Shown: piece after piece, positions 1 to 64,000 of the stretch | Layout: each line of letters opens with the position of its first letter | How positions within the stretch are numbered: position 1 is the stretch's first letter | Source: Gemmatimonadales bacterium | GTDB lineage: Bacteria; Gemmatimonadota; Gemmatimonadetes; Gemmatimonadales; GWC2-71-9 | Assembly: GCA_041613315.1 (NCBI GenBank) | Contig: JBFJHJ010000009.1 | Coordinates: 11,607 to 75,606, forward strand | Reading direction: 5' to 3' | Length of the DNA stretch: 64,000 nucleotides | The notes under the pieces: generated by a model | The model's database searches: none | Seen by the model: the letters and a program-made list of their open reading frames with translations, nothing else | What the model was told of the DNA's origin: nothing | Position numbers and translations under genes: made by a program

Positions 1-297
1 GCGGCGCTCGGGGGGGAGTTCACGATCCCCACGCCGTATGGCGACGAGACCGTCCGCATCCCGGGCGGCGTTCAGTCGGGTTCGGTGATCAGCCTCCGCG
101 GGAAGGGGCTCCCCGGCCTCAACGACGGGCGGCACGGCAGCCTCCACGTCCGGATCCAGGTCTGGACGCCACCGCGGCTCACGCCCGAGCTTCGCGAGCT
201 GTTCGAGCAGCTGGCCGCCAGCGAGGGTGAGCCGCCGCAGGGCGAGAGCCTGGGCCAGCGGTTCTGGAACAAGGTGAAGGAGACGTTCGGGACGTGA
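1..297 (+). CDS. dnaJ: Molecular chaperone DnaJ, C-terminal part (truncated by window start)
   Basis: Frame 1 reads AALGGEFTIPTPYG...IPGGVQSG...LRGKGLP...HGSLHVRIQVWTPPRL, typical of the DnaJ C-terminal domain; stop TGA at 295-297. Confidence 0.85.
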   Translation, partial: AALGGEFTIPTPYGDETVRIPGGVQSGSVISLRGKGLPGLNDGRHGSLHVRIQVWTPPRLTPELRELFEQLAASEGEPPQGESLGQRFWNKVKETFGT

Positions 298-301
298 CCG
301 G

Positions 302-640
302 ATGAGCGAGTGCCTGTTCTGTAAGATCGTTCGCGGCGAGATCCAGGCAACGGTGGTACGGCAAACCGACCGGTTCCTCGCCTTTCGGGACATCAACCCG
401 CAGGCGCCCACGCACCTGCTGGTGATCCCTAAGGCACATGTCGCGTCGCTCAACGACGCGCGTGACGCGGACCTGGTCGGGAGCCTCGTGCTGTTCGCCC
501 GGGATGTGGCGGAGGCGGAAGGCCGGGCGGCGACGGGCTACCGCGTGGTGATCAACACCAACGCCGACGGCGGCCAGACCGTATTCCACCTGCACGGCCA
601 CGTGCTCGGCGGGCGCGCGCTGCAGTGGCCGCCTGGCTAG
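302..640 (+). CDS. hinT: Histidine triad (HIT) nucleotide-binding protein
   Basis: CLFCKI N-terminus, [34 protein letters not shown] histidine triad. Confidence 0.93.
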
Positions 641-764
641 TCCGGCGACGCGACCTGGCCAGGCGTGTGCGCGGCCGGCCGCGGCATGGGGCGGGCCGGC
701 AGGGGTGGCGATAACCCCTGAGAGGCTCTACTTTTCGGCGGTTCCTGATCCTGGCGTGCGGAGT

Positions 765-947
765 ATGGCGGAAGTCATCGTCGCCGAGAACGAGAACTTC
801 GAACGGGCGCTCAGACGCTTCAAGAAGAAGTGCGAGAAGGCGGGGATACTGTCGGATCTACGCAGACATCGCCACTACGAGAAACCGAGTGAGCGGCGCA
901 AACGGAAGATGAACGCCGCTCGCCGCAAGCAGAGCCGGTCGAGATAA
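765..947 (+). CDS. rpsU: 30S ribosomal protein S21
   Basis: [20 protein letters not shown]...[14 protein letters not shown] at 765 preceded by GGAG. Confidence 0.96.
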
Positions 948-1136
948 GGACGGGATGGTATACTTCCGCTCGGCCGGTCCCCGTCCTCCCGCTCTCCCAC
1001 CCGACGCCAACCTCCGAGACCGCAAGACCACGGCCGACGTGCCGGGGAAGCAGTGCGCCCCGGGGCGAGCGGTGTGCCGCGAGGAAGCCCTGGCCCTCAT
1101 CGGGGATGACGCCAGGGCCAGCGCCGCCCTCCAGGG

Positions 1137-3491
1137 GTGCCGGTGACCGAGGTCACCCGCACCCCTTCCTCTTCCTCTGCGCCCGCTTCGGCGGACGCCG
1201 TGACGGAACTGGAGTTTGCACGGGTACTCGAGGTCGTCGCGCGGAGAGCCGTCTCGCCGCTCGGCGCGGACGCCGTGCGGCGGCGGCGCCCCCGTGCGGC
1301 GCTGGAAGAGATCCGGGCGGAGCTTGCCGCGGTGGCCGAGCTGGCGCAGGTCCTCCGTGACGGCGATGGGTTCGCTCCGGAGCCGGTGCCGGATCTGCGG
1401 GAGACGGTCCGCGCCCTCACGACTGCCGGTAGCGTGCTCGACGGCGAGGTGCTCGTGGAGCTGGCGCAGAGTGTCGGAGCGATGCGGCGCACGGCGCTCG
1501 CGCTCGAAGGCCTGCGTGATGTCGCGCCCCGCGCCGCTGCGCTCGTGGTCGAGCTGCCGTCGAAGGGATTGGAGCGGGCGATTGCCCGCGCCCTCGAGCC
1601 GGACGGCAGCGCCAAAGACGATGCGAGCCCCGAGCTCAGGCGCGCGCGGCGCCGGGTGCGCGAGACCCGGGCCTCGCTGATCCAGCAGCTGGAGAGCCGC
1701 CTGCGCGACCTGAGCGCCGAGACGGATGGCGACGTGCGGGTTCGCAACGGACGATACGTCATTCCCATTCGGCGGGACGCGCGCTCGCGGGTGCGCGGCA
1801 TCGTTCACGGCGAATCCAGCTCCGGCGCCACGCTCTTCGTGGAACCGGGGGAGTTGGTGGACGTCGGCAATGCGCTCGCCGAAGCCCAGGCCGACGAGGC
1901 CCGGGCCGTCCTCGCCGTGCTGCGCGACCTCACCGAGCGGGCCCGTCCGGATGCCGCCCGGATCGCGGCGGGGTGGGCGATGTGCATCGCGGCCGACGAC
2001 CTCTACGCCCGGGCGCGCTACGCGCATGACGTCGACGCTGCCGTCCCTCGACTGACGTCGGCGCCGGGCCGGCTCATGATCCGACGGGCCGTGCACCCCC
2101 TCCTCCGCGACGAGGTCCAGGATGCGGTCCCGTTCGATCTCGTGCTCGACGACGGCGAGACGACGCTCGTCGTGAGCGGACCGAACGCCGGCGGCAAGAC
2201 GGTGTTCCTGAAGGCGGTCGGGCTCGTGAGCGCGATGGCGCAGGCCGGGATCGTGCCGCCCGTGGGGCCGGAGACCGAGCTGCCGGTGTTTGGGAGGATC
2301 TTCGTCGATATCGGGGATCATCAGTCGATCGCCGCGAGCCTGTCGACCTACAGCGCGCACCTGCGGGCGCTCAAAGACATTCTGGAGGAGGCCGACGACC
2401 GCTCGCTGGTGCTGCTCGACGAGCTGGGTGGCGGCACCGATCCGATCGAGGGCGGTGCATTGGCCGGCGCCGTGCTCTTGCGGCTGGCGAGCCGGCGGGT
2501 GACGACCGTCGCGACCACGCACCTCACGCAGCTCAAGGAGCTGGCCGCCCGCGCGGACGGCCTGATCAACGCCTCGCTCGAGTTCGATGCGGAAACCTTG
2601 GCGCCCACCTACCGGCTCCTGAAGGGGAAACCGGGCCGCTCATACGCGCTCGCGATGGCGCGGCGGCTCGGCCTGCCGCCCGCCGTCCTCGACACGGCCG
2701 AGGAGTTGACTCCCGAGCAGGTGCGGTCCATGGACGCGATGCTCGCGGAGCTGGAACGCCGGGAAACGGAGCTGACGCGGCGCGAGGCGGGCGTCGCATC
2801 CGCGGGGGCGCGGCTCGATCGCGACGCCGCGGCCACGGCCCGCGACCGGGCCGAGCTGGACGAGCGGCGCGACGCGCTGGACGAACGCGAGCGCGTGATC
2901 GAGCGCACGGGCCGCGAGGCGGCCCGCCGCTTTCTCCTCGCGGCGCGCAAGCGGGTCGAGGAGGCGCTGGGACTCGCTCGCGCGGCCGTCACCGAAGCGA
3001 CCGCGAAGGAGGCCCGGCGGCTCGTCGAGGAGGGTGTGCGTCGCGAAGGGGATGCGCTCTCGGAGCTGGAGCGCGTGGCGAAGGCCCAGGGGTGGAAGAT
3101 CAAGAAGGGGCGGCGTGAGCCGTCGGCAGGACGAGCCGACTCCCGATCGAGCCCGCGCGGATCGGCCGCTCCGCGGCGCGAGCGCCAGCCGGCTGGCCCG
3201 GCTCACCGCTCACACGGCAGCGATCCAGCGACAGGCGATCACCAGGCGGCGACCGAGATCGATCTCAGAGGGTTGACGGGCGACGAGGCTGAGGCCGCGA
3301 TCATCGCGGCGCTCGACGCGGCCGTCGTCGCCGACCTCCCCGTGCTGCGGATCATCCACGGCAAAGGCACCGGGGCCCTGCGCGCCCGCGTCGGGCAGGT
3401 GCTCGAGCGCGACCGCCGCGTCGCGAGCGTCCGGCCCGCGCCGCCACCGGAGGGCGGCACCGGCGTCACCATTGCCGAGCTGAGCGGATGA
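1137..3491 (+). CDS. mutS2: Endonuclease MutS2 / ribosome-splitting factor with C-terminal Smr domain
   Basis: GIVHGESSSGATLFVEP, Walker A SGPNAGGKT, DIGDHQSI..SLSTYSAH, LLDELGGGTDP, Smr DLRG...IIHGKGTGAL. Confidence 0.93.
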   Translation: MPVTEVTRTPSSSSAPASADAVTELEFARVLEVVARRAVSPLGADAVRRRRPRAALEEIRAELAAVAELAQVLRDGDGFAPEPVPDLRETVRALTTAGSVLDGEVLVELAQSVGAMRRTALALEGLRDVAPRAAALVVELPSKGLERAIARALEPDGSAKDDASPELRRARRRVRETRASLIQQLESRLRDLSAETDGDVRVRNGRYVIPIRRDARSRVRGIVHGESSSGATLFVEPGELVDVGNALAEAQADEARAVLAVLRDLTERARPDAARIAAGWAMCIAADDLYARARYAHDVDAAVPRLTSAPGRLMIRRAVHPLLRDEVQDAVPFDLVLDDGETTLVVSGPNAGGKTVFLKAVGLVSAMAQAGIVPPVGPETELPVFGRIFVDIGDHQSIAASLSTYSAHLRALKDILEEADDRSLVLLDELGGGTDPIEGGALAGAVLLRLASRRVTTVATTHLTQLKELAARADGLINASLEFDAETLAPTYRLLKGKPGRSYALAMARRLGLPPAVLDTAEELTPEQVRSMDAMLAELERRETELTRREAGVASAGARLDRDAAATARDRAELDERRDALDERERVIERTGREAARRFLLAARKRVEEALGLARAAVTEATAKEARRLVEEGVRREGDALSELERVAKAQGWKIKKGRREPSAGRADSRSSPRGSAAPRRERQPAGPAHRSHGSDPATGDHQAATEIDLRGLTGDEAEAAIIAALDAAVVADLPVLRIIHGKGTGALRARVGQVLERDRRVASVRPAPPPEGGTGVTIAELSG

Positions 3492-5269
3492 CGCCGATCC
3501 CGGACGCGCTGATCGAGCAGGTTCGCGATGCGGCCGACATGGTGGCACTGATCGGCGAGCACGTGGACCTCCGGCGCACCGGCACCGACTATCGCGGCCC
3601 CTGCCCGTTCCACGGCGGCACGCACCGCAACTTCGCCGTGATCCCCAAGAAGCAGATGTTCTATTGCTTCGTCTGCCACGAAGGCGGGGACATCTTCACG
3701 TTCTACATGAAGAAGTTCGGGGTGGAGTACCCTACGGCCGTGCGGGACGTTGCGGCGAAGTCGGGGATCACGATCCCCGAGCGTCCATCCGGCGGTCCCG
3801 ATCCACGGGAGCCGCTCTTCTCCGCCGTCGGGGCGGCGCAGGACTGGTACGCCCGGCGGCTGCGGGAGGCGGACGACGCGGCGAAGGCGCGGCAGTACCT
3901 GGCCGGCCGCGGCTTCGACCTGGAGGTGCTCGCGCCTGTGGGGCTGGGGTTCGCCCCGAAAGGCGACGCGTTCCTGGACGGTATGGCGGCCCTCGGGGTC
4001 TCCGTGGAGGTGCTCATCGACGCGGGGCTCGCGGTGCGACGGGAGGATGGAACCGTGCGGCCGCGATTCTGGAATCGGTTGCTCTTTCCCATCCGGGATC
4101 TCCGTGGACGGGTCGTCGGCTTCGGCGGCCGAGTGCTCGACGGCGGCGAGCCCAAGTACCTCAACTCGCCCGACTCGCAGGTGTTTCACAAGCGCGCGCT
4201 GCTGTACAACCTGCATGACGCGAGACATGCGATCCGGAAGGCCGAACGCGCCGTCGTCGTGGAGGGCTACTTCGACGTGCTTCGGCTGGTCGATGCGGGG
4301 ATCGAGGAGGTCGTTGCCCCGCTTGGGACGGCGCTCGCCAGCGAGCAGGCCCAGTTGCTCAAGCGATATACCGCGAACGTCGTGTTGTGTTACGACAGCG
4401 ACGCCGCCGGTCTGCGCGCGAGTTTTCGCGCCGCCGATGAGTTGCTGCGCGCGGGGCTGCGCGTGACGATCGCGACGCCACCCCCCGGCGAGGATCCCGA
4501 CACGCTCGCGCGGGCCGGGGGCGCGGATCAGATCCGGCGGGTGTTGGACGACGCCTTGGACGTACTCGAGCGGAAGTTGCAGTTGCTGGACCGGAAGGGG
4601 TGGCTCGGGACGCTCTCGGGTCGGCGGCGGGCGCTGGATCGGCTGCTCCCGACGCTGCGCGCCGCCACCGACTCGGTGACGCGCGATCTCTACGTCGGCC
4701 GGACGGCCGAAGGCCTTGGCATCTCTCGCGAATCCGTCCGGCACGAGCTCAAGGACGTTCGGCAGCCGCCGGCCGCCGTGGCGGCGGCGGGGTCCTCGGG
4801 CCCCCTGCTGCGCCGCGCGCGGCGCTCGAGCCCCGAGCGCGATCTCCTGCGCGTGATGCTGCGGGAGCCCGCCTGGCGTGGGCGGATCACCGAGCACCTC
4901 CAGAGCATGCCGGCCGGCGAGGAGCCCGAGCGTTCGCTGCTCAGCCTGGTCGGGCAGACCGAGCCGGCGGTGTCCGGCGGCGAAATTCTCGAGCGGGTGG
5001 ACGGGGAAGCGCGGACGGTCCTGACCGAGTTGCTGGCCGAACAGTGGGGGACCCTCGACGTCGATGCGATCGTCGACGGTGCCTTGCGCAAGATCGAGAG
5101 CCGCTCCCTCGAGCAGCGGCTCCGGGCGATCGACCGGCAGCTGCCGGTGGCGTCCGAGCAGGAGAAGCTCGAGCTGGCGCAGGAGAAGGACACCCTGAGC
5201 CGCCACATCGCCAAGCTGAATCCGGGACGCTGGAACGTGATTACGAAGAGGAGGACACGTGCACCCTGA
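3488..5269 (+). CDS. dnaG: DNA primase
   Basis: CPFH...FYCFVC zinc-binding domain, PKYLNSP, TOPRIM VVEGYFDV and YDSDAAG. Confidence 0.96.
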   Translation: MTPIPDALIEQVRDAADMVALIGEHVDLRRTGTDYRGPCPFHGGTHRNFAVIPKKQMFYCFVCHEGGDIFTFYMKKFGVEYPTAVRDVAAKSGITIPERPSGGPDPREPLFSAVGAAQDWYARRLREADDAAKARQYLAGRGFDLEVLAPVGLGFAPKGDAFLDGMAALGVSVEVLIDAGLAVRREDGTVRPRFWNRLLFPIRDLRGRVVGFGGRVLDGGEPKYLNSPDSQVFHKRALLYNLHDARHAIRKAERAVVVEGYFDVLRLVDAGIEEVVAPLGTALASEQAQLLKRYTANVVLCYDSDAAGLRASFRAADELLRAGLRVTIATPPPGEDPDTLARAGGADQIRRVLDDALDVLERKLQLLDRKGWLGTLSGRRRALDRLLPTLRAATDSVTRDLYVGRTAEGLGISRESVRHELKDVRQPPAAVAAAGSSGPLLRRARRSSPERDLLRVMLREPAWRGRITEHLQSMPAGEEPERSLLSLVGQTEPAVSGGEILERVDGEARTVLTELLAEQWGTLDVDAIVDGALRKIESRSLEQRLRAIDRQLPVASEQEKLELAQEKDTLSRHIAKLNPGRWNVITKRRTRAP

Positions 5270-5966
5270 CTTACAGGCCCTGTTGGCGCTACAGGACAAA
5301 GACAAGGCCGTACTGGCCATCCTGGACGAGCTGAAGGCGCTCGAGCCCACCATGGCGGCGCTCGATGCCGAGCTCGAACAATTGGAGGCGGCGCTGGCGG
5401 CGGCGCAGACACGCGCACAGGACGCCGACCAGCGCCGGGAAGAATTGGAGGGCAAGATCGAGGGCTACCGGGTGATGCAGGAACGCCGCCGACAACGACT
5501 CGAGTGGGTGAAGGGCGCGAAGGAGGCCTCCACGCTCATGGCGGAGCTCGACCTTGCGCGCACGGTCATGGCCAAGGAAGAAGCCGAATGGATTCGGTCG
5601 GCTGACCGCGTGCAGGAGGCGTACCACTTGGCCGCGGAGTCAGAGAAGGCGGTGCAGGAGCTGCGGGCCGCGCAGGCACCGCAGCGGGAGGAGCTCGTGG
5701 CGAAACGCGGCGAGCTCGAGGAGCTGCTGGCCGCGGCGCAAGACGAGCGCCGCGCCACGGCGCAGGGCGTGCCGCAGGAGATGCGCGAGCGCTACGAGCG
5801 GATCCTCACCGGTCGCTCGCCACTTGCGTTGTACCCGCTGCAGAACGGTGCCTGCGGACGGTGCTTCACGGCGGTGCCGCTCCACCGTCGCCAGAAGATC
5901 CAGAACGGAGACGGCGTCGACAGCTGCGAGGCGTGCGGCGTGCTCCTGTACACCGGGACGGGATGA
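5259..5966 (+). CDS. Coiled-coil protein with C-terminal C4 zinc ribbon (CT398/HP0958-like)
   Basis: Long heptad coiled coil followed by CGRC...CEACGVLLY. Confidence 0.85.
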   Translation: MHPDLQALLALQDKDKAVLAILDELKALEPTMAALDAELEQLEAALAAAQTRAQDADQRREELEGKIEGYRVMQERRRQRLEWVKGAKEASTLMAELDLARTVMAKEEAEWIRSADRVQEAYHLAAESEKAVQELRAAQAPQREELVAKRGELEELLAAAQDERRATAQGVPQEMRERYERILTGRSPLALYPLQNGACGRCFTAVPLHRRQKIQNGDGVDSCEACGVLLYTGTG

Positions 5967-7669
5967 CGCTGGCGCTGGGGCGGTGGCGGTTGACGGACCC
6001 GCCGGACCCGGCGGTGACCGCGGCGCTCGCCAGCGCCCTCCACATCCCACCCACGCTCGCCGCCCTGGTCGCCCAGCGCGGGTACGCTGCCGCTGACGAC
6101 GCACGCACCTTCCTGCGTCCCACGCTCGACCAGCTCACCGATCCGTTCGCGTTCCGGGACATGGAGACCGCGGTGCATCTCGTGGGGGAGGCGGTGCGCG
6201 CCGGCACGCGCATTCTGGTGCACGGCGACTACGACGTGGACGGGCAATGTGCCGCGGCGCTCCTCACGCGGGTGCTGCGGGCGGCGGGGGCGGACGTCGT
6301 GCCGTTCGTCCCGCACCGCGTGCGCGACGGCTACGATTTCGGTCCCGCGGGGTTGGCGGTGGCCCAGGCGCACGGCGTGGGGCTGGTGATCACGTGCGAC
6401 TGCGGCACGACCGCGCTCGAAACGGTGGCGGCGGCGCAGGCGGCGGGGATCCGCGTCCTGGTGACCGACCATCACCTGGCCAGCGTGACGGCCCCGGCCG
6501 ACGCCATGGTGAATCCTCAGCACCCCGAGTGCGGATCGCCGTCCAAGCAACTCTGCGGGACGGGCGTCGCCTTCAAGTTGGTCCAGGCGCTGACGGGTGA
6601 GCTTGGGCTACCCGAGAACTTGCCCTACCACTTTCTCGAGCTGGTGGCCCTCGCCACCGTGGCGGACGTGGTGCCCTTGACGGGCGAGAACCGGGTGCTG
6701 GTGCGCTTCGGGCTCAAGGCGCTGGCCACGTCCCGCTGGCCGGGCGTGCGAGCCCTGGTCGAGGCCGCGGGGCTCTCGGACACCGAGTTCCGCGCGGGTC
6801 ACGTGGGGTACGTGCTCGCGCCGCGACTCAACGCCACGGGGCGGATCGGCGACGCGATGGACGGTCTACGGCTCCTGCTCACCGACGATCCTGCGGAGGC
6901 CCACCTGCTCGCGCAGCAGCTCGAAGCGCAGAACGCCCAGCGGCAGGCGATGGATGCGGTGATGCTCGAGGAGGCCGTGGAGGATATCGAGCGGGCCGTG
7001 GACCTCGAGCGCGAGTATGGCCTGGTGCTGGCGCGCGACGGATGGCATCCCGGCATCATCGGCCTGGTCGCGTCACGTCTCGTGGAGCGCTACGCCCGTC
7101 CGACGATTCTCGTGGCACTGGTGGGGGACGAAGGGCGGGGATCGGGGAGGAGCATCGCGCGGTTCGACCTGCACGGGGCGCTGGCGGCGTGCGCACCGCA
7201 CCTGGCGCGATTTGGCGGGCACCGCATGGCGGCGGGCTTGACCGTGCACCGGGACCGGTTGGCGGCGTTCCGTGAAGCGTTCAACGAAGTCGCGCGGTCA
7301 GCGCTGACGGTGGACGACCTGGTGCCGACCCAGCGCGTGGACATCGTGTTGTCCGTGGATCAGCTCGACGGCACCCTCGAACGCTTGATGCGGCACCTCG
7401 AACCGTGCGGGGCGGGCAACCCGGCCCCGGTGCTGGGGATTCGGAGCGCCGCGGGCCGCAACGCCCGAGTGGTGGGCACGAAGCACCTGCGCTTCACCTT
7501 GGAGGACGACAGCGGGCGGATCGCCGCCATCGGGTTCGGCTGGGCGGATCGGGTGCAGGACGACTGGTGGAGCGGACCGCTGGACGTCGCCTTCCGCCTC
7601 GAGCGGGACGAGTGGCGCGGCGTCCACTCGCTCAAAGCCAAGGTCGTGCATCTGCGGCCCACAGGCTGA
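5963..7669 (+). CDS. recJ: Single-stranded-DNA-specific exonuclease RecJ
   Basis: GDYDVDG, ITCDCG, VTDHH (DHH motif), ATVADVVPL, PRLNA.GR, FGGHRMAAG; ATGA overlap with the upstream stop. Confidence 0.96.
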   Translation: MTLALGRWRLTDPPDPAVTAALASALHIPPTLAALVAQRGYAAADDARTFLRPTLDQLTDPFAFRDMETAVHLVGEAVRAGTRILVHGDYDVDGQCAAALLTRVLRAAGADVVPFVPHRVRDGYDFGPAGLAVAQAHGVGLVITCDCGTTALETVAAAQAAGIRVLVTDHHLASVTAPADAMVNPQHPECGSPSKQLCGTGVAFKLVQALTGELGLPENLPYHFLELVALATVADVVPLTGENRVLVRFGLKALATSRWPGVRALVEAAGLSDTEFRAGHVGYVLAPRLNATGRIGDAMDGLRLLLTDDPAEAHLLAQQLEAQNAQRQAMDAVMLEEAVEDIERAVDLEREYGLVLARDGWHPGIIGLVASRLVERYARPTILVALVGDEGRGSGRSIARFDLHGALAACAPHLARFGGHRMAAGLTVHRDRLAAFREAFNEVARSALTVDDLVPTQRVDIVLSVDQLDGTLERLMRHLEPCGAGNPAPVLGIRSAAGRNARVVGTKHLRFTLEDDSGRIAAIGFGWADRVQDDWWSGPLDVAFRLERDEWRGVHSLKAKVVHLRPTG

Positions 7670-8184
7670 TGCGCATCATCGCCGGCGAGTTCCGCGGCCG
7701 CCGGCTGACGCGCTCCGCGGACCCTCGCGTGCGCCCCACCGCTGATCGCGTTCGCGAAGCGTGGTTCAGCATCCTCGTGCCGGCGCTGCCCGGGACCCAT
7801 GTGCTGGACTTGTTCGCCGGTTCCGGCGCGCTGGGTCTCGAGGCGCTGTCGCGGGGCGCTCGGCGGGCGGATTTTGTGGAGCGCTCGCGCCGCTCCCTCG
7901 ACGCCATTGCCGCGAACGTGCAGGCGCTGGGCGTCGCCGACCGCGTGACGGTTCACCGCGGTGAGGCGCTGCGCTTCGTGCGTGATCTCGCGCCGGAGGC
8001 CTACGACATCGCCTTCGCCGACCCGCCATACGGAGGGGACGAAGCCGCCCGCCTCGTGGAGCGCTTCCGCGCCCGACCCTTCGCGCGCATTCTTGGGGTC
8101 GAGCATCGCGCCGGCACGTCGCTGGACGGCGACCAGAGTCGGCGCTACGGCGACGTCGCCCTCACATTCTGCTACGCGCCATGA
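7669..8184 (+). CDS. rsmD: 16S rRNA m2G966 methyltransferase
   Basis: [13 protein letters not shown]...[34 protein letters not shown]. Confidence 0.93.
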
Positions 8185-8660
8185 CACGCATCGCGATCTA
8201 TCCGGGCTCGTTCGACCCCGTCACACGCGGGCACGAGGACCTGGTGCGTCGAAGCCTCACGTTCGCCGACCGCGTGATCGTGGCGGTCGCCACGAACTTG
8301 AGCAAGGAACCCCTGTTCAGCCTCGAGGAGCGCGTCGCGCTCCTCACCGCCGTGCTCGGCGGCGACCCGCGGGTCGAGGTGGAGCGCTTCGATGGCCTGC
8401 TCGCCGACTTTGCCCGAGAGCGGAAGGCCCACCTCGTGATCCGCGGCCTCCGGGCGGTGAGCGACTTCGACTACGAATCGCAGATGGCGCTGATGAACCG
8501 CGCGTTGTATCCGGAACTGGAGACGATCTTCCTGGTGCCCGCGCTGGATCTCACCTACCTCAGCTCGAGCTTGGTGCGCGAGGTCGCCCGTCTGGGCGGC
8601 GACGTCGCGGCCTTCGTGCATCCGACGGTGGAGAAAGCGCTGCGGGCGAAGTTCGGCTGA
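8181..8660 (+). CDS. coaD: Phosphopantetheine adenylyltransferase
   Basis: [34 protein letters not shown]. Confidence 0.97.
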
Positions 8661-9664
8661 TGCCCTTTCGGTCGTCGCTGCACCGGCGGGCGGCCGCGCT
8701 GCAGCGCCGGGTCGTGCTCGCCGAGGGATGGGACGCGCGGGTGCGCGCGGCGGCGGAGATGCTCGAGCGCCAGGGAATCAGCGCGGTGGAGGTGCTGGAT
8801 CGTTCGGCGGCCCGCGACCCGCGCTTGGAGCTGGTGGCGGACGCCCTCGCCGCGCGCCGGCCCGACCAGGTCCGTAGCCGGGCCCAGGCCCGAGGGCTCG
8901 CCGCCGACCCGATCCGGTTCGCCGCCGGACTCGTCGCGCTGGGCGCGGCGGACGCCGCCGTCGCCGGGGCGACCTGCCCGACCGGCGAGGTGCTGCGCGC
9001 CGCCCTCTGGGCGATCGGGCCGGCGGAGGGCATCACCACGGTGAGCAGCGCGTTCTACATGGCGCTGCCCGCTCAGCCCCCCCTGGCTCCCGAGGGAGAA
9101 AGCGCAACTGGAGCCGGGGGAACCGGCGCGCCCGAGGAGCGCGTGCTCACCTTCGCGGACTCGGCGGTGGTCCCCGATCCGACGCCCGACCAGCTCGCCG
9201 AGATCGCCCTGGCGGCGGCGCGTGACCGGCGGCTGATTGTCGGCGATGCGGCGATCGTGGCCTTTCTGTCCTATAGCACCCGCGGGAGCGCCGAGGGGGC
9301 GCGGGTGGACAAAGTGCGGGCGGCCGTGCGGCGGTTTCGGGAGCGCGCGCCGGAGATCACGGCCGACGGCGAGCTTCAGGGCGACGCGGCGCTCGCGCCC
9401 GACGTGGCGGCCCGGAAGGCGCCGGGATCGGCCGTGGCGGGGCGGGCCAACGTGTTGATCTTTCCCGACCTTGACAGTGGGAACATTGCCTACAAACTGG
9501 TGCAGCGGCTGGCCGGCGCGAGCGCCACGGGGCCGATCCTACAGGGGCTTGCGCGCCCCATGGCCGATCTTTCGCGCGGGGCCGTCGCCGAGGATATCGT
9601 GGACGTCGCGGCGGTCGCGGTCTTGCAGGCGGGGGCGGTCGTCCATCGACTGGAGGAGCGATGA
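8660..9664 (+). CDS. pta: Phosphate acetyltransferase (short PTA_PTB type)
   Basis: [64 protein letters not shown]. Confidence 0.9.
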
Positions 9665-9999
9665 GCTTTACGGTGCGGAAAGACGAGAAGAGCGGGGTCG
9701 TGGTGGTCGCTGTCGACGGCCAGCTGATCGTGGGAAACCGGCACGATCTCAAGCAGAAAGTGCTGGACGCGTTGGAGGCGGGTGACACGAAGTTCGTCAT
9801 CGACTTTGCCAACACCGGATACATCGACTCCTCGGGACTCGGTGTGCTCGTCTCGCTGGCCAAGAAGATCCGTGAGGCCGGGGGCGATTTGAAGCTGGCC
9901 GGCCTCAACGACGATCTCCGCACGCTGTTCGAGCTCACGAAACTGGATAGCCTCTTCACGCTCACGCGGTCGGCCGAGGAAGCCGTCGCCACGTTTTGA
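9661..9999 (+). CDS. STAS-domain anti-sigma factor antagonist (RsbV/SpoIIAA-like)
   Basis: [11 protein letters not shown] phosphoacceptor motif, 112 aa. Confidence 0.92.
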
Positions 10000-10003
10000 C
10001 GGC

Positions 10004-10489
10004 ATGACGGCTCCCCACGCGACGGCGCCGCTGCGCCTGTGTCTGCGCCGGCAGGAACGACCGGCCCCCGGCTCGGGCGAGCGGTGCGTCGCGATCTCTC
10101 TCCGTGTCCCGACCGAGCTGGATGTAGTCGAAGAGGCGGTCGACCTCGTTGCCCGCCACTGTGTGGCCAGCGGCGTTCCCCCCCGCGCCGCCCGCTTCAC
10201 GCTCCGCGTGGTGCTGTGTGAAGCCCTCGCCAACGCTATCGTGTACGGCAACCGACTGGACCCGGCGAAGCGTGTGGACGTGGAAGTCGAGCTGGCGGGC
10301 GGCGCCCTCGCGCTCCACGTGCGGGACGAGGGTGACGGCTTCGACCCGGCCGCCGTGCCCGACCCCACCGGGCCGGAGCATGTCGCGGACGAGCAGGGGC
10401 GCGGGCTGTTCCTCATCCGCCAGCTGGTGGACGAGGTGCGGTTCAACGAACGGGGGAACGCTATCTGCATGATCATGCGCCACGCGTAG
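10004..10489 (+). CDS. Anti-sigma factor / Ser kinase, HATPase_c (RsbW-like)
   Basis: EALANAIVYGN, VRDEGDGFD, GRGLFLIRQLVDEV. Confidence 0.9.
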   Translation: MTAPHATAPLRLCLRRQERPAPGSGERCVAISLRVPTELDVVEEAVDLVARHCVASGVPPRAARFTLRVVLCEALANAIVYGNRLDPAKRVDVEVELAGGALALHVRDEGDGFDPAAVPDPTGPEHVADEQGRGLFLIRQLVDEVRFNERGNAICMIMRHA

Positions 10490-10524
10490 ACCGGCTCGAC
10501 GCCATCCTCCACTCCCTGGGCGCG

Positions 10525-12066
10525 ATGGCGGGCTGCCGGCTCAGGCTGTGGCGCTACGGCCGGGGGCGCCTGCGGCCGGTGGTGGGGTGTGAGGGCGTGG
10601 TGCCGCCGGCGGTGCTGATCGACGAGGCCGGCCGCGCGAGCCCGGCCCCCGGGCGGCGACGCCTCACCCCGATCACGGGCCTCGACGGCTATTGGTTCGA
10701 GGTCGTGGATCCGGCGCGCGATCCCGAGGAAACCGAGCGCGTCCTGGCCCCGCTCCTGGCGCGCCTCCTCGACACCGAGCGCGACACTCTCCGGCTCGCC
10801 AAGGAGCTGACCTCCCGTTTGGAGGAGATCGAGCTTCTCTACACGATCAGCGAGGCACTGGGCCGCACGATCCGGCTCGAGGAGGCGGCCCAAACGATCG
10901 TGCGCGAGGTGAGCGCCGTGGTGGGTGCGCGCCGAGCGTCGATCTTCGTGTACGATGAGAGCACGGGGGCCCTCCGGCCGGTCGCCGCGATCGGGAAGGA
11001 CGCCTCGCAGCTGAGCGCGGTCCCCAGCGACGATCCCGACTCGATCACCGCGCGCGTGTTTCGCGAGGCGCGGATGATATCGCACGATCCGCGGGCGCCG
11101 GAGGGGGCGCGTCCGAGCGGGGACGTGAGCCGCGGCTACCGGGGGACCGCGTTCCTCTCGGCGCCGATCCTCTATCCGGCGGCCGACGGGTCGCCGCGGG
11201 CGGTCGGGGTCATCAACCTCACCGACCGTCTCGGGGCCGACGCGTTCAGCGGCGGCGAGGGGCGTCTGGTGGGGGCGATTGCCAACCAGATCGGCGCCGC
11301 GATCGAGAACGCGCGCCTCGTGCAGCGCGACGCTGCGCGCCAGCGATTGACGCACGAGCTGGAACTGGCGCACGACCTCCAGCTCAAGCTGCTGCCGTCG
11401 CCGGAGGTGCTGAGCGGCGCCGTCGACGTGGCAGCCCGGTGCGTGCCGGCCGAGACGGTGGGCGGCGACTTCTACCATCTGGTCCAGCTGCCGGGTGAGC
11501 GCGTCGGCGTCATGTTGGGCGATGTCTCCTCACGCGGCTTCCCCGCGGCGCTGATCATGGCGCTCGTGCTGTCCGCCGCCGGCATCCATGCCGAGGAGGC
11601 GGCGTCCCCCGACGGGACGCTGCGGCGATTGCTCGATTCGGTGGAGGACGAGCTGGCCGAGACCGAGATGCACCTCTCCCTCTTCTACGGCGTGGCGGAC
11701 CCCGCCGGCAGCCGCCTCCGCTACGCCAATGCGGGCCATCCGCATGCCTTCCGCTTGACGCCGCACGGCGTGGCGGAGCGGCTGGGGGCGACGTCGCCGC
11801 CCCTCGGGCTCAGTGAGCGTACGGCACTCGCGGCCGCCGAGACGCCGTGGGAGCCGGGACGGGACGTGCTGCTCCTCTTCTCGGACGGCCTCACCGACGC
11901 GCAGCAGGCGTTGGGCGAGGTGTTCGGCGAGGACCGCGTCGTGGCGACCGCCCTCGCGCACCGCACCGAGCCTGCGGCAGCGATCGTGGACGCCGTGTTC
12001 CGCGAGGTCGAGGCGTTCGCTCCGGAGCGAAGCGACGATCGCACGATCCTCGTGCTGCGCACGTAG
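10525..12066 (+). CDS. GAF-domain PP2C-type Ser phosphatase (RsbU/SpoIIE-like); start uncertain
   Basis: GAF region then VGGDFY, GDVSSRG, ANAGHP, FSDGLTD, DDRT. Confidence 0.9.
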   Translation: MAGCRLRLWRYGRGRLRPVVGCEGVVPPAVLIDEAGRASPAPGRRRLTPITGLDGYWFEVVDPARDPEETERVLAPLLARLLDTERDTLRLAKELTSRLEEIELLYTISEALGRTIRLEEAAQTIVREVSAVVGARRASIFVYDESTGALRPVAAIGKDASQLSAVPSDDPDSITARVFREARMISHDPRAPEGARPSGDVSRGYRGTAFLSAPILYPAADGSPRAVGVINLTDRLGADAFSGGEGRLVGAIANQIGAAIENARLVQRDAARQRLTHELELAHDLQLKLLPSPEVLSGAVDVAARCVPAETVGGDFYHLVQLPGERVGVMLGDVSSRGFPAALIMALVLSAAGIHAEEAASPDGTLRRLLDSVEDELAETEMHLSLFYGVADPAGSRLRYANAGHPHAFRLTPHGVAERLGATSPPLGLSERTALAAAETPWEPGRDVLLLFSDGLTDAQQALGEVFGEDRVVATALAHRTEPAAAIVDAVFREVEAFAPERSDDRTILVLRT

Positions 12067-12893
12067 TGGGCCGTCGCCTCGGTCAGCACTTCCTCACCGA
12101 CCCCGCCATCTTGGACCGGATCGTGGACGCCCTCGATCCGGCTCCCGACGACGTCGTGATCGAGATCGGGCCGGGGCACGGGACCCTGACCGCGCGGCTG
12201 GCGCCGCGGGTGGGGCGGGTGATCGCGATCGAAAAGGACCGGCGCCTCGCCGAGCAGCTCGACGATGCGGTGCGCCGCGCGGCGGGCCACGACGTCGCGC
12301 GGCGGGTGTCCGCGGTCGAGGGGGACGCCCTCCGGCTCGATTGGCAGGCGCTCGCGGGCTCACCGACGGGTCCCGCTCGCGGCGCACCGCTCACGCCCGT
12401 TAAGGTCGTCGGCAACATCCCGTACTACATCACGTCGCCGCTCATCGAGCGGGCCCTGGCGGCGCCCCCGCCCCGTGTCGTCGTTCTGCTGGTGCAGCGG
12501 GAAGTGGCCGAGCGGCTCGCCGCCCAACCCGGCGGCAAGACGTACGGCGCGCTCACCGTGGGAGTTCAAGCCGTCGCGCACGTCGAGCTGCTGTTCGTGG
12601 TGCGCGCCGGCTCGTTCGCGCCGCCGCCGGCCGTCGACTCGGCAGTGGTGCGCTTCAAGCCGCTCGCGACCCCGCTCGTCGGTCCCGAACGCCAGGCCCA
12701 GTTCCGCCGCTTCGTCACCGCCCTGTTCGGCCAGCGACGCAAACAGCTCGTCCGGAGCCTCCGAAGCGTGGCCGGCCTCGAGCGCGACGAAGCGGCGGCG
12801 CTCCTGACCGACACGGAAGTGGACCCCGCATCGCGTCCCGAAGTCCTCTCGCCCCAGGCACTTGTGCGCCTGTTCCTGGCCGTGGCGCGTTGA
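12066..12893 (+). CDS. rsmA: 16S rRNA adenine dimethyltransferase
   Basis: LGQHFL, IEIGPGHGTLT, VVGNIPYYITSP, VQREVAERL, PPPAVDSAVV; GTG start overlaps the upstream stop. Confidence 0.95.
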   Translation: MGRRLGQHFLTDPAILDRIVDALDPAPDDVVIEIGPGHGTLTARLAPRVGRVIAIEKDRRLAEQLDDAVRRAAGHDVARRVSAVEGDALRLDWQALAGSPTGPARGAPLTPVKVVGNIPYYITSPLIERALAAPPPRVVVLLVQREVAERLAAQPGGKTYGALTVGVQAVAHVELLFVVRAGSFAPPPAVDSAVVRFKPLATPLVGPERQAQFRRFVTALFGQRRKQLVRSLRSVAGLERDEAAALLTDTEVDPASRPEVLSPQALVRLFLAVAR

Positions 12894-12919
12894 CGGATCT
12901 CCCCAGGGCGGTGTAAGTT
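12890..12919 (+). promoter_or_regulatory. Putative sigma70 promoter of rex
   Basis: TTGACG (12890-12895), 18 nt spacer, TAAGTT (12914-12919). Confidence 0.5.
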
Positions 12920-12935
12920 GTGAAAAATTTCACAA
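12918..12935. promoter_or_regulatory. Rex operator
   Basis: TTGTGAAAAATTTCACAA matches the Rex consensus TTGTGAA-N4-TTCACAA exactly; AT-rich palindrome in GC-rich DNA, 6 nt before the rex ATG. Confidence 0.92.
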
Positions 12936-12941
12936 TACGCG

Positions 12942-13562
12942 ATGCCCAAGGTTGCCGAGTCCACGATACGGAGGCTGTCCCTGTATCTCCGGTTCCTCGA
13001 GGAGTTCGAGGAGCAGGGGATCGCGACGGTGAGTTCCGAGGCGCTCGCCCAGCGCGGCGCCACGACCTCGGCCCAGGTGCGCAAGGACCTCTCGTTCTTC
13101 GGCTCGTTCGGCAAGCGCGGCCTCGGCTACGCCGTCCCGGCGCTGGTCCGGCGCCTGCGGGATATCCTCGGCCTCGAGCGCGGCTACCGCGTGGCCGTGA
13201 TCGGTGCGGGTAAGATGGGGAGCGCGCTCGTGCAGTACCGCGGCTTCACGCAGCGGGGCTTCCGCGTGACGGCGGTGTACGACAACGACCCCGCCAAGGT
13301 CGGCACGCGTTGGAACGGGGTCGAGGTACGCCACGAGCGACACCTCGAGTCGGATTTCGGTGCCCGGCCCGTGGACATCGCCATCATCGCCACGCCGGCG
13401 GCGGCCGCGCAGCCGATGGCGGAACGGCTGATACGGGCCGGCGTCAAGGCGATCCTCAACTTCGCGCCCGTGCCGCTCGCGCTACCGGACGATATCGCGG
13501 TGAAGGATGTGAACATGGCGCTCGAGCTCGAGACGTTGAGCTACGCGCTTCGCAACCGGTAG
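12942..13562 (+). CDS. rex: Redox-sensing transcriptional repressor Rex
   Basis: TIRRLSLYLRFL, SAQVRKDLSFFGSFGKRGLGY, GAGKMG Rossmann motif, AILNFAP. Confidence 0.97.
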   Translation: MPKVAESTIRRLSLYLRFLEEFEEQGIATVSSEALAQRGATTSAQVRKDLSFFGSFGKRGLGYAVPALVRRLRDILGLERGYRVAVIGAGKMGSALVQYRGFTQRGFRVTAVYDNDPAKVGTRWNGVEVRHERHLESDFGARPVDIAIIATPAAAAQPMAERLIRAGVKAILNFAPVPLALPDDIAVKDVNMALELETLSYALRNR

Positions 13563-13571
13563 ATTGGGGCC

Positions 13572-14804
13572 ATGTCGCCCGTCCACGTGACCTCGGAGAT
13601 CGGCCCGTTACGGGCCGTCTTGGTGCATACCCCCGGCAACGAGCTGCTCGCCGTCACGCCAGGCACCCGCGAAGATTATCTCTACACCGACATCATCGAC
13701 GTAGAGTTTGCCCAGCGGGAGCACCGGCGCATGGTGGCCGTGTTGGAGCGCTTCGCGGAGGTGTACGAAGTCGCCGACGTGATCGCCGACGTCATGGCCC
13801 GCACGGACGTGCGGGAGTTCCTGATCGCGCGGACGACGGATGTCGTGCCGTCCGATGCCCTGGCGCGGCGCCTCGCCGATCTCCCCACCGGCGAGTTGGT
13901 GACCCTGCTGATCGAGGGGGACGCTGAAGAGGGCGGACCGATCGCCAAAGCGCTCAACGAGGTCGGCTACGCGTTGCCACCCGTTCCCAACCTCTTCTTC
14001 ACGCGGGACATCGGCATCGTGATCGGGGAGCACGCCGTGATCGGGTCGATGCGGCACGAGGCCCGCTGGAGCGAGGAGCTCCTGATCAAGGCGCTGTTCC
14101 AGTTCCACCCGACGTTCTCCAACGCCGGCATTCTGTACGACGGTGCCGAGGAGCGGCGGCTGACGTATACCCTCGAAGGAGGCGACGTCCACCCCCTGCG
14201 CGAGGATCTGCTCCTGCTCGGATTCAGCTCCCGATCGAGCCCCGCCGCGCTCGACCACCTCTGCAGCGTCCTCTTCGAGCGGACACCTATCAGTGAGGTC
14301 ATCGTCGTCGTCATGCCGGGGGAGCGCGCGGCGATTCATCTGGACATGGTCTTCACGCAGGTGGATCGCGAACAATGCGTGATCTACCCGCCGCACTTCG
14401 TCGGGCCCGAGCGACTGGCCGTGCTGCATCGGCGCAAGGGAACCGCGGGCGTCCGGGAGATGCCCAATTTCTTCGCGGCGCTGCAGGCCGTGCACCTTCC
14501 GATGGAGCCGGTCCTGTGCGGAGGCGCCCACCGGGGCGTGCAGGAGCGGGAGCAGTGGGCGTCGGCGTGCAACCTCGTGGCGGTGCGGCCGGGCGTGGCC
14601 CTCGCCTACAAACGCAACGACGCGACGCTCCGGGAGCTGGAGGCGGCGGGGTTCGGGATGGTGGACGCGGTGGATTTCCTCACCGGCGACACCACGCTCG
14701 ACGACGACGAGCGGGCCGTGATCCTCGTTGACGGCAGCGAGCTGGTCCGGGGTGGCGGCGGCCCCCGGTGCATGACGCTTCCCCTGATCCGGGACGACCC
14801 GTGA
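13572..14804 (+). CDS. arcA: Arginine deiminase
   Basis: VTSEIGPLRAVLVHTPG.E, PNLFFTRD, LEGGD, IHLDMVFTQVD, REQW, SELVRGGGGPRCMT (catalytic Cys). Confidence 0.93.
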   Translation: MSPVHVTSEIGPLRAVLVHTPGNELLAVTPGTREDYLYTDIIDVEFAQREHRRMVAVLERFAEVYEVADVIADVMARTDVREFLIARTTDVVPSDALARRLADLPTGELVTLLIEGDAEEGGPIAKALNEVGYALPPVPNLFFTRDIGIVIGEHAVIGSMRHEARWSEELLIKALFQFHPTFSNAGILYDGAEERRLTYTLEGGDVHPLREDLLLLGFSSRSSPAALDHLCSVLFERTPISEVIVVVMPGERAAIHLDMVFTQVDREQCVIYPPHFVGPERLAVLHRRKGTAGVREMPNFFAALQAVHLPMEPVLCGGAHRGVQEREQWASACNLVAVRPGVALAYKRNDATLRELEAAGFGMVDAVDFLTGDTTLDDDERAVILVDGSELVRGGGGPRCMTLPLIRDDP

Positions 14805-15649
14805 AGCCGGCGGGGGTGGAAGTGGCGCGGCAAGGCACGCTGGTTGATCGCGCGCTGCAGTTTCTGACGGACGCGCCCGCGCCGAGTGCGGTCCTCGCCC
14901 GGGACGTTCTGGGGCTCACGACCGCGTCACGGGCGGTGGCTGAGCGCGTGATCGTAGCACTGCTCGGCAGCCATCCCCGGGTGCGGCGTCTGGGCGATGG
15001 GCGATGGGCGCTGGTCGGAGCCCCGGGTGTCTCGCCCCGACTCGACGCCGTCACCTACGCCGTGGTGGACGTGGAGACGACCGGAAGTCGGGCCGCGAGC
15101 GGCGACCGTATCACCGAGATCGCCGTCGTCGCCGTGGCAGGGGGTCGGATCGAAACGGTGTTCGAGTCCCTCGTGAACCCCGAGCGACCGATCCCGTCGG
15201 CGGTCACCGCCGTCACGCGGATCACGGCAGAGATGGTGCAGGGCCGGCCCCGTTTCGGCGAGGTCGCCGATGAGGTGGTGGCGACGCTGGCAGGACGCGT
15301 GTTCGTGGGCCACAACGTACGGTTCGATTGGGGGTTTGTCGCATCCGAGGTGGCCCGGACGCGGGATCTGGCCCTCGATGGCCCGCGGCTGTGCACGCGC
15401 CTCCTGGCGCGTCGCCTGATCCCCGGGCTCCGCTCGCGGAGTCTGGACAGCGTGGCGACGTATTTCGGCGTCGAGATCGAGGCCCGTCACCGCGCGGGCG
15501 GCGACGCTCGGGCCACGGCGCGGATTCTCCAGCGGCTGCTGACCCTCGCGGAGGAGCGGGGTGCGGTCACGCTGGACGATCTCGCGGCGCTGGCCCGCAA
15601 GCGGCGTCGGCACAAGAGCGCGCTCCCTACGCCCATGTCCGAAGCCTGA
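14801..15649 (+). CDS. DEDDh 3'-5' exonuclease (DnaQ/PolC-exonuclease-like)
   Basis: VVDVETTG, GHNVRFD, HRAGGDARAT. Confidence 0.9.
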   Translation: MKPAGVEVARQGTLVDRALQFLTDAPAPSAVLARDVLGLTTASRAVAERVIVALLGSHPRVRRLGDGRWALVGAPGVSPRLDAVTYAVVDVETTGSRAASGDRITEIAVVAVAGGRIETVFESLVNPERPIPSAVTAVTRITAEMVQGRPRFGEVADEVVATLAGRVFVGHNVRFDWGFVASEVARTRDLALDGPRLCTRLLARRLIPGLRSRSLDSVATYFGVEIEARHRAGGDARATARILQRLLTLAEERGAVTLDDLAALARKRRRHKSALPTPMSEA

Positions 15650-15650
15650 C

Positions 15651-16553
15651 ATGGGGCTGGCCACACCGCTCCGGCTGGGCCGGCTCCGATGCTACGTGTT
15701 GGACGCCGGGCGCCAGCGCCTCGACGGCGGCGCGATGTTCGGTGTCGTGCCGAAGCCCTTATGGGAGCGCCGGAGCGCTCCTGACGACCGGAACCGCATC
15801 CTCCTCGGGCTCAACTGCCTGCTGATCGAGCACGACGACGGGCCGGTGCTGGTGGACAACGGGATCGGCAACAAGGAATCCGACAAGTTCCTCGACATCT
15901 ACGGGGTGGAGAACGACGGTCGGCGGGGCCGCACGCGTCTGGAGGACGCGCTGGCGGAGGCGGGCCTGGCGCCGGAGGACGTGCGGTGGGTCGTGAACAC
16001 CCACCTCCACTTTGATCATGCGGGTGGCAACACATTCGTGGAGCGGCAGACGCGCCAGCAGCCGGCGGAGCCGCAGCTCGCGTTTCCCCACGCGACCTAC
16101 GTGGTGCAGGGCAAGGAGCTCGAGTTCGCCCGGCACACCAACGAGCGGACGGCGGCGAGCTATCTGCCCCCGAACTTCGAGCCGGTGGCGCGCGCAGAGC
16201 GGTGGCGGCTGGTGCAGGGCGACACGGAGCTCCTCCCGGGCATCCGGCTGTTCCCGACGCCGGGGCACGTTCCCCATCACCAGTCCGTGTTGGTGACCAG
16301 TGGGGGTGAGACGCTGTGCTTTCTCGCCGACCTCGTGCCGACGGCGGCGCATCTGCCGCTCCCCTGGATCATGGGGTATGATCTAGAGCCCCTCGTCACG
16401 CTGGAGACGAAGCGGCGGGTGCTGGGTCAAGCCGAGGCAAACGGGTGGGTCCTGCTCTTCGAGCACGATGCCGAGCGGCCGACGGGGCGGGTCGTGCGCG
16501 AGGGTCGGTCGTTTGGGTATGCGCCGCTTGACACGTTCCCGGGGGGCGCCTAG
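15651..16553 (+). CDS. MBL-fold metallo-hydrolase (YtnP-like)
   Basis: LDGGAMFGVVPKPLW, THLHFDHAGG, TPGH, WIMGYD. Confidence 0.9.
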   Translation: MGLATPLRLGRLRCYVLDAGRQRLDGGAMFGVVPKPLWERRSAPDDRNRILLGLNCLLIEHDDGPVLVDNGIGNKESDKFLDIYGVENDGRRGRTRLEDALAEAGLAPEDVRWVVNTHLHFDHAGGNTFVERQTRQQPAEPQLAFPHATYVVQGKELEFARHTNERTAASYLPPNFEPVARAERWRLVQGDTELLPGIRLFPTPGHVPHHQSVLVTSGGETLCFLADLVPTAAHLPLPWIMGYDLEPLVTLETKRRVLGQAEANGWVLLFEHDAERPTGRVVREGRSFGYAPLDTFPGGA

Positions 16554-16556
16554 CTT
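16528..16556 (+). promoter_or_regulatory. sigma70 promoter of the infC-rpmI-rplT operon
   Basis: TTGACA (16528-16533), 17 nt spacer, TAGCTT (16551-16556). Confidence 0.7.
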
Positions 16557-16562
16557 CAGGCA

Positions 16563-16713
16563 ACAACTTGTCAAGTAAGCGCTTCGGCGCTTCACCCTCC
16601 TGCCCCCGGCCGCACGCCGGGCGAGCGTTCAGGGTTTCCGAGCGTCGAGGGGCGCGCGAGCGTTCCCGCAGGTACGGATCCCGGGAGGCGTGGCATCGGG
16701 ATCCATTTTTTTT
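16563..16713 (+). ncRNA. Putative L20-leader-like cis-regulatory RNA / attenuator
   Basis: Lies between the promoter and infC; 5' hairpin AAGCGC-UUCG-GCGCUU followed by CACC; ends in an intrinsic terminator. Confidence 0.55.
16676..16713 (+). terminator. Intrinsic terminator in the infC leader
   Basis: GGATCCCG...CGGGATCC 8-bp stem followed by A and an 8-T run. Confidence 0.75.
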
Positions 16714-16742
16714 GCGGACCCCAACGGTAAGGAGACGCGTCA

Positions 16743-17279
16743 CTGGCGAATTTCGACGACAAGCAGCAGCAGCGGGTGCGGGTGAACGAACAGATCCGCT
16801 TGAGTCCGGTGCGCCTGATCGGCGCCGATGGCGAGCAGGTCGGCATCGTGCCGGTGGAAGAGGCGCTCCGGGCCGCGCGCGAGCGAGATCTGGATCTCGT
16901 CGAGGTGGCCCCGGCGGCCCGCCCCCCCGTGGTCAAGATCATGGATTACGGGAAGTTCCGCTTCGAGCAGGCGAAGGCCGCTCGCGCGGCGCGCAAGAAG
17001 CAACACAACATCCAGGTCAAAGAGGTGAAGTACCGGCCGGGTATCAGCGATCATGACTTCGCGTTCAAGACCCGGCACGCGCGCAACTTCCTGGAAGAAG
17101 GCAACAAGGTGAAGCTGACCATGATGTTTCGCGGTCGGCAGGTCACCCATCCGGAGCTTGGCCAGGATGTGCTGAACCGAGTCTTCGAGGCGGTGAAGGA
17201 CGTCGGCAAGATCGAGATCGAGCCGAAGCTCGAGGGCAGGAACATGACGATGGTGCTCGCGCCGAGGAGCGCCGGGTAA
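16743..17279 (+). CDS. infC: Translation initiation factor IF-3, probable CTG start
   Basis: RVNEQIR..VRLIG, DLVEVAP.ARPPVVKIMDYGKF, MFRGRQ; SD AAGGAG at 16729-16734 lies 8 nt before an in-frame CTG; in-frame TAA at 16728 limits the N-terminus. Confidence 0.93.
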   Translation: MANFDDKQQQRVRVNEQIRLSPVRLIGADGEQVGIVPVEEALRAARERDLDLVEVAPAARPPVVKIMDYGKFRFEQAKAARAARKKQHNIQVKEVKYRPGISDHDFAFKTRHARNFLEEGNKVKLTMMFRGRQVTHPELGQDVLNRVFEAVKDVGKIEIEPKLEGRNMTMVLAPRSAG

Positions 17280-17409
17280 CCCGGAGGACGGCGTGACGGG
17301 GTGACATCGAGCCCGCCGTGATGCGGTGGGGTGGATGTTGCTGGGCGGGGTTGCCGGGAGTCGTCGCCGTCACGCTGGCGGCGGCGGACTCAGGAAAGCG
17401 GAGCAGATG

Positions 17410-17604
17410 ATGCCCAAGCAGAAGACCAAGCGTGGTGCCGCGAAGCGCTTCAAGCTCACGGGGACGGGCAAGGTGCGGCGGCGTCGCGCATACAAGAGTC
17501 ACATTCTGACGAAGAAGCATCCCAAGCGGAAGCGGCGGCTGCGGCAGGCGACTCTCGTGTCGCCGGCGGATAGCCGGCGCATCAAGCGCCTGCTGGAGAC
17601 GTAG
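17410..17604 (+). CDS. rpmI: 50S ribosomal protein L35
   Basis: [22 protein letters not shown]...SHILTKK. Confidence 0.97.
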
Positions 17605-17612
17605 GAGCGGCC

Positions 17613-17966
17613 ATGCCCAGAGTGAAGAACACCGTCGCCCGCCTCAAGCGGAAGAAGAAGATCCTGAAGGCCGCCAAGGGTGCCCGTGGCGGGCGCAGCA
17701 AGCTCTACAAGACGGCGAAGGAGAACGTCGAGCGCGGGCTCCGCTACGCGTACCGCGACCGGCGCAACCGGAAGCGGGACTTCCGCCGGCTGTGGATCGT
17801 CCGGATCAACGCGGCGGCCCGGCTGCACGAGCTCTCGTACAATCGGTTCATGTCGGGGCTGCGCAAAGCGGGCGTGGAGATCAACCGCAAGATGCTGGCG
17901 GATCTCGCCGTGCACGATCCGGCCGCGTTCGGCGAGCTGGCGGAGGTCGCCAAGAAGAGCCTATAG
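17613..17966 (+). CDS. rplT: 50S ribosomal protein L20
   Basis: MPRVK...[26 protein letters not shown]. Confidence 0.98.
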
Positions 17967-17977
17967 GTCGCCCGGCC

Positions 17978-19003
17978 ATGTCCCGCGGGTCGCTCGAGCA
18001 GCAGCTCGATCAGGTGGAACGGGCGGTCGACCTGGTGTCCGGCGCCGACGCCACGACGCTGGTGGAGTTGCGGACCGCCCACCTCGGGCGGAAGGCCGGC
18101 CAACTCACCGAGATCCTCCGCTCGCTCGCCACGCTGCCGCCCGAAGAGCGGCGTCGCATCGGCGCCCGGGCTAACCAGCTCAAGAACCGGCTCGAAGAGG
18201 CGATCGCGGCCCGGGAGCGCGCCCTCGCCGCCGCCGAAGCGTCCCGGGAGACCCTCGACCCGACGATGCCCGGTCGACAGGTGTGGCGAGGGGCGATCCA
18301 TCCGATCACGGCCGTCGTGGACGAGATCTGCGAGATCTTCCGCGAGTTGGGGTTCACGCGCATCACGGGGACAGAGGCGGAGACCGTCGAGTACAACTTC
18401 ACCAAGCTCAACACGTCGCTCGACCACCCCGCCGCGGACATGCAGGACACGTTCTACCTGGGGCCCGGCAACCTGCTGCGGACCCACACCTCACCGATGC
18501 AGGCACGGACGATGGAGCGGTTCCCGCCCCCCATCCGGATCGTGGTGCCCGGGCAGGTGTATCGCCGTGACGCGTGGGACGCGTCCCACGCGCCCGTCTT
18601 CGAGCAGATCGAAGGCCTCGTGGTCGACGAGGGCGTGAGCTTCGTCGACTTCAAAGCCGCCATCGACTTCTTCGTGAAGCGATTCTTCTCGCCCGATACC
18701 GCCGTCCGGTTCCGGCCGTCCTTCTTCCCGTTCACCGAGCCGTCGGCCGAGGTGGACGTCCAGTGCCAGATCTGCGCAGGCGCGGGCTGTGCGACGTGCA
18801 AGCAGACGGGGTACCTGGAGATCATGGGTGCCGGGATGGTGGACCCCGCGGTGTTCGACGCGTGCGGCCTCGACAGCGAGCGCTACACCGGCTACGCCTT
18901 CGGCATGGGCCCGCACCGCATCGCCCTCTTGCGGTACGGGATCCCGCATATCCGGCTCTTGTGGGAGAACGACATGGGCTTCCTGGCGCAGTTCGCCGAC
19001 TGA
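17978..19003 (+). CDS. pheS: Phenylalanine-tRNA ligase alpha subunit
   Basis: HPAADMQDTFY, LLRTHTSPMQ, FRPSFFPFTEPS, AFGMG. Confidence 0.97.
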   Translation: MSRGSLEQQLDQVERAVDLVSGADATTLVELRTAHLGRKAGQLTEILRSLATLPPEERRRIGARANQLKNRLEEAIAARERALAAAEASRETLDPTMPGRQVWRGAIHPITAVVDEICEIFRELGFTRITGTEAETVEYNFTKLNTSLDHPAADMQDTFYLGPGNLLRTHTSPMQARTMERFPPPIRIVVPGQVYRRDAWDASHAPVFEQIEGLVVDEGVSFVDFKAAIDFFVKRFFSPDTAVRFRPSFFPFTEPSAEVDVQCQICAGAGCATCKQTGYLEIMGAGMVDPAVFDACGLDSERYTGYAFGMGPHRIALLRYGIPHIRLLWENDMGFLAQFAD

Positions 19004-19005
19004 CG

Positions 19006-21363
19006 ATGAACGTCTCAGTGAATTGGCTGTCGGCGCTCCTCGGGCGCGAGGTCGATCCGGTCGACGCGGCCCACCGCCTCGCGATGCTCGCCGCGCCCGT
19101 GGACGCGATCGAGCCCCTCCACCGCGACCTGGGGGACGTGATCGTCGGGCTCGTGGAACGCGTCGAGCGGCACCCCAATGCCGATCGCCTCACGCTGTGC
19201 CGCGTGCACAACGGCCGCGACATCGTGGAGGTCGTATGCGGCGCGCCCAACGTCACCGCCGGGACGAAGTATCCGTATGCGCCGGCCGGCGCCGTCCTGC
19301 CGGGAGGACTCAAGCTCACGGAGCGGAAGATCCGCGGCGTCACGTCGCACGGCATGCTCTGTTCGGCCCAGGAGCTGGGCCTGGGGAGCGACCACGAAGG
19401 GATCATGGAGCTGCGGACCGACGCGGCGCCCGGGACCTCCCTGGTGGACGCCCTGCCGGTGGCCGACACGCGGCTCGAGCTGGATGTGACGCCCAACCGG
19501 CCGGACCTCCTGTGCCACCGCGGCGTCGCCCGAGAGTTGGGCGCGGCGTACGGCGTTCCCGTCCGACTGCCGGCGATCCCCGGCGCGCGCCACGAGAGTG
19601 CCGCCCCGCGGCGGGTCAAGCGTAGCGGCACCGTGGGAGGGATCACCGTCACGATCGACGACGTGGACGGGTGCCCCCGCTATCTCGCGGCCGTCATCAA
19701 CGGACTCACGATCGGCCCGTCGCCCGCCTGGCTCGAAGCCCGCCTTCGCAGCGTGGGCGCCCGGCCGATCAACAACGTCGTGGATGCGACCAACTACATC
19801 CTCTACGAGCTCAACCAGCCGATGCACGCGTTCGACCTGCGGCGTCTGCGGGGTGACGCCATCATCGTTCGGCGGGCACGCGCCGGAGAGCGCATCACGA
19901 CGCTGGATGGCGAGGCTCGGGCGCTGACGCCCGAGATGACGATGATCTGTGACGCGGAGGGCCCGACGGCGATCGCCGGGGTGATGGGTGGAGCGGCGTC
20001 CGAGGTGACCCCTGACACCACCGACGTGCTCCTGGAGTGCGCGTACTTCGATCCCACGCGCATCCGGCACACGCGTAAGGCGCTGAAGATGAGCACCGAG
20101 GCGTCGTACCGCTTCGAGCGGGGCCTCGACCTCCAGGCGATGAGCGAGGCGGTGCGCCGGGCGGTGGCACTCATCCGGGCGGTCGCCGGCGGTGAGGAAC
20201 CGGAGCCGGCTGTCGACGTCTGTCCCGAGCCGCCCCCCACCCAGACGGTGTTCCTCCGCCCGGAGCGGGTCACGCATGTGCTCGGCGTCCCGATCGACCG
20301 CGAGGAGGTCGAGCGCCACCTCGTCAGCGTGGGGTTCGCCGTGGCGCCCAAGGACGACCGCCTCCACGTCCAGGTCCCGGGCTGGCGCCCCGATGTGACG
20401 CGCGAGGCCGACCTCATCGAGGAGGTGGCGCGGCTGCGCGGCTTCGACGGCTTCCCCGTCGAGCTCCGGCCGTTCCGGCCGAGCAGCGTGCCGAACGATC
20501 CCGTCGAGCCCCTCAAAGGGCGGATCCGGCGCGTCCTCACCGCCCTCGGGTTGCATGAGGCGCGGACCAATCCGCTCGTCCGGACGGGGTCGCCGTCGGC
20601 GCAAGCCGTGCTCAACCCGCTGTCCGAGGACGAAGCGTTCCTCCGGGAGGGGCTGCTGCCTGGGCTCGTGGCGTCCGTGGAGCGCAATTGGTCGGCCCGC
20701 GTGCGCGACGTCCGCCTCTTCGAGATTGGCGTGACCTTCCGGGCGCAGGAGTGTGGACGGCTCCCGGTCGAGACGCTCATGGTGGCCGGGCTCGTCACCG
20801 GGGCCCGGACGCCGCCCCACTGGTCGATTCCCGCGGGGGCGCCCGACTACGACGCCTGGGACCTGCGGGGGTTGTTCGGCGAGGCGGCGCAGGTTGCGTT
20901 TCCGTCGGGTCGCGTGTCGGGCGGCGAGGGCGGCTGGGTGGTCCAGGATGCGACCGGTGCCGTTCGGGGTCGGGCCGGGGTTCTGAAGGCCGACCGACCC
21001 CAGTGGGCGGCCCCGCTCTTCGGGTTCGAGATCGAGGTGGAGGTGGCGGAGCGGCGCACCGCGGCGTACCATCCTCTACCGACCACGCCACCCATCGAGC
21101 GGGACGTGGCGCTGGTTCTGCCGGACGGCGTCACGGCGGCACGGGTCGAGGCGGTGATGCGTGAGGCGGGCGGCGCGTTGCTGGAACGGGTCACGGTCTT
21201 CGACGAGTACCGCGCACGGGAGTTGGGAGGCCGGAGCGTCGCGTGGCGCCTCGTATTGCGGGCGCGGGACCGCACGCTTCGTGACGAGGAGGCCGATCGT
21301 ACGATCGGCTCGGTCCTGTCGGCGCTCCGGGAGCAACTCGGTGTCGAACGACGACAGGCTTGA
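19006..21363 (+). CDS. pheT: Phenylalanine-tRNA ligase beta subunit
   Basis: HPNADRL, VVCGAPN, SHGMLCS, TPNRPDLL, INNVVDATNY, ASYRFERG, ferredoxin-fold C-terminus. Confidence 0.97.
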   Translation: MNVSVNWLSALLGREVDPVDAAHRLAMLAAPVDAIEPLHRDLGDVIVGLVERVERHPNADRLTLCRVHNGRDIVEVVCGAPNVTAGTKYPYAPAGAVLPGGLKLTERKIRGVTSHGMLCSAQELGLGSDHEGIMELRTDAAPGTSLVDALPVADTRLELDVTPNRPDLLCHRGVARELGAAYGVPVRLPAIPGARHESAAPRRVKRSGTVGGITVTIDDVDGCPRYLAAVINGLTIGPSPAWLEARLRSVGARPINNVVDATNYILYELNQPMHAFDLRRLRGDAIIVRRARAGERITTLDGEARALTPEMTMICDAEGPTAIAGVMGGAASEVTPDTTDVLLECAYFDPTRIRHTRKALKMSTEASYRFERGLDLQAMSEAVRRAVALIRAVAGGEEPEPAVDVCPEPPPTQTVFLRPERVTHVLGVPIDREEVERHLVSVGFAVAPKDDRLHVQVPGWRPDVTREADLIEEVARLRGFDGFPVELRPFRPSSVPNDPVEPLKGRIRRVLTALGLHEARTNPLVRTGSPSAQAVLNPLSEDEAFLREGLLPGLVASVERNWSARVRDVRLFEIGVTFRAQECGRLPVETLMVAGLVTGARTPPHWSIPAGAPDYDAWDLRGLFGEAAQVAFPSGRVSGGEGGWVVQDATGAVRGRAGVLKADRPQWAAPLFGFEIEVEVAERRTAAYHPLPTTPPIERDVALVLPDGVTAARVEAVMREAGGALLERVTVFDEYRARELGGRSVAWRLVLRARDRTLRDEEADRTIGSVLSALREQLGVERRQA

Positions 21364-21637
21364 TCTCGCCGCGCTCGCGGAGCTGGAGCGGGTGCTTGCG
21401 CACCTGAGCGACGAACTGGCGACCTGGCGGCGGCGCGCGCTCACCGCGGAGGCGCAGCAGGCGGAGCTCGGCATCGACCACGACATCGTCGCCGCTCGGG
21501 AGCGGGTGGTGGAACTCGAGGACGAGAACGCCGAATACGCGCGGCGCCTCGACGGGGCGCGGACCCGCGTCGCCGAGTTGTTGGCGCGGCTCCGGTTTCT
21601 CGAGGAGCAGGTGGCGCTAGAGGAGCCGACCCGATGA
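21341..21637 (+). CDS. Small coiled-coil protein (ZapB-like position)
   Basis: Coiled-coil ORF between pheT and zapA, overlapping both; GTG start. Confidence 0.7.
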   Translation: MSNDDRLDLAALAELERVLAHLSDELATWRRRALTAEAQQAELGIDHDIVAARERVVELEDENAEYARRLDGARTRVAELLARLRFLEEQVALEEPTR

Positions 21638-21969
21638 CCGACAAGAAGACGGTGGTCAAGGTCACTATTGGCGGCGACGAGTACAGCCTCCGTTCGGATC
21701 GCTCGCCGGAGTACACGCGCGCAGTCGCCGAACACGTGGACCGTGCCCTCAAGGACGTGTTGGCCGTCAGCGCCATCGTGGAGACGCACAAGGCCGCCAT
21801 CCTCACCGCCCTGGCGATCACGGATGAGCTCTTTCAGTCACGCCAGGCGCAACGGGAGTTGGCCGACCGGCTCAACCGGCTCGCGGGTGAGCTGTCCCGT
21901 CTCCTTCCTCCGAGCAAGCGGCGGTCGAGCGCAGCGGAAACGTTTGCCTCGTCGCCGGAGGGCGCGTAA
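21634..21969 (+). CDS. zapA: Cell division protein ZapA
   Basis: VKVTIGGDEYSL...VAEHVD...AAILTALAITDEL; typical pheT-zapA-rny synteny. Confidence 0.88.
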   Translation: MTDKKTVVKVTIGGDEYSLRSDRSPEYTRAVAEHVDRALKDVLAVSAIVETHKAAILTALAITDELFQSRQAQRELADRLNRLAGELSRLLPPSKRRSSAAETFASSPEGA

Positions 21970-22068
21970 TTTCCGATAGCGCCTAGCGCCACCGCTGGAC
22001 AGAGTCTGCGACGATACCTGCGGCGCGCCCTCCTCGCGGAGCCGGTGCCCGCCGCGTGGAGATAGATT

Positions 22069-23652
22069 ATGTCAGCCGATCAGCTGGTACTCGTGATCGT
22101 GGCCGTCCTCGGCGGCGCAGGACTCGCCGGGGCGGTTTTTTTCGTTGTGGGGCGGCGCACCGAGCGGCGCGAGGCGGAGGCGGCCGGACGCGCGGCGGAG
22201 CAAACGGCGGAGCGCCTCCTGGGGCAGGCACGGCGGGATTCGGAATCGGCGAAGGCCGAAGCGATCCTGGCGGCGAAAGAAGAGATCATGCAGGCGCGGG
22301 AGCTGTGGGAGCGGGAGGCAAAGGATCGTCGGGAGGAGATGGACCGCCTGCAGCAACGGCTCGAGCAGCGCGACGCGTTGGTGGAGCGCAAGCTGAGCAC
22401 GCTCGAGGAGAATGGTCGCGAACTGGAACAGCGGGAGCAGGCGCTCGCGACCCGAGAGCAGGCGGTGGCCGCGCGCGACGCGGAGCTCGACCAGCTGATC
22501 GCGGAACGCCGTCGGCGCCTCGAGCACACCGCCGGCCTCACGGCGGCCGAGGCGAAGGCCCAACTGGTGCAGGATCTGACCGAGGAGGCGCGCAGCGAGG
22601 CCGCCGCGATCGTGCGCGACATCAAAGAAGAGGCCAAGCGGGCGGCCGATCGCGAGAGCAAGAAGATCCTGGCGTTGGCGATTCAGCGGATGGCGGCGGA
22701 GCAGACCACGGAATCCACGGTCTCGGCCGTCGCCCTCCCCGGCGATGACATGAAGGGGCGGATCATCGGGCGCGAAGGCCGGAACATCCGGGCGTTCGAG
22801 ACGGCGACCGGGGTGGACGTGATCATCGACGATACCCCGGACACAGTCGTGATCTCGTGCTTTGAGCCGATTCGGCGCGAGGTGGCCCGGCGGGCGCTGG
22901 AGCAGCTCATCGCCGACGGCCGCATTCATCCGGGCCGGATCGAAGAGGTGGTGGCGAAGGTTCGCGAGGAGCTCGAGCAGCAGCTCACGGAGGTCGGTGA
23001 ACAGACGGTCTACGACCTCGGGATCCACGGCATGCATCCCGAGTTGATCAAGCTGGTGGGCCGGATGCGCTTCCGCACGTCGTACGGCCAGAACATGCTT
23101 GCCCACTCGAAGGAAGTCGCGTGGCTCGCCGGGATCATGGCGTCGGAGTTGAAGCTCGACGTGCACCTGGCGAAGCGCGGTGCCCTTCTCCACGATATCG
23201 GGAAGGTCCTCACCCACCAGCACGAGGGCACGCACGTCCAGCTGGGCGTGGAGGTCGCCACGCGCTACGCCGAGCACCCCGTCGTGATCAACGCGATCGC
23301 GGCCCACCACGACGACGTGCCCCACGAATCCCCCATCTCGGTCATCGTGCAGGCCGCCGACGCGGTGAGCGGCGCCCGGCCCGGCGCCCGGCGCGAGGCG
23401 TTCGAGACCTACGTGAAGCGGCTCACCGCGCTGGAGCAGATCGCGACGAGCTACAACGGCGTGGAGAAGGCGTACGCGATTCAGGCCGGCCGGGAAGTGC
23501 GGATTGCCGTTCTCCCCGACAAGATGGACGACGGCAAGGCGGCGGAGCTGTCGGAACAGGTGGCGCGGCGCATCGAGAGCGAACTGCAGTACCCCGGCCA
23601 GATCAAAGTGGTGGTCATTCGCGAGACGCGGGCGGTGGAATTTGCCCGCTAG
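22069..23652 (+). CDS. rny: Ribonuclease Y
   Basis: N-terminal TM helix, coiled coil, KH (MKGRIIGREGRNIR), HD (LLHDIGK), AIQAGREVR. Confidence 0.97.
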   Translation: MSADQLVLVIVAVLGGAGLAGAVFFVVGRRTERREAEAAGRAAEQTAERLLGQARRDSESAKAEAILAAKEEIMQARELWEREAKDRREEMDRLQQRLEQRDALVERKLSTLEENGRELEQREQALATREQAVAARDAELDQLIAERRRRLEHTAGLTAAEAKAQLVQDLTEEARSEAAAIVRDIKEEAKRAADRESKKILALAIQRMAAEQTTESTVSAVALPGDDMKGRIIGREGRNIRAFETATGVDVIIDDTPDTVVISCFEPIRREVARRALEQLIADGRIHPGRIEEVVAKVREELEQQLTEVGEQTVYDLGIHGMHPELIKLVGRMRFRTSYGQNMLAHSKEVAWLAGIMASELKLDVHLAKRGALLHDIGKVLTHQHEGTHVQLGVEVATRYAEHPVVINAIAAHHDDVPHESPISVIVQAADAVSGARPGARREAFETYVKRLTALEQIATSYNGVEKAYAIQAGREVRIAVLPDKMDDGKAAELSEQVARRIESELQYPGQIKVVVIRETRAVEFAR

Positions 23653-24529
23653 GATCATCAGCGGGACCGAGATCGCGAGCGCCATCCGGGCGGAGTTGGT
23701 GCCCCAGATCGCGGCGCTCAAGCGGAAGGGTATGACCCCCGGTCTCGCCGTGGTGCTGGTGGGCGACGATCCCGCGAGCCGCGTATACGTCCGGATGAAG
23801 GGACGGGCGTGCACCGACGCGGGGATGCACAGCGAGACCGTCATGCTCGGGGCCGAGACCTCCGAGGTCGAGCTGCTGGAGGTGCTGGACCGCCTGAACC
23901 ATGATCCCAAGATCCACGGGATTCTGGTTCAGCTCCCCCTGCCGGACCACATCGACGAGCAACGCGTGCTACAGGCCGTGCGCGTTGGCAAAGACGTGGA
24001 TGGATTCCATCCGGAAAACGTCGGAAAGGTCGCGGTCGGGGATCCCTCGGGGTTTGCGCCGGCGACCCCCTACGGGATCCAGCAGCTGCTCATGCGCAGC
24101 GGCATCGAAACTGTGGGCGCCCATGCGGTGATCGTGGGGCGATCGAACATCGTGGGCCGTCCGATGGCCTCGCTGCTGCTCCAGCGCGGCCGGGGCGGAG
24201 ACGCCACGGTCACCGTGTGCCACTCACGGACGCGGCACCTCGCCGAGGTGACGCGCCAGGCCGACATTCTCATCGTGGCCATCGGGCGGGCGCGGTTCGT
24301 GACCGGCGACATGGTCCGACCGGGAGCGGTCGTGATCGACGTCGGGACGAACCGCGTCGAGGATCCGTCGACAAAGAAAGGCTATCGGCTGGTGGGTGAC
24401 GTCGACTTCGAGGCGGCGCGGCGCGTCGCGACCGCCATCACGCCCGTGCCCGGCGGGGTGGGCCCGATGACCATCGCCGGGCTCCTTTGCAACACCGTGC
24501 AGGCCGCGCGTCGGACGCTGGAGGACTGA
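23642..24529 (+). CDS. folD: Bifunctional methylenetetrahydrofolate dehydrogenase/cyclohydrolase
   Basis: PGLAVVLVGDDPAS..YV, GILVQLPLP, KDVDGFHP, GRSNIVGRP, TPVPGGVGPMT; TTG start overlaps the rny end. Confidence 0.96.
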   Translation: MPARIISGTEIASAIRAELVPQIAALKRKGMTPGLAVVLVGDDPASRVYVRMKGRACTDAGMHSETVMLGAETSEVELLEVLDRLNHDPKIHGILVQLPLPDHIDEQRVLQAVRVGKDVDGFHPENVGKVAVGDPSGFAPATPYGIQQLLMRSGIETVGAHAVIVGRSNIVGRPMASLLLQRGRGGDATVTVCHSRTRHLAEVTRQADILIVAIGRARFVTGDMVRPGAVVIDVGTNRVEDPSTKKGYRLVGDVDFEAARRVATAITPVPGGVGPMTIAGLLCNTVQAARRTLED

Positions 24530-24534
24530 GCCTC

Positions 24535-25707
24535 GTGAGCGGCGGACCGAGCCTGTTCGACGCGGCCCCCCCCGCCTCATCGGAGGGAGCGTGGAGCGTC
24601 GCCGACGTGACGCGGCAGGCCCGACGGCTCGTCGAGGCCGGGTTCACGCGCCTCTGGGTCCAGGGCGAAGTGAGCGGCATCAAGGCCTACCGGAGCGGGC
24701 ACTGGTATTTCACGCTGCGCGATGCGCAGGCACAGGTGCGGTGTGTCATGTGGCGCACCGACAACCAGCGACTCCCCGGGCCGCCGGACGACGGCGCGCA
24801 GGTGTTCGTCGAGGCGCGCCCCACCGTCTGGGAGGAGCGCGGCGAGTTCCGGCTCACGGTCAAGGAGCTCCTGCCGACCGCCGCCGGGGGGCCGTGGCAG
24901 CTGCAGTTCGAGCGCGCTAAAGCGGCGCTCCAGAAGGACGGTCTCCTCGATGCCGCGCGAAAGCGGCCGCTGCCGCCGTTCCCCGAGCGGATCGCTTTCG
25001 TGACGAGCCTGGACGGCGCCGCGTTCCGGGACGTCGCATCGGTCCTGGAGCGTCGGTGGCCTGGGGTCGAGCTCTGGGTCGTGCCGACGCGCGTGCAGGG
25101 CGACGGCGCGGAGCGGGAGATCTGCTGGGCACTCACGCTGGTGAATCGGCTCCCGGATGTGGACGTGGTGATCGTCGGGCGGGGCGGTGGGTCGCGCGAG
25201 GACCTCTGGGTGTTCAACAGCGAGCGCGTCGCCCGGGCGGTCGCCGCGCTGCGCGTGCCCTCGGTGTCCGCTGTGGGGCACGAGACGGACGTGACGCTCA
25301 CGGACCTGGTCGCGGACGTGCGGGCCGCCACGCCCAGCGCCGCCGCGGAGGCGGTGGTACCGGATCGGAGCGAAGCGCGGGATCGGCTGCAGGCCGTCGC
25401 CCGGCGGATGGCTCGGGGGCTGGCCGGCCGGGCGAGCCTCGGGCGCGAGCGGCTCGAGCGGACGGGTGACCGGCTGCAGGCCGCCGTGGTGGCGCAGATG
25501 GAGCGCCGGGCCGCGCGGCTGGAGCGCCTCGGGCTCCAACTCGATGCCCTGAGCCCGCTGCGCGTGCTGGGGCGCGGGTACGCCGTCGCTCGAGACGCAG
25601 ACAACCGGATCCTCAAACGCGTCGCGCAGTTTCCGCCGGGGCTCCGGTTCCGCCTCACCGTCTCTGACGGTGACGTCGGCGCGCGGGCGGGCGGAGGCGA
25701 CGCATGA
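24535..25707 (+). CDS. xseA: Exodeoxyribonuclease VII large subunit
   Basis: WVQGEVS, SGHWYFTLRD, GRGGGSREDL, SAVGHETD, TPSAAAE. Confidence 0.95.
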   Translation: MSGGPSLFDAAPPASSEGAWSVADVTRQARRLVEAGFTRLWVQGEVSGIKAYRSGHWYFTLRDAQAQVRCVMWRTDNQRLPGPPDDGAQVFVEARPTVWEERGEFRLTVKELLPTAAGGPWQLQFERAKAALQKDGLLDAARKRPLPPFPERIAFVTSLDGAAFRDVASVLERRWPGVELWVVPTRVQGDGAEREICWALTLVNRLPDVDVVIVGRGGGSREDLWVFNSERVARAVAALRVPSVSAVGHETDVTLTDLVADVRAATPSAAAEAVVPDRSEARDRLQAVARRMARGLAGRASLGRERLERTGDRLQAAVVAQMERRAARLERLGLQLDALSPLRVLGRGYAVARDADNRILKRVAQFPPGLRFRLTVSDGDVGARAGGGDA

Positions 25708-25931
25708 GCCGCTCCAAGCCCTCGTTCCGCACGGAGCTCGACCGCCTCGAGGCCATCGTCCGCGAGCTGGAGGATGCCGACCTCGATCTCGACCGCGCGC
25801 TCGAGCTCTTCCAGGAAGGCGTTACCCGCCTCAAGACCGCGCGCTCGATGCTCCAAGATTCCGAGTTGACCGTGAAGCGGGTGTTGGAGGCTGCCGACGG
25901 GACGATCCGCGCGAGCGACGTCGACGCCTGA
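25704..25931 (+). CDS. xseB: Exodeoxyribonuclease VII small subunit
   Basis: [23 protein letters not shown]. Confidence 0.92.
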
Positions 25932-25974
25932 GCTCGACGCGTTCCTGACCGACACGCGGCGGGCGGTCGGCCAC

Positions 25975-26817
25975 GTGCTCGAGCGCTGGGGCGCGTGGGC
26001 CAGGGCCGAGCTGGGTGAGCCGGTCGGGCAGGCCGTCGCCTATGGTTTCGCGACGTCGGGTAAGCGGCTTCGGCCGGCGCTGGTGGTTGCCGCGTACCGC
26101 GAGCTCGGTGGGGAGGGAGACGTCACCGAGCTCGCCGCCGCCGTCGAGATCGTGCACACCTATTCGCTGGTGCACGACGACCTCCCGTGTATGGACGACG
26201 ACGACGTGCGCCGCGGCCGGCCGACGATCCATCGCCGGTTCGATGTGGCGACTGCGACGGAGGCGGGGTTTCGGATGGTGCCGCTCTCGGCCCGTGTGCT
26301 GGCCGGGGGCGCCCGCCGCCTGGGCCTCCGGCCCCCCACGTTGAGGGCGATCGCACGGGAGCTGTTCCAGGCGGCGGGCGCCGGCGGCATGATTAGCGGG
26401 CAGGTGGCGGACTTGGAGGCAGAAGCCCGCTCCGTGACGGCCACAGACCTCGCCGACATTCACCGCAAGAAGACCGGCGCGCTCATCAGGGCCAGCGCGG
26501 TCGTGGGTGCGCTCGCCGCGGGCGCGGACGGGGCGCGCCTGGAGGCGGTCCGTCACTACGGCAGGGAGATCGGGCTGGCGTTCCAAATCGTGGATGACGT
26601 CCTCGACACGACGGCGAGCTCCAGCGAGCTGGGGAAGACGGCCGGCAAGGATGCGCGGCAGCGGAAGGCGAGCTTCGTGACGCTGCTGGGCGTCGACACG
26701 GCCCGCGAGACGGCGCAGGGCCACGCGGCGCGCGCCGTGGACCATCTTCGTGCGGCCGGGCTAGATTCCGGCCTGCTGGCGTCCATCGCCCGGCTCGTCG
26801 TCGCGCGGCGATCATGA
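25975..26817 (+). CDS. ispA: Polyprenyl (farnesyl/geranylgeranyl) diphosphate synthase; start uncertain
   Basis: [46 protein letters not shown]. Confidence 0.92.
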
Positions 26818-26937
26818 GGGGCCGCCTGGCGACGTGGCGGTCGCGCGGTCGATGGGACGCACCTCGCCGGAACGGGGACGCGATGTCACCATGAGCGACG
26901 CCCGCCTCCACGCGACGCGCTGCGAGTGCCGGCGCCG

Positions 26938-27822
26938 ATGAAGATCGGCGTCATCGGGAACCCGCGGTACGACGCGCTGCAGGGCCTTCTCGCGCGCCTC
27001 GCCGCGCGGGCCCCCGCGCACCGCTTCGACCTGCACTCGGAGCGGGCACTGGAACACCTGTGGCCGGGCACCGTGCGTCCCCTCGCCTCCGCGCTCGACG
27101 CACTCGACCTGCTCGTGACGTTCGGCGGAGACGGGACGCTGCTGCGCGGCGCGCGCCTGCTCGCCGGACGGGCGGCGCCCATCCTCGGTGTAAACCTGGG
27201 CCGGGTGGGCTTTCTCACGACCGCGACCCCGGAGGATCTGGAGCAGGCGCTCGACGCCGTCGCGCGCGGCAGCTACGAGCTGGAAAGTCGGCGCACCCTC
27301 GAAGCCCGGCTGCTCGACCGACAGGGCACCGAGCGCGCGGTGGAACCTGCCCTGAACGACGTCGTGGTGCACAAAGCTGGTGTCGCTCGGGTGATCAGCG
27401 TACGGGTCGCGGTGGACGACGAGGAGATCGGCCGCTACAGCGCGGACGGCATCATCGTCGCCACGCCCACAGGCTCCACGGCGTACTCGCTGAGCGCCGG
27501 GGGACCGATCGTGGTCCCAGGCGTTGACGCATTGGTGATTACGGCGATCTGTCCCCATACCCTCGCGGTGCGCCCCATCGTGGTGCCGGGCGACGCGCGT
27601 ATCACGCTCGAGCTCTTGCCGCCCGGTCTGGAAGACGTGCTTGTCTCGTGCGACGGGCAAGTGGGGACGGTGATCGAGCCCGGCCACCGCGTGGTCGTCC
27701 AGCGCTCGGCGGTCGCCGTGCGTTTGATACGCCTGGGGCGGGAAGGGTTCTTCGCTCGGATGCGACGGAAGCTACAATGGGGAGACTTGACGGACCGGGA
27801 GCGGCCGAGCGGTGCTGACTGA
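26938..27822 (+). CDS. nadK: NAD kinase
   Basis: GGDGTLL, GVNLGRVGFL, ALND, DGIIVATPTGSTAYSLSAGGP. Confidence 0.96.
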   Translation: MKIGVIGNPRYDALQGLLARLAARAPAHRFDLHSERALEHLWPGTVRPLASALDALDLLVTFGGDGTLLRGARLLAGRAAPILGVNLGRVGFLTTATPEDLEQALDAVARGSYELESRRTLEARLLDRQGTERAVEPALNDVVVHKAGVARVISVRVAVDDEEIGRYSADGIIVATPTGSTAYSLSAGGPIVVPGVDALVITAICPHTLAVRPIVVPGDARITLELLPPGLEDVLVSCDGQVGTVIEPGHRVVVQRSAVAVRLIRLGREGFFARMRRKLQWGDLTDRERPSGAD

Positions 27823-29506
27823 GCTGCGGGTGCGGGACCTCGCCGTGATCGCGGACGTGACCTTGCCGCTCAAGCCGGGACTCAACGTGCTGACCGGCGA
27901 GACCGGAGCGGGGAAGTCCATGCTGGTGGACGCCCTCTCGCTGCTCTTGGGGGACCGGGCGAGCACCGACCTGGTGCGCCCGGGGACCGCCCGCGCCGTG
28001 GTTGAGGCGGCGTTCGACGTGGCGCGCGTGCCAGGGGTGGAGGCGAAAGCCGACGAGCTGGGCATCGACCTCGAGGACGGTCGTCTGGTCGTGCGGCGCG
28101 AGATCAACGCCGAGGGCCGCAACCGCGCGTGGGCCAACGGCAGCCCCACGACGGTGGGTGCGCTCTCCACGTTGGGACAGCTGCTCGTGGACCTCCACGG
28201 ACAGCACGAGACCCAATCGCTGCTCCGCACGGCCGCCCAACGGGATATCCTGGACGCCTTTGGCGACGCGGACACCGAGCGCGCGCGCGTCGCGGCCGCC
28301 TATGACGAGGCGGCACGGCTGCGCCGCGAGGAAGCCGATCTGGTCGCGAGGCGCGACGACGTTCGTCGCCGCGCGGACTACCTCCAGCACGTGGTGCAGG
28401 AGATCGATGGCGCGAAGCCCAAGCCGGGTGAGGACGAGACGCTGGAGGTCGAGGCTCGGCGGCTCTCCAACGTCGAGGAGTTGACGCGTCTCGCCGAGCG
28501 AATGGCGGACCTGCTGGAGGGGGGTGGGGATGGCGATGATGGTGGTGGGGGCGCCGTGGCGATGCTGGCGGCTGTGGCCCGGGCACTGACGCAGCTTGAG
28601 AAGATCGACGACAGTGTGGCCAAGTGGCGGGAGCTCCTCGACTCGGCATCCGCCAACGTCGAGGAGTTGGCCCTGGCCGTCCGTGAGTACACCTCGGACA
28701 TCGATCTCGATCCGGACCGGCTCGCCGACGTCGAGCGTCGGCGAGACGTGCTCTACCGGCTGAGGCAGAAGTACGGCCCGACGATCGACGCGGTGCTCGG
28801 GACGGCGGAGGAGGCGCGCCACGAGCTCGACTTGCTCGACACCGCCGATCTCGATCTGGAGAAACTGAGCGCGCGTCGCGCGGCGGCGGATGCGGCGCTG
28901 ATCGAGGCGGGCCGGGCGCTGAGCGCGAAGCGGGCGGGCGCGGCGAAGCGCCTAGCAAAGGAGGTGGAGACCCTGCTGCCGGGGCTCGGCATGAAGGAGG
29001 CGCGCGTCTCCGTCGCCCTGGCGCCCCTGGAGGCGGTGAGCACCACCGGCGCCGATCAGGTGACCTTCGTGGTGAAGCCCAATCCCGGGCTCGACGCGCG
29101 TCCGCTGGCACAGGTCGCGAGCGGCGGCGAGCTCTCACGCCTGATGCTGGCGCTCAAGGTCGTCCTGGCTGCCCACGACCGGGTCCCGTCCGTCGTGTTC
29201 GACGAGGTGGACCAGGGGATCGGTGGTGAGGTGGCCCTGCAGATCGCCGAGGCGCTGTCGCACGTCGGTCAGGCACGGCAGGTCCTGGTGATCACGCATC
29301 TGCCGCAGATCGCCGCCCGGGCCGCCCATCACCTGAGCGTGGCGAAGCGTCCACGCGGCGGGATTGCGACGGCGGATGTGCGCGTCCTGGCCGGCGAGGA
29401 ACGTGTCCAGGAGCTCGCGCGCATGCTGGGCGATCCCACCGATCCCGTGGTCGTGCAACACGCCGCGGAGCTGCTGCGCAAACGAGGGGTGGCGGCGACG
29501 GCGTAA
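27812..29506 (+). CDS. recN: DNA repair protein RecN
   Basis: LTGETGAGKS, LHGQHE, ASGGELSRLMLA, FDEVDQGIGG, ITHLPQIAA. Confidence 0.97.
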   Translation: MLTELRVRDLAVIADVTLPLKPGLNVLTGETGAGKSMLVDALSLLLGDRASTDLVRPGTARAVVEAAFDVARVPGVEAKADELGIDLEDGRLVVRREINAEGRNRAWANGSPTTVGALSTLGQLLVDLHGQHETQSLLRTAAQRDILDAFGDADTERARVAAAYDEAARLRREEADLVARRDDVRRRADYLQHVVQEIDGAKPKPGEDETLEVEARRLSNVEELTRLAERMADLLEGGGDGDDGGGGAVAMLAAVARALTQLEKIDDSVAKWRELLDSASANVEELALAVREYTSDIDLDPDRLADVERRRDVLYRLRQKYGPTIDAVLGTAEEARHELDLLDTADLDLEKLSARRAAADAALIEAGRALSAKRAGAAKRLAKEVETLLPGLGMKEARVSVALAPLEAVSTTGADQVTFVVKPNPGLDARPLAQVASGGELSRLMLALKVVLAAHDRVPSVVFDEVDQGIGGEVALQIAEALSHVGQARQVLVITHLPQIAARAAHHLSVAKRPRGGIATADVRVLAGEERVQELARMLGDPTDPVVVQHAAELLRKRGVAATA

Positions 29507-29522
29507 CGATAACACCCGTCCC

Positions 29523-31172
29523 TCACTGTGCCGCTTGTTGTCCCCCCCCGAAGAGCCGATAGAACAGCCGCGCGTAGAAATTGAGCGTCCGCGTCTTTGG
29601 TGTGAGCCCCCCATCTCCCCGGAACGCCGCGCGGTAGTCGATCCCCGCCTCGACGGGGAGCCCGCGCCCGCCGCGTCCCGACGGCGGTCGAAAGTAGACG
29701 CCGCCGCCGAAGCTCAGCATTTGCTGCGCCGTCTCGCGCGCGAGGTCGTCGGGGTTCACGACGACCGTGGCCGGCGCGTCGGGGGCGAGGGCGAAACGGT
29801 CGGATGCTCGGCGGACGTAGTGCCCGGAGAAATAGGCGGTGAACGAGGGGCTCAGCCGGAGGGCCGGAAAGACGCTCAGCTGCATGATGTCGCCGAGGTT
29901 CCGCTCCACGAGGAGTTCGGTTGACGCGGGCGCGATGGGCTGCTCCGGCGCCGTCACGCGGCGGACCAAGCGGTCCGGCAGTTGCAGGGTATACGACCCG
30001 GCAATCCCGAGGGAGACGACGCTGCCGGGGTCCCAGGCCATCTCGAGACCGAACTCCACGTCCGTCTGCCGGTCGCCACTGCCCAGATCGGTGAAGTGGT
30101 GGGGACGGTCCCGGGTGCCGGTCGGCAAGCGCACGGTGCCCCGAACGACCGTGCGGAACGTGCGACCGCGTGCGAACCCGGCCCGAAGCCCGACCTCCAT
30201 GTCCCCCAGCCGCTGCGTCAGCTTGGCGAAGGCGATCGGCAATGCGTCGTAACCGAACTCCGCCGCCCCGAGCACGCCGTCGATGGTCGAGAGGGCGGGC
30301 CGCCCCCCGGGGAGGGGGAGCGTCGCCGTGAGCGCGCTCGCGCCGAAGTTCTGGAGATCGGTGGAGACCGATTGGATCGCGCCGAGAATCGCCAGTCCGG
30401 CGGTCGACGTCGCCAGTGGGGCGAACGGCGGCAGCGGAAACGCCGCCGCTCCGGAAGACGGAACGCCGGTCAGCGCGATGAGGTCGCTCCGGATGCCTCG
30501 CGCGCGCGCGACGAGAGCGCGCGCTTGGTCGCACATGGAGCTCGAGGGGCAGCCGAACGCTCCCGCGGCGATCTGCGCCTCGACCGAGGCGGCGCCGGCT
30601 TCCAGCTGCCCCAGCAACAGCTGGATCTGCGCGATCGCCGCGGCATTGCCGGCGAGCGCCGCCGCTTGATTCAATCCGATGTTCGCGGTCGCGGAATCCA
30701 CCTGGAGGTCGGCCTGCATGCGGGTCGTCACGATCGGCACCGACACCTGAAAGGTGAGCCAGTCGGCCAGCCCGACGGAGACGTTGAACGGGAAGTGCCG
30801 GATGTCGGCGTCGAGCGTCGTGCGGAAGCGGCCGGCGCTCATCGTGTAGGAGGCATCGGCGATCATCGAGCGCACGGCGAGCTCGGCCGCGGCCGCGGTG
30901 GGAAAGAGGCGCACACCGGCCGAGTCGGCGGAGAGGTCGGTCCCGATCGCCTCGCTCGTCCCGTCGGAAGCAAACCGCTCGTTAAACGACTGATAGCGCG
31001 GCTCGAAGCTCAGCCGCAGGGCGCCGCGCGGCACCAACCGGGCGTCAACGTACGGCGGCGCGATCTGCGCGCTCGCCGTTGCGGCGGCTGCGGCGGCCAG
31101 GAGGGTGAGGACTGCTGCGGCCCGCCGAACGGGGCTCCGCGCCGACGAGCGGAAACGCGAACGACGGCGCAT
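29523..31172 (-). CDS. Exported hypothetical protein, probable outer-membrane beta-barrel
   Basis: Signal peptide ending ASA-Q; amphipathic beta-strand pattern with a GDMEVG...LPTG motif; aromatic-rich C-terminal strand LNFYARLFYRLF. Confidence 0.6.
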   Translation of the reverse strand: MRRRSRFRSSARSPVRRAAAVLTLLAAAAAATASAQIAPPYVDARLVPRGALRLSFEPRYQSFNERFASDGTSEAIGTDLSADSAGVRLFPTAAAAELAVRSMIADASYTMSAGRFRTTLDADIRHFPFNVSVGLADWLTFQVSVPIVTTRMQADLQVDSATANIGLNQAAALAGNAAAIAQIQLLLGQLEAGAASVEAQIAAGAFGCPSSSMCDQARALVARARGIRSDLIALTGVPSSGAAAFPLPPFAPLATSTAGLAILGAIQSVSTDLQNFGASALTATLPLPGGRPALSTIDGVLGAAEFGYDALPIAFAKLTQRLGDMEVGLRAGFARGRTFRTVVRGTVRLPTGTRDRPHHFTDLGSGDRQTDVEFGLEMAWDPGSVVSLGIAGSYTLQLPDRLVRRVTAPEQPIAPASTELLVERNLGDIMQLSVFPALRLSPSFTAYFSGHYVRRASDRFALAPDAPATVVVNPDDLARETAQQMLSFGGGVYFRPPSGRGGRGLPVEAGIDYRAAFRGDGGLTPKTRTLNFYARLFYRLFGGGQQAAQ

Positions 31173-31230
31173 GGGGATCGTTCCCGCCGCGTCCGCCCTG
31201 ACCGTCCGTTCCGTGCTTACCGCCCCTCCG

Positions 31231-32451
31231 TCACCGCCGCACCCGCTGGAGGGTCAAGCCGTACTCCGCGTTGATCGCGTCGATGACGTGGTCCGCGACC
31301 AGTTGGTGCGTCGCGGCGCTGGGGTGGAACCCGTCCCGGCTGAAGAAGGTCCCGAACGGCGCCGTGACGCTGAGCGACGACGGTGGGACGTTCGGGAACA
31401 ACGGGATTTGGCCGGCCTGCCGGAGCGAATCGAGGACCGGGTTGGGATCCAGATACGCCCAACCGTTGTCGGCGGCGGCGGCGGCGATCGTCTGGTTGTA
31501 CGACGCGACCGCTCCACCGATCGTGAGCAGCTCGGCGCCCGTCAGGACGGGCGCGTCGTTCACGCAATCAAGCGTGACCGCCGCGCCGCCCGCCGCGGCC
31601 GCGAAGAGCACGCCGAAGCCGTAGCCGAAGGGCACGAGCGTCGTCTCCCCCACGCCGCCGAAGGCCGCGGGCGCGCAGTTGTTGCTCACCGCGAACGTCG
31701 GCGGCCACCCGGGCGCCATGGACGCCTGCCAGTAGGCGGCTCCGGGGGAGAGGTGGGGAATACTGGTCACGTTGCCGACCCCGATCAGCACGGCGCCCTG
31801 GAGCGGCAGGGCCGCGAGCGCGTCGACCATCGCGTCATACCGGGTGGCGAAGACGTCGGTCGGCGTGACCAGGCCCACGTTACCGCTCAGCGCGGCTCCG
31901 AGGACGTCGTTGTTGCCGATCCATACCGTTGCGAACGTCGGGTCAACGGCCGCCGCGGCCTCGAGTTGCGTGCGGCCGCCCAGGAAGAACGTCGTTAAGG
32001 CATTGGCGCCGCTCGCAGGATCCAAGTTGTTCAGCACGTCGATCACGGCGGCGCCCGGTACGGCGACGTTATTGAGAAACGTGGGCACGGGCGCCTTGCG
32101 GAGGGCGCAAGGCGGGGCGGCGGCACCGCCCACGCGCTCCAGTGTGAAGATGTTCACGATCGGTGGCGGGCATCCGGGTGCGCTCAACAGCGGGACGTTG
32201 AACTCCGATCCGAGGCTCAGGCCGAAGGCGCCGGCCAGGAACACCGGGTAGGCCTGAAGCTGTGTGCTGTCGTTGATCCCGCCGGACTGGAACCCGGCCG
32301 TGATGCTGTTGCCGATCGCGACGTAGCGGACGAACATGTCGTTCGTGGCGGTGGGCGGCGTGAGCTCGTCGTTGCTGCACGCCCCGAGCAGTGGGATGGC
32401 GGCGGCGAGGCACAGGAGAAGCGCTCGGCTCCGTATCGGGCGACGCGTCAT
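31231..32451 (-). CDS. SGNH/GDSL-family lipolytic lipoprotein
   Basis: Lipobox LGAC; block I YVAIGNSITAG, NVAVPGA, WIGNND, DGFHP; SD GAGGA before the ATG. Confidence 0.85.
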   Translation of the reverse strand: MTRRPIRSRALLLCLAAAIPLLGACSNDELTPPTATNDMFVRYVAIGNSITAGFQSGGINDSTQLQAYPVFLAGAFGLSLGSEFNVPLLSAPGCPPPIVNIFTLERVGGAAAPPCALRKAPVPTFLNNVAVPGAAVIDVLNNLDPASGANALTTFFLGGRTQLEAAAAVDPTFATVWIGNNDVLGAALSGNVGLVTPTDVFATRYDAMVDALAALPLQGAVLIGVGNVTSIPHLSPGAAYWQASMAPGWPPTFAVSNNCAPAAFGGVGETTLVPFGYGFGVLFAAAAGGAAVTLDCVNDAPVLTGAELLTIGGAVASYNQTIAAAAADNGWAYLDPNPVLDSLRQAGQIPLFPNVPPSSLSVTAPFGTFFSRDGFHPSAATHQLVADHVIDAINAEYGLTLQRVRR

Positions 32452-32486
32452 GGCGCGATCCTCAATCGGTCGGTTCGTCGTGCGCA

Positions 32487-33878
32487 TTAGAAGTGCACGG
32501 TGAGCGTGGCGCCCACGAGGTTGGCGTTGAACGAGTAGAGACCGCTGTTGAGGGCCGTCGTCGGCAACTGGCCCGGGAGCGGGTCCCGGACCCGCCCGCG
32601 GCGCTTGTCCTGCCGGATGTATTGATACGCCACGTCGATCGAGAACCGGGGGCTCACGGCGAGGCCGACGCCGCCGGTGAACTCGTTGCGCGCCGACTCG
32701 GGCAGCAGCGGCGTGACCGTCTGGTCCGGCGCCGCCGCCTGATGGTAGAGGTACCCCCCGCGCAACGTCCACCGGTCGTCCGCCGCCCAATCGAACCCGA
32801 CTCGGAACCCCCATGTGTCCTCGTAGTCTTCCCGGATGACCCGGTCCGGTGTCAGTTGATTGGCGAAGTCGATCGTGATCGCTTCGAACACGGACCAGTT
32901 CATCCACTGCGCGTCGGCCAGGAGCATGAGCGCCGGCGTCGCGTTGACCGCGATCCCCACCTGGAGCTGATCCGGCATCGTGATGCTGGTCGTGGCGGTG
33001 CCGTTTGCGAGCGCGGTGAAGACGCCCGCGCCCTGGAGCACCTGGTCGAGCGTCGTGCCGGCCGGAGCCCCGAACGGGTTGCCGGCCGGTAACACGATGC
33101 CGGTGGCCACCGCCGCAAACGTGGCGTCGCCCTCATAGTCCAGCGTGACGCGGGTGAGGTAGCGGGCTCCGAGGCTGAAGCGCTCGTTGGGCGTGAGCAG
33201 CACGCCGAAGTGTCCCCCGAAGCCCGTCGCGCCCGTGGCCTTGAGCCGGGCGTTCGCGAAGTCGGTATGGAACGGGATGCCCAGCTGGCCGAGCGTCGTC
33301 CCAAGTGGTGCCGGGGGTGGCGCCGGGAGCTCCCACGCGTCCAGCCGCTGGTTCAACTCGACCGACCCGATCACGATGTCGAAGCCCGCGCCCACGGCGA
33401 TCTTGGGATGTGGCTTCCACGACAGGGTCGGCTGGATGTAGAACGACTGCAGGTCGTTGTCATAGCCGCTGAAGCGCCCCTCGAACGTGGTCGGCCACCG
33501 GGTGCCGAGGCCGTAGGGCACGAAGAGGCCGACGCCCGCCGCCCATTGCGCGTTGATCCCATAAGTCGCGTACACGTGGGGGACGGGAATGAGGCTGTTG
33601 GTGAGGTCGGTGGTCTGACCCGTCAGATCGTCCGTGAAGTCGCCGAAGGCGTCGATCACAGTCAGGCCGGCGCTCACGGTCCAGCCCCCCATGCCCGCCA
33701 GGCCGGCGGGGTTGTACAGCACGGCCGAGCCGTCAGGGCACGGCGCGGCGGTCCCGGTGCCGGCGCGGCCCATCTGGCAGGTGCCGTGCTCGTTGACGGC
33801 AAAGCCCTGCGCGGCGATCGGGGGTGACGTGACGAAGAGCGCCGCGCTGGCGAGGCCCGCGCACAACGGAAGTCGCAT
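32487..33878 (-). CDS. FadL/OmpP1/TodX-family outer-membrane transporter
   Basis: Signal peptide, MGRAG...SAVLYNPAG hatch motif, PYGLGTRW, C-terminal Phe. Confidence 0.88.
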   Translation of the reverse strand: MRLPLCAGLASAALFVTSPPIAAQGFAVNEHGTCQMGRAGTGTAAPCPDGSAVLYNPAGLAGMGGWTVSAGLTVIDAFGDFTDDLTGQTTDLTNSLIPVPHVYATYGINAQWAAGVGLFVPYGLGTRWPTTFEGRFSGYDNDLQSFYIQPTLSWKPHPKIAVGAGFDIVIGSVELNQRLDAWELPAPPPAPLGTTLGQLGIPFHTDFANARLKATGATGFGGHFGVLLTPNERFSLGARYLTRVTLDYEGDATFAAVATGIVLPAGNPFGAPAGTTLDQVLQGAGVFTALANGTATTSITMPDQLQVGIAVNATPALMLLADAQWMNWSVFEAITIDFANQLTPDRVIREDYEDTWGFRVGFDWAADDRWTLRGGYLYHQAAAPDQTVTPLLPESARNEFTGGVGLAVSPRFSIDVAYQYIRQDKRRGRVRDPLPGQLPTTALNSGLYSFNANLVGATLTVHF

Positions 33879-33912
33879 GTGATGCTCCGAGCGGTTGAGG
33901 TGCACGTGAGCG

Positions 33913-33942
33913 AGGTTAATCGAAAAGGGGGCGGAAAGTCAA
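33913..33942 (-). promoter_or_regulatory. Putative sigma70 promoter of the FadL-lipase-OMP unit
   Basis: Minus strand TTGACT, 18 nt spacer, TAACCT. Confidence 0.5.
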
Positions 33943-33953
33943 CGAAACCGGGC

Positions 33954-35738
33954 TCATTCCTGGAGCAGCGCGCGATCGTAGGCTGCGAAGATCTCCGGCC
34001 GGCCGATCAGCCCGATCAGCCGCCCGGCATCGCGCGGATCCACCACCGGAATGTGGTGGCTGCCCCGCATGGCTAGGCGCTGCAGGGCCGTGCGGAGGGA
34101 GTCGTCCGGGGTGACGGTCTCGTACTGCTGGCTGGCCAGGTCCCCCGCCACGACCACGGGTCCCAACCGGTCGGCATCGGTCAGCACGGTCCGCAAGTCG
34201 GCGTAGGTCAACATCCCGACCAGCTTGAGCTCGGCGTTCAACACGGGGAATTCAGTCTGGGGGCTCGTGCCGATCGCCTGGACGATCTGTCTCACCGTGG
34301 CGCCCTCGCCGATCACGTGGGGATCCTTGTTGAAGGACCCCCCGACCCGGAGTCGCTCCAGGATCGCCGTGTCCCGGCCCAGGTGAATCGTCTCGCCCCG
34401 GCGCACCAGCCATTCGGAGTAGATGGAGTGGGGGTGGATCCGCCGGGCCGTGAGGTAGGCGATCGCGCCGCACAGCATCAGCGGCAAGATGAGGGCGTAA
34501 TCGCCGGTCATCTCGAAGACGATCATGATCGCCGTGAGCGGAGCGTGTGTCGCCCCCGCCACGAGTCCCGCCATCCCGACCAGCGCGAACGCCTCGGGGA
34601 CGATGGCGAACCCCGGCAACACCGGGGCGGCCAGTGCGGCGACGCCACCCCCCAGCGTGGCGCCGACGAACAGGGCTGGCGTGAAGACACCGCCCGCCCG
34701 GGTCACCGCGAGCGTCGTGGCGGCGGCGATCATCTTGGCGAAGGCGAGCCCCAGGAGAAACGTGCCGCTGCGCGCCCCGATCAGGTCGATCGACAGGCTC
34801 TCGTGGCCGCGGCCCCAGAGGTCCGCCTTGAACACCACGTCCAGCACGCCCACGATGACGGCCCCCACCACGACGGCCCACACGCCGCCCAGACGCTTCA
34901 GCGCGTCCTGCACGCGGTAGAAGCTCTTCGTATAGATCACGGCCGCGATCCCGCACACGATCCCCAGGATCGCATAGAACACGAACTCGCTGGGCGGACC
35001 GACGCCGTACTCCGTCGGAATGGCGATGACGGGGGTGTCACCGAATGCACCGCGGGAGATCACGGCGGCGATAACGCTTGCGATGAGGATCGGCGGGAAG
35101 GCGCTCGCGCCAAACGTCCCGATCACCTTCTCGAGCGAGAAAAAGACGCCGGCGATGGGGGCGTTGAACGCCGCGGAGATCCCCGCCGCCGCGCCGCAGG
35201 CCACGAGCAGCCGCAGCCGCTCGGGGCCCGAGCGGAAGAACCGGCCGATCCTCGAGCCCAACGCCGAGCCGGCGACCGCCACCGGGCCTTCCGCGCCGAC
35301 CGAGCCGCCGGCACCGATGGCGATGGCCGCGCTCGCGGTCTTGATCGCGACGTGCCAAGCGTTGATCACGCCGCCACGCTTGGCCACGGCCAGCATGACG
35401 TCCGGGATGTTGTCGCCGTCGGAGTCGCCCGTGCCATGCATGACGAGCAGCCGGGTGAGGGCGAGGCCCGCCAGCACCACGAGGATGATCGCGACGCTGC
35501 CGAACCCGGTGAAGCGACCGGCGGTCGTGAGGGCCAGCTTCTGGGCCACGTCGATCAGCCGGTAGAACACGATCACGGTGAGGCCCACCGCTACACCGAT
35601 GACCAGGGCGAACCCTAGGAGGAGCGTGTTCTCGTCGATGCCGAGGCGCGGGAGGCGGCCGACGAAGCCGTCAGCGAAGTCGCTGACGCGGGCGCTGACG
35701 GCACGCTGCCAGGCGCGCAGGCGGGAAAGTTCGGGCAT
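33954..35738 (-). CDS. ClC-family chloride channel/antiporter with C-terminal CBS pair
   Basis: GGSVGAEGP, CGAAAGISAAFNAPIAG, GGVFTP, APLTAIMIVFEMTGDY, two CBS domains; ATG at 35738 preferred over GTG at 35780. Confidence 0.93.
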   Translation of the reverse strand: MPELSRLRAWQRAVSARVSDFADGFVGRLPRLGIDENTLLLGFALVIGVAVGLTVIVFYRLIDVAQKLALTTAGRFTGFGSVAIILVVLAGLALTRLLVMHGTGDSDGDNIPDVMLAVAKRGGVINAWHVAIKTASAAIAIGAGGSVGAEGPVAVAGSALGSRIGRFFRSGPERLRLLVACGAAAGISAAFNAPIAGVFFSLEKVIGTFGASAFPPILIASVIAAVISRGAFGDTPVIAIPTEYGVGPPSEFVFYAILGIVCGIAAVIYTKSFYRVQDALKRLGGVWAVVVGAVIVGVLDVVFKADLWGRGHESLSIDLIGARSGTFLLGLAFAKMIAAATTLAVTRAGGVFTPALFVGATLGGGVAALAAPVLPGFAIVPEAFALVGMAGLVAGATHAPLTAIMIVFEMTGDYALILPLMLCGAIAYLTARRIHPHSIYSEWLVRRGETIHLGRDTAILERLRVGGSFNKDPHVIGEGATVRQIVQAIGTSPQTEFPVLNAELKLVGMLTYADLRTVLTDADRLGPVVVAGDLASQQYETVTPDDSLRTALQRLAMRGSHHIPVVDPRDAGRLIGLIGRPEIFAAYDRALLQE

Positions 35739-35871
35739 CGTCGCAGCAGAAGATACGCGCTGGCGCAAAGGAGTGTCCACGTCCGATCCCCGGCGGCGAC
35801 TTCCCCCCGCGGCGGAGCCTGGCCATCTTCCGGGTCCACGACCGACCGATTACGAAACCACGGAGGACTTC

Positions 35872-36519
35872 ATGCGTCTTGGCATCGTCGCGATCGCCGC
35901 CCTGGTCTTGAGCGCTCCGGGCGCCGCGCAGGAGCAACCGAAGCTCGAGCGGCCCGCCGACTGGAAGGTCCGGTTCGACCGGGCCGGCTCGCCCGACTCG
36001 GCCCTCTACTTCGTCACGATGCCCCCCGGGTGGCACGTGACCACCGGCCCGGCGGCGATCCTGTACAACCCGGCCACCAGCGCCTCTGGCCAGTACCGGA
36101 TCGAAACCACGATCTTCCTGTTCGATCCGGGCCGTCGGCATCGGGAGGCGTACGGGATCTTCTTCGGCGGCCGCCACCTCGAGGGCGACGAGCAGGCCTA
36201 CACCTACTTCCTGATCCGGGACACGGCCGAGTTCCTCGTGAAGCGGCGGACGGGCGCGACCACGGCCGACGTGCTCCCCTGGACGGCGACGAGCGCCATC
36301 GTGAAGCATGCCGGAGGGAGCGAGAACGCCAAGAACGTGCTCGCCGTGGAGTGCGGCCCGCGGACGGTGGATTTCTACGTGAACGGCGAGAAGGTGGCGA
36401 GCGTGCCACGCGCGGACGTGGACACCAACGGGATCGTTGGCCTTCGGGTGAACCACAGCCTGAACCTGCACGTGAGCGAACTCAAGGTCGAGAAGAAGTC
36501 CGGAGCCGGCGGCCGCTAA
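35872..36519 (+). CDS. Exported hypothetical protein (possible DUF1080/ConA-like beta-sandwich)
   Basis: SD GGAGG, signal peptide ending GAA-Q, beta-rich sequence with FYVNGEKV and GIVGLRVNH. Confidence 0.65.
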   Translation: MRLGIVAIAALVLSAPGAAQEQPKLERPADWKVRFDRAGSPDSALYFVTMPPGWHVTTGPAAILYNPATSASGQYRIETTIFLFDPGRRHREAYGIFFGGRHLEGDEQAYTYFLIRDTAEFLVKRRTGATTADVLPWTATSAIVKHAGGSENAKNVLAVECGPRTVDFYVNGEKVASVPRADVDTNGIVGLRVNHSLNLHVSELKVEKKSGAGGR

Positions 36520-36601
36520 GGCGGAACCGATCACGCGCGCGAGCCGCGGCTCCCGGCGGGACGGGTGCTGCGGCTCCGCGCATGTTCGGGCCGCGACCGG
36601 A

Positions 36602-37597
36602 GTGATGGTGCCACCGCCGTTCCGCGGTCTCATCATCGTGCTGGCGCTCGTGACCGGCATCCTCGTGCTGGTGGGCGCGTGGCACCTGCTCGCGGAGGCG
36701 CGGGGGGAGCGGACGCGGGGCGGAGGACGACGGGACGGCTCGAGCCATGCCGCGACGCTGCTGGAGCGCACCGGCTGGGTGCCCGCGCGGCTGGCCGAAA
36801 GCTCCGGGATCGCGGTGAGCCAGGCCCATCCCGGCGTGCTCTGGTCGCACAACGACGCGGGCGATGAGCCCGTGATCTACGCGATCGACCTGACGGGGCG
36901 GCCGTTGGCGCGCTTCCGCGTGCGGGGCGCGGTGGCGGTGGACTGGGAAGATCTGGCGCGAGGCCCGTGTCCGGGCGCCGCGAGCGGCGATGGGGACTGT
37001 CTGTACATCGGCGACATCGGAGACAACGAGGCGCGGCGCCGTGCCGTGACGCTCTACGTGGTGCCGGAGCCGGACGCGGCGTCGGTGTCGGCCAGCGGCG
37101 CGAGCGAGGCGGTTGCGATCCGCGCGGTCACCTTCCGCTATCCGGACGGGGCGCACGACGCGGAAGCCCTGGCGGTCACGCCCGAGGGCGCCGTCCTCAT
37201 CGTCACCAAGGGGCGCACCGGCCCGATCCAACTCTTCGAGATCGGACGCGAGGCGATCGCGCGGCCGACCGGGAGGACCGACACGGTGACGGCGCAGTTC
37301 CGCGGCACGCTGCCCATCCAACCGGACGCCCGCATCGGACGTTACGTGACGGGGGCGGCGTTTTCGCCCTCGGGGGCGACGCTCGCCGTGCGGACCTACA
37401 CGGAGCTGTTCTTCTTTACGCGCGCTACGGACGGTCGCTACGGACCGGTCGGGTCGCCATGCTTCCTGGGGACGGCGCGGGGGCTGGCCGAGCCCCAGGG
37501 TGAGGCCGTGGACTATCTCGACGACGAAACGCTGGTGATCACGAGCGAGGCGGGACGCGGCGTGCCGGGCCCGATCCATCGGGTGCGTTGCGGGTGA
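36602..37597 (+). CDS. Membrane-anchored hypothetical protein, probable beta-propeller
   Basis: N-terminal TM helix; ESSG..WSHNDAG, DWEDLA, YIGDIGDN, DAEAL and QGEAV acidic repeat motifs. Confidence 0.65.
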   Translation: MMVPPPFRGLIIVLALVTGILVLVGAWHLLAEARGERTRGGGRRDGSSHAATLLERTGWVPARLAESSGIAVSQAHPGVLWSHNDAGDEPVIYAIDLTGRPLARFRVRGAVAVDWEDLARGPCPGAASGDGDCLYIGDIGDNEARRRAVTLYVVPEPDAASVSASGASEAVAIRAVTFRYPDGAHDAEALAVTPEGAVLIVTKGRTGPIQLFEIGREAIARPTGRTDTVTAQFRGTLPIQPDARIGRYVTGAAFSPSGATLAVRTYTELFFFTRATDGRYGPVGSPCFLGTARGLAEPQGEAVDYLDDETLVITSEAGRGVPGPIHRVRCG

Positions 37598-37828
37598 TCG
37601 GCGAGGCGTCGGGGTCAGCGGCTTGCGGGATGCGCTCGGGCTTGGGTGGCGGCCGGCGATGCCCGTTCCAGCGTGCACCGGCGGCGTCAAGGGTCCGTCG
37701 AGGGAGCGCGGGCACCCCGAGCTTGCTGTGGAAGTCTGGGCGCTGTCTTGTTGAGGGTTGGAAAGCACCATGACGGCGTGGCGACCGCGGCGCGCGTGGC
37801 GCGGTCGGCACCCGATGTGGCGACAACG

Positions 37829-37912
37829 GCCCGGGTGGCGGAATGGGCAGACGCAAGGGACTTAAAATCCCTGGGGGGCAACCCCGTGCGGGTTCGACTC
37901 CCGCCCCGGGCA
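37829..37912 (+). tRNA. tRNA-Leu(UAA), CCA not encoded
   Basis: Acceptor stem GCCCGGG/CCCGGGC, D-arm GGCGGAATGGGCAGACGC, anticodon arm AGGGA-CTTAAAA-TCCCT, long variable arm GGGG-CAA-CCCC, GGTTCGACTCC T-arm, discriminator A. Confidence 0.96.
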
Positions 37913-37975
37913 CTGGGCGATTGGCCTCGCGGCCGGGGGCGCAGTCGGTAGTTGCGCCCCCGGGTTGCGTTCGGC

Positions 37976-38944
37976 CTACCGCAGCGGCCGGGCTCTCCAG
38001 GCGGGCACCGCATCGAAGATGGGCGTCCCGTCAGGCTGTGTGGTGTTGAAGGTGAGCTGAGTCCTCCCGGTCCCGTCCGCATTGATGACGACGATCTCTT
38101 CGTCGCCGTCGGCCGTGCTGTGGAATGCGATATGCTTGCCGTCGGGCGACCAGACGGGGTCATCGTCGTCAATGCCGTCATTGAACGTGAGCTGCGTGAC
38201 GCCGCTCCCGTCCGCGTTCATGACGAACAGATCGATATCGCCCCCGTCGCGCGTGCTGCTGAACAGGATCCGCTTGCCGTCCGGCGACCAGCCCGCTCGA
38301 TCGCCGAAGTCGAGCGCAGGATCGTCGGTCAGCCGGACAACCCCGCTCCCGTCGGCGTTCATGACGTAGATGTCCAAGTTGTCATCACGGAAGCTGCTGA
38401 AGAGAATCTGCTTTCCGTTGGGGGACCAGCCGGTCGGGAAGCCGCCGCCCAGGGTCAGTTGCGTCACGCCGCTCCCGTCAACGTTCATCACGTAGACTTC
38501 GCCGTCACGGCCGAAGGCAATCCGCTGGCCGTTGGGTGACCAGGCGCCTGGGAAGCCATTGTCGATCAGCACCTGCTCCCCACTCCCATCCGCGTTGATG
38601 ACGACGACCTGACAGCGGTCAGGAAAGCATCTGCCGAACGCGATCTGTCTACCGTTCGGCGACCAGATGGGATCGAATTCGTGAACATCGTTGTGCGTCA
38701 GCTGGGTGACTTGGCTGCCGTCCGCGTTCATGGCGAAGATCTCGAAGTCGCCGTCGCGGCTGCTGTGGAACGCGATGGCGCCCTTGAGGCCATGGCCCGG
38801 GGCGTGGGTGAACCGGGGTCCGTCGAGTACCGGCGCGAGCCCGGCGTCCCGACACCCGGCGAGTAGGGCCCCGAGGACGACGAGAGGCAGCAGGGGTAGG
38901 ACCCCTCTTCCAGGCGATGGCCTGGGATGCAGTGGGTGGTGCAT
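37976..38944 (-). CDS. TolB-like PD40/WD40-repeat lipoprotein
   Basis: Lipobox LAGC, SD AGGAGG, about 6 repeats of W-S-P-[ND]-G..I.F...R-D-G..IY.MNADGS....LT. Confidence 0.88.
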   Translation of the reverse strand: MHHPLHPRPSPGRGVLPLLPLVVLGALLAGCRDAGLAPVLDGPRFTHAPGHGLKGAIAFHSSRDGDFEIFAMNADGSQVTQLTHNDVHEFDPIWSPNGRQIAFGRCFPDRCQVVVINADGSGEQVLIDNGFPGAWSPNGQRIAFGRDGEVYVMNVDGSGVTQLTLGGGFPTGWSPNGKQILFSSFRDDNLDIYVMNADGSGVVRLTDDPALDFGDRAGWSPDGKRILFSSTRDGGDIDLFVMNADGSGVTQLTFNDGIDDDDPVWSPDGKHIAFHSTADGDEEIVVINADGTGRTQLTFNTTQPDGTPIFDAVPAWRARPLR

Positions 38945-39146
38945 GGGTTCCTCCTGGGTCGAGCATGGGGGTTGCCGCACGGCGGCGGCCAGGTGAGGGA
39001 AGCACCCCTGTCGCTGGCGGGCGGTCGGGTTGTCGGAGGGACGTCCAGGAGGGCGTCGATACGGCAGCAGGGCCGTGCTTGGCCAGCGGCGGAATGCTCC
39101 CTAGAGCCGTCCGCCGAAGCGAATCAACGTACACATCGGTGGCATC

Positions 39147-39350
39147 TTGTCAACTGAGGCCGTACCCGGGCTGGCTCGGAGGGCGCGGCCACATCGCTTG
39201 GTCACAGCCTTGGCGAGCGGGGAACTCCGTCTCGACGCTGATGACCACTTGTACCTGAGTCAGTTGACCATTGGATCGACCGAGCTGGACAGTCAGTTCC
39301 AGGCGGACTTTGTGTTCTCCCTCGGACTGGCGATCGGCCTCGGGCGCTAA
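39147..39350 (+). pseudogene. Possible remnant encoding only the C-terminus of an outer-membrane beta-barrel
   Basis: Ends LRLDADDHLY...QADFVFSLGLAIGLGR (alternating hydrophobic strands); no credible N-terminus or signal peptide. Confidence 0.3.
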
Positions 39351-39418
39351 CGCGGAACGGTCGACGGGGTGCGGAACAGTGAGTGAGGTGCGGGGTTTCT
39401 AGCCGTACCTCATTCCGG

Positions 39419-40318
39419 ATGCTCGACGTCGTGCTGGCACACTTCTGGGTCAGGTCGACGGCGCGACTCGCGCTCGCGGTGTCGCTCGTCGTGACTCCCG
39501 GTGCGGGCGGTGCACAGCAGCCGCCGGCGCCCACCTCGGTGGGCGACCACGCGACGGTGCTGGGCGTGAATGTCGCCCTCGGCGGCGTCACGGCAGGCGT
39601 CTTTCAGCTCTTGCGGGGTGGCTCCTTCGGGAAGGGGTTCCTCGGCGGCAGCCTGGGCGGGGCGGTGGTGTACGCCGGCAAGCGGGTCGCGGGCCAGCAG
39701 TTCGACGGCGCCGGGCTCGTGGGTCGAGAGTTGGCGGCGGTCGGCAATTCGCTGGTCTACAACGCGGCCGAGGGAGGGCCGCTGCTCGAGCGCTTTATCG
39801 TGCCCCTGGGACCCATCCCGGTTCGCCTGCACCTCACCACGACCGGTGGGTTCGGTGTCCGGCCTACGGTGGACCTGGCCTCGGCGGGAGCGATAGTGTA
39901 CGGCCTCGTGGCGCCCGACGTTCGATTGGACATGGGTAGGAGCGTGTCCTCGGGCGCCGCGGTCTTCGTCCGGCCGGCCCGGCTACGGCCGCCGGGGACG
40001 GTGGTGGGAGGGCTTCCGCCGTCCGAGCGCATCGCGACGACAGTGGGGAGTGTCATCTTCCTCACGATCACCGCCGATGGCGACGCGCGCGTGCTCGCCC
40101 ACGAGCAGGTTCACGTGCTCCAGTTCGACTTCGTGCTGGCGGCGTGGAGCGACCGCCTGGATGCCGCCATGTGGGACGGCGTCGCGGTCTTCGACCGGTA
40201 CCTCAGACTCAACACGCTGGCGACCGTGTTGGGCGTGGCCAGCCGGACGCTGTTCCTCCCGCAGGACCGAGACGGACTGCCGTGGGAGGTCGAGGCACGT
40301 CGCTTGGCCGGCCGATAG
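39419..40318 (+). CDS. Hypothetical exported/membrane protein
   Basis: Signal-like N-terminus ending AGA-Q, Gly-rich helices, AHEQVH (HExxH) and PWEVEAR motifs. Confidence 0.6.
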   Translation: MLDVVLAHFWVRSTARLALAVSLVVTPGAGGAQQPPAPTSVGDHATVLGVNVALGGVTAGVFQLLRGGSFGKGFLGGSLGGAVVYAGKRVAGQQFDGAGLVGRELAAVGNSLVYNAAEGGPLLERFIVPLGPIPVRLHLTTTGGFGVRPTVDLASAGAIVYGLVAPDVRLDMGRSVSSGAAVFVRPARLRPPGTVVGGLPPSERIATTVGSVIFLTITADGDARVLAHEQVHVLQFDFVLAAWSDRLDAAMWDGVAVFDRYLRLNTLATVLGVASRTLFLPQDRDGLPWEVEARRLAGR

Positions 40319-40335
40319 GCGGCGCCACGCTCCCG

Positions 40336-41289
40336 ATGGATTTTCGTGAGGTCGTGCCCGAAGCGGAGCGCCGCATTCGGCCGCACGTGCGGGAGACGCC
40401 CCTCGTCCGATCCCCGCCTTTCAACGACGCCACTCGGGCCCGGGTCGCCTTCAAGCTCGAGAACCTCCAGCACACGGGGTCGTTCAAGCTCCGAGGCGCC
40501 GTCCACAAGCTGCTGACGCTCTCGGCCGACCAACGCGCGCGCGGTGTCGTCGCCGCCTCCACCGGAAATCACGGCGCGGCGATCGCGTACGCTGCGTCCC
40601 GCCTGCACACGCCGTGCCGCGTGTTCGTACCCGAGCAGGCGTCGCCCTCCAAGCTCGATGCGATCCGCCGCTCCGGGGCGGTGGTGGAGGTCTACGGTAT
40701 CGACAGCGGTGCGACCGAGACGCACGCGCGCGCCGTGGCCGGGGAGCAAGGGCTGGCGTACGTCTCGCCGTACAACGATCCAGCCGTGGTGGTGGGGCAG
40801 GGGACGATTGGGCTGGAGCTCGCCCGGCAGGCCGACCGAATCGATGTCCTGTACGTCGCGCTGGGTGGTGGCGGGCTCGTCTCGGGCATCGCCGGGTACC
40901 TCCGGACGCTCTGGCCGGGCGTGCGTGTGGTGGCGTGCTCGCCCGAAGCCTCGCCGGTCATGGTCGCGTCGGTTCGGGCCGGGCGGATCCTCGAGATGGC
41001 GTCCCAGCCGACGCTGTCCGATGGCACCGCGGGGGGCATCGAGCCGGATGCGATCACCTTCGATCTCTGCCGGCGCCTGGTGGACGAGTACGTCCTGGTC
41101 TCGGAGACGGAGATCGCGGAGGCGATGCGGCGCTATATGGACGCGCACGACGACGTCATCGAGGGCGCCGCCGGCGTCGCGGTCGCCGGCCTGCTCAAGA
41201 CGGCGGACGCCTGTCGTGGGCGGCACGTGGTCGTGGTGATCTGCGGCGGCAACATCGGTCGCGACGTGCTACAGCGCGTGCGCGGATGA
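40336..41289 (+). CDS. PLP-dependent threonine/serine dehydratase family protein (no ACT domain)
   Basis: KLENLQHTGSFKLRGA, ASTGNHG, GQGTIG, GGGGL, ICGGN. Confidence 0.92.
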   Translation: MDFREVVPEAERRIRPHVRETPLVRSPPFNDATRARVAFKLENLQHTGSFKLRGAVHKLLTLSADQRARGVVAASTGNHGAAIAYAASRLHTPCRVFVPEQASPSKLDAIRRSGAVVEVYGIDSGATETHARAVAGEQGLAYVSPYNDPAVVVGQGTIGLELARQADRIDVLYVALGGGGLVSGIAGYLRTLWPGVRVVACSPEASPVMVASVRAGRILEMASQPTLSDGTAGGIEPDAITFDLCRRLVDEYVLVSETEIAEAMRRYMDAHDDVIEGAAGVAVAGLLKTADACRGRHVVVVICGGNIGRDVLQRVRG

Positions 41290-41298
41290 GCCGCCGCC

Positions 41299-42234
41299 CT
41301 ACGGGCCGTTGTGACGCCCCGGGTCGCCTTCGAGCAGTTCCAGCAGGTCTTTGGCGAAGAGCGACGTGAACTCGATCGCCATCTCGAAATGGTCTTCGAG
41401 GACGTCCAGAAACGGTTCGAGGTCGATGCGGAGCCCGACCACCGGTCCGTCGGCGACGGCGTCATACCACCGGAGTGCGGTGGCCAGCGTTTCGTGCATC
41501 CCGAGCGTCGTCGTCGGGCCGCCGCCAAAGGGGCGCGCCAGCTCGCCCGCCGAACACGAGACCGCGCCGCCCGCGATCAGCAAGAACCACGTGGCGGGCT
41601 CGTCGCGACGCCAGGCGGCCTCGCCCGCGGCGTAGCGCAGCTCCACGACGTGCCGCGCCAACTCCGACAGCGCGTCCACGCTGCTCGAGGGGAACGCCGG
41701 CGCGCCGCGCAGCGCCAGAAGGCGCTCCACCAGGTTGAGCCGACGCTGGCCGGGCGGTAGCGTGCGCCCTTCCGCCGGTCCCAACCGCTGAGCCGTCGGC
41801 CGCCGCCTGAACTCCCCGAGCAGTCGTTCGGCGAGATAGCGCACGTACTGGAGCAGGATGGGGAAGTGCTGCTCGCAAATGTCGAGCTGCGCCTCCCAAT
41901 CCAGCCGGAGCGCCAAGGTATCCGCGTCCGCCCGGGCCTCGATCCCGCGGGCCGCCTGGGCGAGCAGGTGGTGGAATCCCACGGCGTCTCCCGGTCCCGC
42001 CTCTTGCGCGCTCCGGCCGAGTCGCGTGACCGTGACCCGCCCATCGATCACGAGATAGAAGGCCTCCGCAGGCCATTCGGGTCGCAGCAGGTAGTTGCCG
42101 CGCGGGAAGAACTGTTCCTGCGCGTGCTGGGCGATCGTGCCGAGCTGGGTCGGTGTCAGCCGATCGAGCGCCGGCATCGTCCGGAAATGGAGGATCCGGT
42201 CGAGGGGCCCCACAAAGACGGTGCGTTCAGGCAT
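41299..42234 (-). CDS. Protein with two cyclic-nucleotide-binding (cNMP) domains
   Basis: Two repeats of the ER.L.L...P.F..L...L..IA......F.G...... FYLVIDG.V....GPG..VG pattern; overlaps the upstream NTT-HEAT gene. Confidence 0.78.
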   Translation of the reverse strand: MPERTVFVGPLDRILHFRTMPALDRLTPTQLGTIAQHAQEQFFPRGNYLLRPEWPAEAFYLVIDGRVTVTRLGRSAQEAGPGDAVGFHHLLAQAARGIEARADADTLALRLDWEAQLDICEQHFPILLQYVRYLAERLLGEFRRRPTAQRLGPAEGRTLPPGQRRLNLVERLLALRGAPAFPSSSVDALSELARHVVELRYAAGEAAWRRDEPATWFLLIAGGAVSCSAGELARPFGGGPTTTLGMHETLATALRWYDAVADGPVVGLRIDLEPFLDVLEDHFEMAIEFTSLFAKDLLELLEGDPGRHNGP

Positions 42235-45010
42235 CGAGCGCGCTCCCGAGAGGCGGGCCGCCGAGCGCGGTGGAGGCGAAGGCTAAGATCTCGGCGTGAT
42301 CGTCGGAGAGCGCCAATCGACGGCGGAGGAGGGGCTCCATCCCATCCAACCCCAGCTCGGCAACGTGATATGCGGCCAGACTGCTGAGGGACTCGGTCGT
42401 GCTCCCGACGAGTTCCGCCAGCACCGTCTCGTACGCGTCGAGCTCGACGTCCTCGCCGCCCCGGAGCGCCGCGCCGCGTGGCTCGTAGAGATCGTCAATC
42501 AGCGTCAAGAGCGGTTCCCGCACGGGCGCGAACACCAGGTGTTCGAGTAGCTCGCGGCTGCTCGCCCGCGATTCGCGGCGTGGGCTGTTGAGCCCGCGAT
42601 AAATGTGGAGGAAGTCCTCGTTGTCTGCCTCCAGATTGAGGAGGCGGAAGAGGCGCTCCAGGGCATGGTTTTGTTTGTCGCGCAGCAGGAGGATCAGCAA
42701 CTCGTACACGGCGGTGCGCCGTCCCGGGTGCGTCGTGGCACCGTGCTCCATCGCGTGGCGCCAGCGCATGAATCGGAACGCGACGGCCAGCGTCTGCTTG
42801 CTCGCCTGGGCCAGGAGTCCGGTATCGAGGGGCAAGGCGGGCTGCTCCTGTCGGAGACGGCCAAGGGACCGGAGGATCTTGAAGCGAATCATGCCGTCGG
42901 GCTCGTGGAGCAAGTGTTTCACGAGGAGATCGGCCGCGGCCACGGTCGCAAACGTGGCGATCGCGCGGGGCAGGTGCCGGCGGATGCCGTGCGAGAGGTT
43001 GTGATCCTTGAGCCCCGTGCCGAGCCGAGCGAGCGCGGTCGGCCCCAGCGCCGCTAACGTGGTGCGCGCCTCGTCGCGCAGGACGCGTTCCGCCAGCATG
43101 GTGACCAGGACCGGGATGAACGTGGGGCTCCGCACCTCGCGCATCGCGCGCACGGCCTCCAGCCGCACGTCGACTTCGCCACGGGCCGCGAGGGCACGGA
43201 GCGCGCCTTCGAAGACGGCCGCCGGCTGATGGCGCACGGCTTGGGCCAGCGCGAGGCGGGCCTCGGCGGAGCCCTCGCTGACGATGCGTTGCAGGGCGGC
43301 CTCCGCCTGCGCGCGGCCCAGCCAGCCGCCGGCGATGAGCCCTACCAGGGCCGTCGCCCGGACCTCCGCGGCGCGGTCGCGCAGGCCGCCGCGCAAGCGG
43401 CCTTCGTCGGGCGCGAGCACGGACTGGAGTCGCAGACTGCCGGCGCGTATCTGCGGGTTGGGATGGTTCAGGAGCCGATCTACGATCGGCAGGACGTCGA
43501 GCCGTCCCGAGCGGATGAACAGCTCGAGCGCGTGTACGACGACCGGCGGCGAGGGGTGGTACAGAATGAGCGCCGGGATCACTCGCACTTTCCCCTGTGC
43601 GGTCAGCATGTCCAACGCTGCCATCACCTGACGGTCGTGGGGGGCGTTGAGCGTGCTGAGCAGGGTCTCGAGTGACGCGATGTCCAGCGCCGGGAACTCG
43701 ATCCGGGTCTCGGTGATCTCCTCACTCAGCGTCTCGCGGAAGACGTCGAGATAGTGCGTCCGCAGATCGAGGGCGAAGAACAGCCATACCGCCGCGGTGA
43801 GCGAGGCCATCCCGGCAAACACGACCTCCCGGGTGGTGGCCGCGAGGGTGATCAAGATGAGCAACGACGCCAACGCCTGGCCGCCGCGCTGGCCGAGAAC
43901 GTCGATGAACGCCTTCACGCGCGCGCGGAGCTCCGGCGCCATGGGCACGAAGAGCAGCTCGGTGCCCGTGCGGTGGAGCGAGTGCCGCAGGCTGCCGTCC
44001 ACGCCTTTGAGGAGGAGCACCACCGCGAGGGTGCCCGCGATCACGAAGCCCACCGCGCCGAGGAGCAAGAGTGCCGGCGCGAATGCCACGGCGATGTTCA
44101 CGCCGAGGCGGCGGATCAACCACGCGACGATGAAGACCTGCACCCCCAGGGACAGCACGTTCAGCGTCAGATACACGCTCGCGAAGAATTCGCCCAGCTC
44201 GCCCGGCGCCACCAGCCGCGCCACGGTCATCTTGAACACGAAGTCCACGAGCGTGAACGTCACCGTCGCCAGGAGGACGAGGATCGCCACGCGGCGCAGG
44301 TACGGCCGAGACCAGACGATCTGTCCCACACGGGTCACGTCCCATCTCACCGCGGTGGTCGCACCGGGTTCGGCGGACGGGCCGCCGCTCAAGAGCCGCG
44401 GGCCCCACGACGCCACGAGGAACACGGCGGCGGCGGCGAGCACCACGTACTGCGCCGCAACCAGGCCGGTGAGGAGCCGCGCGATCGCGGAGCCGACGAT
44501 CGCCCCCATCACGCTCCCCGACCCGATCACCGCAAAGACCCGCTTGGCTTGCGTCAGCGTGAAGAGACTGCCCAGGACGGTCCAAAAGCGCACCACCACC
44601 AGCGTCGCGAGCACGCCCGACCAGGTGTAGAGCGCATAGAACACCCAGTCGCCCGCCCAGCCCACGAGCAGCCAGAAGCCGAACGTGATCACCGCCGACA
44701 CGATGAGCCAGGCGCTGAGCTCGTGGCGATGCGCGAAGCGCCGCAGGATACGTGGTTGCCGCTCGGTGAGCGCGAGCGCCACGACGGCGATGGCGAGATA
44801 GACCCAGGGGAGTTGCGACGCCGGGAGCCTCGCGAGAAAGAGTGCGTCGCGGGCCGTCTCGAGCAGGGCGTGCCCGGCCATGAACCCGAACAGCGTGAGA
44901 AACGCCCCGAGGGCGTCTCGCCGCTCATCAGGGCGGATCCGGGCGACCGACCCCAAGATCCGTGCCGAGAGCATGTTGACGACGACCGAGTTTCTTGCCC
45001 TGGCGGTCAC
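42227..45010 (-). CDS. NTT/TLC (Npt1/Npt2-like ATP/ADP translocase family) membrane domain fused to HEAT repeats
   Basis: About 12 TM helices with LETARDALFL, FWTV..LFT..QAKRVF..IG.G, LRHSLHRTGTELLFVP...RARVKAFIDV..QRGG; then HEAT repeats (HP.P.VR..AL); SD AGGA before the GTG. Confidence 0.8.
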   Translation of the reverse strand: MTARARNSVVVNMLSARILGSVARIRPDERRDALGAFLTLFGFMAGHALLETARDALFLARLPASQLPWVYLAIAVVALALTERQPRILRRFAHRHELSAWLIVSAVITFGFWLLVGWAGDWVFYALYTWSGVLATLVVVRFWTVLGSLFTLTQAKRVFAVIGSGSVMGAIVGSAIARLLTGLVAAQYVVLAAAAVFLVASWGPRLLSGGPSAEPGATTAVRWDVTRVGQIVWSRPYLRRVAILVLLATVTFTLVDFVFKMTVARLVAPGELGEFFASVYLTLNVLSLGVQVFIVAWLIRRLGVNIAVAFAPALLLLGAVGFVIAGTLAVVLLLKGVDGSLRHSLHRTGTELLFVPMAPELRARVKAFIDVLGQRGGQALASLLILITLAATTREVVFAGMASLTAAVWLFFALDLRTHYLDVFRETLSEEITETRIEFPALDIASLETLLSTLNAPHDRQVMAALDMLTAQGKVRVIPALILYHPSPPVVVHALELFIRSGRLDVLPIVDRLLNHPNPQIRAGSLRLQSVLAPDEGRLRGGLRDRAAEVRATALVGLIAGGWLGRAQAEAALQRIVSEGSAEARLALAQAVRHQPAAVFEGALRALAARGEVDVRLEAVRAMREVRSPTFIPVLVTMLAERVLRDEARTTLAALGPTALARLGTGLKDHNLSHGIRRHLPRAIATFATVAAADLLVKHLLHEPDGMIRFKILRSLGRLRQEQPALPLDTGLLAQASKQTLAVAFRFMRWRHAMEHGATTHPGRRTAVYELLILLLRDKQNHALERLFRLLNLEADNEDFLHIYRGLNSPRRESRASSRELLEHLVFAPVREPLLTLIDDLYEPRGAALRGGEDVELDAYETVLAELVGSTTESLSSLAAYHVAELGLDGMEPLLRRRLALSDDHAEILAFASTALGGPPLGSALDA

Positions 45011-45241
45011 GGGTTTCCTAACACGTTGGCGGACTTCACGTTATACTTCGTGGCGATCGTCTGATCGCGCTGGTCGCCCGGGCGGGCGCCAGGAGACACG
45101 TTCTTGCACTCTGACAAGATGCCGACCGGGCGGCGCGAAACTGTGATCTTTGCCGATACCTGGAAGTCCAGATTCCTTGTATGTTATCGCCAGAGGCCGT
45201 CCCGGTTTCAGGGGGGGCCCCTTTTTCGTTACGGACGACCA

Positions 45242-48175
45242 ATGCCACGTTTGCTCACGACTGCCTGGGTGGTACTCCTGCTGGCGGCCCCTGCCATCCG
45301 CGCCGCGGCCCAGAGCTTCCCCCCGCCGCTCACCGACGCCGAGATCCGAGAGGTCACGAGCGCCATCGAGGCGATGAAGGCCGACGCCCGGGGGCCCTAC
45401 CTCCGGATCCGGTGGTTCTGCAATGACGGGAGCGTCGAGCCCCCCCAGGGCACCCCCTGCCGCGAGCGGGGTGGTGGCGTGCAGTACGCCGAGTTCAACG
45501 AGCGGGCCCGGCGTCTGGCCGAGCTCAATTTCCACGTGGGGACGATTCTCCAGGCCGTCACGTTCGAGGACCTCTTCGACTCGGCGCAGGCCCACTATCG
45601 CCTGCGCGAGCTCATAGTCGCGAAGTACCTGTTCGACGTGGACGACGGCTGGGCGCTCCGCCAGGCACAATTCTATCGCGGCGCCCGGCAGATCGAAGAC
45701 GAAGAGCGGACGGGGCACGCGCTGCTGGAAGGGCTGCTCGGGCGGCCCGAGTGGACCGCCGCGCACTATCTGTTGGCCGTCCGGCTCGTGGCCACGATCC
45801 CGCACGTGACACTGGGCGGTGACCAGCTCACGTACCGTATTCGGAATCTGGCGACGGAAGCCGCCGAGCTCGACCAGAGCTTCCTGCCAGTGCGGGTCAA
45901 GATCCACTCGTTCCCCTCGCGCGAGGACCTCGAGGCGGTCGAGCGGCATCTCGCCTCCGTGACGGCGCCGGCGGTGCGCGCGAAGCTCACCGAGTTGCGC
46001 GACGAGCTCCGCCGGCAGTACGACCCGCGGCGCAATCTCGAGAGCCTGGCCCAGTACCGGCGGCGGCTGCGGGGTACGCTGGGAGACGAACTGGCGGCGC
46101 TCGAGCGGAGCTTCGCGCAGGGGGACCAGCGGGGTGCGTTCGCGCAGATCGCCGGGCTGGCGCCGAAGATCCGCCAGCTCGTGACCACGGGCCGCGACGG
46201 CCGCGTCAACCTCGTGCTGATGGATCTGGGCCTTGCGCTGCAGGAGCAAGCGTTCCTGCTCGCGCAGGACCTCGTGCGCGAGCCGGGGCCGACGAGTCGC
46301 AGCGAACGCCTGCGGCGGCTCTCGGACTACCTCGCCATCGCCCACGGCGCCGGGTTCCTGTCGGCCCGCGAACGTGACGCGCTGGACCGCGAAATCGCGC
46401 GGCTGCGGACGGAGGTGCCGCCAACGGCCCTCGAGTACAAGACCGCGCTCGGCTACCTCGGCCGGAGTCTCGACTGGTCGGCGGGGACGGTTCGGAGCTA
46501 CTTCGGGCCGGTGATCCAGCGCTACCTGCCGGTGGCGCCCAAGGTCGTGGGATTCCCCGACGCCGTCATGCGCGGCTCGGTGCTGCTGCCCCTCTCCCAG
46601 GCGCTCGACGTCCTGGATACCGACGCCGATCGCGTGCTGGGTGCTTCCCACGAGATCTTCGGGCAGCGGGTCAGCCAGGGGGTCCGTGGACTCAACCCTG
46701 GAGTCGTCCGCCGCCCGCTGGAGATCCTGGAGCCCGAGCGTGCGCACGCGGCGGTCGAGCCCACGAAAATCTACGTGGTGCCGGCAACGACGCCCGAGCT
46801 CAAACCCGTGGCCGGCGTGCTGACGCTCGATGCCGGCAACCTCCTGTCCCACGTGCAGCTGCTCGCCCGCAACCTCGGCATCCCAAATGCGTCCGTGTCG
46901 TCGTCGCTGCTGCCGGTCCTGCGCTCGGCCCGCGGCACCGAGGTGTTCTACGCCGTCTCGCCACTCGGCCGCGTTTTCCTCAAGCGGCCGGGGGAGATGA
47001 CGCCGGAGGACGAAGGGTTGCTCGACGGCGGGCGCGACGTCAAGATCGAGAAGATCCGTCTCGACACCTCGCGGCTCCGGCTTGATCGGACGGCGCCGCT
47101 CCCGCTGTCGGAGCTTCGGGCGGACCTGTCCGGCGTGTACGTCGGGCCGAAGGCGGCGAATCTCGGGCAGCTCGCGGCGTACTTCCCGAGCCGCGTCTCG
47201 CGTGGCGTCGCGCTGCCCTTCGGGATGTTCGTCCGCCACGCGAACCGCCCCTTCGGGTCGGACCGGCCGATGCTCGAGGATTTGGAAGCGGCGTACCGCC
47301 ACGCGGCGGCGATGCGGGCGGCCGGGATGTCCGAGGAGGAGATCGATCGGTACATGTTCCGGGAGCTGGCCCGCGTGCGGAAGGCGATCCTCGACCTGCC
47401 CTGGCTGCCCGACGTCCGTGACGCGGTCGTCGATGCGGTACGCGTGACGTTCGGTGGCGATCTCTCGGGCGGTGTGTTTGTGCGCAGCGACACCAATGTC
47501 GAGGACCTGCCGCAGTTTTCCGGCGCGGGGCTCAACCTCACCGTCCCCCACCAACGAACGCTCGAAGACGTGCTGGCGTCCATCAAGCGCGTGTGGACCT
47601 CGCCGTTCAGCGAGCGGGCGTATCTGTGGCGCAAGCAGATTCTGGAGGAACAGGGGCGGATCTACCCGTCGGTGCTCCTGCTCGAGAGCGTCCCGTCGGA
47701 GAAGTCGGGCGTGATGATCACGTCGGGCCTCCAGTTCGGCGATTCGGACGATCTGACGATCGCCACCGCCGAAGGCGTGGGTGGCGCGGTGGAAGGCGAG
47801 GAGGCCGAGATGATCGTCGTCGACTCGGCGGGCACGGTGACGCTGCTGTCCCAGGCCAAGGCGCCGGTGCGGCGGGTGCTCGTGGACCGTGGGGTGGCGA
47901 CGGTGGTGGGGCGGCTGCCGGACGTCCTGCTGCGCCAGGCGGACATCGCCACGCTGCGGGCGGTGGCGGCCGAATGGCAGGCGCGCTTCGCCCCGGGCGA
48001 TGCGTCGCAAGTGTGGGACATCGAATTCGGGTTCGTCGGGGACACGCTATGGCTATTCCAGATTCGACCGTTCGTGCGGTTCCGGAGCAGCGCCCTCCTG
48101 ACGCGGTTGCAGGTGCTGGATCGCGACGTCCTGGAGCGAGCGGACCGACGGGTCGCGCTGGTGGAGCGGATCTGA
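45242..48175 (+). CDS. Exported PEP/pyruvate-binding (PPDK_N ATP-grasp) dikinase-like protein with phospho-His domain
   Basis: Signal peptide MPRLLTTAWVVLLLAAPAIRAAA-Q; His-swivel GNLLSHVQLLARNLGIPN; C-terminal GPKAANL, GVALPFG.F, VRSDTNVEDLPQFSGAGLN, VWTSPFSERA, SGV, DIEF, QIRP. Confidence 0.85.
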   Translation: MPRLLTTAWVVLLLAAPAIRAAAQSFPPPLTDAEIREVTSAIEAMKADARGPYLRIRWFCNDGSVEPPQGTPCRERGGGVQYAEFNERARRLAELNFHVGTILQAVTFEDLFDSAQAHYRLRELIVAKYLFDVDDGWALRQAQFYRGARQIEDEERTGHALLEGLLGRPEWTAAHYLLAVRLVATIPHVTLGGDQLTYRIRNLATEAAELDQSFLPVRVKIHSFPSREDLEAVERHLASVTAPAVRAKLTELRDELRRQYDPRRNLESLAQYRRRLRGTLGDELAALERSFAQGDQRGAFAQIAGLAPKIRQLVTTGRDGRVNLVLMDLGLALQEQAFLLAQDLVREPGPTSRSERLRRLSDYLAIAHGAGFLSARERDALDREIARLRTEVPPTALEYKTALGYLGRSLDWSAGTVRSYFGPVIQRYLPVAPKVVGFPDAVMRGSVLLPLSQALDVLDTDADRVLGASHEIFGQRVSQGVRGLNPGVVRRPLEILEPERAHAAVEPTKIYVVPATTPELKPVAGVLTLDAGNLLSHVQLLARNLGIPNASVSSSLLPVLRSARGTEVFYAVSPLGRVFLKRPGEMTPEDEGLLDGGRDVKIEKIRLDTSRLRLDRTAPLPLSELRADLSGVYVGPKAANLGQLAAYFPSRVSRGVALPFGMFVRHANRPFGSDRPMLEDLEAAYRHAAAMRAAGMSEEEIDRYMFRELARVRKAILDLPWLPDVRDAVVDAVRVTFGGDLSGGVFVRSDTNVEDLPQFSGAGLNLTVPHQRTLEDVLASIKRVWTSPFSERAYLWRKQILEEQGRIYPSVLLLESVPSEKSGVMITSGLQFGDSDDLTIATAEGVGGAVEGEEAEMIVVDSAGTVTLLSQAKAPVRRVLVDRGVATVVGRLPDVLLRQADIATLRAVAAEWQARFAPGDASQVWDIEFGFVGDTLWLFQIRPFVRFRSSALLTRLQVLDRDVLERADRRVALVERI

Positions 48176-49467
48176 TGATGGCCTCCCGCGGGACGCGCTG
48201 GCTCGCGTGTGCGCTGCTCGGGCTCGTGGCCGTGGGCGCCGCCCCGTCGGGGCCGTATCCGTTGGACGGGTACGAGCACACCGGCATCCGCCGGCTCGAA
48301 GCGTTCCGTCTCATGCGGGCCGGACAGATCCGGGGATCGCTGCGGCTCCCCCCCGGAGCGTTGCTGCCCTCGGAGGCGATCCGGCTGCGCATGGCGGGCT
48401 TCGATGAGACCTTCGATATTCTGCCGGACACGCCCAAGGACCCGGAGCTCCAGGCGGCGCTGCTCAGCATCGTGGCCGCGCGGGATACCTCCTACCGGGT
48501 GGCCCTGCTCGACATCACCGACCCGGCACAGCCGCGGTACGCCGCGGTCCGGGAGAGCGAGGGCTACATCCCCGGCAGCGTCGGGAAGCTCTTGGTGATG
48601 ACTGGATTGTTCCACGAGTTGGCCAAGCGTTTCCCCTCGGACATCGCCGCACGGGCGCGGTTGCTCCGCGACACGCGGATCGTGGCGGACCGGTGGGTGC
48701 TGCCCAACAGCCATCAGATCCCGGTCGTGAACGAGGACATGACCGCGGTGACCTACCGCGCCGTGCGCGTTGGGGACGAGTTCACCCTGTGGGAATGGGT
48801 CGACCACATGATCTCGCCCAGCTCCAACGCCGCCGGTTCGCTGGTGTGGAAACAGGTCATGTTGATGGACGCGTTCGGTACCGCCTATCCACCGTCGGCG
48901 GCGGCGGAGGAGGCGTTTTTCCGCGATACGCGGAAGCCGGAGCTGACCGCCCGGTCCCTTCGGGTCCTGGAGGATCCGCTCCTCGCGCTCGGACTCGACA
49001 CGGCGCAGCTCCGTCTAGGCACGTTCTTCACGCGCACGGCGTCCCGCATCGTTCCCGGCCAGGCGAGCTCGTCGACGCCCCGCGAGCTGGTCCGCTGGCT
49101 CTTGAAGCTGGAGCAGGGGAAGGTCGTGGACCGGTGGAGCAGTCTCGAGATGAAGAGGCTCATGTACTTCACGCGGCGCCGGTACCGCTACGCCTCATCG
49201 CCTGCCCTGGCGGACGCCGCCGTATACTTCAAGTCGGGCTCCCTGTACCAATGCCGCCCGGAGCCCGATTATCAATGCGGGCAATACCGGGGCAACGCTA
49301 CGAACCTCATGCACTCGGTGGCGATCGTCGAGTCACCGGCGTCCGGCGACCGCCAGCGCGTGTATCTGATCTCGATGATGTCGAACGTGCTCAAGGTGAA
49401 CTCCGCGGCAGAGCACCTGGAGATCGCGACGCAGATCGAACAGCTGCTCCAGCGGCTGCACCCGTGA
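48175..49467 (+). CDS. Exported serine hydrolase, beta-lactamase class A/PBP-like
   Basis: Signal peptide; SVGK (SxxK), SSN (SxN), KSG; TGATG overlap with the dikinase stop. Confidence 0.82.
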   Translation: MMASRGTRWLACALLGLVAVGAAPSGPYPLDGYEHTGIRRLEAFRLMRAGQIRGSLRLPPGALLPSEAIRLRMAGFDETFDILPDTPKDPELQAALLSIVAARDTSYRVALLDITDPAQPRYAAVRESEGYIPGSVGKLLVMTGLFHELAKRFPSDIAARARLLRDTRIVADRWVLPNSHQIPVVNEDMTAVTYRAVRVGDEFTLWEWVDHMISPSSNAAGSLVWKQVMLMDAFGTAYPPSAAAEEAFFRDTRKPELTARSLRVLEDPLLALGLDTAQLRLGTFFTRTASRIVPGQASSSTPRELVRWLLKLEQGKVVDRWSSLEMKRLMYFTRRRYRYASSPALADAAVYFKSGSLYQCRPEPDYQCGQYRGNATNLMHSVAIVESPASGDRQRVYLISMMSNVLKVNSAAEHLEIATQIEQLLQRLHP

Positions 49468-49510
49468 GTGGGCCGGGGCGATCCGTAACCGCGACCGTCA
49501 GGACCACGGT

Positions 49511-50488
49511 ATGAGAGGAGTAGACCGCCATATGATGCGATCGGTCGGTGGGCTGCTGATACTATCGGCGTGCGCCGGCGGCTTGATCGGGCTCCCGCCG
49601 GCCGGGCAGGTGGCCGCGCAGAGCGCGGCGAGCCCAACCCTCGTGCTCCCCGCGGCGGACCCGGTGTTGCAGGCGGAGCTCAACCGGGTGCTCGCCGAGC
49701 CGCCGTTCCGGAGCCTCATGGCCCGGAAGCGCCTGTCCGTGGCGCTCGTGGACCTGTCGGATTCGGGCGGGATCCGCTACGCGGCGGTGGACGACAACCG
49801 CATGCGCTACGCCGCGAGCCTGCCGAAGATCGCCATCATGCTGGGCGTCTTCGACCAGATCGACCGGGGAAAACTCGAGTACACGCCGGAGCTGCGGGCC
49901 AAGATGGAGCTGATGATCCGGCGGTCGGACAACTACGTGTCTACGCAGCTCATTCAGCTGGTCGGGTTCCAGGCCATCGCGAACACGCTCCGGGACCCGC
50001 GCTATCAGCTGTACGACCGGAGCCGCTCCGGCGGTCTGTGGGTTGGCCGCGACTACGGGGGCGGTCCCGGCCTGTGGCGCCGGGATCCGATCCACAAGAT
50101 CTCGCACGGCGCCACGGCCCGGCAGGTCGCGCGCTACTTCGTGATGCTCGATCAGGGGCGGCTGGTCAGTCCGTGGGCGTCGAGCGAGATGAAGAGCATC
50201 ATGGCCCACCCCGAGATTCATCATAAGTTCGTGCTCGGGCTCGACAGCCGGCCCCCGTCGAACATCTTCCGCAAGTCGGGGACGTGGAAGAGCTGGCACG
50301 CCGACGCCGCCCTGGTGGAACGGGACGGCAAGCGCTACGTGGCCGTGGCGCTACTGGAAGCACCGGGCTCCGGGGGGGTGCTGTCGCGCCTCATCGTGAG
50401 GCTCGATGACCTGATCCATGGGCCCTCGCCGGTGCCGATGGCACCGGCGAACGTGCCGACCGAGGAGCAGCAACCGCCGGCACAGTGA
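49511..50488 (+). CDS. Exported serine hydrolase, beta-lactamase class A/PBP-like; start may be ATG 49532/49535
   Basis: Signal-like N-terminus; ASLPK (SxxK), SDN, KSGT. Confidence 0.85.
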   Translation: MRGVDRHMMRSVGGLLILSACAGGLIGLPPAGQVAAQSAASPTLVLPAADPVLQAELNRVLAEPPFRSLMARKRLSVALVDLSDSGGIRYAAVDDNRMRYAASLPKIAIMLGVFDQIDRGKLEYTPELRAKMELMIRRSDNYVSTQLIQLVGFQAIANTLRDPRYQLYDRSRSGGLWVGRDYGGGPGLWRRDPIHKISHGATARQVARYFVMLDQGRLVSPWASSEMKSIMAHPEIHHKFVLGLDSRPPSNIFRKSGTWKSWHADAALVERDGKRYVAVALLEAPGSGGVLSRLIVRLDDLIHGPSPVPMAPANVPTEEQQPPAQ

Positions 50489-51171
50489 CCGAGCGGCGCG
50501 CGCTCCTCGCCGGCGCCACCGGGCTCGTGGGCGGCTACGGCCTCGACGAGCTCCTCGGCTCGAATCGCTACGCCACCATCACGGCCCTCACGAGACGCCC
50601 GCTCGAGCGACGCCATCACACATTGCGGGAAGTGACGGCCGACTTCGACCGTCTCGACACCCTCGGCGACCGGCTCGCGGCCGACGACGTGTTCTGCTGC
50701 CTCGGCACCACGATCCGACGGGCCGGATCGCCGGACGCCTTCCGCCGGGTCGATTTCGACTATCCGCTCGCGCTGGCCCGGGCCGCTCGCCTCCACGGCA
50801 CCGTCCAGTTCGTGATCGTGTCGTCGCTGGGCGCGGATCCCGACGCGCGCACCTTCTATCTGCGGGTGAAGGGCGAACTCGAGCGCGCCCTGAGCGAGGT
50901 CGGCATGCGCACGCTCGTCGTCGTCCGGCCCTCCCTTCTCCTGGGCTCGCGGCGCGAATCGCGCCCCGCCGAGGCCGTCGGCAAACTCGTGCTGTCGGCA
51001 GTCGCGCCCCTCTTGGTCGGGCGGCTGGCCCGGTATCGGCCGATCCACGCGCGGGATGTCGCGCGGGCGATGGTGCAGCTCGCGGCGCGTGGCCTCACCG
51101 GTCTTCACACGTTCGAGTCCGACGAGCTGCGCGCGCTCGCCCGGCACACGGGGGCGCCCCCGTCGGGCTAG
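50485..51171 (+). CDS. NAD(P)-binding oxidoreductase (YraR/TIP30-like)
   Basis: GATGLVG, FCCLGTT, VSSLGAD, FYLRVKGELE, RPSLLLG; GTGA overlap with the upstream gene. Confidence 0.88.
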   Translation: MTERRALLAGATGLVGGYGLDELLGSNRYATITALTRRPLERRHHTLREVTADFDRLDTLGDRLAADDVFCCLGTTIRRAGSPDAFRRVDFDYPLALARAARLHGTVQFVIVSSLGADPDARTFYLRVKGELERALSEVGMRTLVVVRPSLLLGSRRESRPAEAVGKLVLSAVAPLLVGRLARYRPIHARDVARAMVQLAARGLTGLHTFESDELRALARHTGAPPSG

Positions 51172-51190
51172 GGGCCAGCCCGCGCCCTTC

Positions 51191-51218
51191 AAACCCCCCG
51201 GGTCCCTGCGGCATCCTA
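51191..51218 (+). promoter_or_regulatory. Putative ECF-sigma promoter (autoregulatory)
   Basis: AAACC-N14-GGCATCCTA; the same motif and spacing recur at 53419-53446. Confidence 0.6.
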
Positions 51219-51290
51219 GTAGCGAGAGAATGGAGCGTCTGCGCATTCCGACCCATCGAGCGCCCGCCGGACCGGCCCGCCGCCCCTGAG

Positions 51291-51806
51291 ATGGAGCCGC
51301 TCGTGCGCCGGGCGCAGGTGGGCGATGCGCACGCCTTCGAGGAGCTGTACCGGCGCTCGGCGGGCCGCGTGTACGCGCTGTGCCTCCGGCTGACGGGCGA
51401 CGCGGTGCGCGCCGAAGAGCTGACGCAGGACGTGTTCGTGCGGTGCTGGGAGCGGCTGCGCTCGTTCCGGGGGGACAGCGCCTTCGCCTCCTGGCTGCAT
51501 CGGCTGGCCGTCAACGTGGTGTTGATGGCGGCGCGGTCCGAGCGGCGTCGGGAGCGTCGCGTGACGCCGGCGGGTGATCCCGCCGAGCTCGAGGGTTCTG
51601 GGCACGTGACCGATCCGGGGACGCGGCTCGATCTTGAGGCGGCGATCCGCCGGCTGCCGCCCGGGGCGCGCGAGGTGTTCGTGCTCCATGACGTGGAGGG
51701 GTACGGCCATGCGGAAATCGCCGACGTCGCGGGCATCGCGACCGGCACGTCAAAGGCCCAGCTGCATCGTGCGCGGCGCTTGTTGAGGGAGATGCTCCAG
51801 CGATGA
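51291..51806 (+). CDS. ECF RNA polymerase sigma factor
   Basis: AQVGD..AFEELY, AEELTQDVF, FRGDSAFASWLHRLAVN, VFVLHDVEGYGHAEIA, GTSKAQLHRAR. Confidence 0.93.
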   Translation: MEPLVRRAQVGDAHAFEELYRRSAGRVYALCLRLTGDAVRAEELTQDVFVRCWERLRSFRGDSAFASWLHRLAVNVVLMAARSERRRERRVTPAGDPAELEGSGHVTDPGTRLDLEAAIRRLPPGAREVFVLHDVEGYGHAEIADVAGIATGTSKAQLHRARRLLREMLQR

Positions 51807-52453
51807 GCCACGGCGAGATCCGTGAACGGCTCGACGACTACGTGGACGGGTGTCTGACTCCCGAGCGGCAGGCGGTCATCGAGGCGCATCTGGCCGACTG
51901 CGAAGACTGCCGTCGGGAAGTGGATTTCCTGCGGCCCCTTCTGGCGGAGGCACGGACGCTGCCGCCGAGCCTCGAGCCGCCGACGGATCTCTGGGGGTCC
52001 ATCCAGCAGCGGATCGGGAGGCGCCGCGTCCGCGACCACACCCTGTGGTCGGTTCGTTACCAGTTGGCGGCCGCCGCCATGGCGCTGCTCTTGCTCGGAT
52101 CCCTCCTCACGGTGCTGCTCCTGCGACCTGAACCGGTGAAGGTGATCGCCACGGCCCCCGCCGTGGCCGCCGTGCCGGGCTTCCCCGCCGGCTGGCGCGA
52201 GACCGAAGACAGTTACCGGCGCGCCGCGGCCGATCTGGAAGAAGCGCTGGCCGGGGCGAAGCCACGGCTCGCCCCGGCAACCGTGGCGGTGCTGGAGCGG
52301 AACCTCCGCATTATCGACGACGCCATTGCCGAGGCCCGCGCCGCGCTCGCGGCTGACCCGGCGAACCGGGAGGTGCTCGAGATGTTGGCCGACATGTATG
52401 CCAAGAAGGTGGATGTGCTCCAGCAGGTCACCAAGCTCTCGGCGGTGCTGTGA
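51803..52453 (+). CDS. Zinc-binding (zf-HC2, ZAS) membrane anti-sigma factor
   Basis: HLADCEDC (HxxxCxxC), single TM helix, ATGA overlap with the sigma gene. Confidence 0.9.
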   Translation: MSHGEIRERLDDYVDGCLTPERQAVIEAHLADCEDCRREVDFLRPLLAEARTLPPSLEPPTDLWGSIQQRIGRRRVRDHTLWSVRYQLAAAAMALLLLGSLLTVLLLRPEPVKVIATAPAVAAVPGFPAGWRETEDSYRRAAADLEEALAGAKPRLAPATVAVLERNLRIIDDAIAEARAALAADPANREVLEMLADMYAKKVDVLQQVTKLSAVL

Positions 52454-53400
52454 GCAACCCCGGGCGTCACTCAGCTTTCCACTGTCCGGTCGCGGCGACG
52501 CGCCGGCGTGGAGCCGGGCGCGGCCCAGGCGTTGACGTCGGTCTGCGGGTGGCGCATCACGGATTGCGCCTCGCGCTCCTCGTCACGCTCGCCCCGGCGG
52601 TCGTCGCCGCGCAACAGCCGATTGCCGAGGCGCGGTCGGCCGATCCCGGCGGGACGGTCAAGATCTCCGTACCGTCGGGGACGGTCCGCGTCACGGGATG
52701 GGACCGGGACTCGGTCGAGCTCGGCGGCACGATCGGCGGCGGCCAACGGCTCGAGTTTGGCATCCAAGGCCGCGAGACCCGGATCCGCATCGTCCCGGTG
52801 CCCGACGCCCGCGAGGGCGGAGCCAGCGCCTTGCGGGTGCGCGTGCCCCGCGGCAGTCACGTGGCGATCCGCACGTCCAGCGCTGACGTCAACGTGGACG
52901 ACCTGCAAGGCGCGGTGGACGTCGCGTCGGTGAGCGGGAGCATCCGGGTGTCCGGGAACGCCCGCACGATCTATGCGGAGTCCGCCGCCGGCAGCGTGGA
53001 CATCGAGGCGTACACGAAGGTGGTCCGGGCGAAATCGGTGGACGGAGCGGTCACCGTGCGCCGTGCGGCCGGCTTTGTTGAGGTCTCCACGGTGAGCGGG
53101 ACGGCCACGGTGATGGGTCGCAACCTCTGGGAAGGACAGGTGACCACGGTGTCCGGCGACATCCGGTTTGAGGGCGGGTTCGACAGCCCGGGGTCTTTCC
53201 GGTTCGAGACCCATAGCGGTGCGATCGCGCTCGTCTTGCCGTCGTCGGTCCGGGCCGACGTGGATATCGTCGCCTTCGGCGGCCGCGTGGAAAGCGACTT
53301 CGGGCCGGCCGGCGCGCGCGCGTTCTCCACGGGCCCGGACGGCACGCGGCTCACCATCAAGAGCTTCAAAGGCGACATCCGGATCCGCCGCCAGCGGTAG
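52450..53400 (+). CDS. DUF4097-family (adhesin-like beta-repeat) exported protein
   Basis: Repeated S[VA]SG.[IV].[VI] strands, e.g. SVSGSIRV, TVSGDIRF, SFKGDIRI. Confidence 0.82.
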   Translation: MSNPGRHSAFHCPVAATRRRGAGRGPGVDVGLRVAHHGLRLALLVTLAPAVVAAQQPIAEARSADPGGTVKISVPSGTVRVTGWDRDSVELGGTIGGGQRLEFGIQGRETRIRIVPVPDAREGGASALRVRVPRGSHVAIRTSSADVNVDDLQGAVDVASVSGSIRVSGNARTIYAESAAGSVDIEAYTKVVRAKSVDGAVTVRRAAGFVEVSTVSGTATVMGRNLWEGQVTTVSGDIRFEGGFDSPGSFRFETHSGAIALVLPSSVRADVDIVAFGGRVESDFGPAGARAFSTGPDGTRLTIKSFKGDIRIRRQR

Positions 53401-53418
53401 CCGGTTGGTCGGGCGGAT

Positions 53419-53446
53419 AAACCGATGGCCGGTGAGTGGCATCGTA
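53419..53446 (+). promoter_or_regulatory. Second copy of the putative ECF-sigma promoter
   Basis: AAACC-N14-GGCATCGTA, 40 nt upstream of the ATG at 53487. Confidence 0.55.
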
Positions 53447-53486
53447 ACAACGACACTGGCACACCCCTTGTGATTCGGAGGTCATT

Positions 53487-54029
53487 ATGCATCGTCTGAC
53501 CGCTGTGCGACTCGCCGCCGTCGTGCCTGTTGCGCTCCTGCTCGTCCCGCTCGTCGCGTCGCGGCCCGCGCCGACCGAGCTGGGCGCCCCATGGGTCTCC
53601 CTGGAGGTGCCCGCGAACCCGCTCGACGACGCGACGCGGGACGCCGCGTTCGTGGTGCGCGTGTACCACCACGAGAACCCGGCGAGCCTGCCCGTGACCG
53701 GCACCGCCGAGGGCCTGGTCAACGGCAAGCGCCGTTCCGTGGCGCTGCAGTTCGCGCCCACGGGGAAAGCAGGCGTGTATGCCGTGCGTCAGCAGTGGCC
53801 GGCGGAGGGTCATTGGATCGCGTCGGTCTCGGTTGGGAACGGCTCCCCGAATCTCATCGTGGAACTCGGGCCGAACGGCGGCGTCACGGAAGGCCGCTAC
53901 TACGGGACGACGGCCCGAAGCCTCTCGATGCAGTCGGTGCGGGTGGTGAGCCAGCTCCCCGATGCCAGGGCGACCGACGCGGCGCTGCAGGCGCTGGCGG
54001 CGCGCCAGGTGGCCCGGATGCCTGAATGA
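53487..54029 (+). CDS. Exported hypothetical protein
   Basis: SD GGAGG, hydrophobic signal, PWVSLEVPANP...GTAEGLVNGKRRSV. Confidence 0.7.
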   Translation: MHRLTAVRLAAVVPVALLLVPLVASRPAPTELGAPWVSLEVPANPLDDATRDAAFVVRVYHHENPASLPVTGTAEGLVNGKRRSVALQFAPTGKAGVYAVRQQWPAEGHWIASVSVGNGSPNLIVELGPNGGVTEGRYYGTTARSLSMQSVRVVSQLPDARATDAALQALAARQVARMPE

Positions 54030-54034
54030 CGGCG

Positions 54035-54153
54035 ATCCGCAATCCGCAGTCCGTGACCCAGCGTTGGGAGCCGCGGGGGGCGCTTCCGGACCCTGCGCAC
54101 CCAACCGCCGGACCGATCCCGGGGCGTGGTTTAACGGACTGCGGATTGCGGAT
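54035..54153. repeat. Perfect 20-bp inverted repeat built from heptamer units
   Basis: ATCCGCAATCCGCAGTCCGT (54035-54054) and ACGGACTGCGGATTGCGGAT (54134-54153). Confidence 0.85.
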
Positions 54154-54237
54154 GGCTGATCGCGGATGGCAGACCGCAGATTGACGCCGTCGGGCCAGCG
54201 CGTAACCTCCTCCTACGATTCCCGGAGGAGCTACCCC

Positions 54238-56145
54238 ATGCACATCGTTCCCCTGCTTGTCGTCGCCGCGGTCCAGCAGGCGCCGCCACCCGCGCGCGTC
54301 GAGGTGCGACCGGCCACGGTCGAGATCGCGGTCGGTGCGACGCGCACGCTCGAGGCGATCGCCTACGATGCAGAGAGTCAGCCCATGTCCGGCGGGGGCC
54401 TCACCTGGCTGTCCTCCGATCCGGCGATCGTGACGGTGGACTCGACGGGCACGGTGACGGCCATACGCCCCGGTGAAGCGCGCGTGACGGCGCTGATCCG
54501 ACGCGTGCCCGGCGTCGTCCTCGTCACCGTGCCCCAGCTGCCGCCATCCCGCATCACCCTGCGGAGCAGCGCGGCGCTGGTGCTCGCCGGCACGAGCATG
54601 CCGCTCGAGGTCCGCGTGGCGACCCGCCTCGGAGACGAACTGCGTATGACCGGGGTCCGGTTCACGAGCAGCGACGCGGCGGTGGCGAGCGTCGACGATG
54701 CGGGACGCGTCTACGGCCACCGTGCCGGGACCGCGACGATCACCGCGTCGGCTGGAAGCGCCGCGGCGCGGATCACCGTGCGGGTCTCGGCCAACCCTGC
54801 CGCCGACTATGCGATCGAGCCGCTGCGCACCACGGTGCGAACCGGAGACGTCGTCCGCTTCCGGGCCTCGGCGCGGTCCGCTGCGGGCGCCGAGGTCGGC
54901 CGCTTGTTTCCGGCATGGAGCGTCGGGGCGTCGGGCGCGCAGATCGAAGACGAGGGGACGGACGGCGTGTTCGTGGCGGACGCACCCGGGACCTATCGTG
55001 TGACGGCGCTGATCGGCCCGGCGATCGCCCGCAGCGCCGTGGTGACCGTGGTGCCACGCCGGACCGACGCCCGCCTCATCACGGTCGGCCGGGGGCCGAG
55101 CGCCACCCATCACTCCGGCGACATGTGGGCGTTCGAGGGAGTGGACGGCCGGGACTATGCCTACATCGGCACCTTCATGCACGACTGGATGAAGGCATGG
55201 GACGTGACCGACCCATCGCGTCCCGTTCTCACCGACTCGGTGCAGGTGGACGCGCGGCGCATCAACGACGTCAAGATCCACCCCAACAACCGGCTGGCGG
55301 TGATCACCCGGGAGGGAGCCTCCGACCGGCGGAACGGGATCGTGATCCTGGACCTCACGACTCCCGCGCATCCCACCCTCCTGTCCGAGTTCACCGACTC
55401 CGTGACCGGCGGCGTGCACAACGTGTGGATCCGGGGCGACGAGAACTTGGTTTATGCATGCCATAATGGGACGTCCGACCTGATCATCATCGACATCTCG
55501 GACCCGGCACGCCCCCGGCACGCGGGGCGCTGGGGGCTCGACAAACGATTCAAGTCGCTGCACGACGTGATCGTTCAGAACGGCTACGCGTACCTCTCAT
55601 ATTGGGACGACGGCCTCGTGATGCTCGACGTGGGCGCTGGGACCCACGGCGGCACGCCGACGAGGCCCGCGCTCGTGAGCCAGTTCGCCTACCCCGTCGG
55701 CAACACCCATACGGCGTGGCGCGCCGGGCGCTACCTCTTCGTAGGTGACGAGATCTTCCCCGACGACTGGGACGCCGAACGGCCCATCGAGGCCCGGGGG
55801 TATGTCCACGTGCTGGACTACAGCGATCCGGAACGTCCGCGGGAGGTCGCCCGCTATGAGGTGCCCGAGGCGGGCGCCCACAACTTCTGGGTGGACGGCG
55901 ATCGGCTCTACGTGGGCTATTACCAAGCGGGGCTTCGGGTCGTGGACATCGCGGGAGAGCTGCGCGGCGACCTCTACCGCCAAGGTCGCGAGATCGCCGT
56001 CCTCAAGACCACGGATGCGCAGACGACGGTCCCGAACTGGCCGATGACGTGGGGGGCGCAGGTCTTCAAGGGCAACATCTACACGGCGGATCTCAACTCG
56101 GGGCTATGGATCGCCCGGTTGGTCGAGCAGCGGCCGGTGCCGTGA
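54238..56145 (+). CDS. Exported protein with Ig-like (Big_2) domains and an LVIVD-repeat beta-propeller
   Basis: SD GGAGG; WLSSDPAIVTVDSTGTVTA and SSDAAVASVDDAG Ig repeats; YAY....G/DISDP LVIVD repeats; several His motifs (VHN, LHD, THT, AHN). Confidence 0.8.
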   Translation: MHIVPLLVVAAVQQAPPPARVEVRPATVEIAVGATRTLEAIAYDAESQPMSGGGLTWLSSDPAIVTVDSTGTVTAIRPGEARVTALIRRVPGVVLVTVPQLPPSRITLRSSAALVLAGTSMPLEVRVATRLGDELRMTGVRFTSSDAAVASVDDAGRVYGHRAGTATITASAGSAAARITVRVSANPAADYAIEPLRTTVRTGDVVRFRASARSAAGAEVGRLFPAWSVGASGAQIEDEGTDGVFVADAPGTYRVTALIGPAIARSAVVTVVPRRTDARLITVGRGPSATHHSGDMWAFEGVDGRDYAYIGTFMHDWMKAWDVTDPSRPVLTDSVQVDARRINDVKIHPNNRLAVITREGASDRRNGIVILDLTTPAHPTLLSEFTDSVTGGVHNVWIRGDENLVYACHNGTSDLIIIDISDPARPRHAGRWGLDKRFKSLHDVIVQNGYAYLSYWDDGLVMLDVGAGTHGGTPTRPALVSQFAYPVGNTHTAWRAGRYLFVGDEIFPDDWDAERPIEARGYVHVLDYSDPERPREVARYEVPEAGAHNFWVDGDRLYVGYYQAGLRVVDIAGELRGDLYRQGREIAVLKTTDAQTTVPNWPMTWGAQVFKGNIYTADLNSGLWIARLVEQRPVP

Positions 56146-56272
56146 ATCCCGCCTAAGTCGGCTTGAGGCTGTGACGTAGGACCTGTCGCCGGCCCCGACC
56201 ATCGGCTAGAATGAACGGGCGCGCTCGGGTCCACGGGCGTCCGCTCCCGCACGGTGCTAACGGAGGAAGGTG

Positions 56273-57217
56273 ATGGCCGAGCAAAACGGCATGGACCGCC
56301 TCAAGTTATTCCTGTACGTGCACTTCGAGCGCGTGCTCGTGGTGGTGCTCGTGGCGTCGTTGCTCGGGATTCACTACATCGTCGATTACAAGATCGCATT
56401 CCTCAGCTTCTACTATCTCCCGATCATCATCGCCGGCTTCTTCCTGGGCCGAAACACCGCCGTCCTCTCCGCGGTGCTGATCGTGAGCCTGGTGCTGTTT
56501 TTCCAGGCCGTCGAGGGACTGGGCGCGCAGGAGGGCATCTATCCGGAGATTCTGTTCACGTTGATTCCCTGGGCCGGATTCCTGATCCTCACGGGCTACG
56601 TTGTCGGTCTCCTCGCCGAGCAGCGGCAGGCCCGCACGAACGAGGTGAAGGAGGCCTACGTCGCCCTGCTCGAGCTGCTCACGGTGCACCTCGAGGCCAG
56701 CGAGCGGCAGAATCGCGGACACAGCCATCGCGTGGCACAGCTCTCCGTGGCGCTCGGGCGGGAACTCAAGCTGAGGGACGAGGAGCTGGAGAATTTGCGG
56801 GTGGCGTCGCTGCTGCATGAGATCGGCCCGCGCGACCCGAGATTGCTCAAGCTGTTCAGCCGCGTGCCGGGGACCGCCAAGGAGCTGCCACTGGCGTCAG
56901 CGATGCGTGGGGCGACGGACCTGCTGAACCGGTACGAGCGCTACTACGAGGTCGTGGGAGACGACTGGCCGGTGGATCAGCTGGGGCTGCCGCTCGGCGT
57001 GAGGATCTTGGCGGTGGCCGATGCGTTCGAGACCCTCCAGCTGCCGGCGCCCCACCGCACGCCGATGCCACGCTGGGCGGCGGTCGAGGAGATCGAGCGG
57101 AGCGCGGGCCGGACGTTTGCCTCCGAGGTGGTGAAGGCTCTCAAGCGCGTGGCCGGTTCGCCGGAGCAGGCCGGTGGAGAGGCCGACGGTCCGACGCTGC
57201 GGGTGGAGCGGGGCTAG
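56273..57217 (+). CDS. Membrane protein with degenerate HD-GYP-like domain
   Basis: About 4 TM helices; GHSHRVA, LLHEIG (HD changed to HE), RILAVADAF; HHE..DG.GYP absent. Confidence 0.75.
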   Translation: MAEQNGMDRLKLFLYVHFERVLVVVLVASLLGIHYIVDYKIAFLSFYYLPIIIAGFFLGRNTAVLSAVLIVSLVLFFQAVEGLGAQEGIYPEILFTLIPWAGFLILTGYVVGLLAEQRQARTNEVKEAYVALLELLTVHLEASERQNRGHSHRVAQLSVALGRELKLRDEELENLRVASLLHEIGPRDPRLLKLFSRVPGTAKELPLASAMRGATDLLNRYERYYEVVGDDWPVDQLGLPLGVRILAVADAFETLQLPAPHRTPMPRWAAVEEIERSAGRTFASEVVKALKRVAGSPEQAGGEADGPTLRVERG

Positions 57218-57328
57218 ACGCCGGCTGGGCCCAGCAGCGAGCTTTCCGGCCCGTCGGGCATGTGCCCGGCGGGCCGTCGGCCTGTCGGGTGCCGACGTCG
57301 CCAACCGGACCACGATCGGAGCCCCCCC

Positions 57329-58618
57329 ATGCATTACCGGCACCCCATTTCGCTGCTCGTCCTCGCCCTCGGGGCGATCGCTCAACCGGCCGTCGCCCAA
57401 CGGCCCGACGCGCGGTACGATCGCGACGTCCGCGTGCTCGCCGAGCGTCGCGACATCCAGATGGCGTTCCGCGCGATCGATGGGCTCGAGCCGCAGACCC
57501 ATCGGGACCTCATCCTGCTGACCGAGATTGCGGCACCGCCGTTCCATGAGATGCGCCGCGCTCGCCGGTTCGCCGAGCTGCTCCGCGAGACGGGGGCCGA
57601 CTCGGTGTGGATCGACGAGGTCGGCAACGTGCTCGCGCTTCGCCGTGGCGCGGGAAGTCGGCGAACGGTGGCGCTCGACGCGCACCTCGACACCGTGTTT
57701 CCCGAGGGGACTGACGTCGCGGTGCGGGTGCGGGGCGACACGCTGTTCGCGCCGGGGATCGGGGACGATACGCGCGGCCTGGTGGTCGTGCTCACGGTGC
57801 TTCGCGCGATGAATGCCGGCGGGATCCGCACGGACGCGGACGTCCTGTTCGTGGGGACGGTGGGCGAGGAGGGGTTGGGCGACCTGCGCGGGGTCAAGCA
57901 TCTGTTTCGTCCCGGCGGCCCCCGCATCGATGCCTGGATCGCCGTGGACGGCGGGGGGATCGGGCGGATCACGAACGGCGCCCTCGGCTCCCATCGCTAC
58001 CGCGTGACCTTTCGAGGCCCGGGTGGCCACTCGTGGGGTGCCTTCGGGCTCGCCAACCCGCACCACGCCCTCGGACGGGCCATTCATCATTTCGTCGACG
58101 CGGCCGACCCCTACACGCGCGAGGGCCCGAGGACGAGCTACAACATCGGAATCATCGGTGGGGGAACGTCGGTGAACTCGATCCCGTTCGAGTCGTCCAT
58201 GGAGGTGGACATGCGGTCGGTCAGTCCCGACCGGTTGGACGGCGTGGACACCCTGTTCCAGCGCGCGGTGCGCCGGGCGCTGGACGAACAGAACGGACTG
58301 CGGCGCGAGGGCCCGCCGCTCACCGTCGAGGTCGAGATGGTCGGTAACCGGCCGTCGGGCGAGCTGGCACCCGAGACGCCGATCGTGCAACGTGCGATGG
58401 CGACCGCCCGCCACTTTGGAGCGACTCCGTCCCTCGGGATGGGCTCGACGGACTCCAACATCCCCATCTCCCGCGGCATTCCCGCCGTGACGATCGGGCG
58501 CGGTGGCGTCGGTGGCGGCGGGCACTCCCCCGGCGAATGGTGGATGAACCGCGACGGCGCCGCGGCGATCAAGAACGCGCTTCTCCTGCTCGTGGCCGAG
58601 GCCGGGGTCCCGCGGTGA
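57329..58618 (+). CDS. Exported M20/M25/M40 metallopeptidase
   Basis: Signal peptide, AHLDTVF, GIGDDTRG, VGEEGLG, GGHSW, GGGTSVNSIP, STDSN, HS..E. Confidence 0.9.
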   Translation: MHYRHPISLLVLALGAIAQPAVAQRPDARYDRDVRVLAERRDIQMAFRAIDGLEPQTHRDLILLTEIAAPPFHEMRRARRFAELLRETGADSVWIDEVGNVLALRRGAGSRRTVALDAHLDTVFPEGTDVAVRVRGDTLFAPGIGDDTRGLVVVLTVLRAMNAGGIRTDADVLFVGTVGEEGLGDLRGVKHLFRPGGPRIDAWIAVDGGGIGRITNGALGSHRYRVTFRGPGGHSWGAFGLANPHHALGRAIHHFVDAADPYTREGPRTSYNIGIIGGGTSVNSIPFESSMEVDMRSVSPDRLDGVDTLFQRAVRRALDEQNGLRREGPPLTVEVEMVGNRPSGELAPETPIVQRAMATARHFGATPSLGMGSTDSNIPISRGIPAVTIGRGGVGGGGHSPGEWWMNRDGAAAIKNALLLLVAEAGVPR

Positions 58619-58858
58619 GTGAGCCGGTCCTTGCCGCCCGGGTCGCGATTGTCACCCGGCGCCTCGAGCGGGATCGGGGAAGCGACGGCCCGCGCGCTCG
58701 CCAGCGCCGGTGCGGCGGTGGCGGTTGCCACGCGTTGGGGCGACAAGCAGCGCCTCACCGCGGAGGACGTGGCGCGGGCGATCCTCTACGTGACGACCCA
58801 GCCCGCGCACGTGAACGTGAACGAGTTGCTGGTGCGGCCGACCGCGCAAGAGACGTGA
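58615..58858 (+). pseudogene. SDR oxidoreductase pseudogene (frameshift plus large internal deletion)
   Basis: VSEPVLAARVAIVT, then a frame change into GASSGIGEATARAL..AGAAV, joined directly to the SDR C-terminus LTAEDVARAILY..QPAHVNVNELLVRPT; no YxxxK. Confidence 0.82.
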
Positions 58859-59137
58859 CCATGACCTGCCCTCCCGTGCCCTAGCCGCGATCGTTCCGGC
58901 GGCGCCATATTGACCATCCGCGCACGATCTCCGATGAGCGTGTGCGGTATCGCGCGGGTCGCACCTCCCGGAACGTGTTCCAAGACACCACGGCGGTTCC
59001 CGTCGTCGAGAGGATCAATCTGCTGAGGATGGCAACGCACGGGACGACGGTGCACCGCTCGCCCGCCGGCATCTTGGGGGCCGCGGCCGGCGCGCGACCG
59101 GCGGCCGGCCCGTGGGGAGCGGCGTAGGGTGCCGGGG

Positions 59138-60040
59138 ATGCCGCGAGCCCTCGATCCCGACTCGGCCCCCGGTGAGCCGGTGCTCCGTGAGGCGGACCGC
59201 GTGCGCCGGCTCCTGTGGGATCTCCCGGTGGCGCTCTACATCACCGACGCGGCGGGCTCGTTGCTCGATGCCAATGCGGCCTACCTGGCGCTCGTCGGCG
59301 TCGGCTCGATAGACGAGCTCCGCCGTCGCGTCAAGACGATTTGGGCGGATCCCGATCGTCGCGCCGTGCGCGCGGAGCGGCTGGCCCAGGCGGGTGAAAT
59401 CCGGGACTTCGAGTTCGTGCTGCGGCGTCCAGACGGCACGAGGCGAATGGTGCTGGACACCTGTTACGGCTCCGGGTCGTCCGACTCGGCGGAGGCCCTG
59501 TACTGCGGCGTGCTCATCGATATCACGGAGCGCAAGCGCGCCGAGGCTGAGCTCCGCCGCGCGCTGATCCGGGATCCCCTCACCGGGTGCTACAACCGCC
59601 GCTATCTCGCCGATCTGGAGAAGGGGGTGGACGAGGGGCAAGAGGCGGTGGGCGCCATCGTCGTGGATATCGACAACTTCAAGCAGTACAACGACGACTA
59701 CGGCCACCTGGCGGGGGACGAGATCCTCGTCAAGCTGACGCGGTTTCTGGCCGTGCGGGTGCGTCCCGACGACGCCGTGATCCGCATGGGCGGGGACGAG
59801 TTCCTGGTGCTGCTGTTCGGCGAGGACGCCGGAGCCACGGCCGACGTGGCGCAGCGCTTCAAGCAGCGCGCCGCCGCGGCACCGGTCCCGTTCTCCCTGG
59901 GGTGGGTCGTGCGGGAGCCCGGTGAGAAGCTCGGTGCGATGATCGAGCGCGCCGATCGGGAGCTGATGCACGTGCGCGTGCGAGAGCGGCGCGACCGAAA
60001 GCGTCGCGCCGGCGACCAGCCTCCGCCCGCCGACGGCTGA
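59138..60040 (+). CDS. PAS-GGDEF diguanylate cyclase
   Basis: PAS/PAC ending DITERK, DPLTG.YNRR, DIDNFK.YND.YGH..GD, RPDD I-site, GGDEF; alternative GTG start at 59129. Confidence 0.92.
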   Translation: MPRALDPDSAPGEPVLREADRVRRLLWDLPVALYITDAAGSLLDANAAYLALVGVGSIDELRRRVKTIWADPDRRAVRAERLAQAGEIRDFEFVLRRPDGTRRMVLDTCYGSGSSDSAEALYCGVLIDITERKRAEAELRRALIRDPLTGCYNRRYLADLEKGVDEGQEAVGAIVVDIDNFKQYNDDYGHLAGDEILVKLTRFLAVRVRPDDAVIRMGGDEFLVLLFGEDAGATADVAQRFKQRAAAAPVPFSLGWVVREPGEKLGAMIERADRELMHVRVRERRDRKRRAGDQPPPADG

Positions 60041-60133
60041 CCGCCGGTGGCGCTCCGGCCCGCGCGCCCGGGCTCCATCCGTCGTCCCACGCCTGCGTTG
60101 CCCCCCGCCGCCCGCGCGGGCTAGCTTCCCCTC

Positions 60134-60979
60134 GTGCAGCCCCGCGTGCTCGGTGTGATCGGTCTCGGCGCGATCGGTGGCTCCGTCGCATGGCAGGCGG
60201 CGCGAGCGGGCGTGGATCGCGTGGTGGGCTTCACCACCAGCCCCGCGGACGGTGCGGCGGCGGTCAAAGCTGGCGCAGTGACCGACCTCCTGCGCTCCGC
60301 CGAGGCGGTCGCGCGGGCCGCCCAGCTGGTGGTCCTCGCCGTGCCGCCCGCCGCGACGGTCGCGCTCGTCGAGGAGCTCGCCACCGTGTTGGCGGAGTGC
60401 GGCGTCCTCGCGACCGACGTGGCGAGCATCAAGCTGCCGATCGTCCGCCGCGCCGAAGCGCTCGCCCTGAGCGACCGGTTCGCGGGCTCCCATCCCTTCG
60501 CCGGTACCCACCAGTCGGGCTTTGCCGGCGCGCGTCCCGAGCGCTTCGCCGATGCACTCGTGTACGTGACGCCGCTGGCCGGTGGCGAGGACGCCGCCCG
60601 TGAAGTCGCGGATTTCTGGACGCGCGTGTTCGGCGCCCATCCCGTCATGATGGACGCGGCCCGGCACGACGAGATCCTCGCATGGACCAGCCACCTCCCG
60701 CAGGCCGCCGCGTCGGCCGTGGCGGCGACGTTGGCCCGGCGGGGACCGCAGGGGGTCACGTATGGCACGGGTGCCGAGTCCACGACGCGCCTGGCGGCGA
60801 GCGGCGCCGAGATGTGGGCGGACGTGCTCCTCATGAACCGAGAGCCGGTGATGGCGGCGCTCGAGGCGTTGGGGGACGAGCTGGCGCAGCTTCGGGACGC
60901 CCTGTTGGCGGGTGACGCCGAGGCCGTCCGGGCGTGGCTCGAGCGGGGGGCGGAGTGGCGCGCCCGATACGAGCGGTGA
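60134..60979 (+). CDS. tyrA: Prephenate/arogenate dehydrogenase
   Basis: GLGAIGGS, TDVASIK, GSHPFAG, HDEILA.TSHLP, TRLA. Confidence 0.9.
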   Translation: MQPRVLGVIGLGAIGGSVAWQAARAGVDRVVGFTTSPADGAAAVKAGAVTDLLRSAEAVARAAQLVVLAVPPAATVALVEELATVLAECGVLATDVASIKLPIVRRAEALALSDRFAGSHPFAGTHQSGFAGARPERFADALVYVTPLAGGEDAAREVADFWTRVFGAHPVMMDAARHDEILAWTSHLPQAAASAVAATLARRGPQGVTYGTGAESTTRLAASGAEMWADVLLMNREPVMAALEALGDELAQLRDALLAGDAEAVRAWLERGAEWRARYER

Positions 60980-62244
60980 GAGTCGCAGGCGTGCTGCGGC
61001 CGCCCGGTGACAAGAGCATCACCCACCGCGCGCTGATGCTGGCCTCGCTCGCGAGCGGGCCCTGCGAGCTCTCGCACGTGCTCACCGGCGCAGACGCCCG
61101 GAGCACCGCGCGCGCGCTCCGCCTGCTCGGTGCGAGCGTCGGGCCGCTCCGGCCTGGTCGCGCCGTCCGGGTGCGGGGCGCCCGATGGACCGCGCCCGCG
61201 CGCACGCTCCAGTGTGGGAACTCGGGCACCACGGCGCGACTCCTGCTGGGGCTCCTGGCCGGGCACCCGTTCGAGACCCGCCTCACGGGCGACGCCTCAC
61301 TACGCCGCCGCCCGATGCGGCGTGTCGCCGAGCCGCTGCGCGCCATGGGAGCCGAGATCCGTGAGGTCCATGGGGACGGGTTGCCACTGGCCATCCGCGG
61401 CGGCCGCCTCCGGCCAATCAGCTACGAGAGCCCGCTGGCCAGTGCCCAAGTGAAGAGCGCCGTCCTCCTGGCCGGACTCGTCGCCGGCGTCGAGGTCACG
61501 GTGCGCGAGCCGGCCTGCTCGCGCGACCACACGGAGCGGCTGCTTGGCCACCTGGGCTTCGACGTGCGCGTCCGCGGGGCGACGGTCACGTTCCGCCCGC
61601 CCCCCGCGTCCTCCGCCGTACCGCCCTTTCGCCTCGACATCCCGGCCGACATGTCGTCAGCCACGTTCCTCGTCGTCGTCGCGGCGCTGGCCGAGGGCGG
61701 TGAACTGGTGCTCGAGAACGTCGGGGTGAACCCGACGCGCACCGGCGCCCTGGACGTGCTGGCGCGGATGGGCGTTCACATCGAGCGGCGCGACGCGCGG
61801 ACGGTGTCGGGGGAGCCGGTGGCCGACCTCGTCGTTCGGCCTGGGGATCTCACCGGGACGGAGGTGACCGCCGCCGAGGTGCCGCGACTCATCGACGAGG
61901 TGCCGCCGTTGGCCGTGCTGGCGTCGCGGGCGCGCGGCGAGACGCGGTTCCGCGCGGTGGGCGAGCTGCGGGTCAAGGAGAGTGATCGGCTCACCCTCCT
62001 CGCCCGCAACCTCCGAGCGGTCGGGGCGGAGGCGGCGGTGGACGGCGACGATCTGGTGGTGGCGGGCGGCGCGCCGCCGCCGGTCGGACGTGTGGAGACC
62101 GGACGGGATCACCGGATCGCCATGGCGTTCGCGGTCCTGGGCACGGCGCCGGGAGCGCGGGTCAGCTTGTCCGAGACGGCGTCGCCGGCCGTCAGCTACC
62201 CGGCGTTCTTCGAGGACCTGCACCGGATCGCCGCCGATGGGTAG
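60976..62244 (+). CDS. aroA: 3-phosphoshikimate 1-carboxyvinyltransferase (EPSP synthase)
   Basis: PGDKSITHR, CGNSGTT, RRPM, SAQVKSA, NPTR, LRVKESDR, DHRIAM. Confidence 0.96.
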   Translation: MRVAGVLRPPGDKSITHRALMLASLASGPCELSHVLTGADARSTARALRLLGASVGPLRPGRAVRVRGARWTAPARTLQCGNSGTTARLLLGLLAGHPFETRLTGDASLRRRPMRRVAEPLRAMGAEIREVHGDGLPLAIRGGRLRPISYESPLASAQVKSAVLLAGLVAGVEVTVREPACSRDHTERLLGHLGFDVRVRGATVTFRPPPASSAVPPFRLDIPADMSSATFLVVVAALAEGGELVLENVGVNPTRTGALDVLARMGVHIERRDARTVSGEPVADLVVRPGDLTGTEVTAAEVPRLIDEVPPLAVLASRARGETRFRAVGELRVKESDRLTLLARNLRAVGAEAAVDGDDLVVAGGAPPPVGRVETGRDHRIAMAFAVLGTAPGARVSLSETASPAVSYPAFFEDLHRIAADG

Positions 62245-62911
62245 CGCCGTCCTGGCAATCGACGGCCCCGCGGCCTCGGGGAAGTCGAGCACGGCGCGGG
62301 CGGTAGCGGCCCGGCTCGGTCTGCCCCACGTGGAGAGCGGGGCGCTCTACCGGGCGCTCACCCTGGCGGCAGTGGACGCGGGTGTCGTGTTCTCGGGGCA
62401 GCGTCTGGTGGCGCTGGCGCGCGCGCTGCCGGTGCGCCTCGATCTCACCGACGACGGCTTCCGGCCGGAGGTGGCCGGCGCCGACGTCACCCGAGCCATC
62501 CGCGACCCGCGGGTCACGGCGCGCGTCTCGGAGCTGGCGGCGATTCCGGCGGTGCGCGACTGGGTGAACGCCGAGTTGCGGGCGGCGGTGGTGGGGCACC
62601 CACGCGGCGCGGTGCTGGACGGGCGGGACATCGGGACGGTCGTGTTTCCGGACGCGCGGGTGAAGGTGTTCTTGACCGCGGACGCCCCGGAGCGGGCGCG
62701 GCGGCGCTTGCTCCAAGACGGCGCAGCGCCTGACGAGGCACGGGTGGCGGCGGTCGCGGACGAGCTCCGGCGGCGCGACGCGGCCGACGCCGCGCGATTC
62801 GTGGCACCGCTCCGCGCGGCCGAGGATGCGGTGGTCGTGGATACGACCCACCTCGGCCTTGACGAGCAGGTGGAGCGGATCGTGGCGCTGGCGCGGAACG
62901 CCTTCTCCTAG
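62237..62911 (+). CDS. cmk: Cytidylate kinase
   Basis: AIDGPAASGKS, GALYR, DGRDIGTVVFP, RA.RR, RRD..D. Confidence 0.95.
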   Translation: MGSAVLAIDGPAASGKSSTARAVAARLGLPHVESGALYRALTLAAVDAGVVFSGQRLVALARALPVRLDLTDDGFRPEVAGADVTRAIRDPRVTARVSELAAIPAVRDWVNAELRAAVVGHPRGAVLDGRDIGTVVFPDARVKVFLTADAPERARRRLLQDGAAPDEARVAAVADELRRRDAADAARFVAPLRAAEDAVVVDTTHLGLDEQVERIVALARNAFS

Positions 62912-62912
62912 C

Positions 62913-62941
62913 TTGACATAGGTCAGACCGGCGTCTATCCT
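62913..62941 (+). promoter_or_regulatory. sigma70 promoter of rpsA
   Basis: TTGACA (62913-62918), 17 nt spacer, TATCCT (62936-62941). Confidence 0.72.
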
Positions 62942-63032
62942 AACAGGCTTGGCACCTCCTTATTCGGGGGCACGGCGCGCGCCAACGCGCGCCCACTTTC
63001 TTCACCTTCACCGGCAGTCTTGGCGCTCACTC

Positions 63033-64000
63033 ATGGTCGATACACTACGGGACCCCTCTTCCGACGCCCCCAGCGGCGTCGTGGCTAGCGACACCTCTCC
63101 CTTCCCCGTCCGATCCGATCTCTACGACGATGCGTATTCCGACGAACAGTACCAGCAGATGCTGGAGCTGTACGAAGGGACGCTGCAGAGTATCCAGGAA
63201 GGTGAGATCGTCCGGTCCAAGGTCCTGCGGGTGACCGAGAGCCATGTGATCCTCGACGTCGGGTTCAAGTCCGAGGGCGCGGTCTCCATCGACGAGTTCA
63301 AGGACCCCGGCGCCATCCAGCCGGGCGACGAGGTGGAGGTCCTCCTCGAGAACCTCGAGGACGAGGAAGGGTCGGTCGTGCTGTCCAAGAAGAAGGCCGA
63401 CTTCATGCGCGTGTGGGAGAAGATCCGCCACGCGTACGAGAACGACGAGCCGGTCGCGGGGACCCTGCAGAAGAAGATCAAGGGCGGCGTCGTCGTGGAT
63501 TTGATGGGGGTCGACGCCTTCCTTCCCGGCAGCCAGATCGCGCTGCGTCGCGTACCGAACATCGACGAGCTGCTGGGTCGGTCCTACAACTTCAAGATCA
63601 TCAAGCTCAATAAACGGCGCCGGAATATCGTGGTGTCGCGCCGCGTGATCCTCGAGGCGGAACGCGCCGACAAGCGCGAGCACCTGATGAAGGAGCTCGA
63701 GGTCGGGCAGGTGCGGAAGGGCGTGGTCAAGAACATCACCGATTTCGGAGCGTTCATCGACCTTGGCGGCGTGGACGGCCTGCTCCACATCACCGATATG
63801 AGTTGGGGCCGGGTCTCGCACCCCTCCGAAGTCGCGAGCATCGGCGACGAATTGGAGGTCAAGGTCCTCGACATCGACTGGGACCGGGAACGGATCTCGC
63901 TGGGACTCAAGCAACTCCAGGCGTACCCCTGGGAGAACGTCATCGAGAAGTACCCGGTGGGCGTGAGAGTCCAGGGCAAGGTCGTGAGCATCACGAATTA
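63033..64000 (+). CDS. rpsA: 30S ribosomal protein S1 (truncated by window end)
   Basis: Open frame from ATG 63033: EGEIV...DVGFKSEG, IKGGVVVD..GVDAFLPGSQI, NIVVSRR, VKNITDFGAFIDLGGVDGLLHITDMSW. Confidence 0.96.
   Translation, partial: MVDTLRDPSSDAPSGVVASDTSPFPVRSDLYDDAYSDEQYQQMLELYEGTLQSIQEGEIVRSKVLRVTESHVILDVGFKSEGAVSIDEFKDPGAIQPGDEVEVLLENLEDEEGSVVLSKKKADFMRVWEKIRHAYENDEPVAGTLQKKIKGGVVVDLMGVDAFLPGSQIALRRVPNIDELLGRSYNFKIIKLNKRRRNIVVSRRVILEAERADKREHLMKELEVGQVRKGVVKNITDFGAFIDLGGVDGLLHITDMSWGRVSHPSEVASIGDELEVKVLDIDWDRERISLGLKQLQAYPWENVIEKYPVGVRVQGKVVSITN

Follow-up and report, generated by a model that had tools for sequence, protein, structure and literature searches.

The window, a 64-kb stretch of DNA from a marine bacterium, carries two divergent gene units. 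The leftward unit encodes an NTT-type transporter with a HEAT-repeat tail and a cNMP-binding-fold protein, and the rightward unit encodes a dikinase, two proteins related to PBP-A and class A beta-lactamases (BL1 and BL2) and an oxidoreductase-like protein. The features are as follows.

41299–42234, minus strand: cNMP-binding-fold protein, cytoplasmic, two domains (311 aa; PF00027 in two stretches, E = 5.2e-15)
42227–45010, minus strand: NTT-HEAT transporter, whole gene (927 aa; TLC PF03219 and HEAT_2)
43676–45010, minus strand: NTT/TLC-type nucleotide-carrier domain (residues 1–445 of the 927-aa NTT-HEAT protein)
42227–43675, minus strand: HEAT-repeat C-terminal tail of the transporter (about 480 aa; HEAT_2 E = 3.3e-9)
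45011–45241, no strand: intergenic region separating the divergent transporter and dikinase units (231 bp)
45242–48175, plus strand: dikinase, whole gene (PPDK_N E = 2.4e-23)
45242–45316, plus strand: leader peptide of the dikinase (MPR followed by a hydrophobic core and an Ala-rich end)
45317–46756, plus strand: dikinase N-terminal domain (residues 26–505; mostly helical, no recognised fold)
46778–46885, plus strand: core of the dikinase phosphohistidine (PEP-utilizers mobile) domain (H537 codon at 46850–46852; PF00391 E = 1.4e-3)
47141–48079, plus strand: dikinase C-terminal PPDK_N ATP-grasp (nucleotide-binding) domain (PF01326 E = 2.4e-23)
48175–49467, plus strand: BL1, PBP-A / class A beta-lactamase-fold protein, predicted exported (430 aa; PF13354 32.4 bits)
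49511–50488, plus strand: BL2, PBP-A-like protein, predicted exported, possibly a lipoprotein (325 aa; PF13354 67.8 bits, E = 1.1e-18)
50485–51171, plus strand: oxidoreductase-like, NAD(P)-binding short-chain protein (228 aa; Epimerase E = 4.5e-11, NAD_binding_10)

The initial annotation had described six open reading frames in two divergent units sharing the region 45011–45241, and this layout is confirmed: all six frames are present with Pfam domains, the shared region measures 231 bp, and the gene overlaps that it listed can be read directly in the sequence. The dikinase TGA (48173–48175) and the BL1 ATG (48175–48177) overlap as TGATG, the oxidoreductase GTG (50485–50487) and the BL2 TGA (50486–50488) overlap as GTGA, and the cNMP gene, with its ATG at 42234–42232, overlaps the NTT-HEAT stop (42229–42227), the two genes sharing 8 nt. 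BL1 is predicted to be translationally coupled to the dikinase via the TGATG overlap. Among the Pfam families that the annotation had named for checking, TLC, PPDK_N, PF13354 and PF00027 all matched, while PEP-utilizers (PF00391) matched the dikinase only below its cut-off (18.6 vs 23.1 bits). A search of the region 40000–53000 against Rfam gave no match at E ≤ 0.1. The sequencing runs listed for the source comprised only marine-metagenome DNA, with no RNA data among them, and expression data were not found.

Properties of the encoded proteins

The dikinase belongs to a family of proteins of ~980 aa with the domain order N-domain of no recognised fold, His domain, ATP-grasp. Its PF01326 match is far above the cut-off (83.4 vs 27 bits; E = 2.4e-23), and in alignment with PEP synthase 8a8e (E = 2.7e-12) LSH537 falls opposite the TSH segment. 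Among 69 dikinases, S536 and H537 of the phosphohistidine domain are invariant (69/69), as are K637, R748, E754, D755, D926, E928, Q940 and R942 of the ATP-grasp domain (69/69); all of the latter except D926 we take to be counterparts of PPDK ATP-site residues. The invariant ATP-grasp residues and phosphohistidine argue for a catalytically intact enzyme. The family as a whole comprises roughly 400–900 clusters, which currently carry no annotation beyond 'PEP/pyruvate-binding domain-containing' or hypothetical.

The N-domain is likewise conserved, with W58, C60, D62, C73, R146, Q150, E152, R201, R218 and H222 invariant (69/69), and an AF2 model of it is confident and mostly helical (pLDDT 90.2, pTM 0.88). 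A Foldseek search of the PDB with this model returned nothing at E ≤ 0.001 (best E 0.27), a VIA wide search gave helical bundles with a best Z of 10.4 over 92 residues, within the chance range for helical matches, and all clusters from the ESM Atlas were unnamed and 'hypothetical', scoring 0.89 at best. It is presumed to be the acceptor-binding domain, and since it has no recognisable fold the acceptor is a guess.

The order of domains is that of plant alpha-glucan, water dikinases (GWD/PWD), in which an N-terminal substrate-binding part precedes the phosphohistidine domain and a C-terminal PPDK_N domain. Unlike GWD, the dikinase has no carbohydrate-binding Pfam match (CBM45 and CBM20 included), its N-domain is helical and of no known fold, and it bears a leader peptide, whereas GWD acts inside plastids, where ATP is present. 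With PEP synthase, pyruvate phosphate dikinase (PPDK) and rifampin phosphotransferase (RPH), which are cytoplasmic, it shares a homologous ATP-grasp domain and the phosphohistidine motif; it differs from them in its reversed domain order and in having no PEP-utilizers_C TIM barrel (PF02896, none at E ≤ 0.01). Its NCBIfam scores lie far under every cut-off (e.g. 79.3 vs 883).

Hydrophobic N-terminal stretches, which the initial annotation had proposed as leaders on the dikinase, BL1 and BL2, are visible in all three by hydropathy, and recur in 64/65 full-length dikinases, 64/72 BL1 proteins and 51/57 BL2 proteins; the BL2 leader contains a possible lipobox, LSAC. As hydropathy was the sole criterion for these leaders, and start codons are uncertain in high-GC loci, they might have been misread, in which case the dikinase would be cytoplasmic, or anchored facing the cytoplasm, and its proximity to an NTT gene would reflect shared regulation of nucleotide metabolism. 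We regard this as very improbable. The dikinase leader pattern is kept in the low-GC Bacteroidota with their unambiguous starts; short hydrophobic cores precede small-residue sites; and the N-domain begins at positions from residue 1 (in N-terminally cut proteins) to 79, mostly 14–60, among the 150 representatives listed. Moreover, the fold of BL1 and BL2 is one that works outside the cytoplasm, and Cys pairs are invariant in both the dikinase (69/69) and BL1 (40/40).

Both BL proteins have the beta-lactamase/PBP-A fold with the full SxxK, SxN and K(T/S)G motif set. Residue numbers given here for BL1 are the protein's own plus one, the reference having begun at 48172 and the BL1 start lying at 48175. 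Its S136/K139, S217/N219 and K354-S355-G356 (SxxK, SxN and KSG) are invariant in 40/40 sequences, and the corresponding S103/K106, S139/N141 and K255-S256-G257 of BL2 in 35/35. PDB sequence searches with BL1, whether as a single sequence or as a profile, returned nothing meaningful, and it was placed by fold search alone: with an AF2 model of pLDDT 93.5, the best Foldseek matches were PBP-A structures (2jbf, 2j9o and 2j7v; E about 4e-10, TMt 0.70–0.74), PBP-A and class A enzymes together spanning 0.70–0.75. A BL2 profile matched PBP-A Tll2115 (2j7v) at E = 7.9e-6. PBP-A of Thermosynechococcus (Tll2115; 2j7v, 2j9o) is thus the closest solved relative of both proteins and has the SxxK, SxN and KS/TG motifs in common with them, but its identity to BL1 is only about 13%, BL1 is ~130 residues longer (431 vs about 270 aligned-chain length), and BL1 and BL2 occur strictly with a dikinase gene. 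Beta-lactamases are separated from PBP-A by the omega-loop general base Glu166; at the E166-equivalent, the L158E position of PBP-A, BL2 has D192 (Asp in 30/35), as placed by a weak alignment (E = 0.005).

The transporter matches TLC (PF03219) above cut-off (37.7 vs 21 bits) over residues 230–420 only, and scores 31 on TIGR00769, far under the superfamily cut-off of 387. It matches plastid NTT1 (9j3j) at E = 8.9e-6, and a profile of 30 NTTs linked to the dikinase matches the solved ADP,ATP carriers 9j3n (E = 6.8e-35) and 9j3j (2.3e-30) over positions 7–430. Against the twelve transmembrane helices (MFS fold) of NTT/TLC carriers, a crude hydropathy scan found nine segments in the NTT part of the window protein and 8–10 in relatives. 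The description of the carrier as an NTT-HEAT fusion holds for the window protein, which has the HEAT tail, but does not extend to the short-form linked NTTs of Desulfobacterota, Zeta- and Gammaproteobacteria, from which the tail is absent.

NTT-HEAT fusions are widespread in free-living bacteria and uncharacterised, and the family, as described in the available text of Major, Embley & Williams 2017 (PMC5381601), resembles the window protein: an NTT domain is followed by HEAT repeats at the C terminus, and a cNMP-binding protein is either fused or encoded just a few nucleotides further downstream. The window protein, with HEAT_2 at E = 3.3e-9 and a PF00027 protein gene overlapping by 8 nt, has the features that define the NTT-HEAT(-cNBD) clade. 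In that text the cNBD is the only neighbour given, whereas here a dikinase and two PBP-A-like proteins are linked to one subset of NTTs, some with HEAT and some without it.

Distribution and conservation of the gene set

Related loci were annotated for the best 80 of at least 587, of which 37 form a long-flank subset (7 kb or more on each side). Four gene families only recur across these best 80 loci, namely the dikinase, BL1, BL2 and the NTT/TLC transporter. BL1 lies directly 3' of the dikinase in 76/80, BL2 is present in 30 of the 37 long-flank loci, and three gene orders are found. The conserved unit is smaller than the six genes first proposed: the cNMP protein has homologues in 4/80 of the best 80 of at least 587 loci, in close relatives only, and the oxidoreductase in 0/80, and both were rejected as core parts. 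The cNMP protein is a lineage-specific accessory, and the oxidoreductase is a local passenger outside the conserved module. The oxidoreductase has no leader peptide.

A gene-neighbourhood survey had been set beforehand as a test that could refute a link between dikinase and carrier, and the idea survived it: among the best 80 of at least 587 loci an NTT gene lies within 10 kb of the dikinase homologue in 41/80, and in 22/37 of the long-flank loci. By group, an NTT is nearby in 11/11 Bacteroidota, 5/5 Desulfobacterota and 4/5 Gammaproteobacteria. It is absent nearby in 15/37 long-flank loci, which include all 10 Acidobacteriota loci. No alternative conserved transporter was found in the NTT-less loci, and no fifth family occurs in more than six of the best 80 loci; the commoner clusters of which examples were seen lay inside the core genes, on the opposite strand or in another frame. 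Beyond the four genes, the neighbours in seven loci from four phylum-level groups were only unrelated housekeeping and regulatory genes.

The module is spread over at least ten phylum-level groups, and the phylum labels of the best 80 of at least 587 loci are diderm except for one Acidimicrobiia-labelled contig. Its distribution is patchy, resembling horizontal transfer, and all four genes occur in the cultured, non-pathogenic flavobacteria Arenibacter palladensis, Formosa undariae, Flagellimonas chongwuensis and Labilibaculum manganireducens. A literature search found no paper describing it.

Within the phylum of the source organism, the dikinase N-domain, BL1 and BL2 were found in the same 6 of 301 genomes. 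In 5/6 of these the gene with the best NTT match lies next to the dikinase gene and divergent from it, with an arrangement like that at 45011–45241 also in G013, G176, G182 and G279, while G132 has the dikinase/BL core without an adjacent NTT. NTT-family matches occur in 149/301 of the genomes (including the unpublished genome G087), against six with the dikinase; NTT-HEAT paralogues are common without a dikinase, and close NTT-HEAT and cNMP paralogues occur in unrelated contexts, so the carrier family has other roles. Genome-level co-occurrence of NTT and dikinase (5/5) is for this reason weak evidence.

In a tree, the linked NTTs fall in at least three lineages, and a single dedicated clade was rejected. 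Three gene orders and at least three NTT clades point to repeated recruitment, which, together with adjacency in 5/6 of the module-bearing same-phylum genomes, suggests that the module's own chemistry requires the carrier.

Possible roles of the carrier, the dikinase and the acyl-serine enzymes

The best reading of these data, which we hold to be moderately probable, is that an exported dikinase receives its ATP through the NTT; the gene set suggests, without proving, that ATP is fed into the periplasm. The initial annotation had raised the same idea, with gating of the carrier by HEAT/cNMP and an envelope glycan or small molecule as candidate acceptor. The idea is favoured by the linkage, the family-wide leader and the invariant catalytic residues; the 15/37 long-flank loci (among the best 80 of at least 587) that have no NTT nearby and the paralogues that have no dikinase count against it.

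Under this supply of ATP, the locus would be one instance of a conserved envelope module that moves horizontally. Its invariant core would be the dikinase together with two PBP-A-like acyl-serine enzymes, all three exported, and in most phyla an NTT-type carrier would have joined it. We propose that the inner-membrane NTT swaps cytoplasmic ATP for periplasmic adenine nucleotide. In favour of such an exchange, NTTs also accept Pi, and with this third substrate the exchange is electroneutral (available text of PMC2606016). By the chemistry of its family, the dikinase would bind ATP in the C-terminal ATP-grasp domain and autophosphorylate His537, after which the phosphohistidine domain would swing to the helical N-domain and phosphorylate the acceptor, with release of AMP and Pi. 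The molecule phosphorylated would also be the substrate of BL1 and BL2, which would form a serine acyl-enzyme with it; to judge from the fold, it may most likely be a beta-lactam-like compound or a peptide of the peptidoglycan type with D-amino acids. In this lineage the carrier may be regulated by its cytoplasmic HEAT tail and by the cNMP-fold protein, since in one related locus (L012) a cNMP-fold protein is fused to the HEAT tail.

A different account of the same linkage has the NTT working inward, recovering AMP/ADP or importing a nucleotide or phosphorylated product, while the dikinase uses ATP from lysis or leakage or runs in reverse, making ATP from an external phospho-donor. PPDK-type chemistry is indeed reversible, but no gene producing a phospho-donor is conserved in the best 80 of at least 587 loci, and free ATP is scarce outside cells. 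The inward direction draws on the fact that all characterised NTTs are importers (available text of PMC5381601; preprint 10.64898/2026.03.31.715626) and on the 15/37 long-flank loci that manage without a nearby NTT. The repeated recruitment of different NTT lineages, and their adjacency in 5/6 same-phylum genomes, weigh on the other side, and we consider this account unlikely.

The module could also be a periplasmic antibiotic-inactivation cluster, in which the dikinase would act like RPH and BL1 and BL2 would hydrolyse or bind beta-lactams, a role that concerns the substrate and could coexist with the NTT supplying ATP. PDB matches of the dikinase include 5fbs and 5hv1 (labelled PEP synthase, and which we take to be RPH entries), and there are weak NCBIfam matches to the rifamycin-inactivating phosphotransferase and to PigC/RedH; yet the RPH models score so far under their cut-offs (NF041857, 45.7 vs 999 bits; NF000283, 34.5 vs 1700) that the dikinase falls outside that family, and both the RPH domain order and its rifampin-binding domain are missing. 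The class A beta-lactamase/PBP-A fold and complete motifs of BL1 and BL2, the weakly aligned Asp of BL2 at the E166-equivalent and the patchy, transfer-like distribution would all suit such a cluster, but neither resistance genes nor mobile-element genes are conserved in the module's surroundings. Antibiotic inactivation appears to us quite unlikely.

ATP supply to an exported enzyme has a parallel in the Fam20C kinases of the secretory pathway, which receive ATP from an ER/Golgi ATP/ADP exchanger. The logic is the same, an ATP-consuming enzyme outside the cytosol relying on an ATP carrier, although Fam20C has a protein-kinase fold and the dikinase a phosphohistidine intermediate. There is also a precedent for a signal-peptide-bearing ATP-dependent enzyme in Gram-negative bacteria; it is unrelated to the dikinase and, unlike the module, has no dedicated nucleotide carrier named for it in the available text.

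A bolder extension, to which we give little credence, is that free-living diderms run ATP-powered wall chemistry outside the cytoplasm, with the NTT exporting ATP, the dikinase phosphorylating and thereby activating a peptidoglycan-type peptide at a carboxylate or hydroxyl, and the PBP-A-like pair making or remodelling bonds with the activated intermediate. If true, cross-linking or repair could proceed without the bond energy that D-Ala-D-Ala brings from the cytoplasm.

In the textbook view the periplasm lacks ATP, and envelope chemistry is therefore thought to be driven by imported activated precursors or by membrane-spanning machines. The mitochondrial carrier has been called the sole known ATP exporter (preprint 10.64898/2026.03.31.715626). 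The module sets a leader-bearing dikinase, ATP-dependent and catalytically intact as judged from its residues, beside homologues of ATP/ADP carriers, and if our reading is right it would be a concrete case of periplasmic ATP supply. It provides a first functional context both for the large uncharacterised group of NTTs in free-living bacteria and for the dikinase family, and the cultured flavobacteria with all four genes make the case testable.

Composition of the locus and its predicted exported proteins

All six reading frames that the initial annotation had claimed are present in the window with the Pfam domains assigned to them:

41299-42234, minus strand: cNMP protein, 311 aa, two cNMP-binding stretches (E 5.2e-15)
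42227-45010, minus strand: NTT-HEAT, 927 aa, TLC match of 37.7 bits against a cut-off of 21, confined to residues 230-420, and HEAT_2
45242-48175, plus strand: dikinase, 977 aa, PPDK_N at residues 634-946 (E 2.4e-23)
from ATG 48175, plus strand: BL1, beta-lactamase-like, PF13354
49511-50488, plus strand: BL2, beta-lactamase-like, PF13354
50485-51171, plus strand: oxidoreductase, Epimerase/NAD_binding_10

The divergent intergenic region that it had described measures 231 bp, the carrier and cNMP genes do overlap (by 8 nt), and the TGATG and GTGA overlaps can both be read in the sequence. The window has a G+C content of about 70% and comes from an assembly of 2.63 Mb (83% complete); the closest dikinase homologues are labelled Gemmatimonadota and Acidobacteriota. 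Directly after the oxidoreductase lies a trio of envelope-stress type (51250-53400), which is not kept in other module loci: an ECF sigma factor, putative from the sequence alone (within ORF 50418-51806), a zf-HC2 anti-sigma-like protein (51803-52453) and a DUF4097 protein (52450-53400).

The dikinase runs from a leader peptide through an N-domain of about 480 residues and a phosphohistidine domain to a C-terminal ATP-grasp domain, the opposite of the order in PEP synthase and PPDK and the same as that of plant glucan, water dikinase. Pfam detected neither a PEP-utilizers_C barrel nor a carbohydrate-binding module, the PEP-utilizers match is weak (residues 513-548, 18.6 bits, under the 23.1 cut-off), and NCBIfam matches to PEP synthase, PigC/RedH and rifampin phosphotransferase all fall far under their cut-offs. 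PEP synthases are the best solved relatives, with a match confined to the ATP-grasp domain (8a8e, E 2.7e-12); a second, weak stretch aligns LSH537 with their TSH. Across 69 full-length family members, drawn from the window and the 80 loci described below, the ATP-grasp and phosphohistidine residues S536, H537, K637, R748, S749, D750, E754, D755, D926, E928, Q940 and R942 are invariant, and the enzyme therefore looks catalytically intact. Also invariant are W58, C60, D62, C73, R146, Q150, E152, R201, R218 and H222 of the N-domain. This domain was modelled with high confidence from a 68-row alignment as mostly helical (pLDDT 90.2, pTM 0.88), but found no convincing relative in the PDB (Foldseek best E 0.27; VIA best Z 10.4, over 92 residues of helical bundle), so the acceptor is not readable from the fold.

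The SxxK, SxN and K-S-G triad is complete in BL1 and BL2 without exception. The closest solved relative of BL2 is PBP-A (Tll2115) of Thermosynechococcus. Single-sequence and profile searches gave no match to BL1 in the PDB, and its model (pLDDT 93.5) matches PBP-A first and then class A beta-lactamases, at target-normalised TM-scores of 0.70-0.75 and about 13-19% identity.

Leader and transmembrane calls are heuristic, with leaders judged by hydropathy and start codons approximate in high-GC loci. The signal peptide ascribed to the dikinase holds across the family by this measure, a hydrophobic stretch preceding the conserved RGPY motif in 64 of the 65 full-length ORFs where that motif could be placed. 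They begin with a short, positively charged N-terminus and end in small residues, a pattern kept in low-GC Bacteroidota, whose start codons are clear. The same crude test was passed by 64/72 BL1 and 51/57 BL2 proteins; neither the oxidoreductase nor the cNMP protein carries a leader. The start of the N-domain in 150 listed family representatives ranges from residue 1 (N-terminally cut proteins) to residue 79, falling mostly at 14-60, and complete proteins are about 960-1000 aa long. BL1 carries an invariant cysteine pair, C361 and C369 (numbered from 48172, one more than the protein's own count), and the invariant cysteine pairs of dikinase and BL1 would fit an oxidising compartment. The BL2 leader (49511-49580) contains a possible lipobox, LSAC, and a cysteine-containing motif ends several Bacteroidota BL2 leaders; BL2 may be a lipoprotein in some lineages.

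Distribution of the dikinase module

A pattern scan, run on a single genome for each species, returned at least 599 matching stretches, at least 587 of which encode a relative; the best 80 of these were compared, under the taxon labels of the source records. The labels are Gemmatimonadota, Acidobacteriota, Desulfobacterota-type 'delta' lineages, Bacteroidota, Gamma- and Zetaproteobacteria, Calditrichia, KSB1, Ignavibacteriales, Latescibacterota, one Alphaproteobacteria and one Acidimicrobiia. When every ORF of 90 aa or longer in these 80 loci was clustered, only three families recurred widely: the dikinase in 80 loci, BL1 and BL2 combined in 74 and the long NTT in 39. The next clusters (29 to 7 loci) fall, by the printed examples, within the core genes on another strand or frame, and no further true gene occurred in more than six loci. 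BL1 lies immediately downstream of the dikinase on the same strand in 76/80 loci (tblastn). The two other window genes proposed as partners fared less well: the cNMP protein recurs in only 4/80 loci, in one of them (L012) as a fusion with the HEAT tail, and the oxidoreductase has a homologue in none. Outside the four module genes, neighbours were unrelated in seven annotated loci.

In the 37 loci flanked on each side by 7 kb or more, tblastn showed BL1 at 36, BL2 at 30 and an NTT at 22. Whether an NTT is present varies by lineage. Loci of Bacteroidota (11/11), Desulfobacterota (5/5), Gammaproteobacteria (4/5), Ignavibacteriales (1/1) and KSB1 (1/1) have one, and it is missing from Acidobacteriota (0/10), Calditrichia (0/2), Latescibacterota (0/1) and the locus labelled Acidimicrobiia (0/1). 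Over all 80 loci tblastn gave 41 NTTs, with one more (L056) recovered only by blastp of ORFs. Three gene orders surround the dikinase. The NTT is divergent and upstream in the window and its relatives; in Bacteroidota, KSB1 and Ignavibacteriales, dikinase-BL1 is followed by NTT-HEAT and BL2 on the opposite strand; in Desulfobacterota, Zeta- and Gammaproteobacteria it is followed by BL2 on the opposite strand and then a short NTT of about 430 aa, without HEAT and with a stronger TLC match (E 1.6e-21 and 1.3e-19).

Individual loci vary further. Another NTT-like ORF, longer than the first (833 and 715 aa), comes directly after the short NTT in gammaproteobacterial L054 (15318-19118) and L087 (15573-19005), and two BL2 paralogues flank the short NTT in Mariprofundus (L057, 5029-8485; L061, 4119-7566). 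Desulfobacterota-type BL1 of L040 (10849-12474), L063 (260-1837) and L084 (3437-5020) extends about 100 residues further at the C-terminus (525-541 aa vs the usual 415-440). In one Terriglobia locus without BL2 (L025), a SpoIID-domain protein of peptidoglycan-cleaving type (14504-15643, minus strand) comes right after BL1. The contig labelled Acidimicrobiia, a monoderm class (L028), carries genes closest to Bryobacterales versions and may be either mis-binned or a genuine departure from an otherwise diderm-only distribution.

Six of 301 genomes in the window's phylum matched the N-domain profile of the dikinase; BL1 matched the same six, always adjoining the dikinase, and BL2 matched them strongly, with one weak unrelated match besides. 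The proposed pairing of NTT and dikinase was borne out in four of the five genomes other than the window's, the best NTT match being adjacent and divergent, and failed in G132. Genera are split for the module (one of two genomes in g18, one of four in g14), which is therefore patchy and probably mobile. Of 40 closer relatives, only G013 has dikinase (63% identity) and NTT-HEAT (61%) orthologues, side by side.

The carrier family within and beyond the module

The NTT family extends well beyond the module, with matches at E <= 1e-40 in 149/301 phylum genomes (a count that includes the unpublished genome G087). The dikinase is missing from seven of the 13 genomes whose matches are strongest; the paralogue regions of these seven hold NTT-HEAT, with a cNMP match in 4/7 and no dikinase or BL gene nearby in the regions compared. 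In G055 (L103, C25 2198-10921) and G059 (L105, C15 168-7082), PAS histidine kinases and response regulators surround a short NTT, an NTT-HEAT and a cNMP protein with one domain, another recurrent context of the carrier family. In G140 (L107, C47 9691-16266), which lacks the dikinase, an NTT-HEAT paralogue and cNMP match precede a 581-aa protein, without a Pfam family, and an Omp85-domain barrel protein. All five examined genomes whose dikinase locus lacks an NTT encode NTT homologues elsewhere (E 1e-83 to 1e-149), which says little because the NTT background rate is high.

The domain profile of the linked NTTs aligns along its entire length with the solved ADP,ATP carriers of bacteria and plastids (E 6.8e-35 and 2.3e-30); the match takes in the FW..AN...EAKR and K.K..IDV motifs. 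In a quick, unrooted maximum-likelihood tree of 47 NTT domains, with SH-aLRT support only and with long-branch and composition warnings, linked carriers form at least three separate well-supported groups: a Gemmatimonadota/Acidobacteriota long form (support 100), a Bacteroidota/KSB1/Ignavibacteriales long form (98) and the short form (100). Unlinked paralogues fall between these groups and the L012 and L042 carriers outside them, that of L012 grouping with an unlinked G113 paralogue and not with the window's carrier. The L012 protein, a module-linked NTT-HEAT (6224-9430, minus strand, 1068 aa), has a cNMP-binding domain fused at its C-terminus. We read the tree as suggesting that NTTs were repeatedly recruited or replaced in the module, which favours a functional requirement for a carrier of this kind over a single orthologue dedicated to it.

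Major, Embley and Williams (PMC5381601) described NTT-HEAT proteins whose cNBD is either encoded alongside or part of the fusion, and did not characterise them; the available portion of that paper makes no mention of dikinase or beta-lactamase-like neighbours. We found no description of the module in literature, mainly titles and abstracts, on periplasmic ATP, ATP export and nucleotide transporters, or periplasmic ATP-grasp enzymes, and none naming the three Pfam accessions together.

A possible ATP supply to the periplasm

The conserved gene module, the intact ATP-grasp and phosphohistidine residues, the family-wide leaders on three proteins and the NTT membership of the carrier are what the sequences show. 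Enzymes of the dikinase family transfer the beta-phosphate of ATP to a histidine and then to an acceptor, releasing AMP and Pi; the window's enzyme would do so through His537, working in the periplasm. A precedent, going by the available part of its description, is Lig E, an ATP-dependent enzyme targeted to the periplasm, as is proposed for the dikinase. The NTT would bring ATP to the periplasm in exchange for an adenine nucleotide and possibly Pi, which NTTs take as a third substrate according to the accessible part of PMC2606016. In the portion available of a 2026 preprint (10.64898/2026.03.31.715626), the mitochondrial carrier is the sole known ATP exporter and NTTs import. In this lineage, the HEAT tail and the cNMP-fold protein would regulate the carrier from the cytoplasmic side.

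BL1 and BL2 would handle the same substrate as the dikinase, and the acceptor could, with much less certainty than attaches to the overall picture, be a peptidoglycan-type peptide or a beta-lactam-like compound. As for that picture, we lean slightly towards a system in which an NTT supplies ATP to an exported dikinase that shares its substrate with two beta-lactamase-like proteins, the carrier being under HEAT/cNMP regulation.
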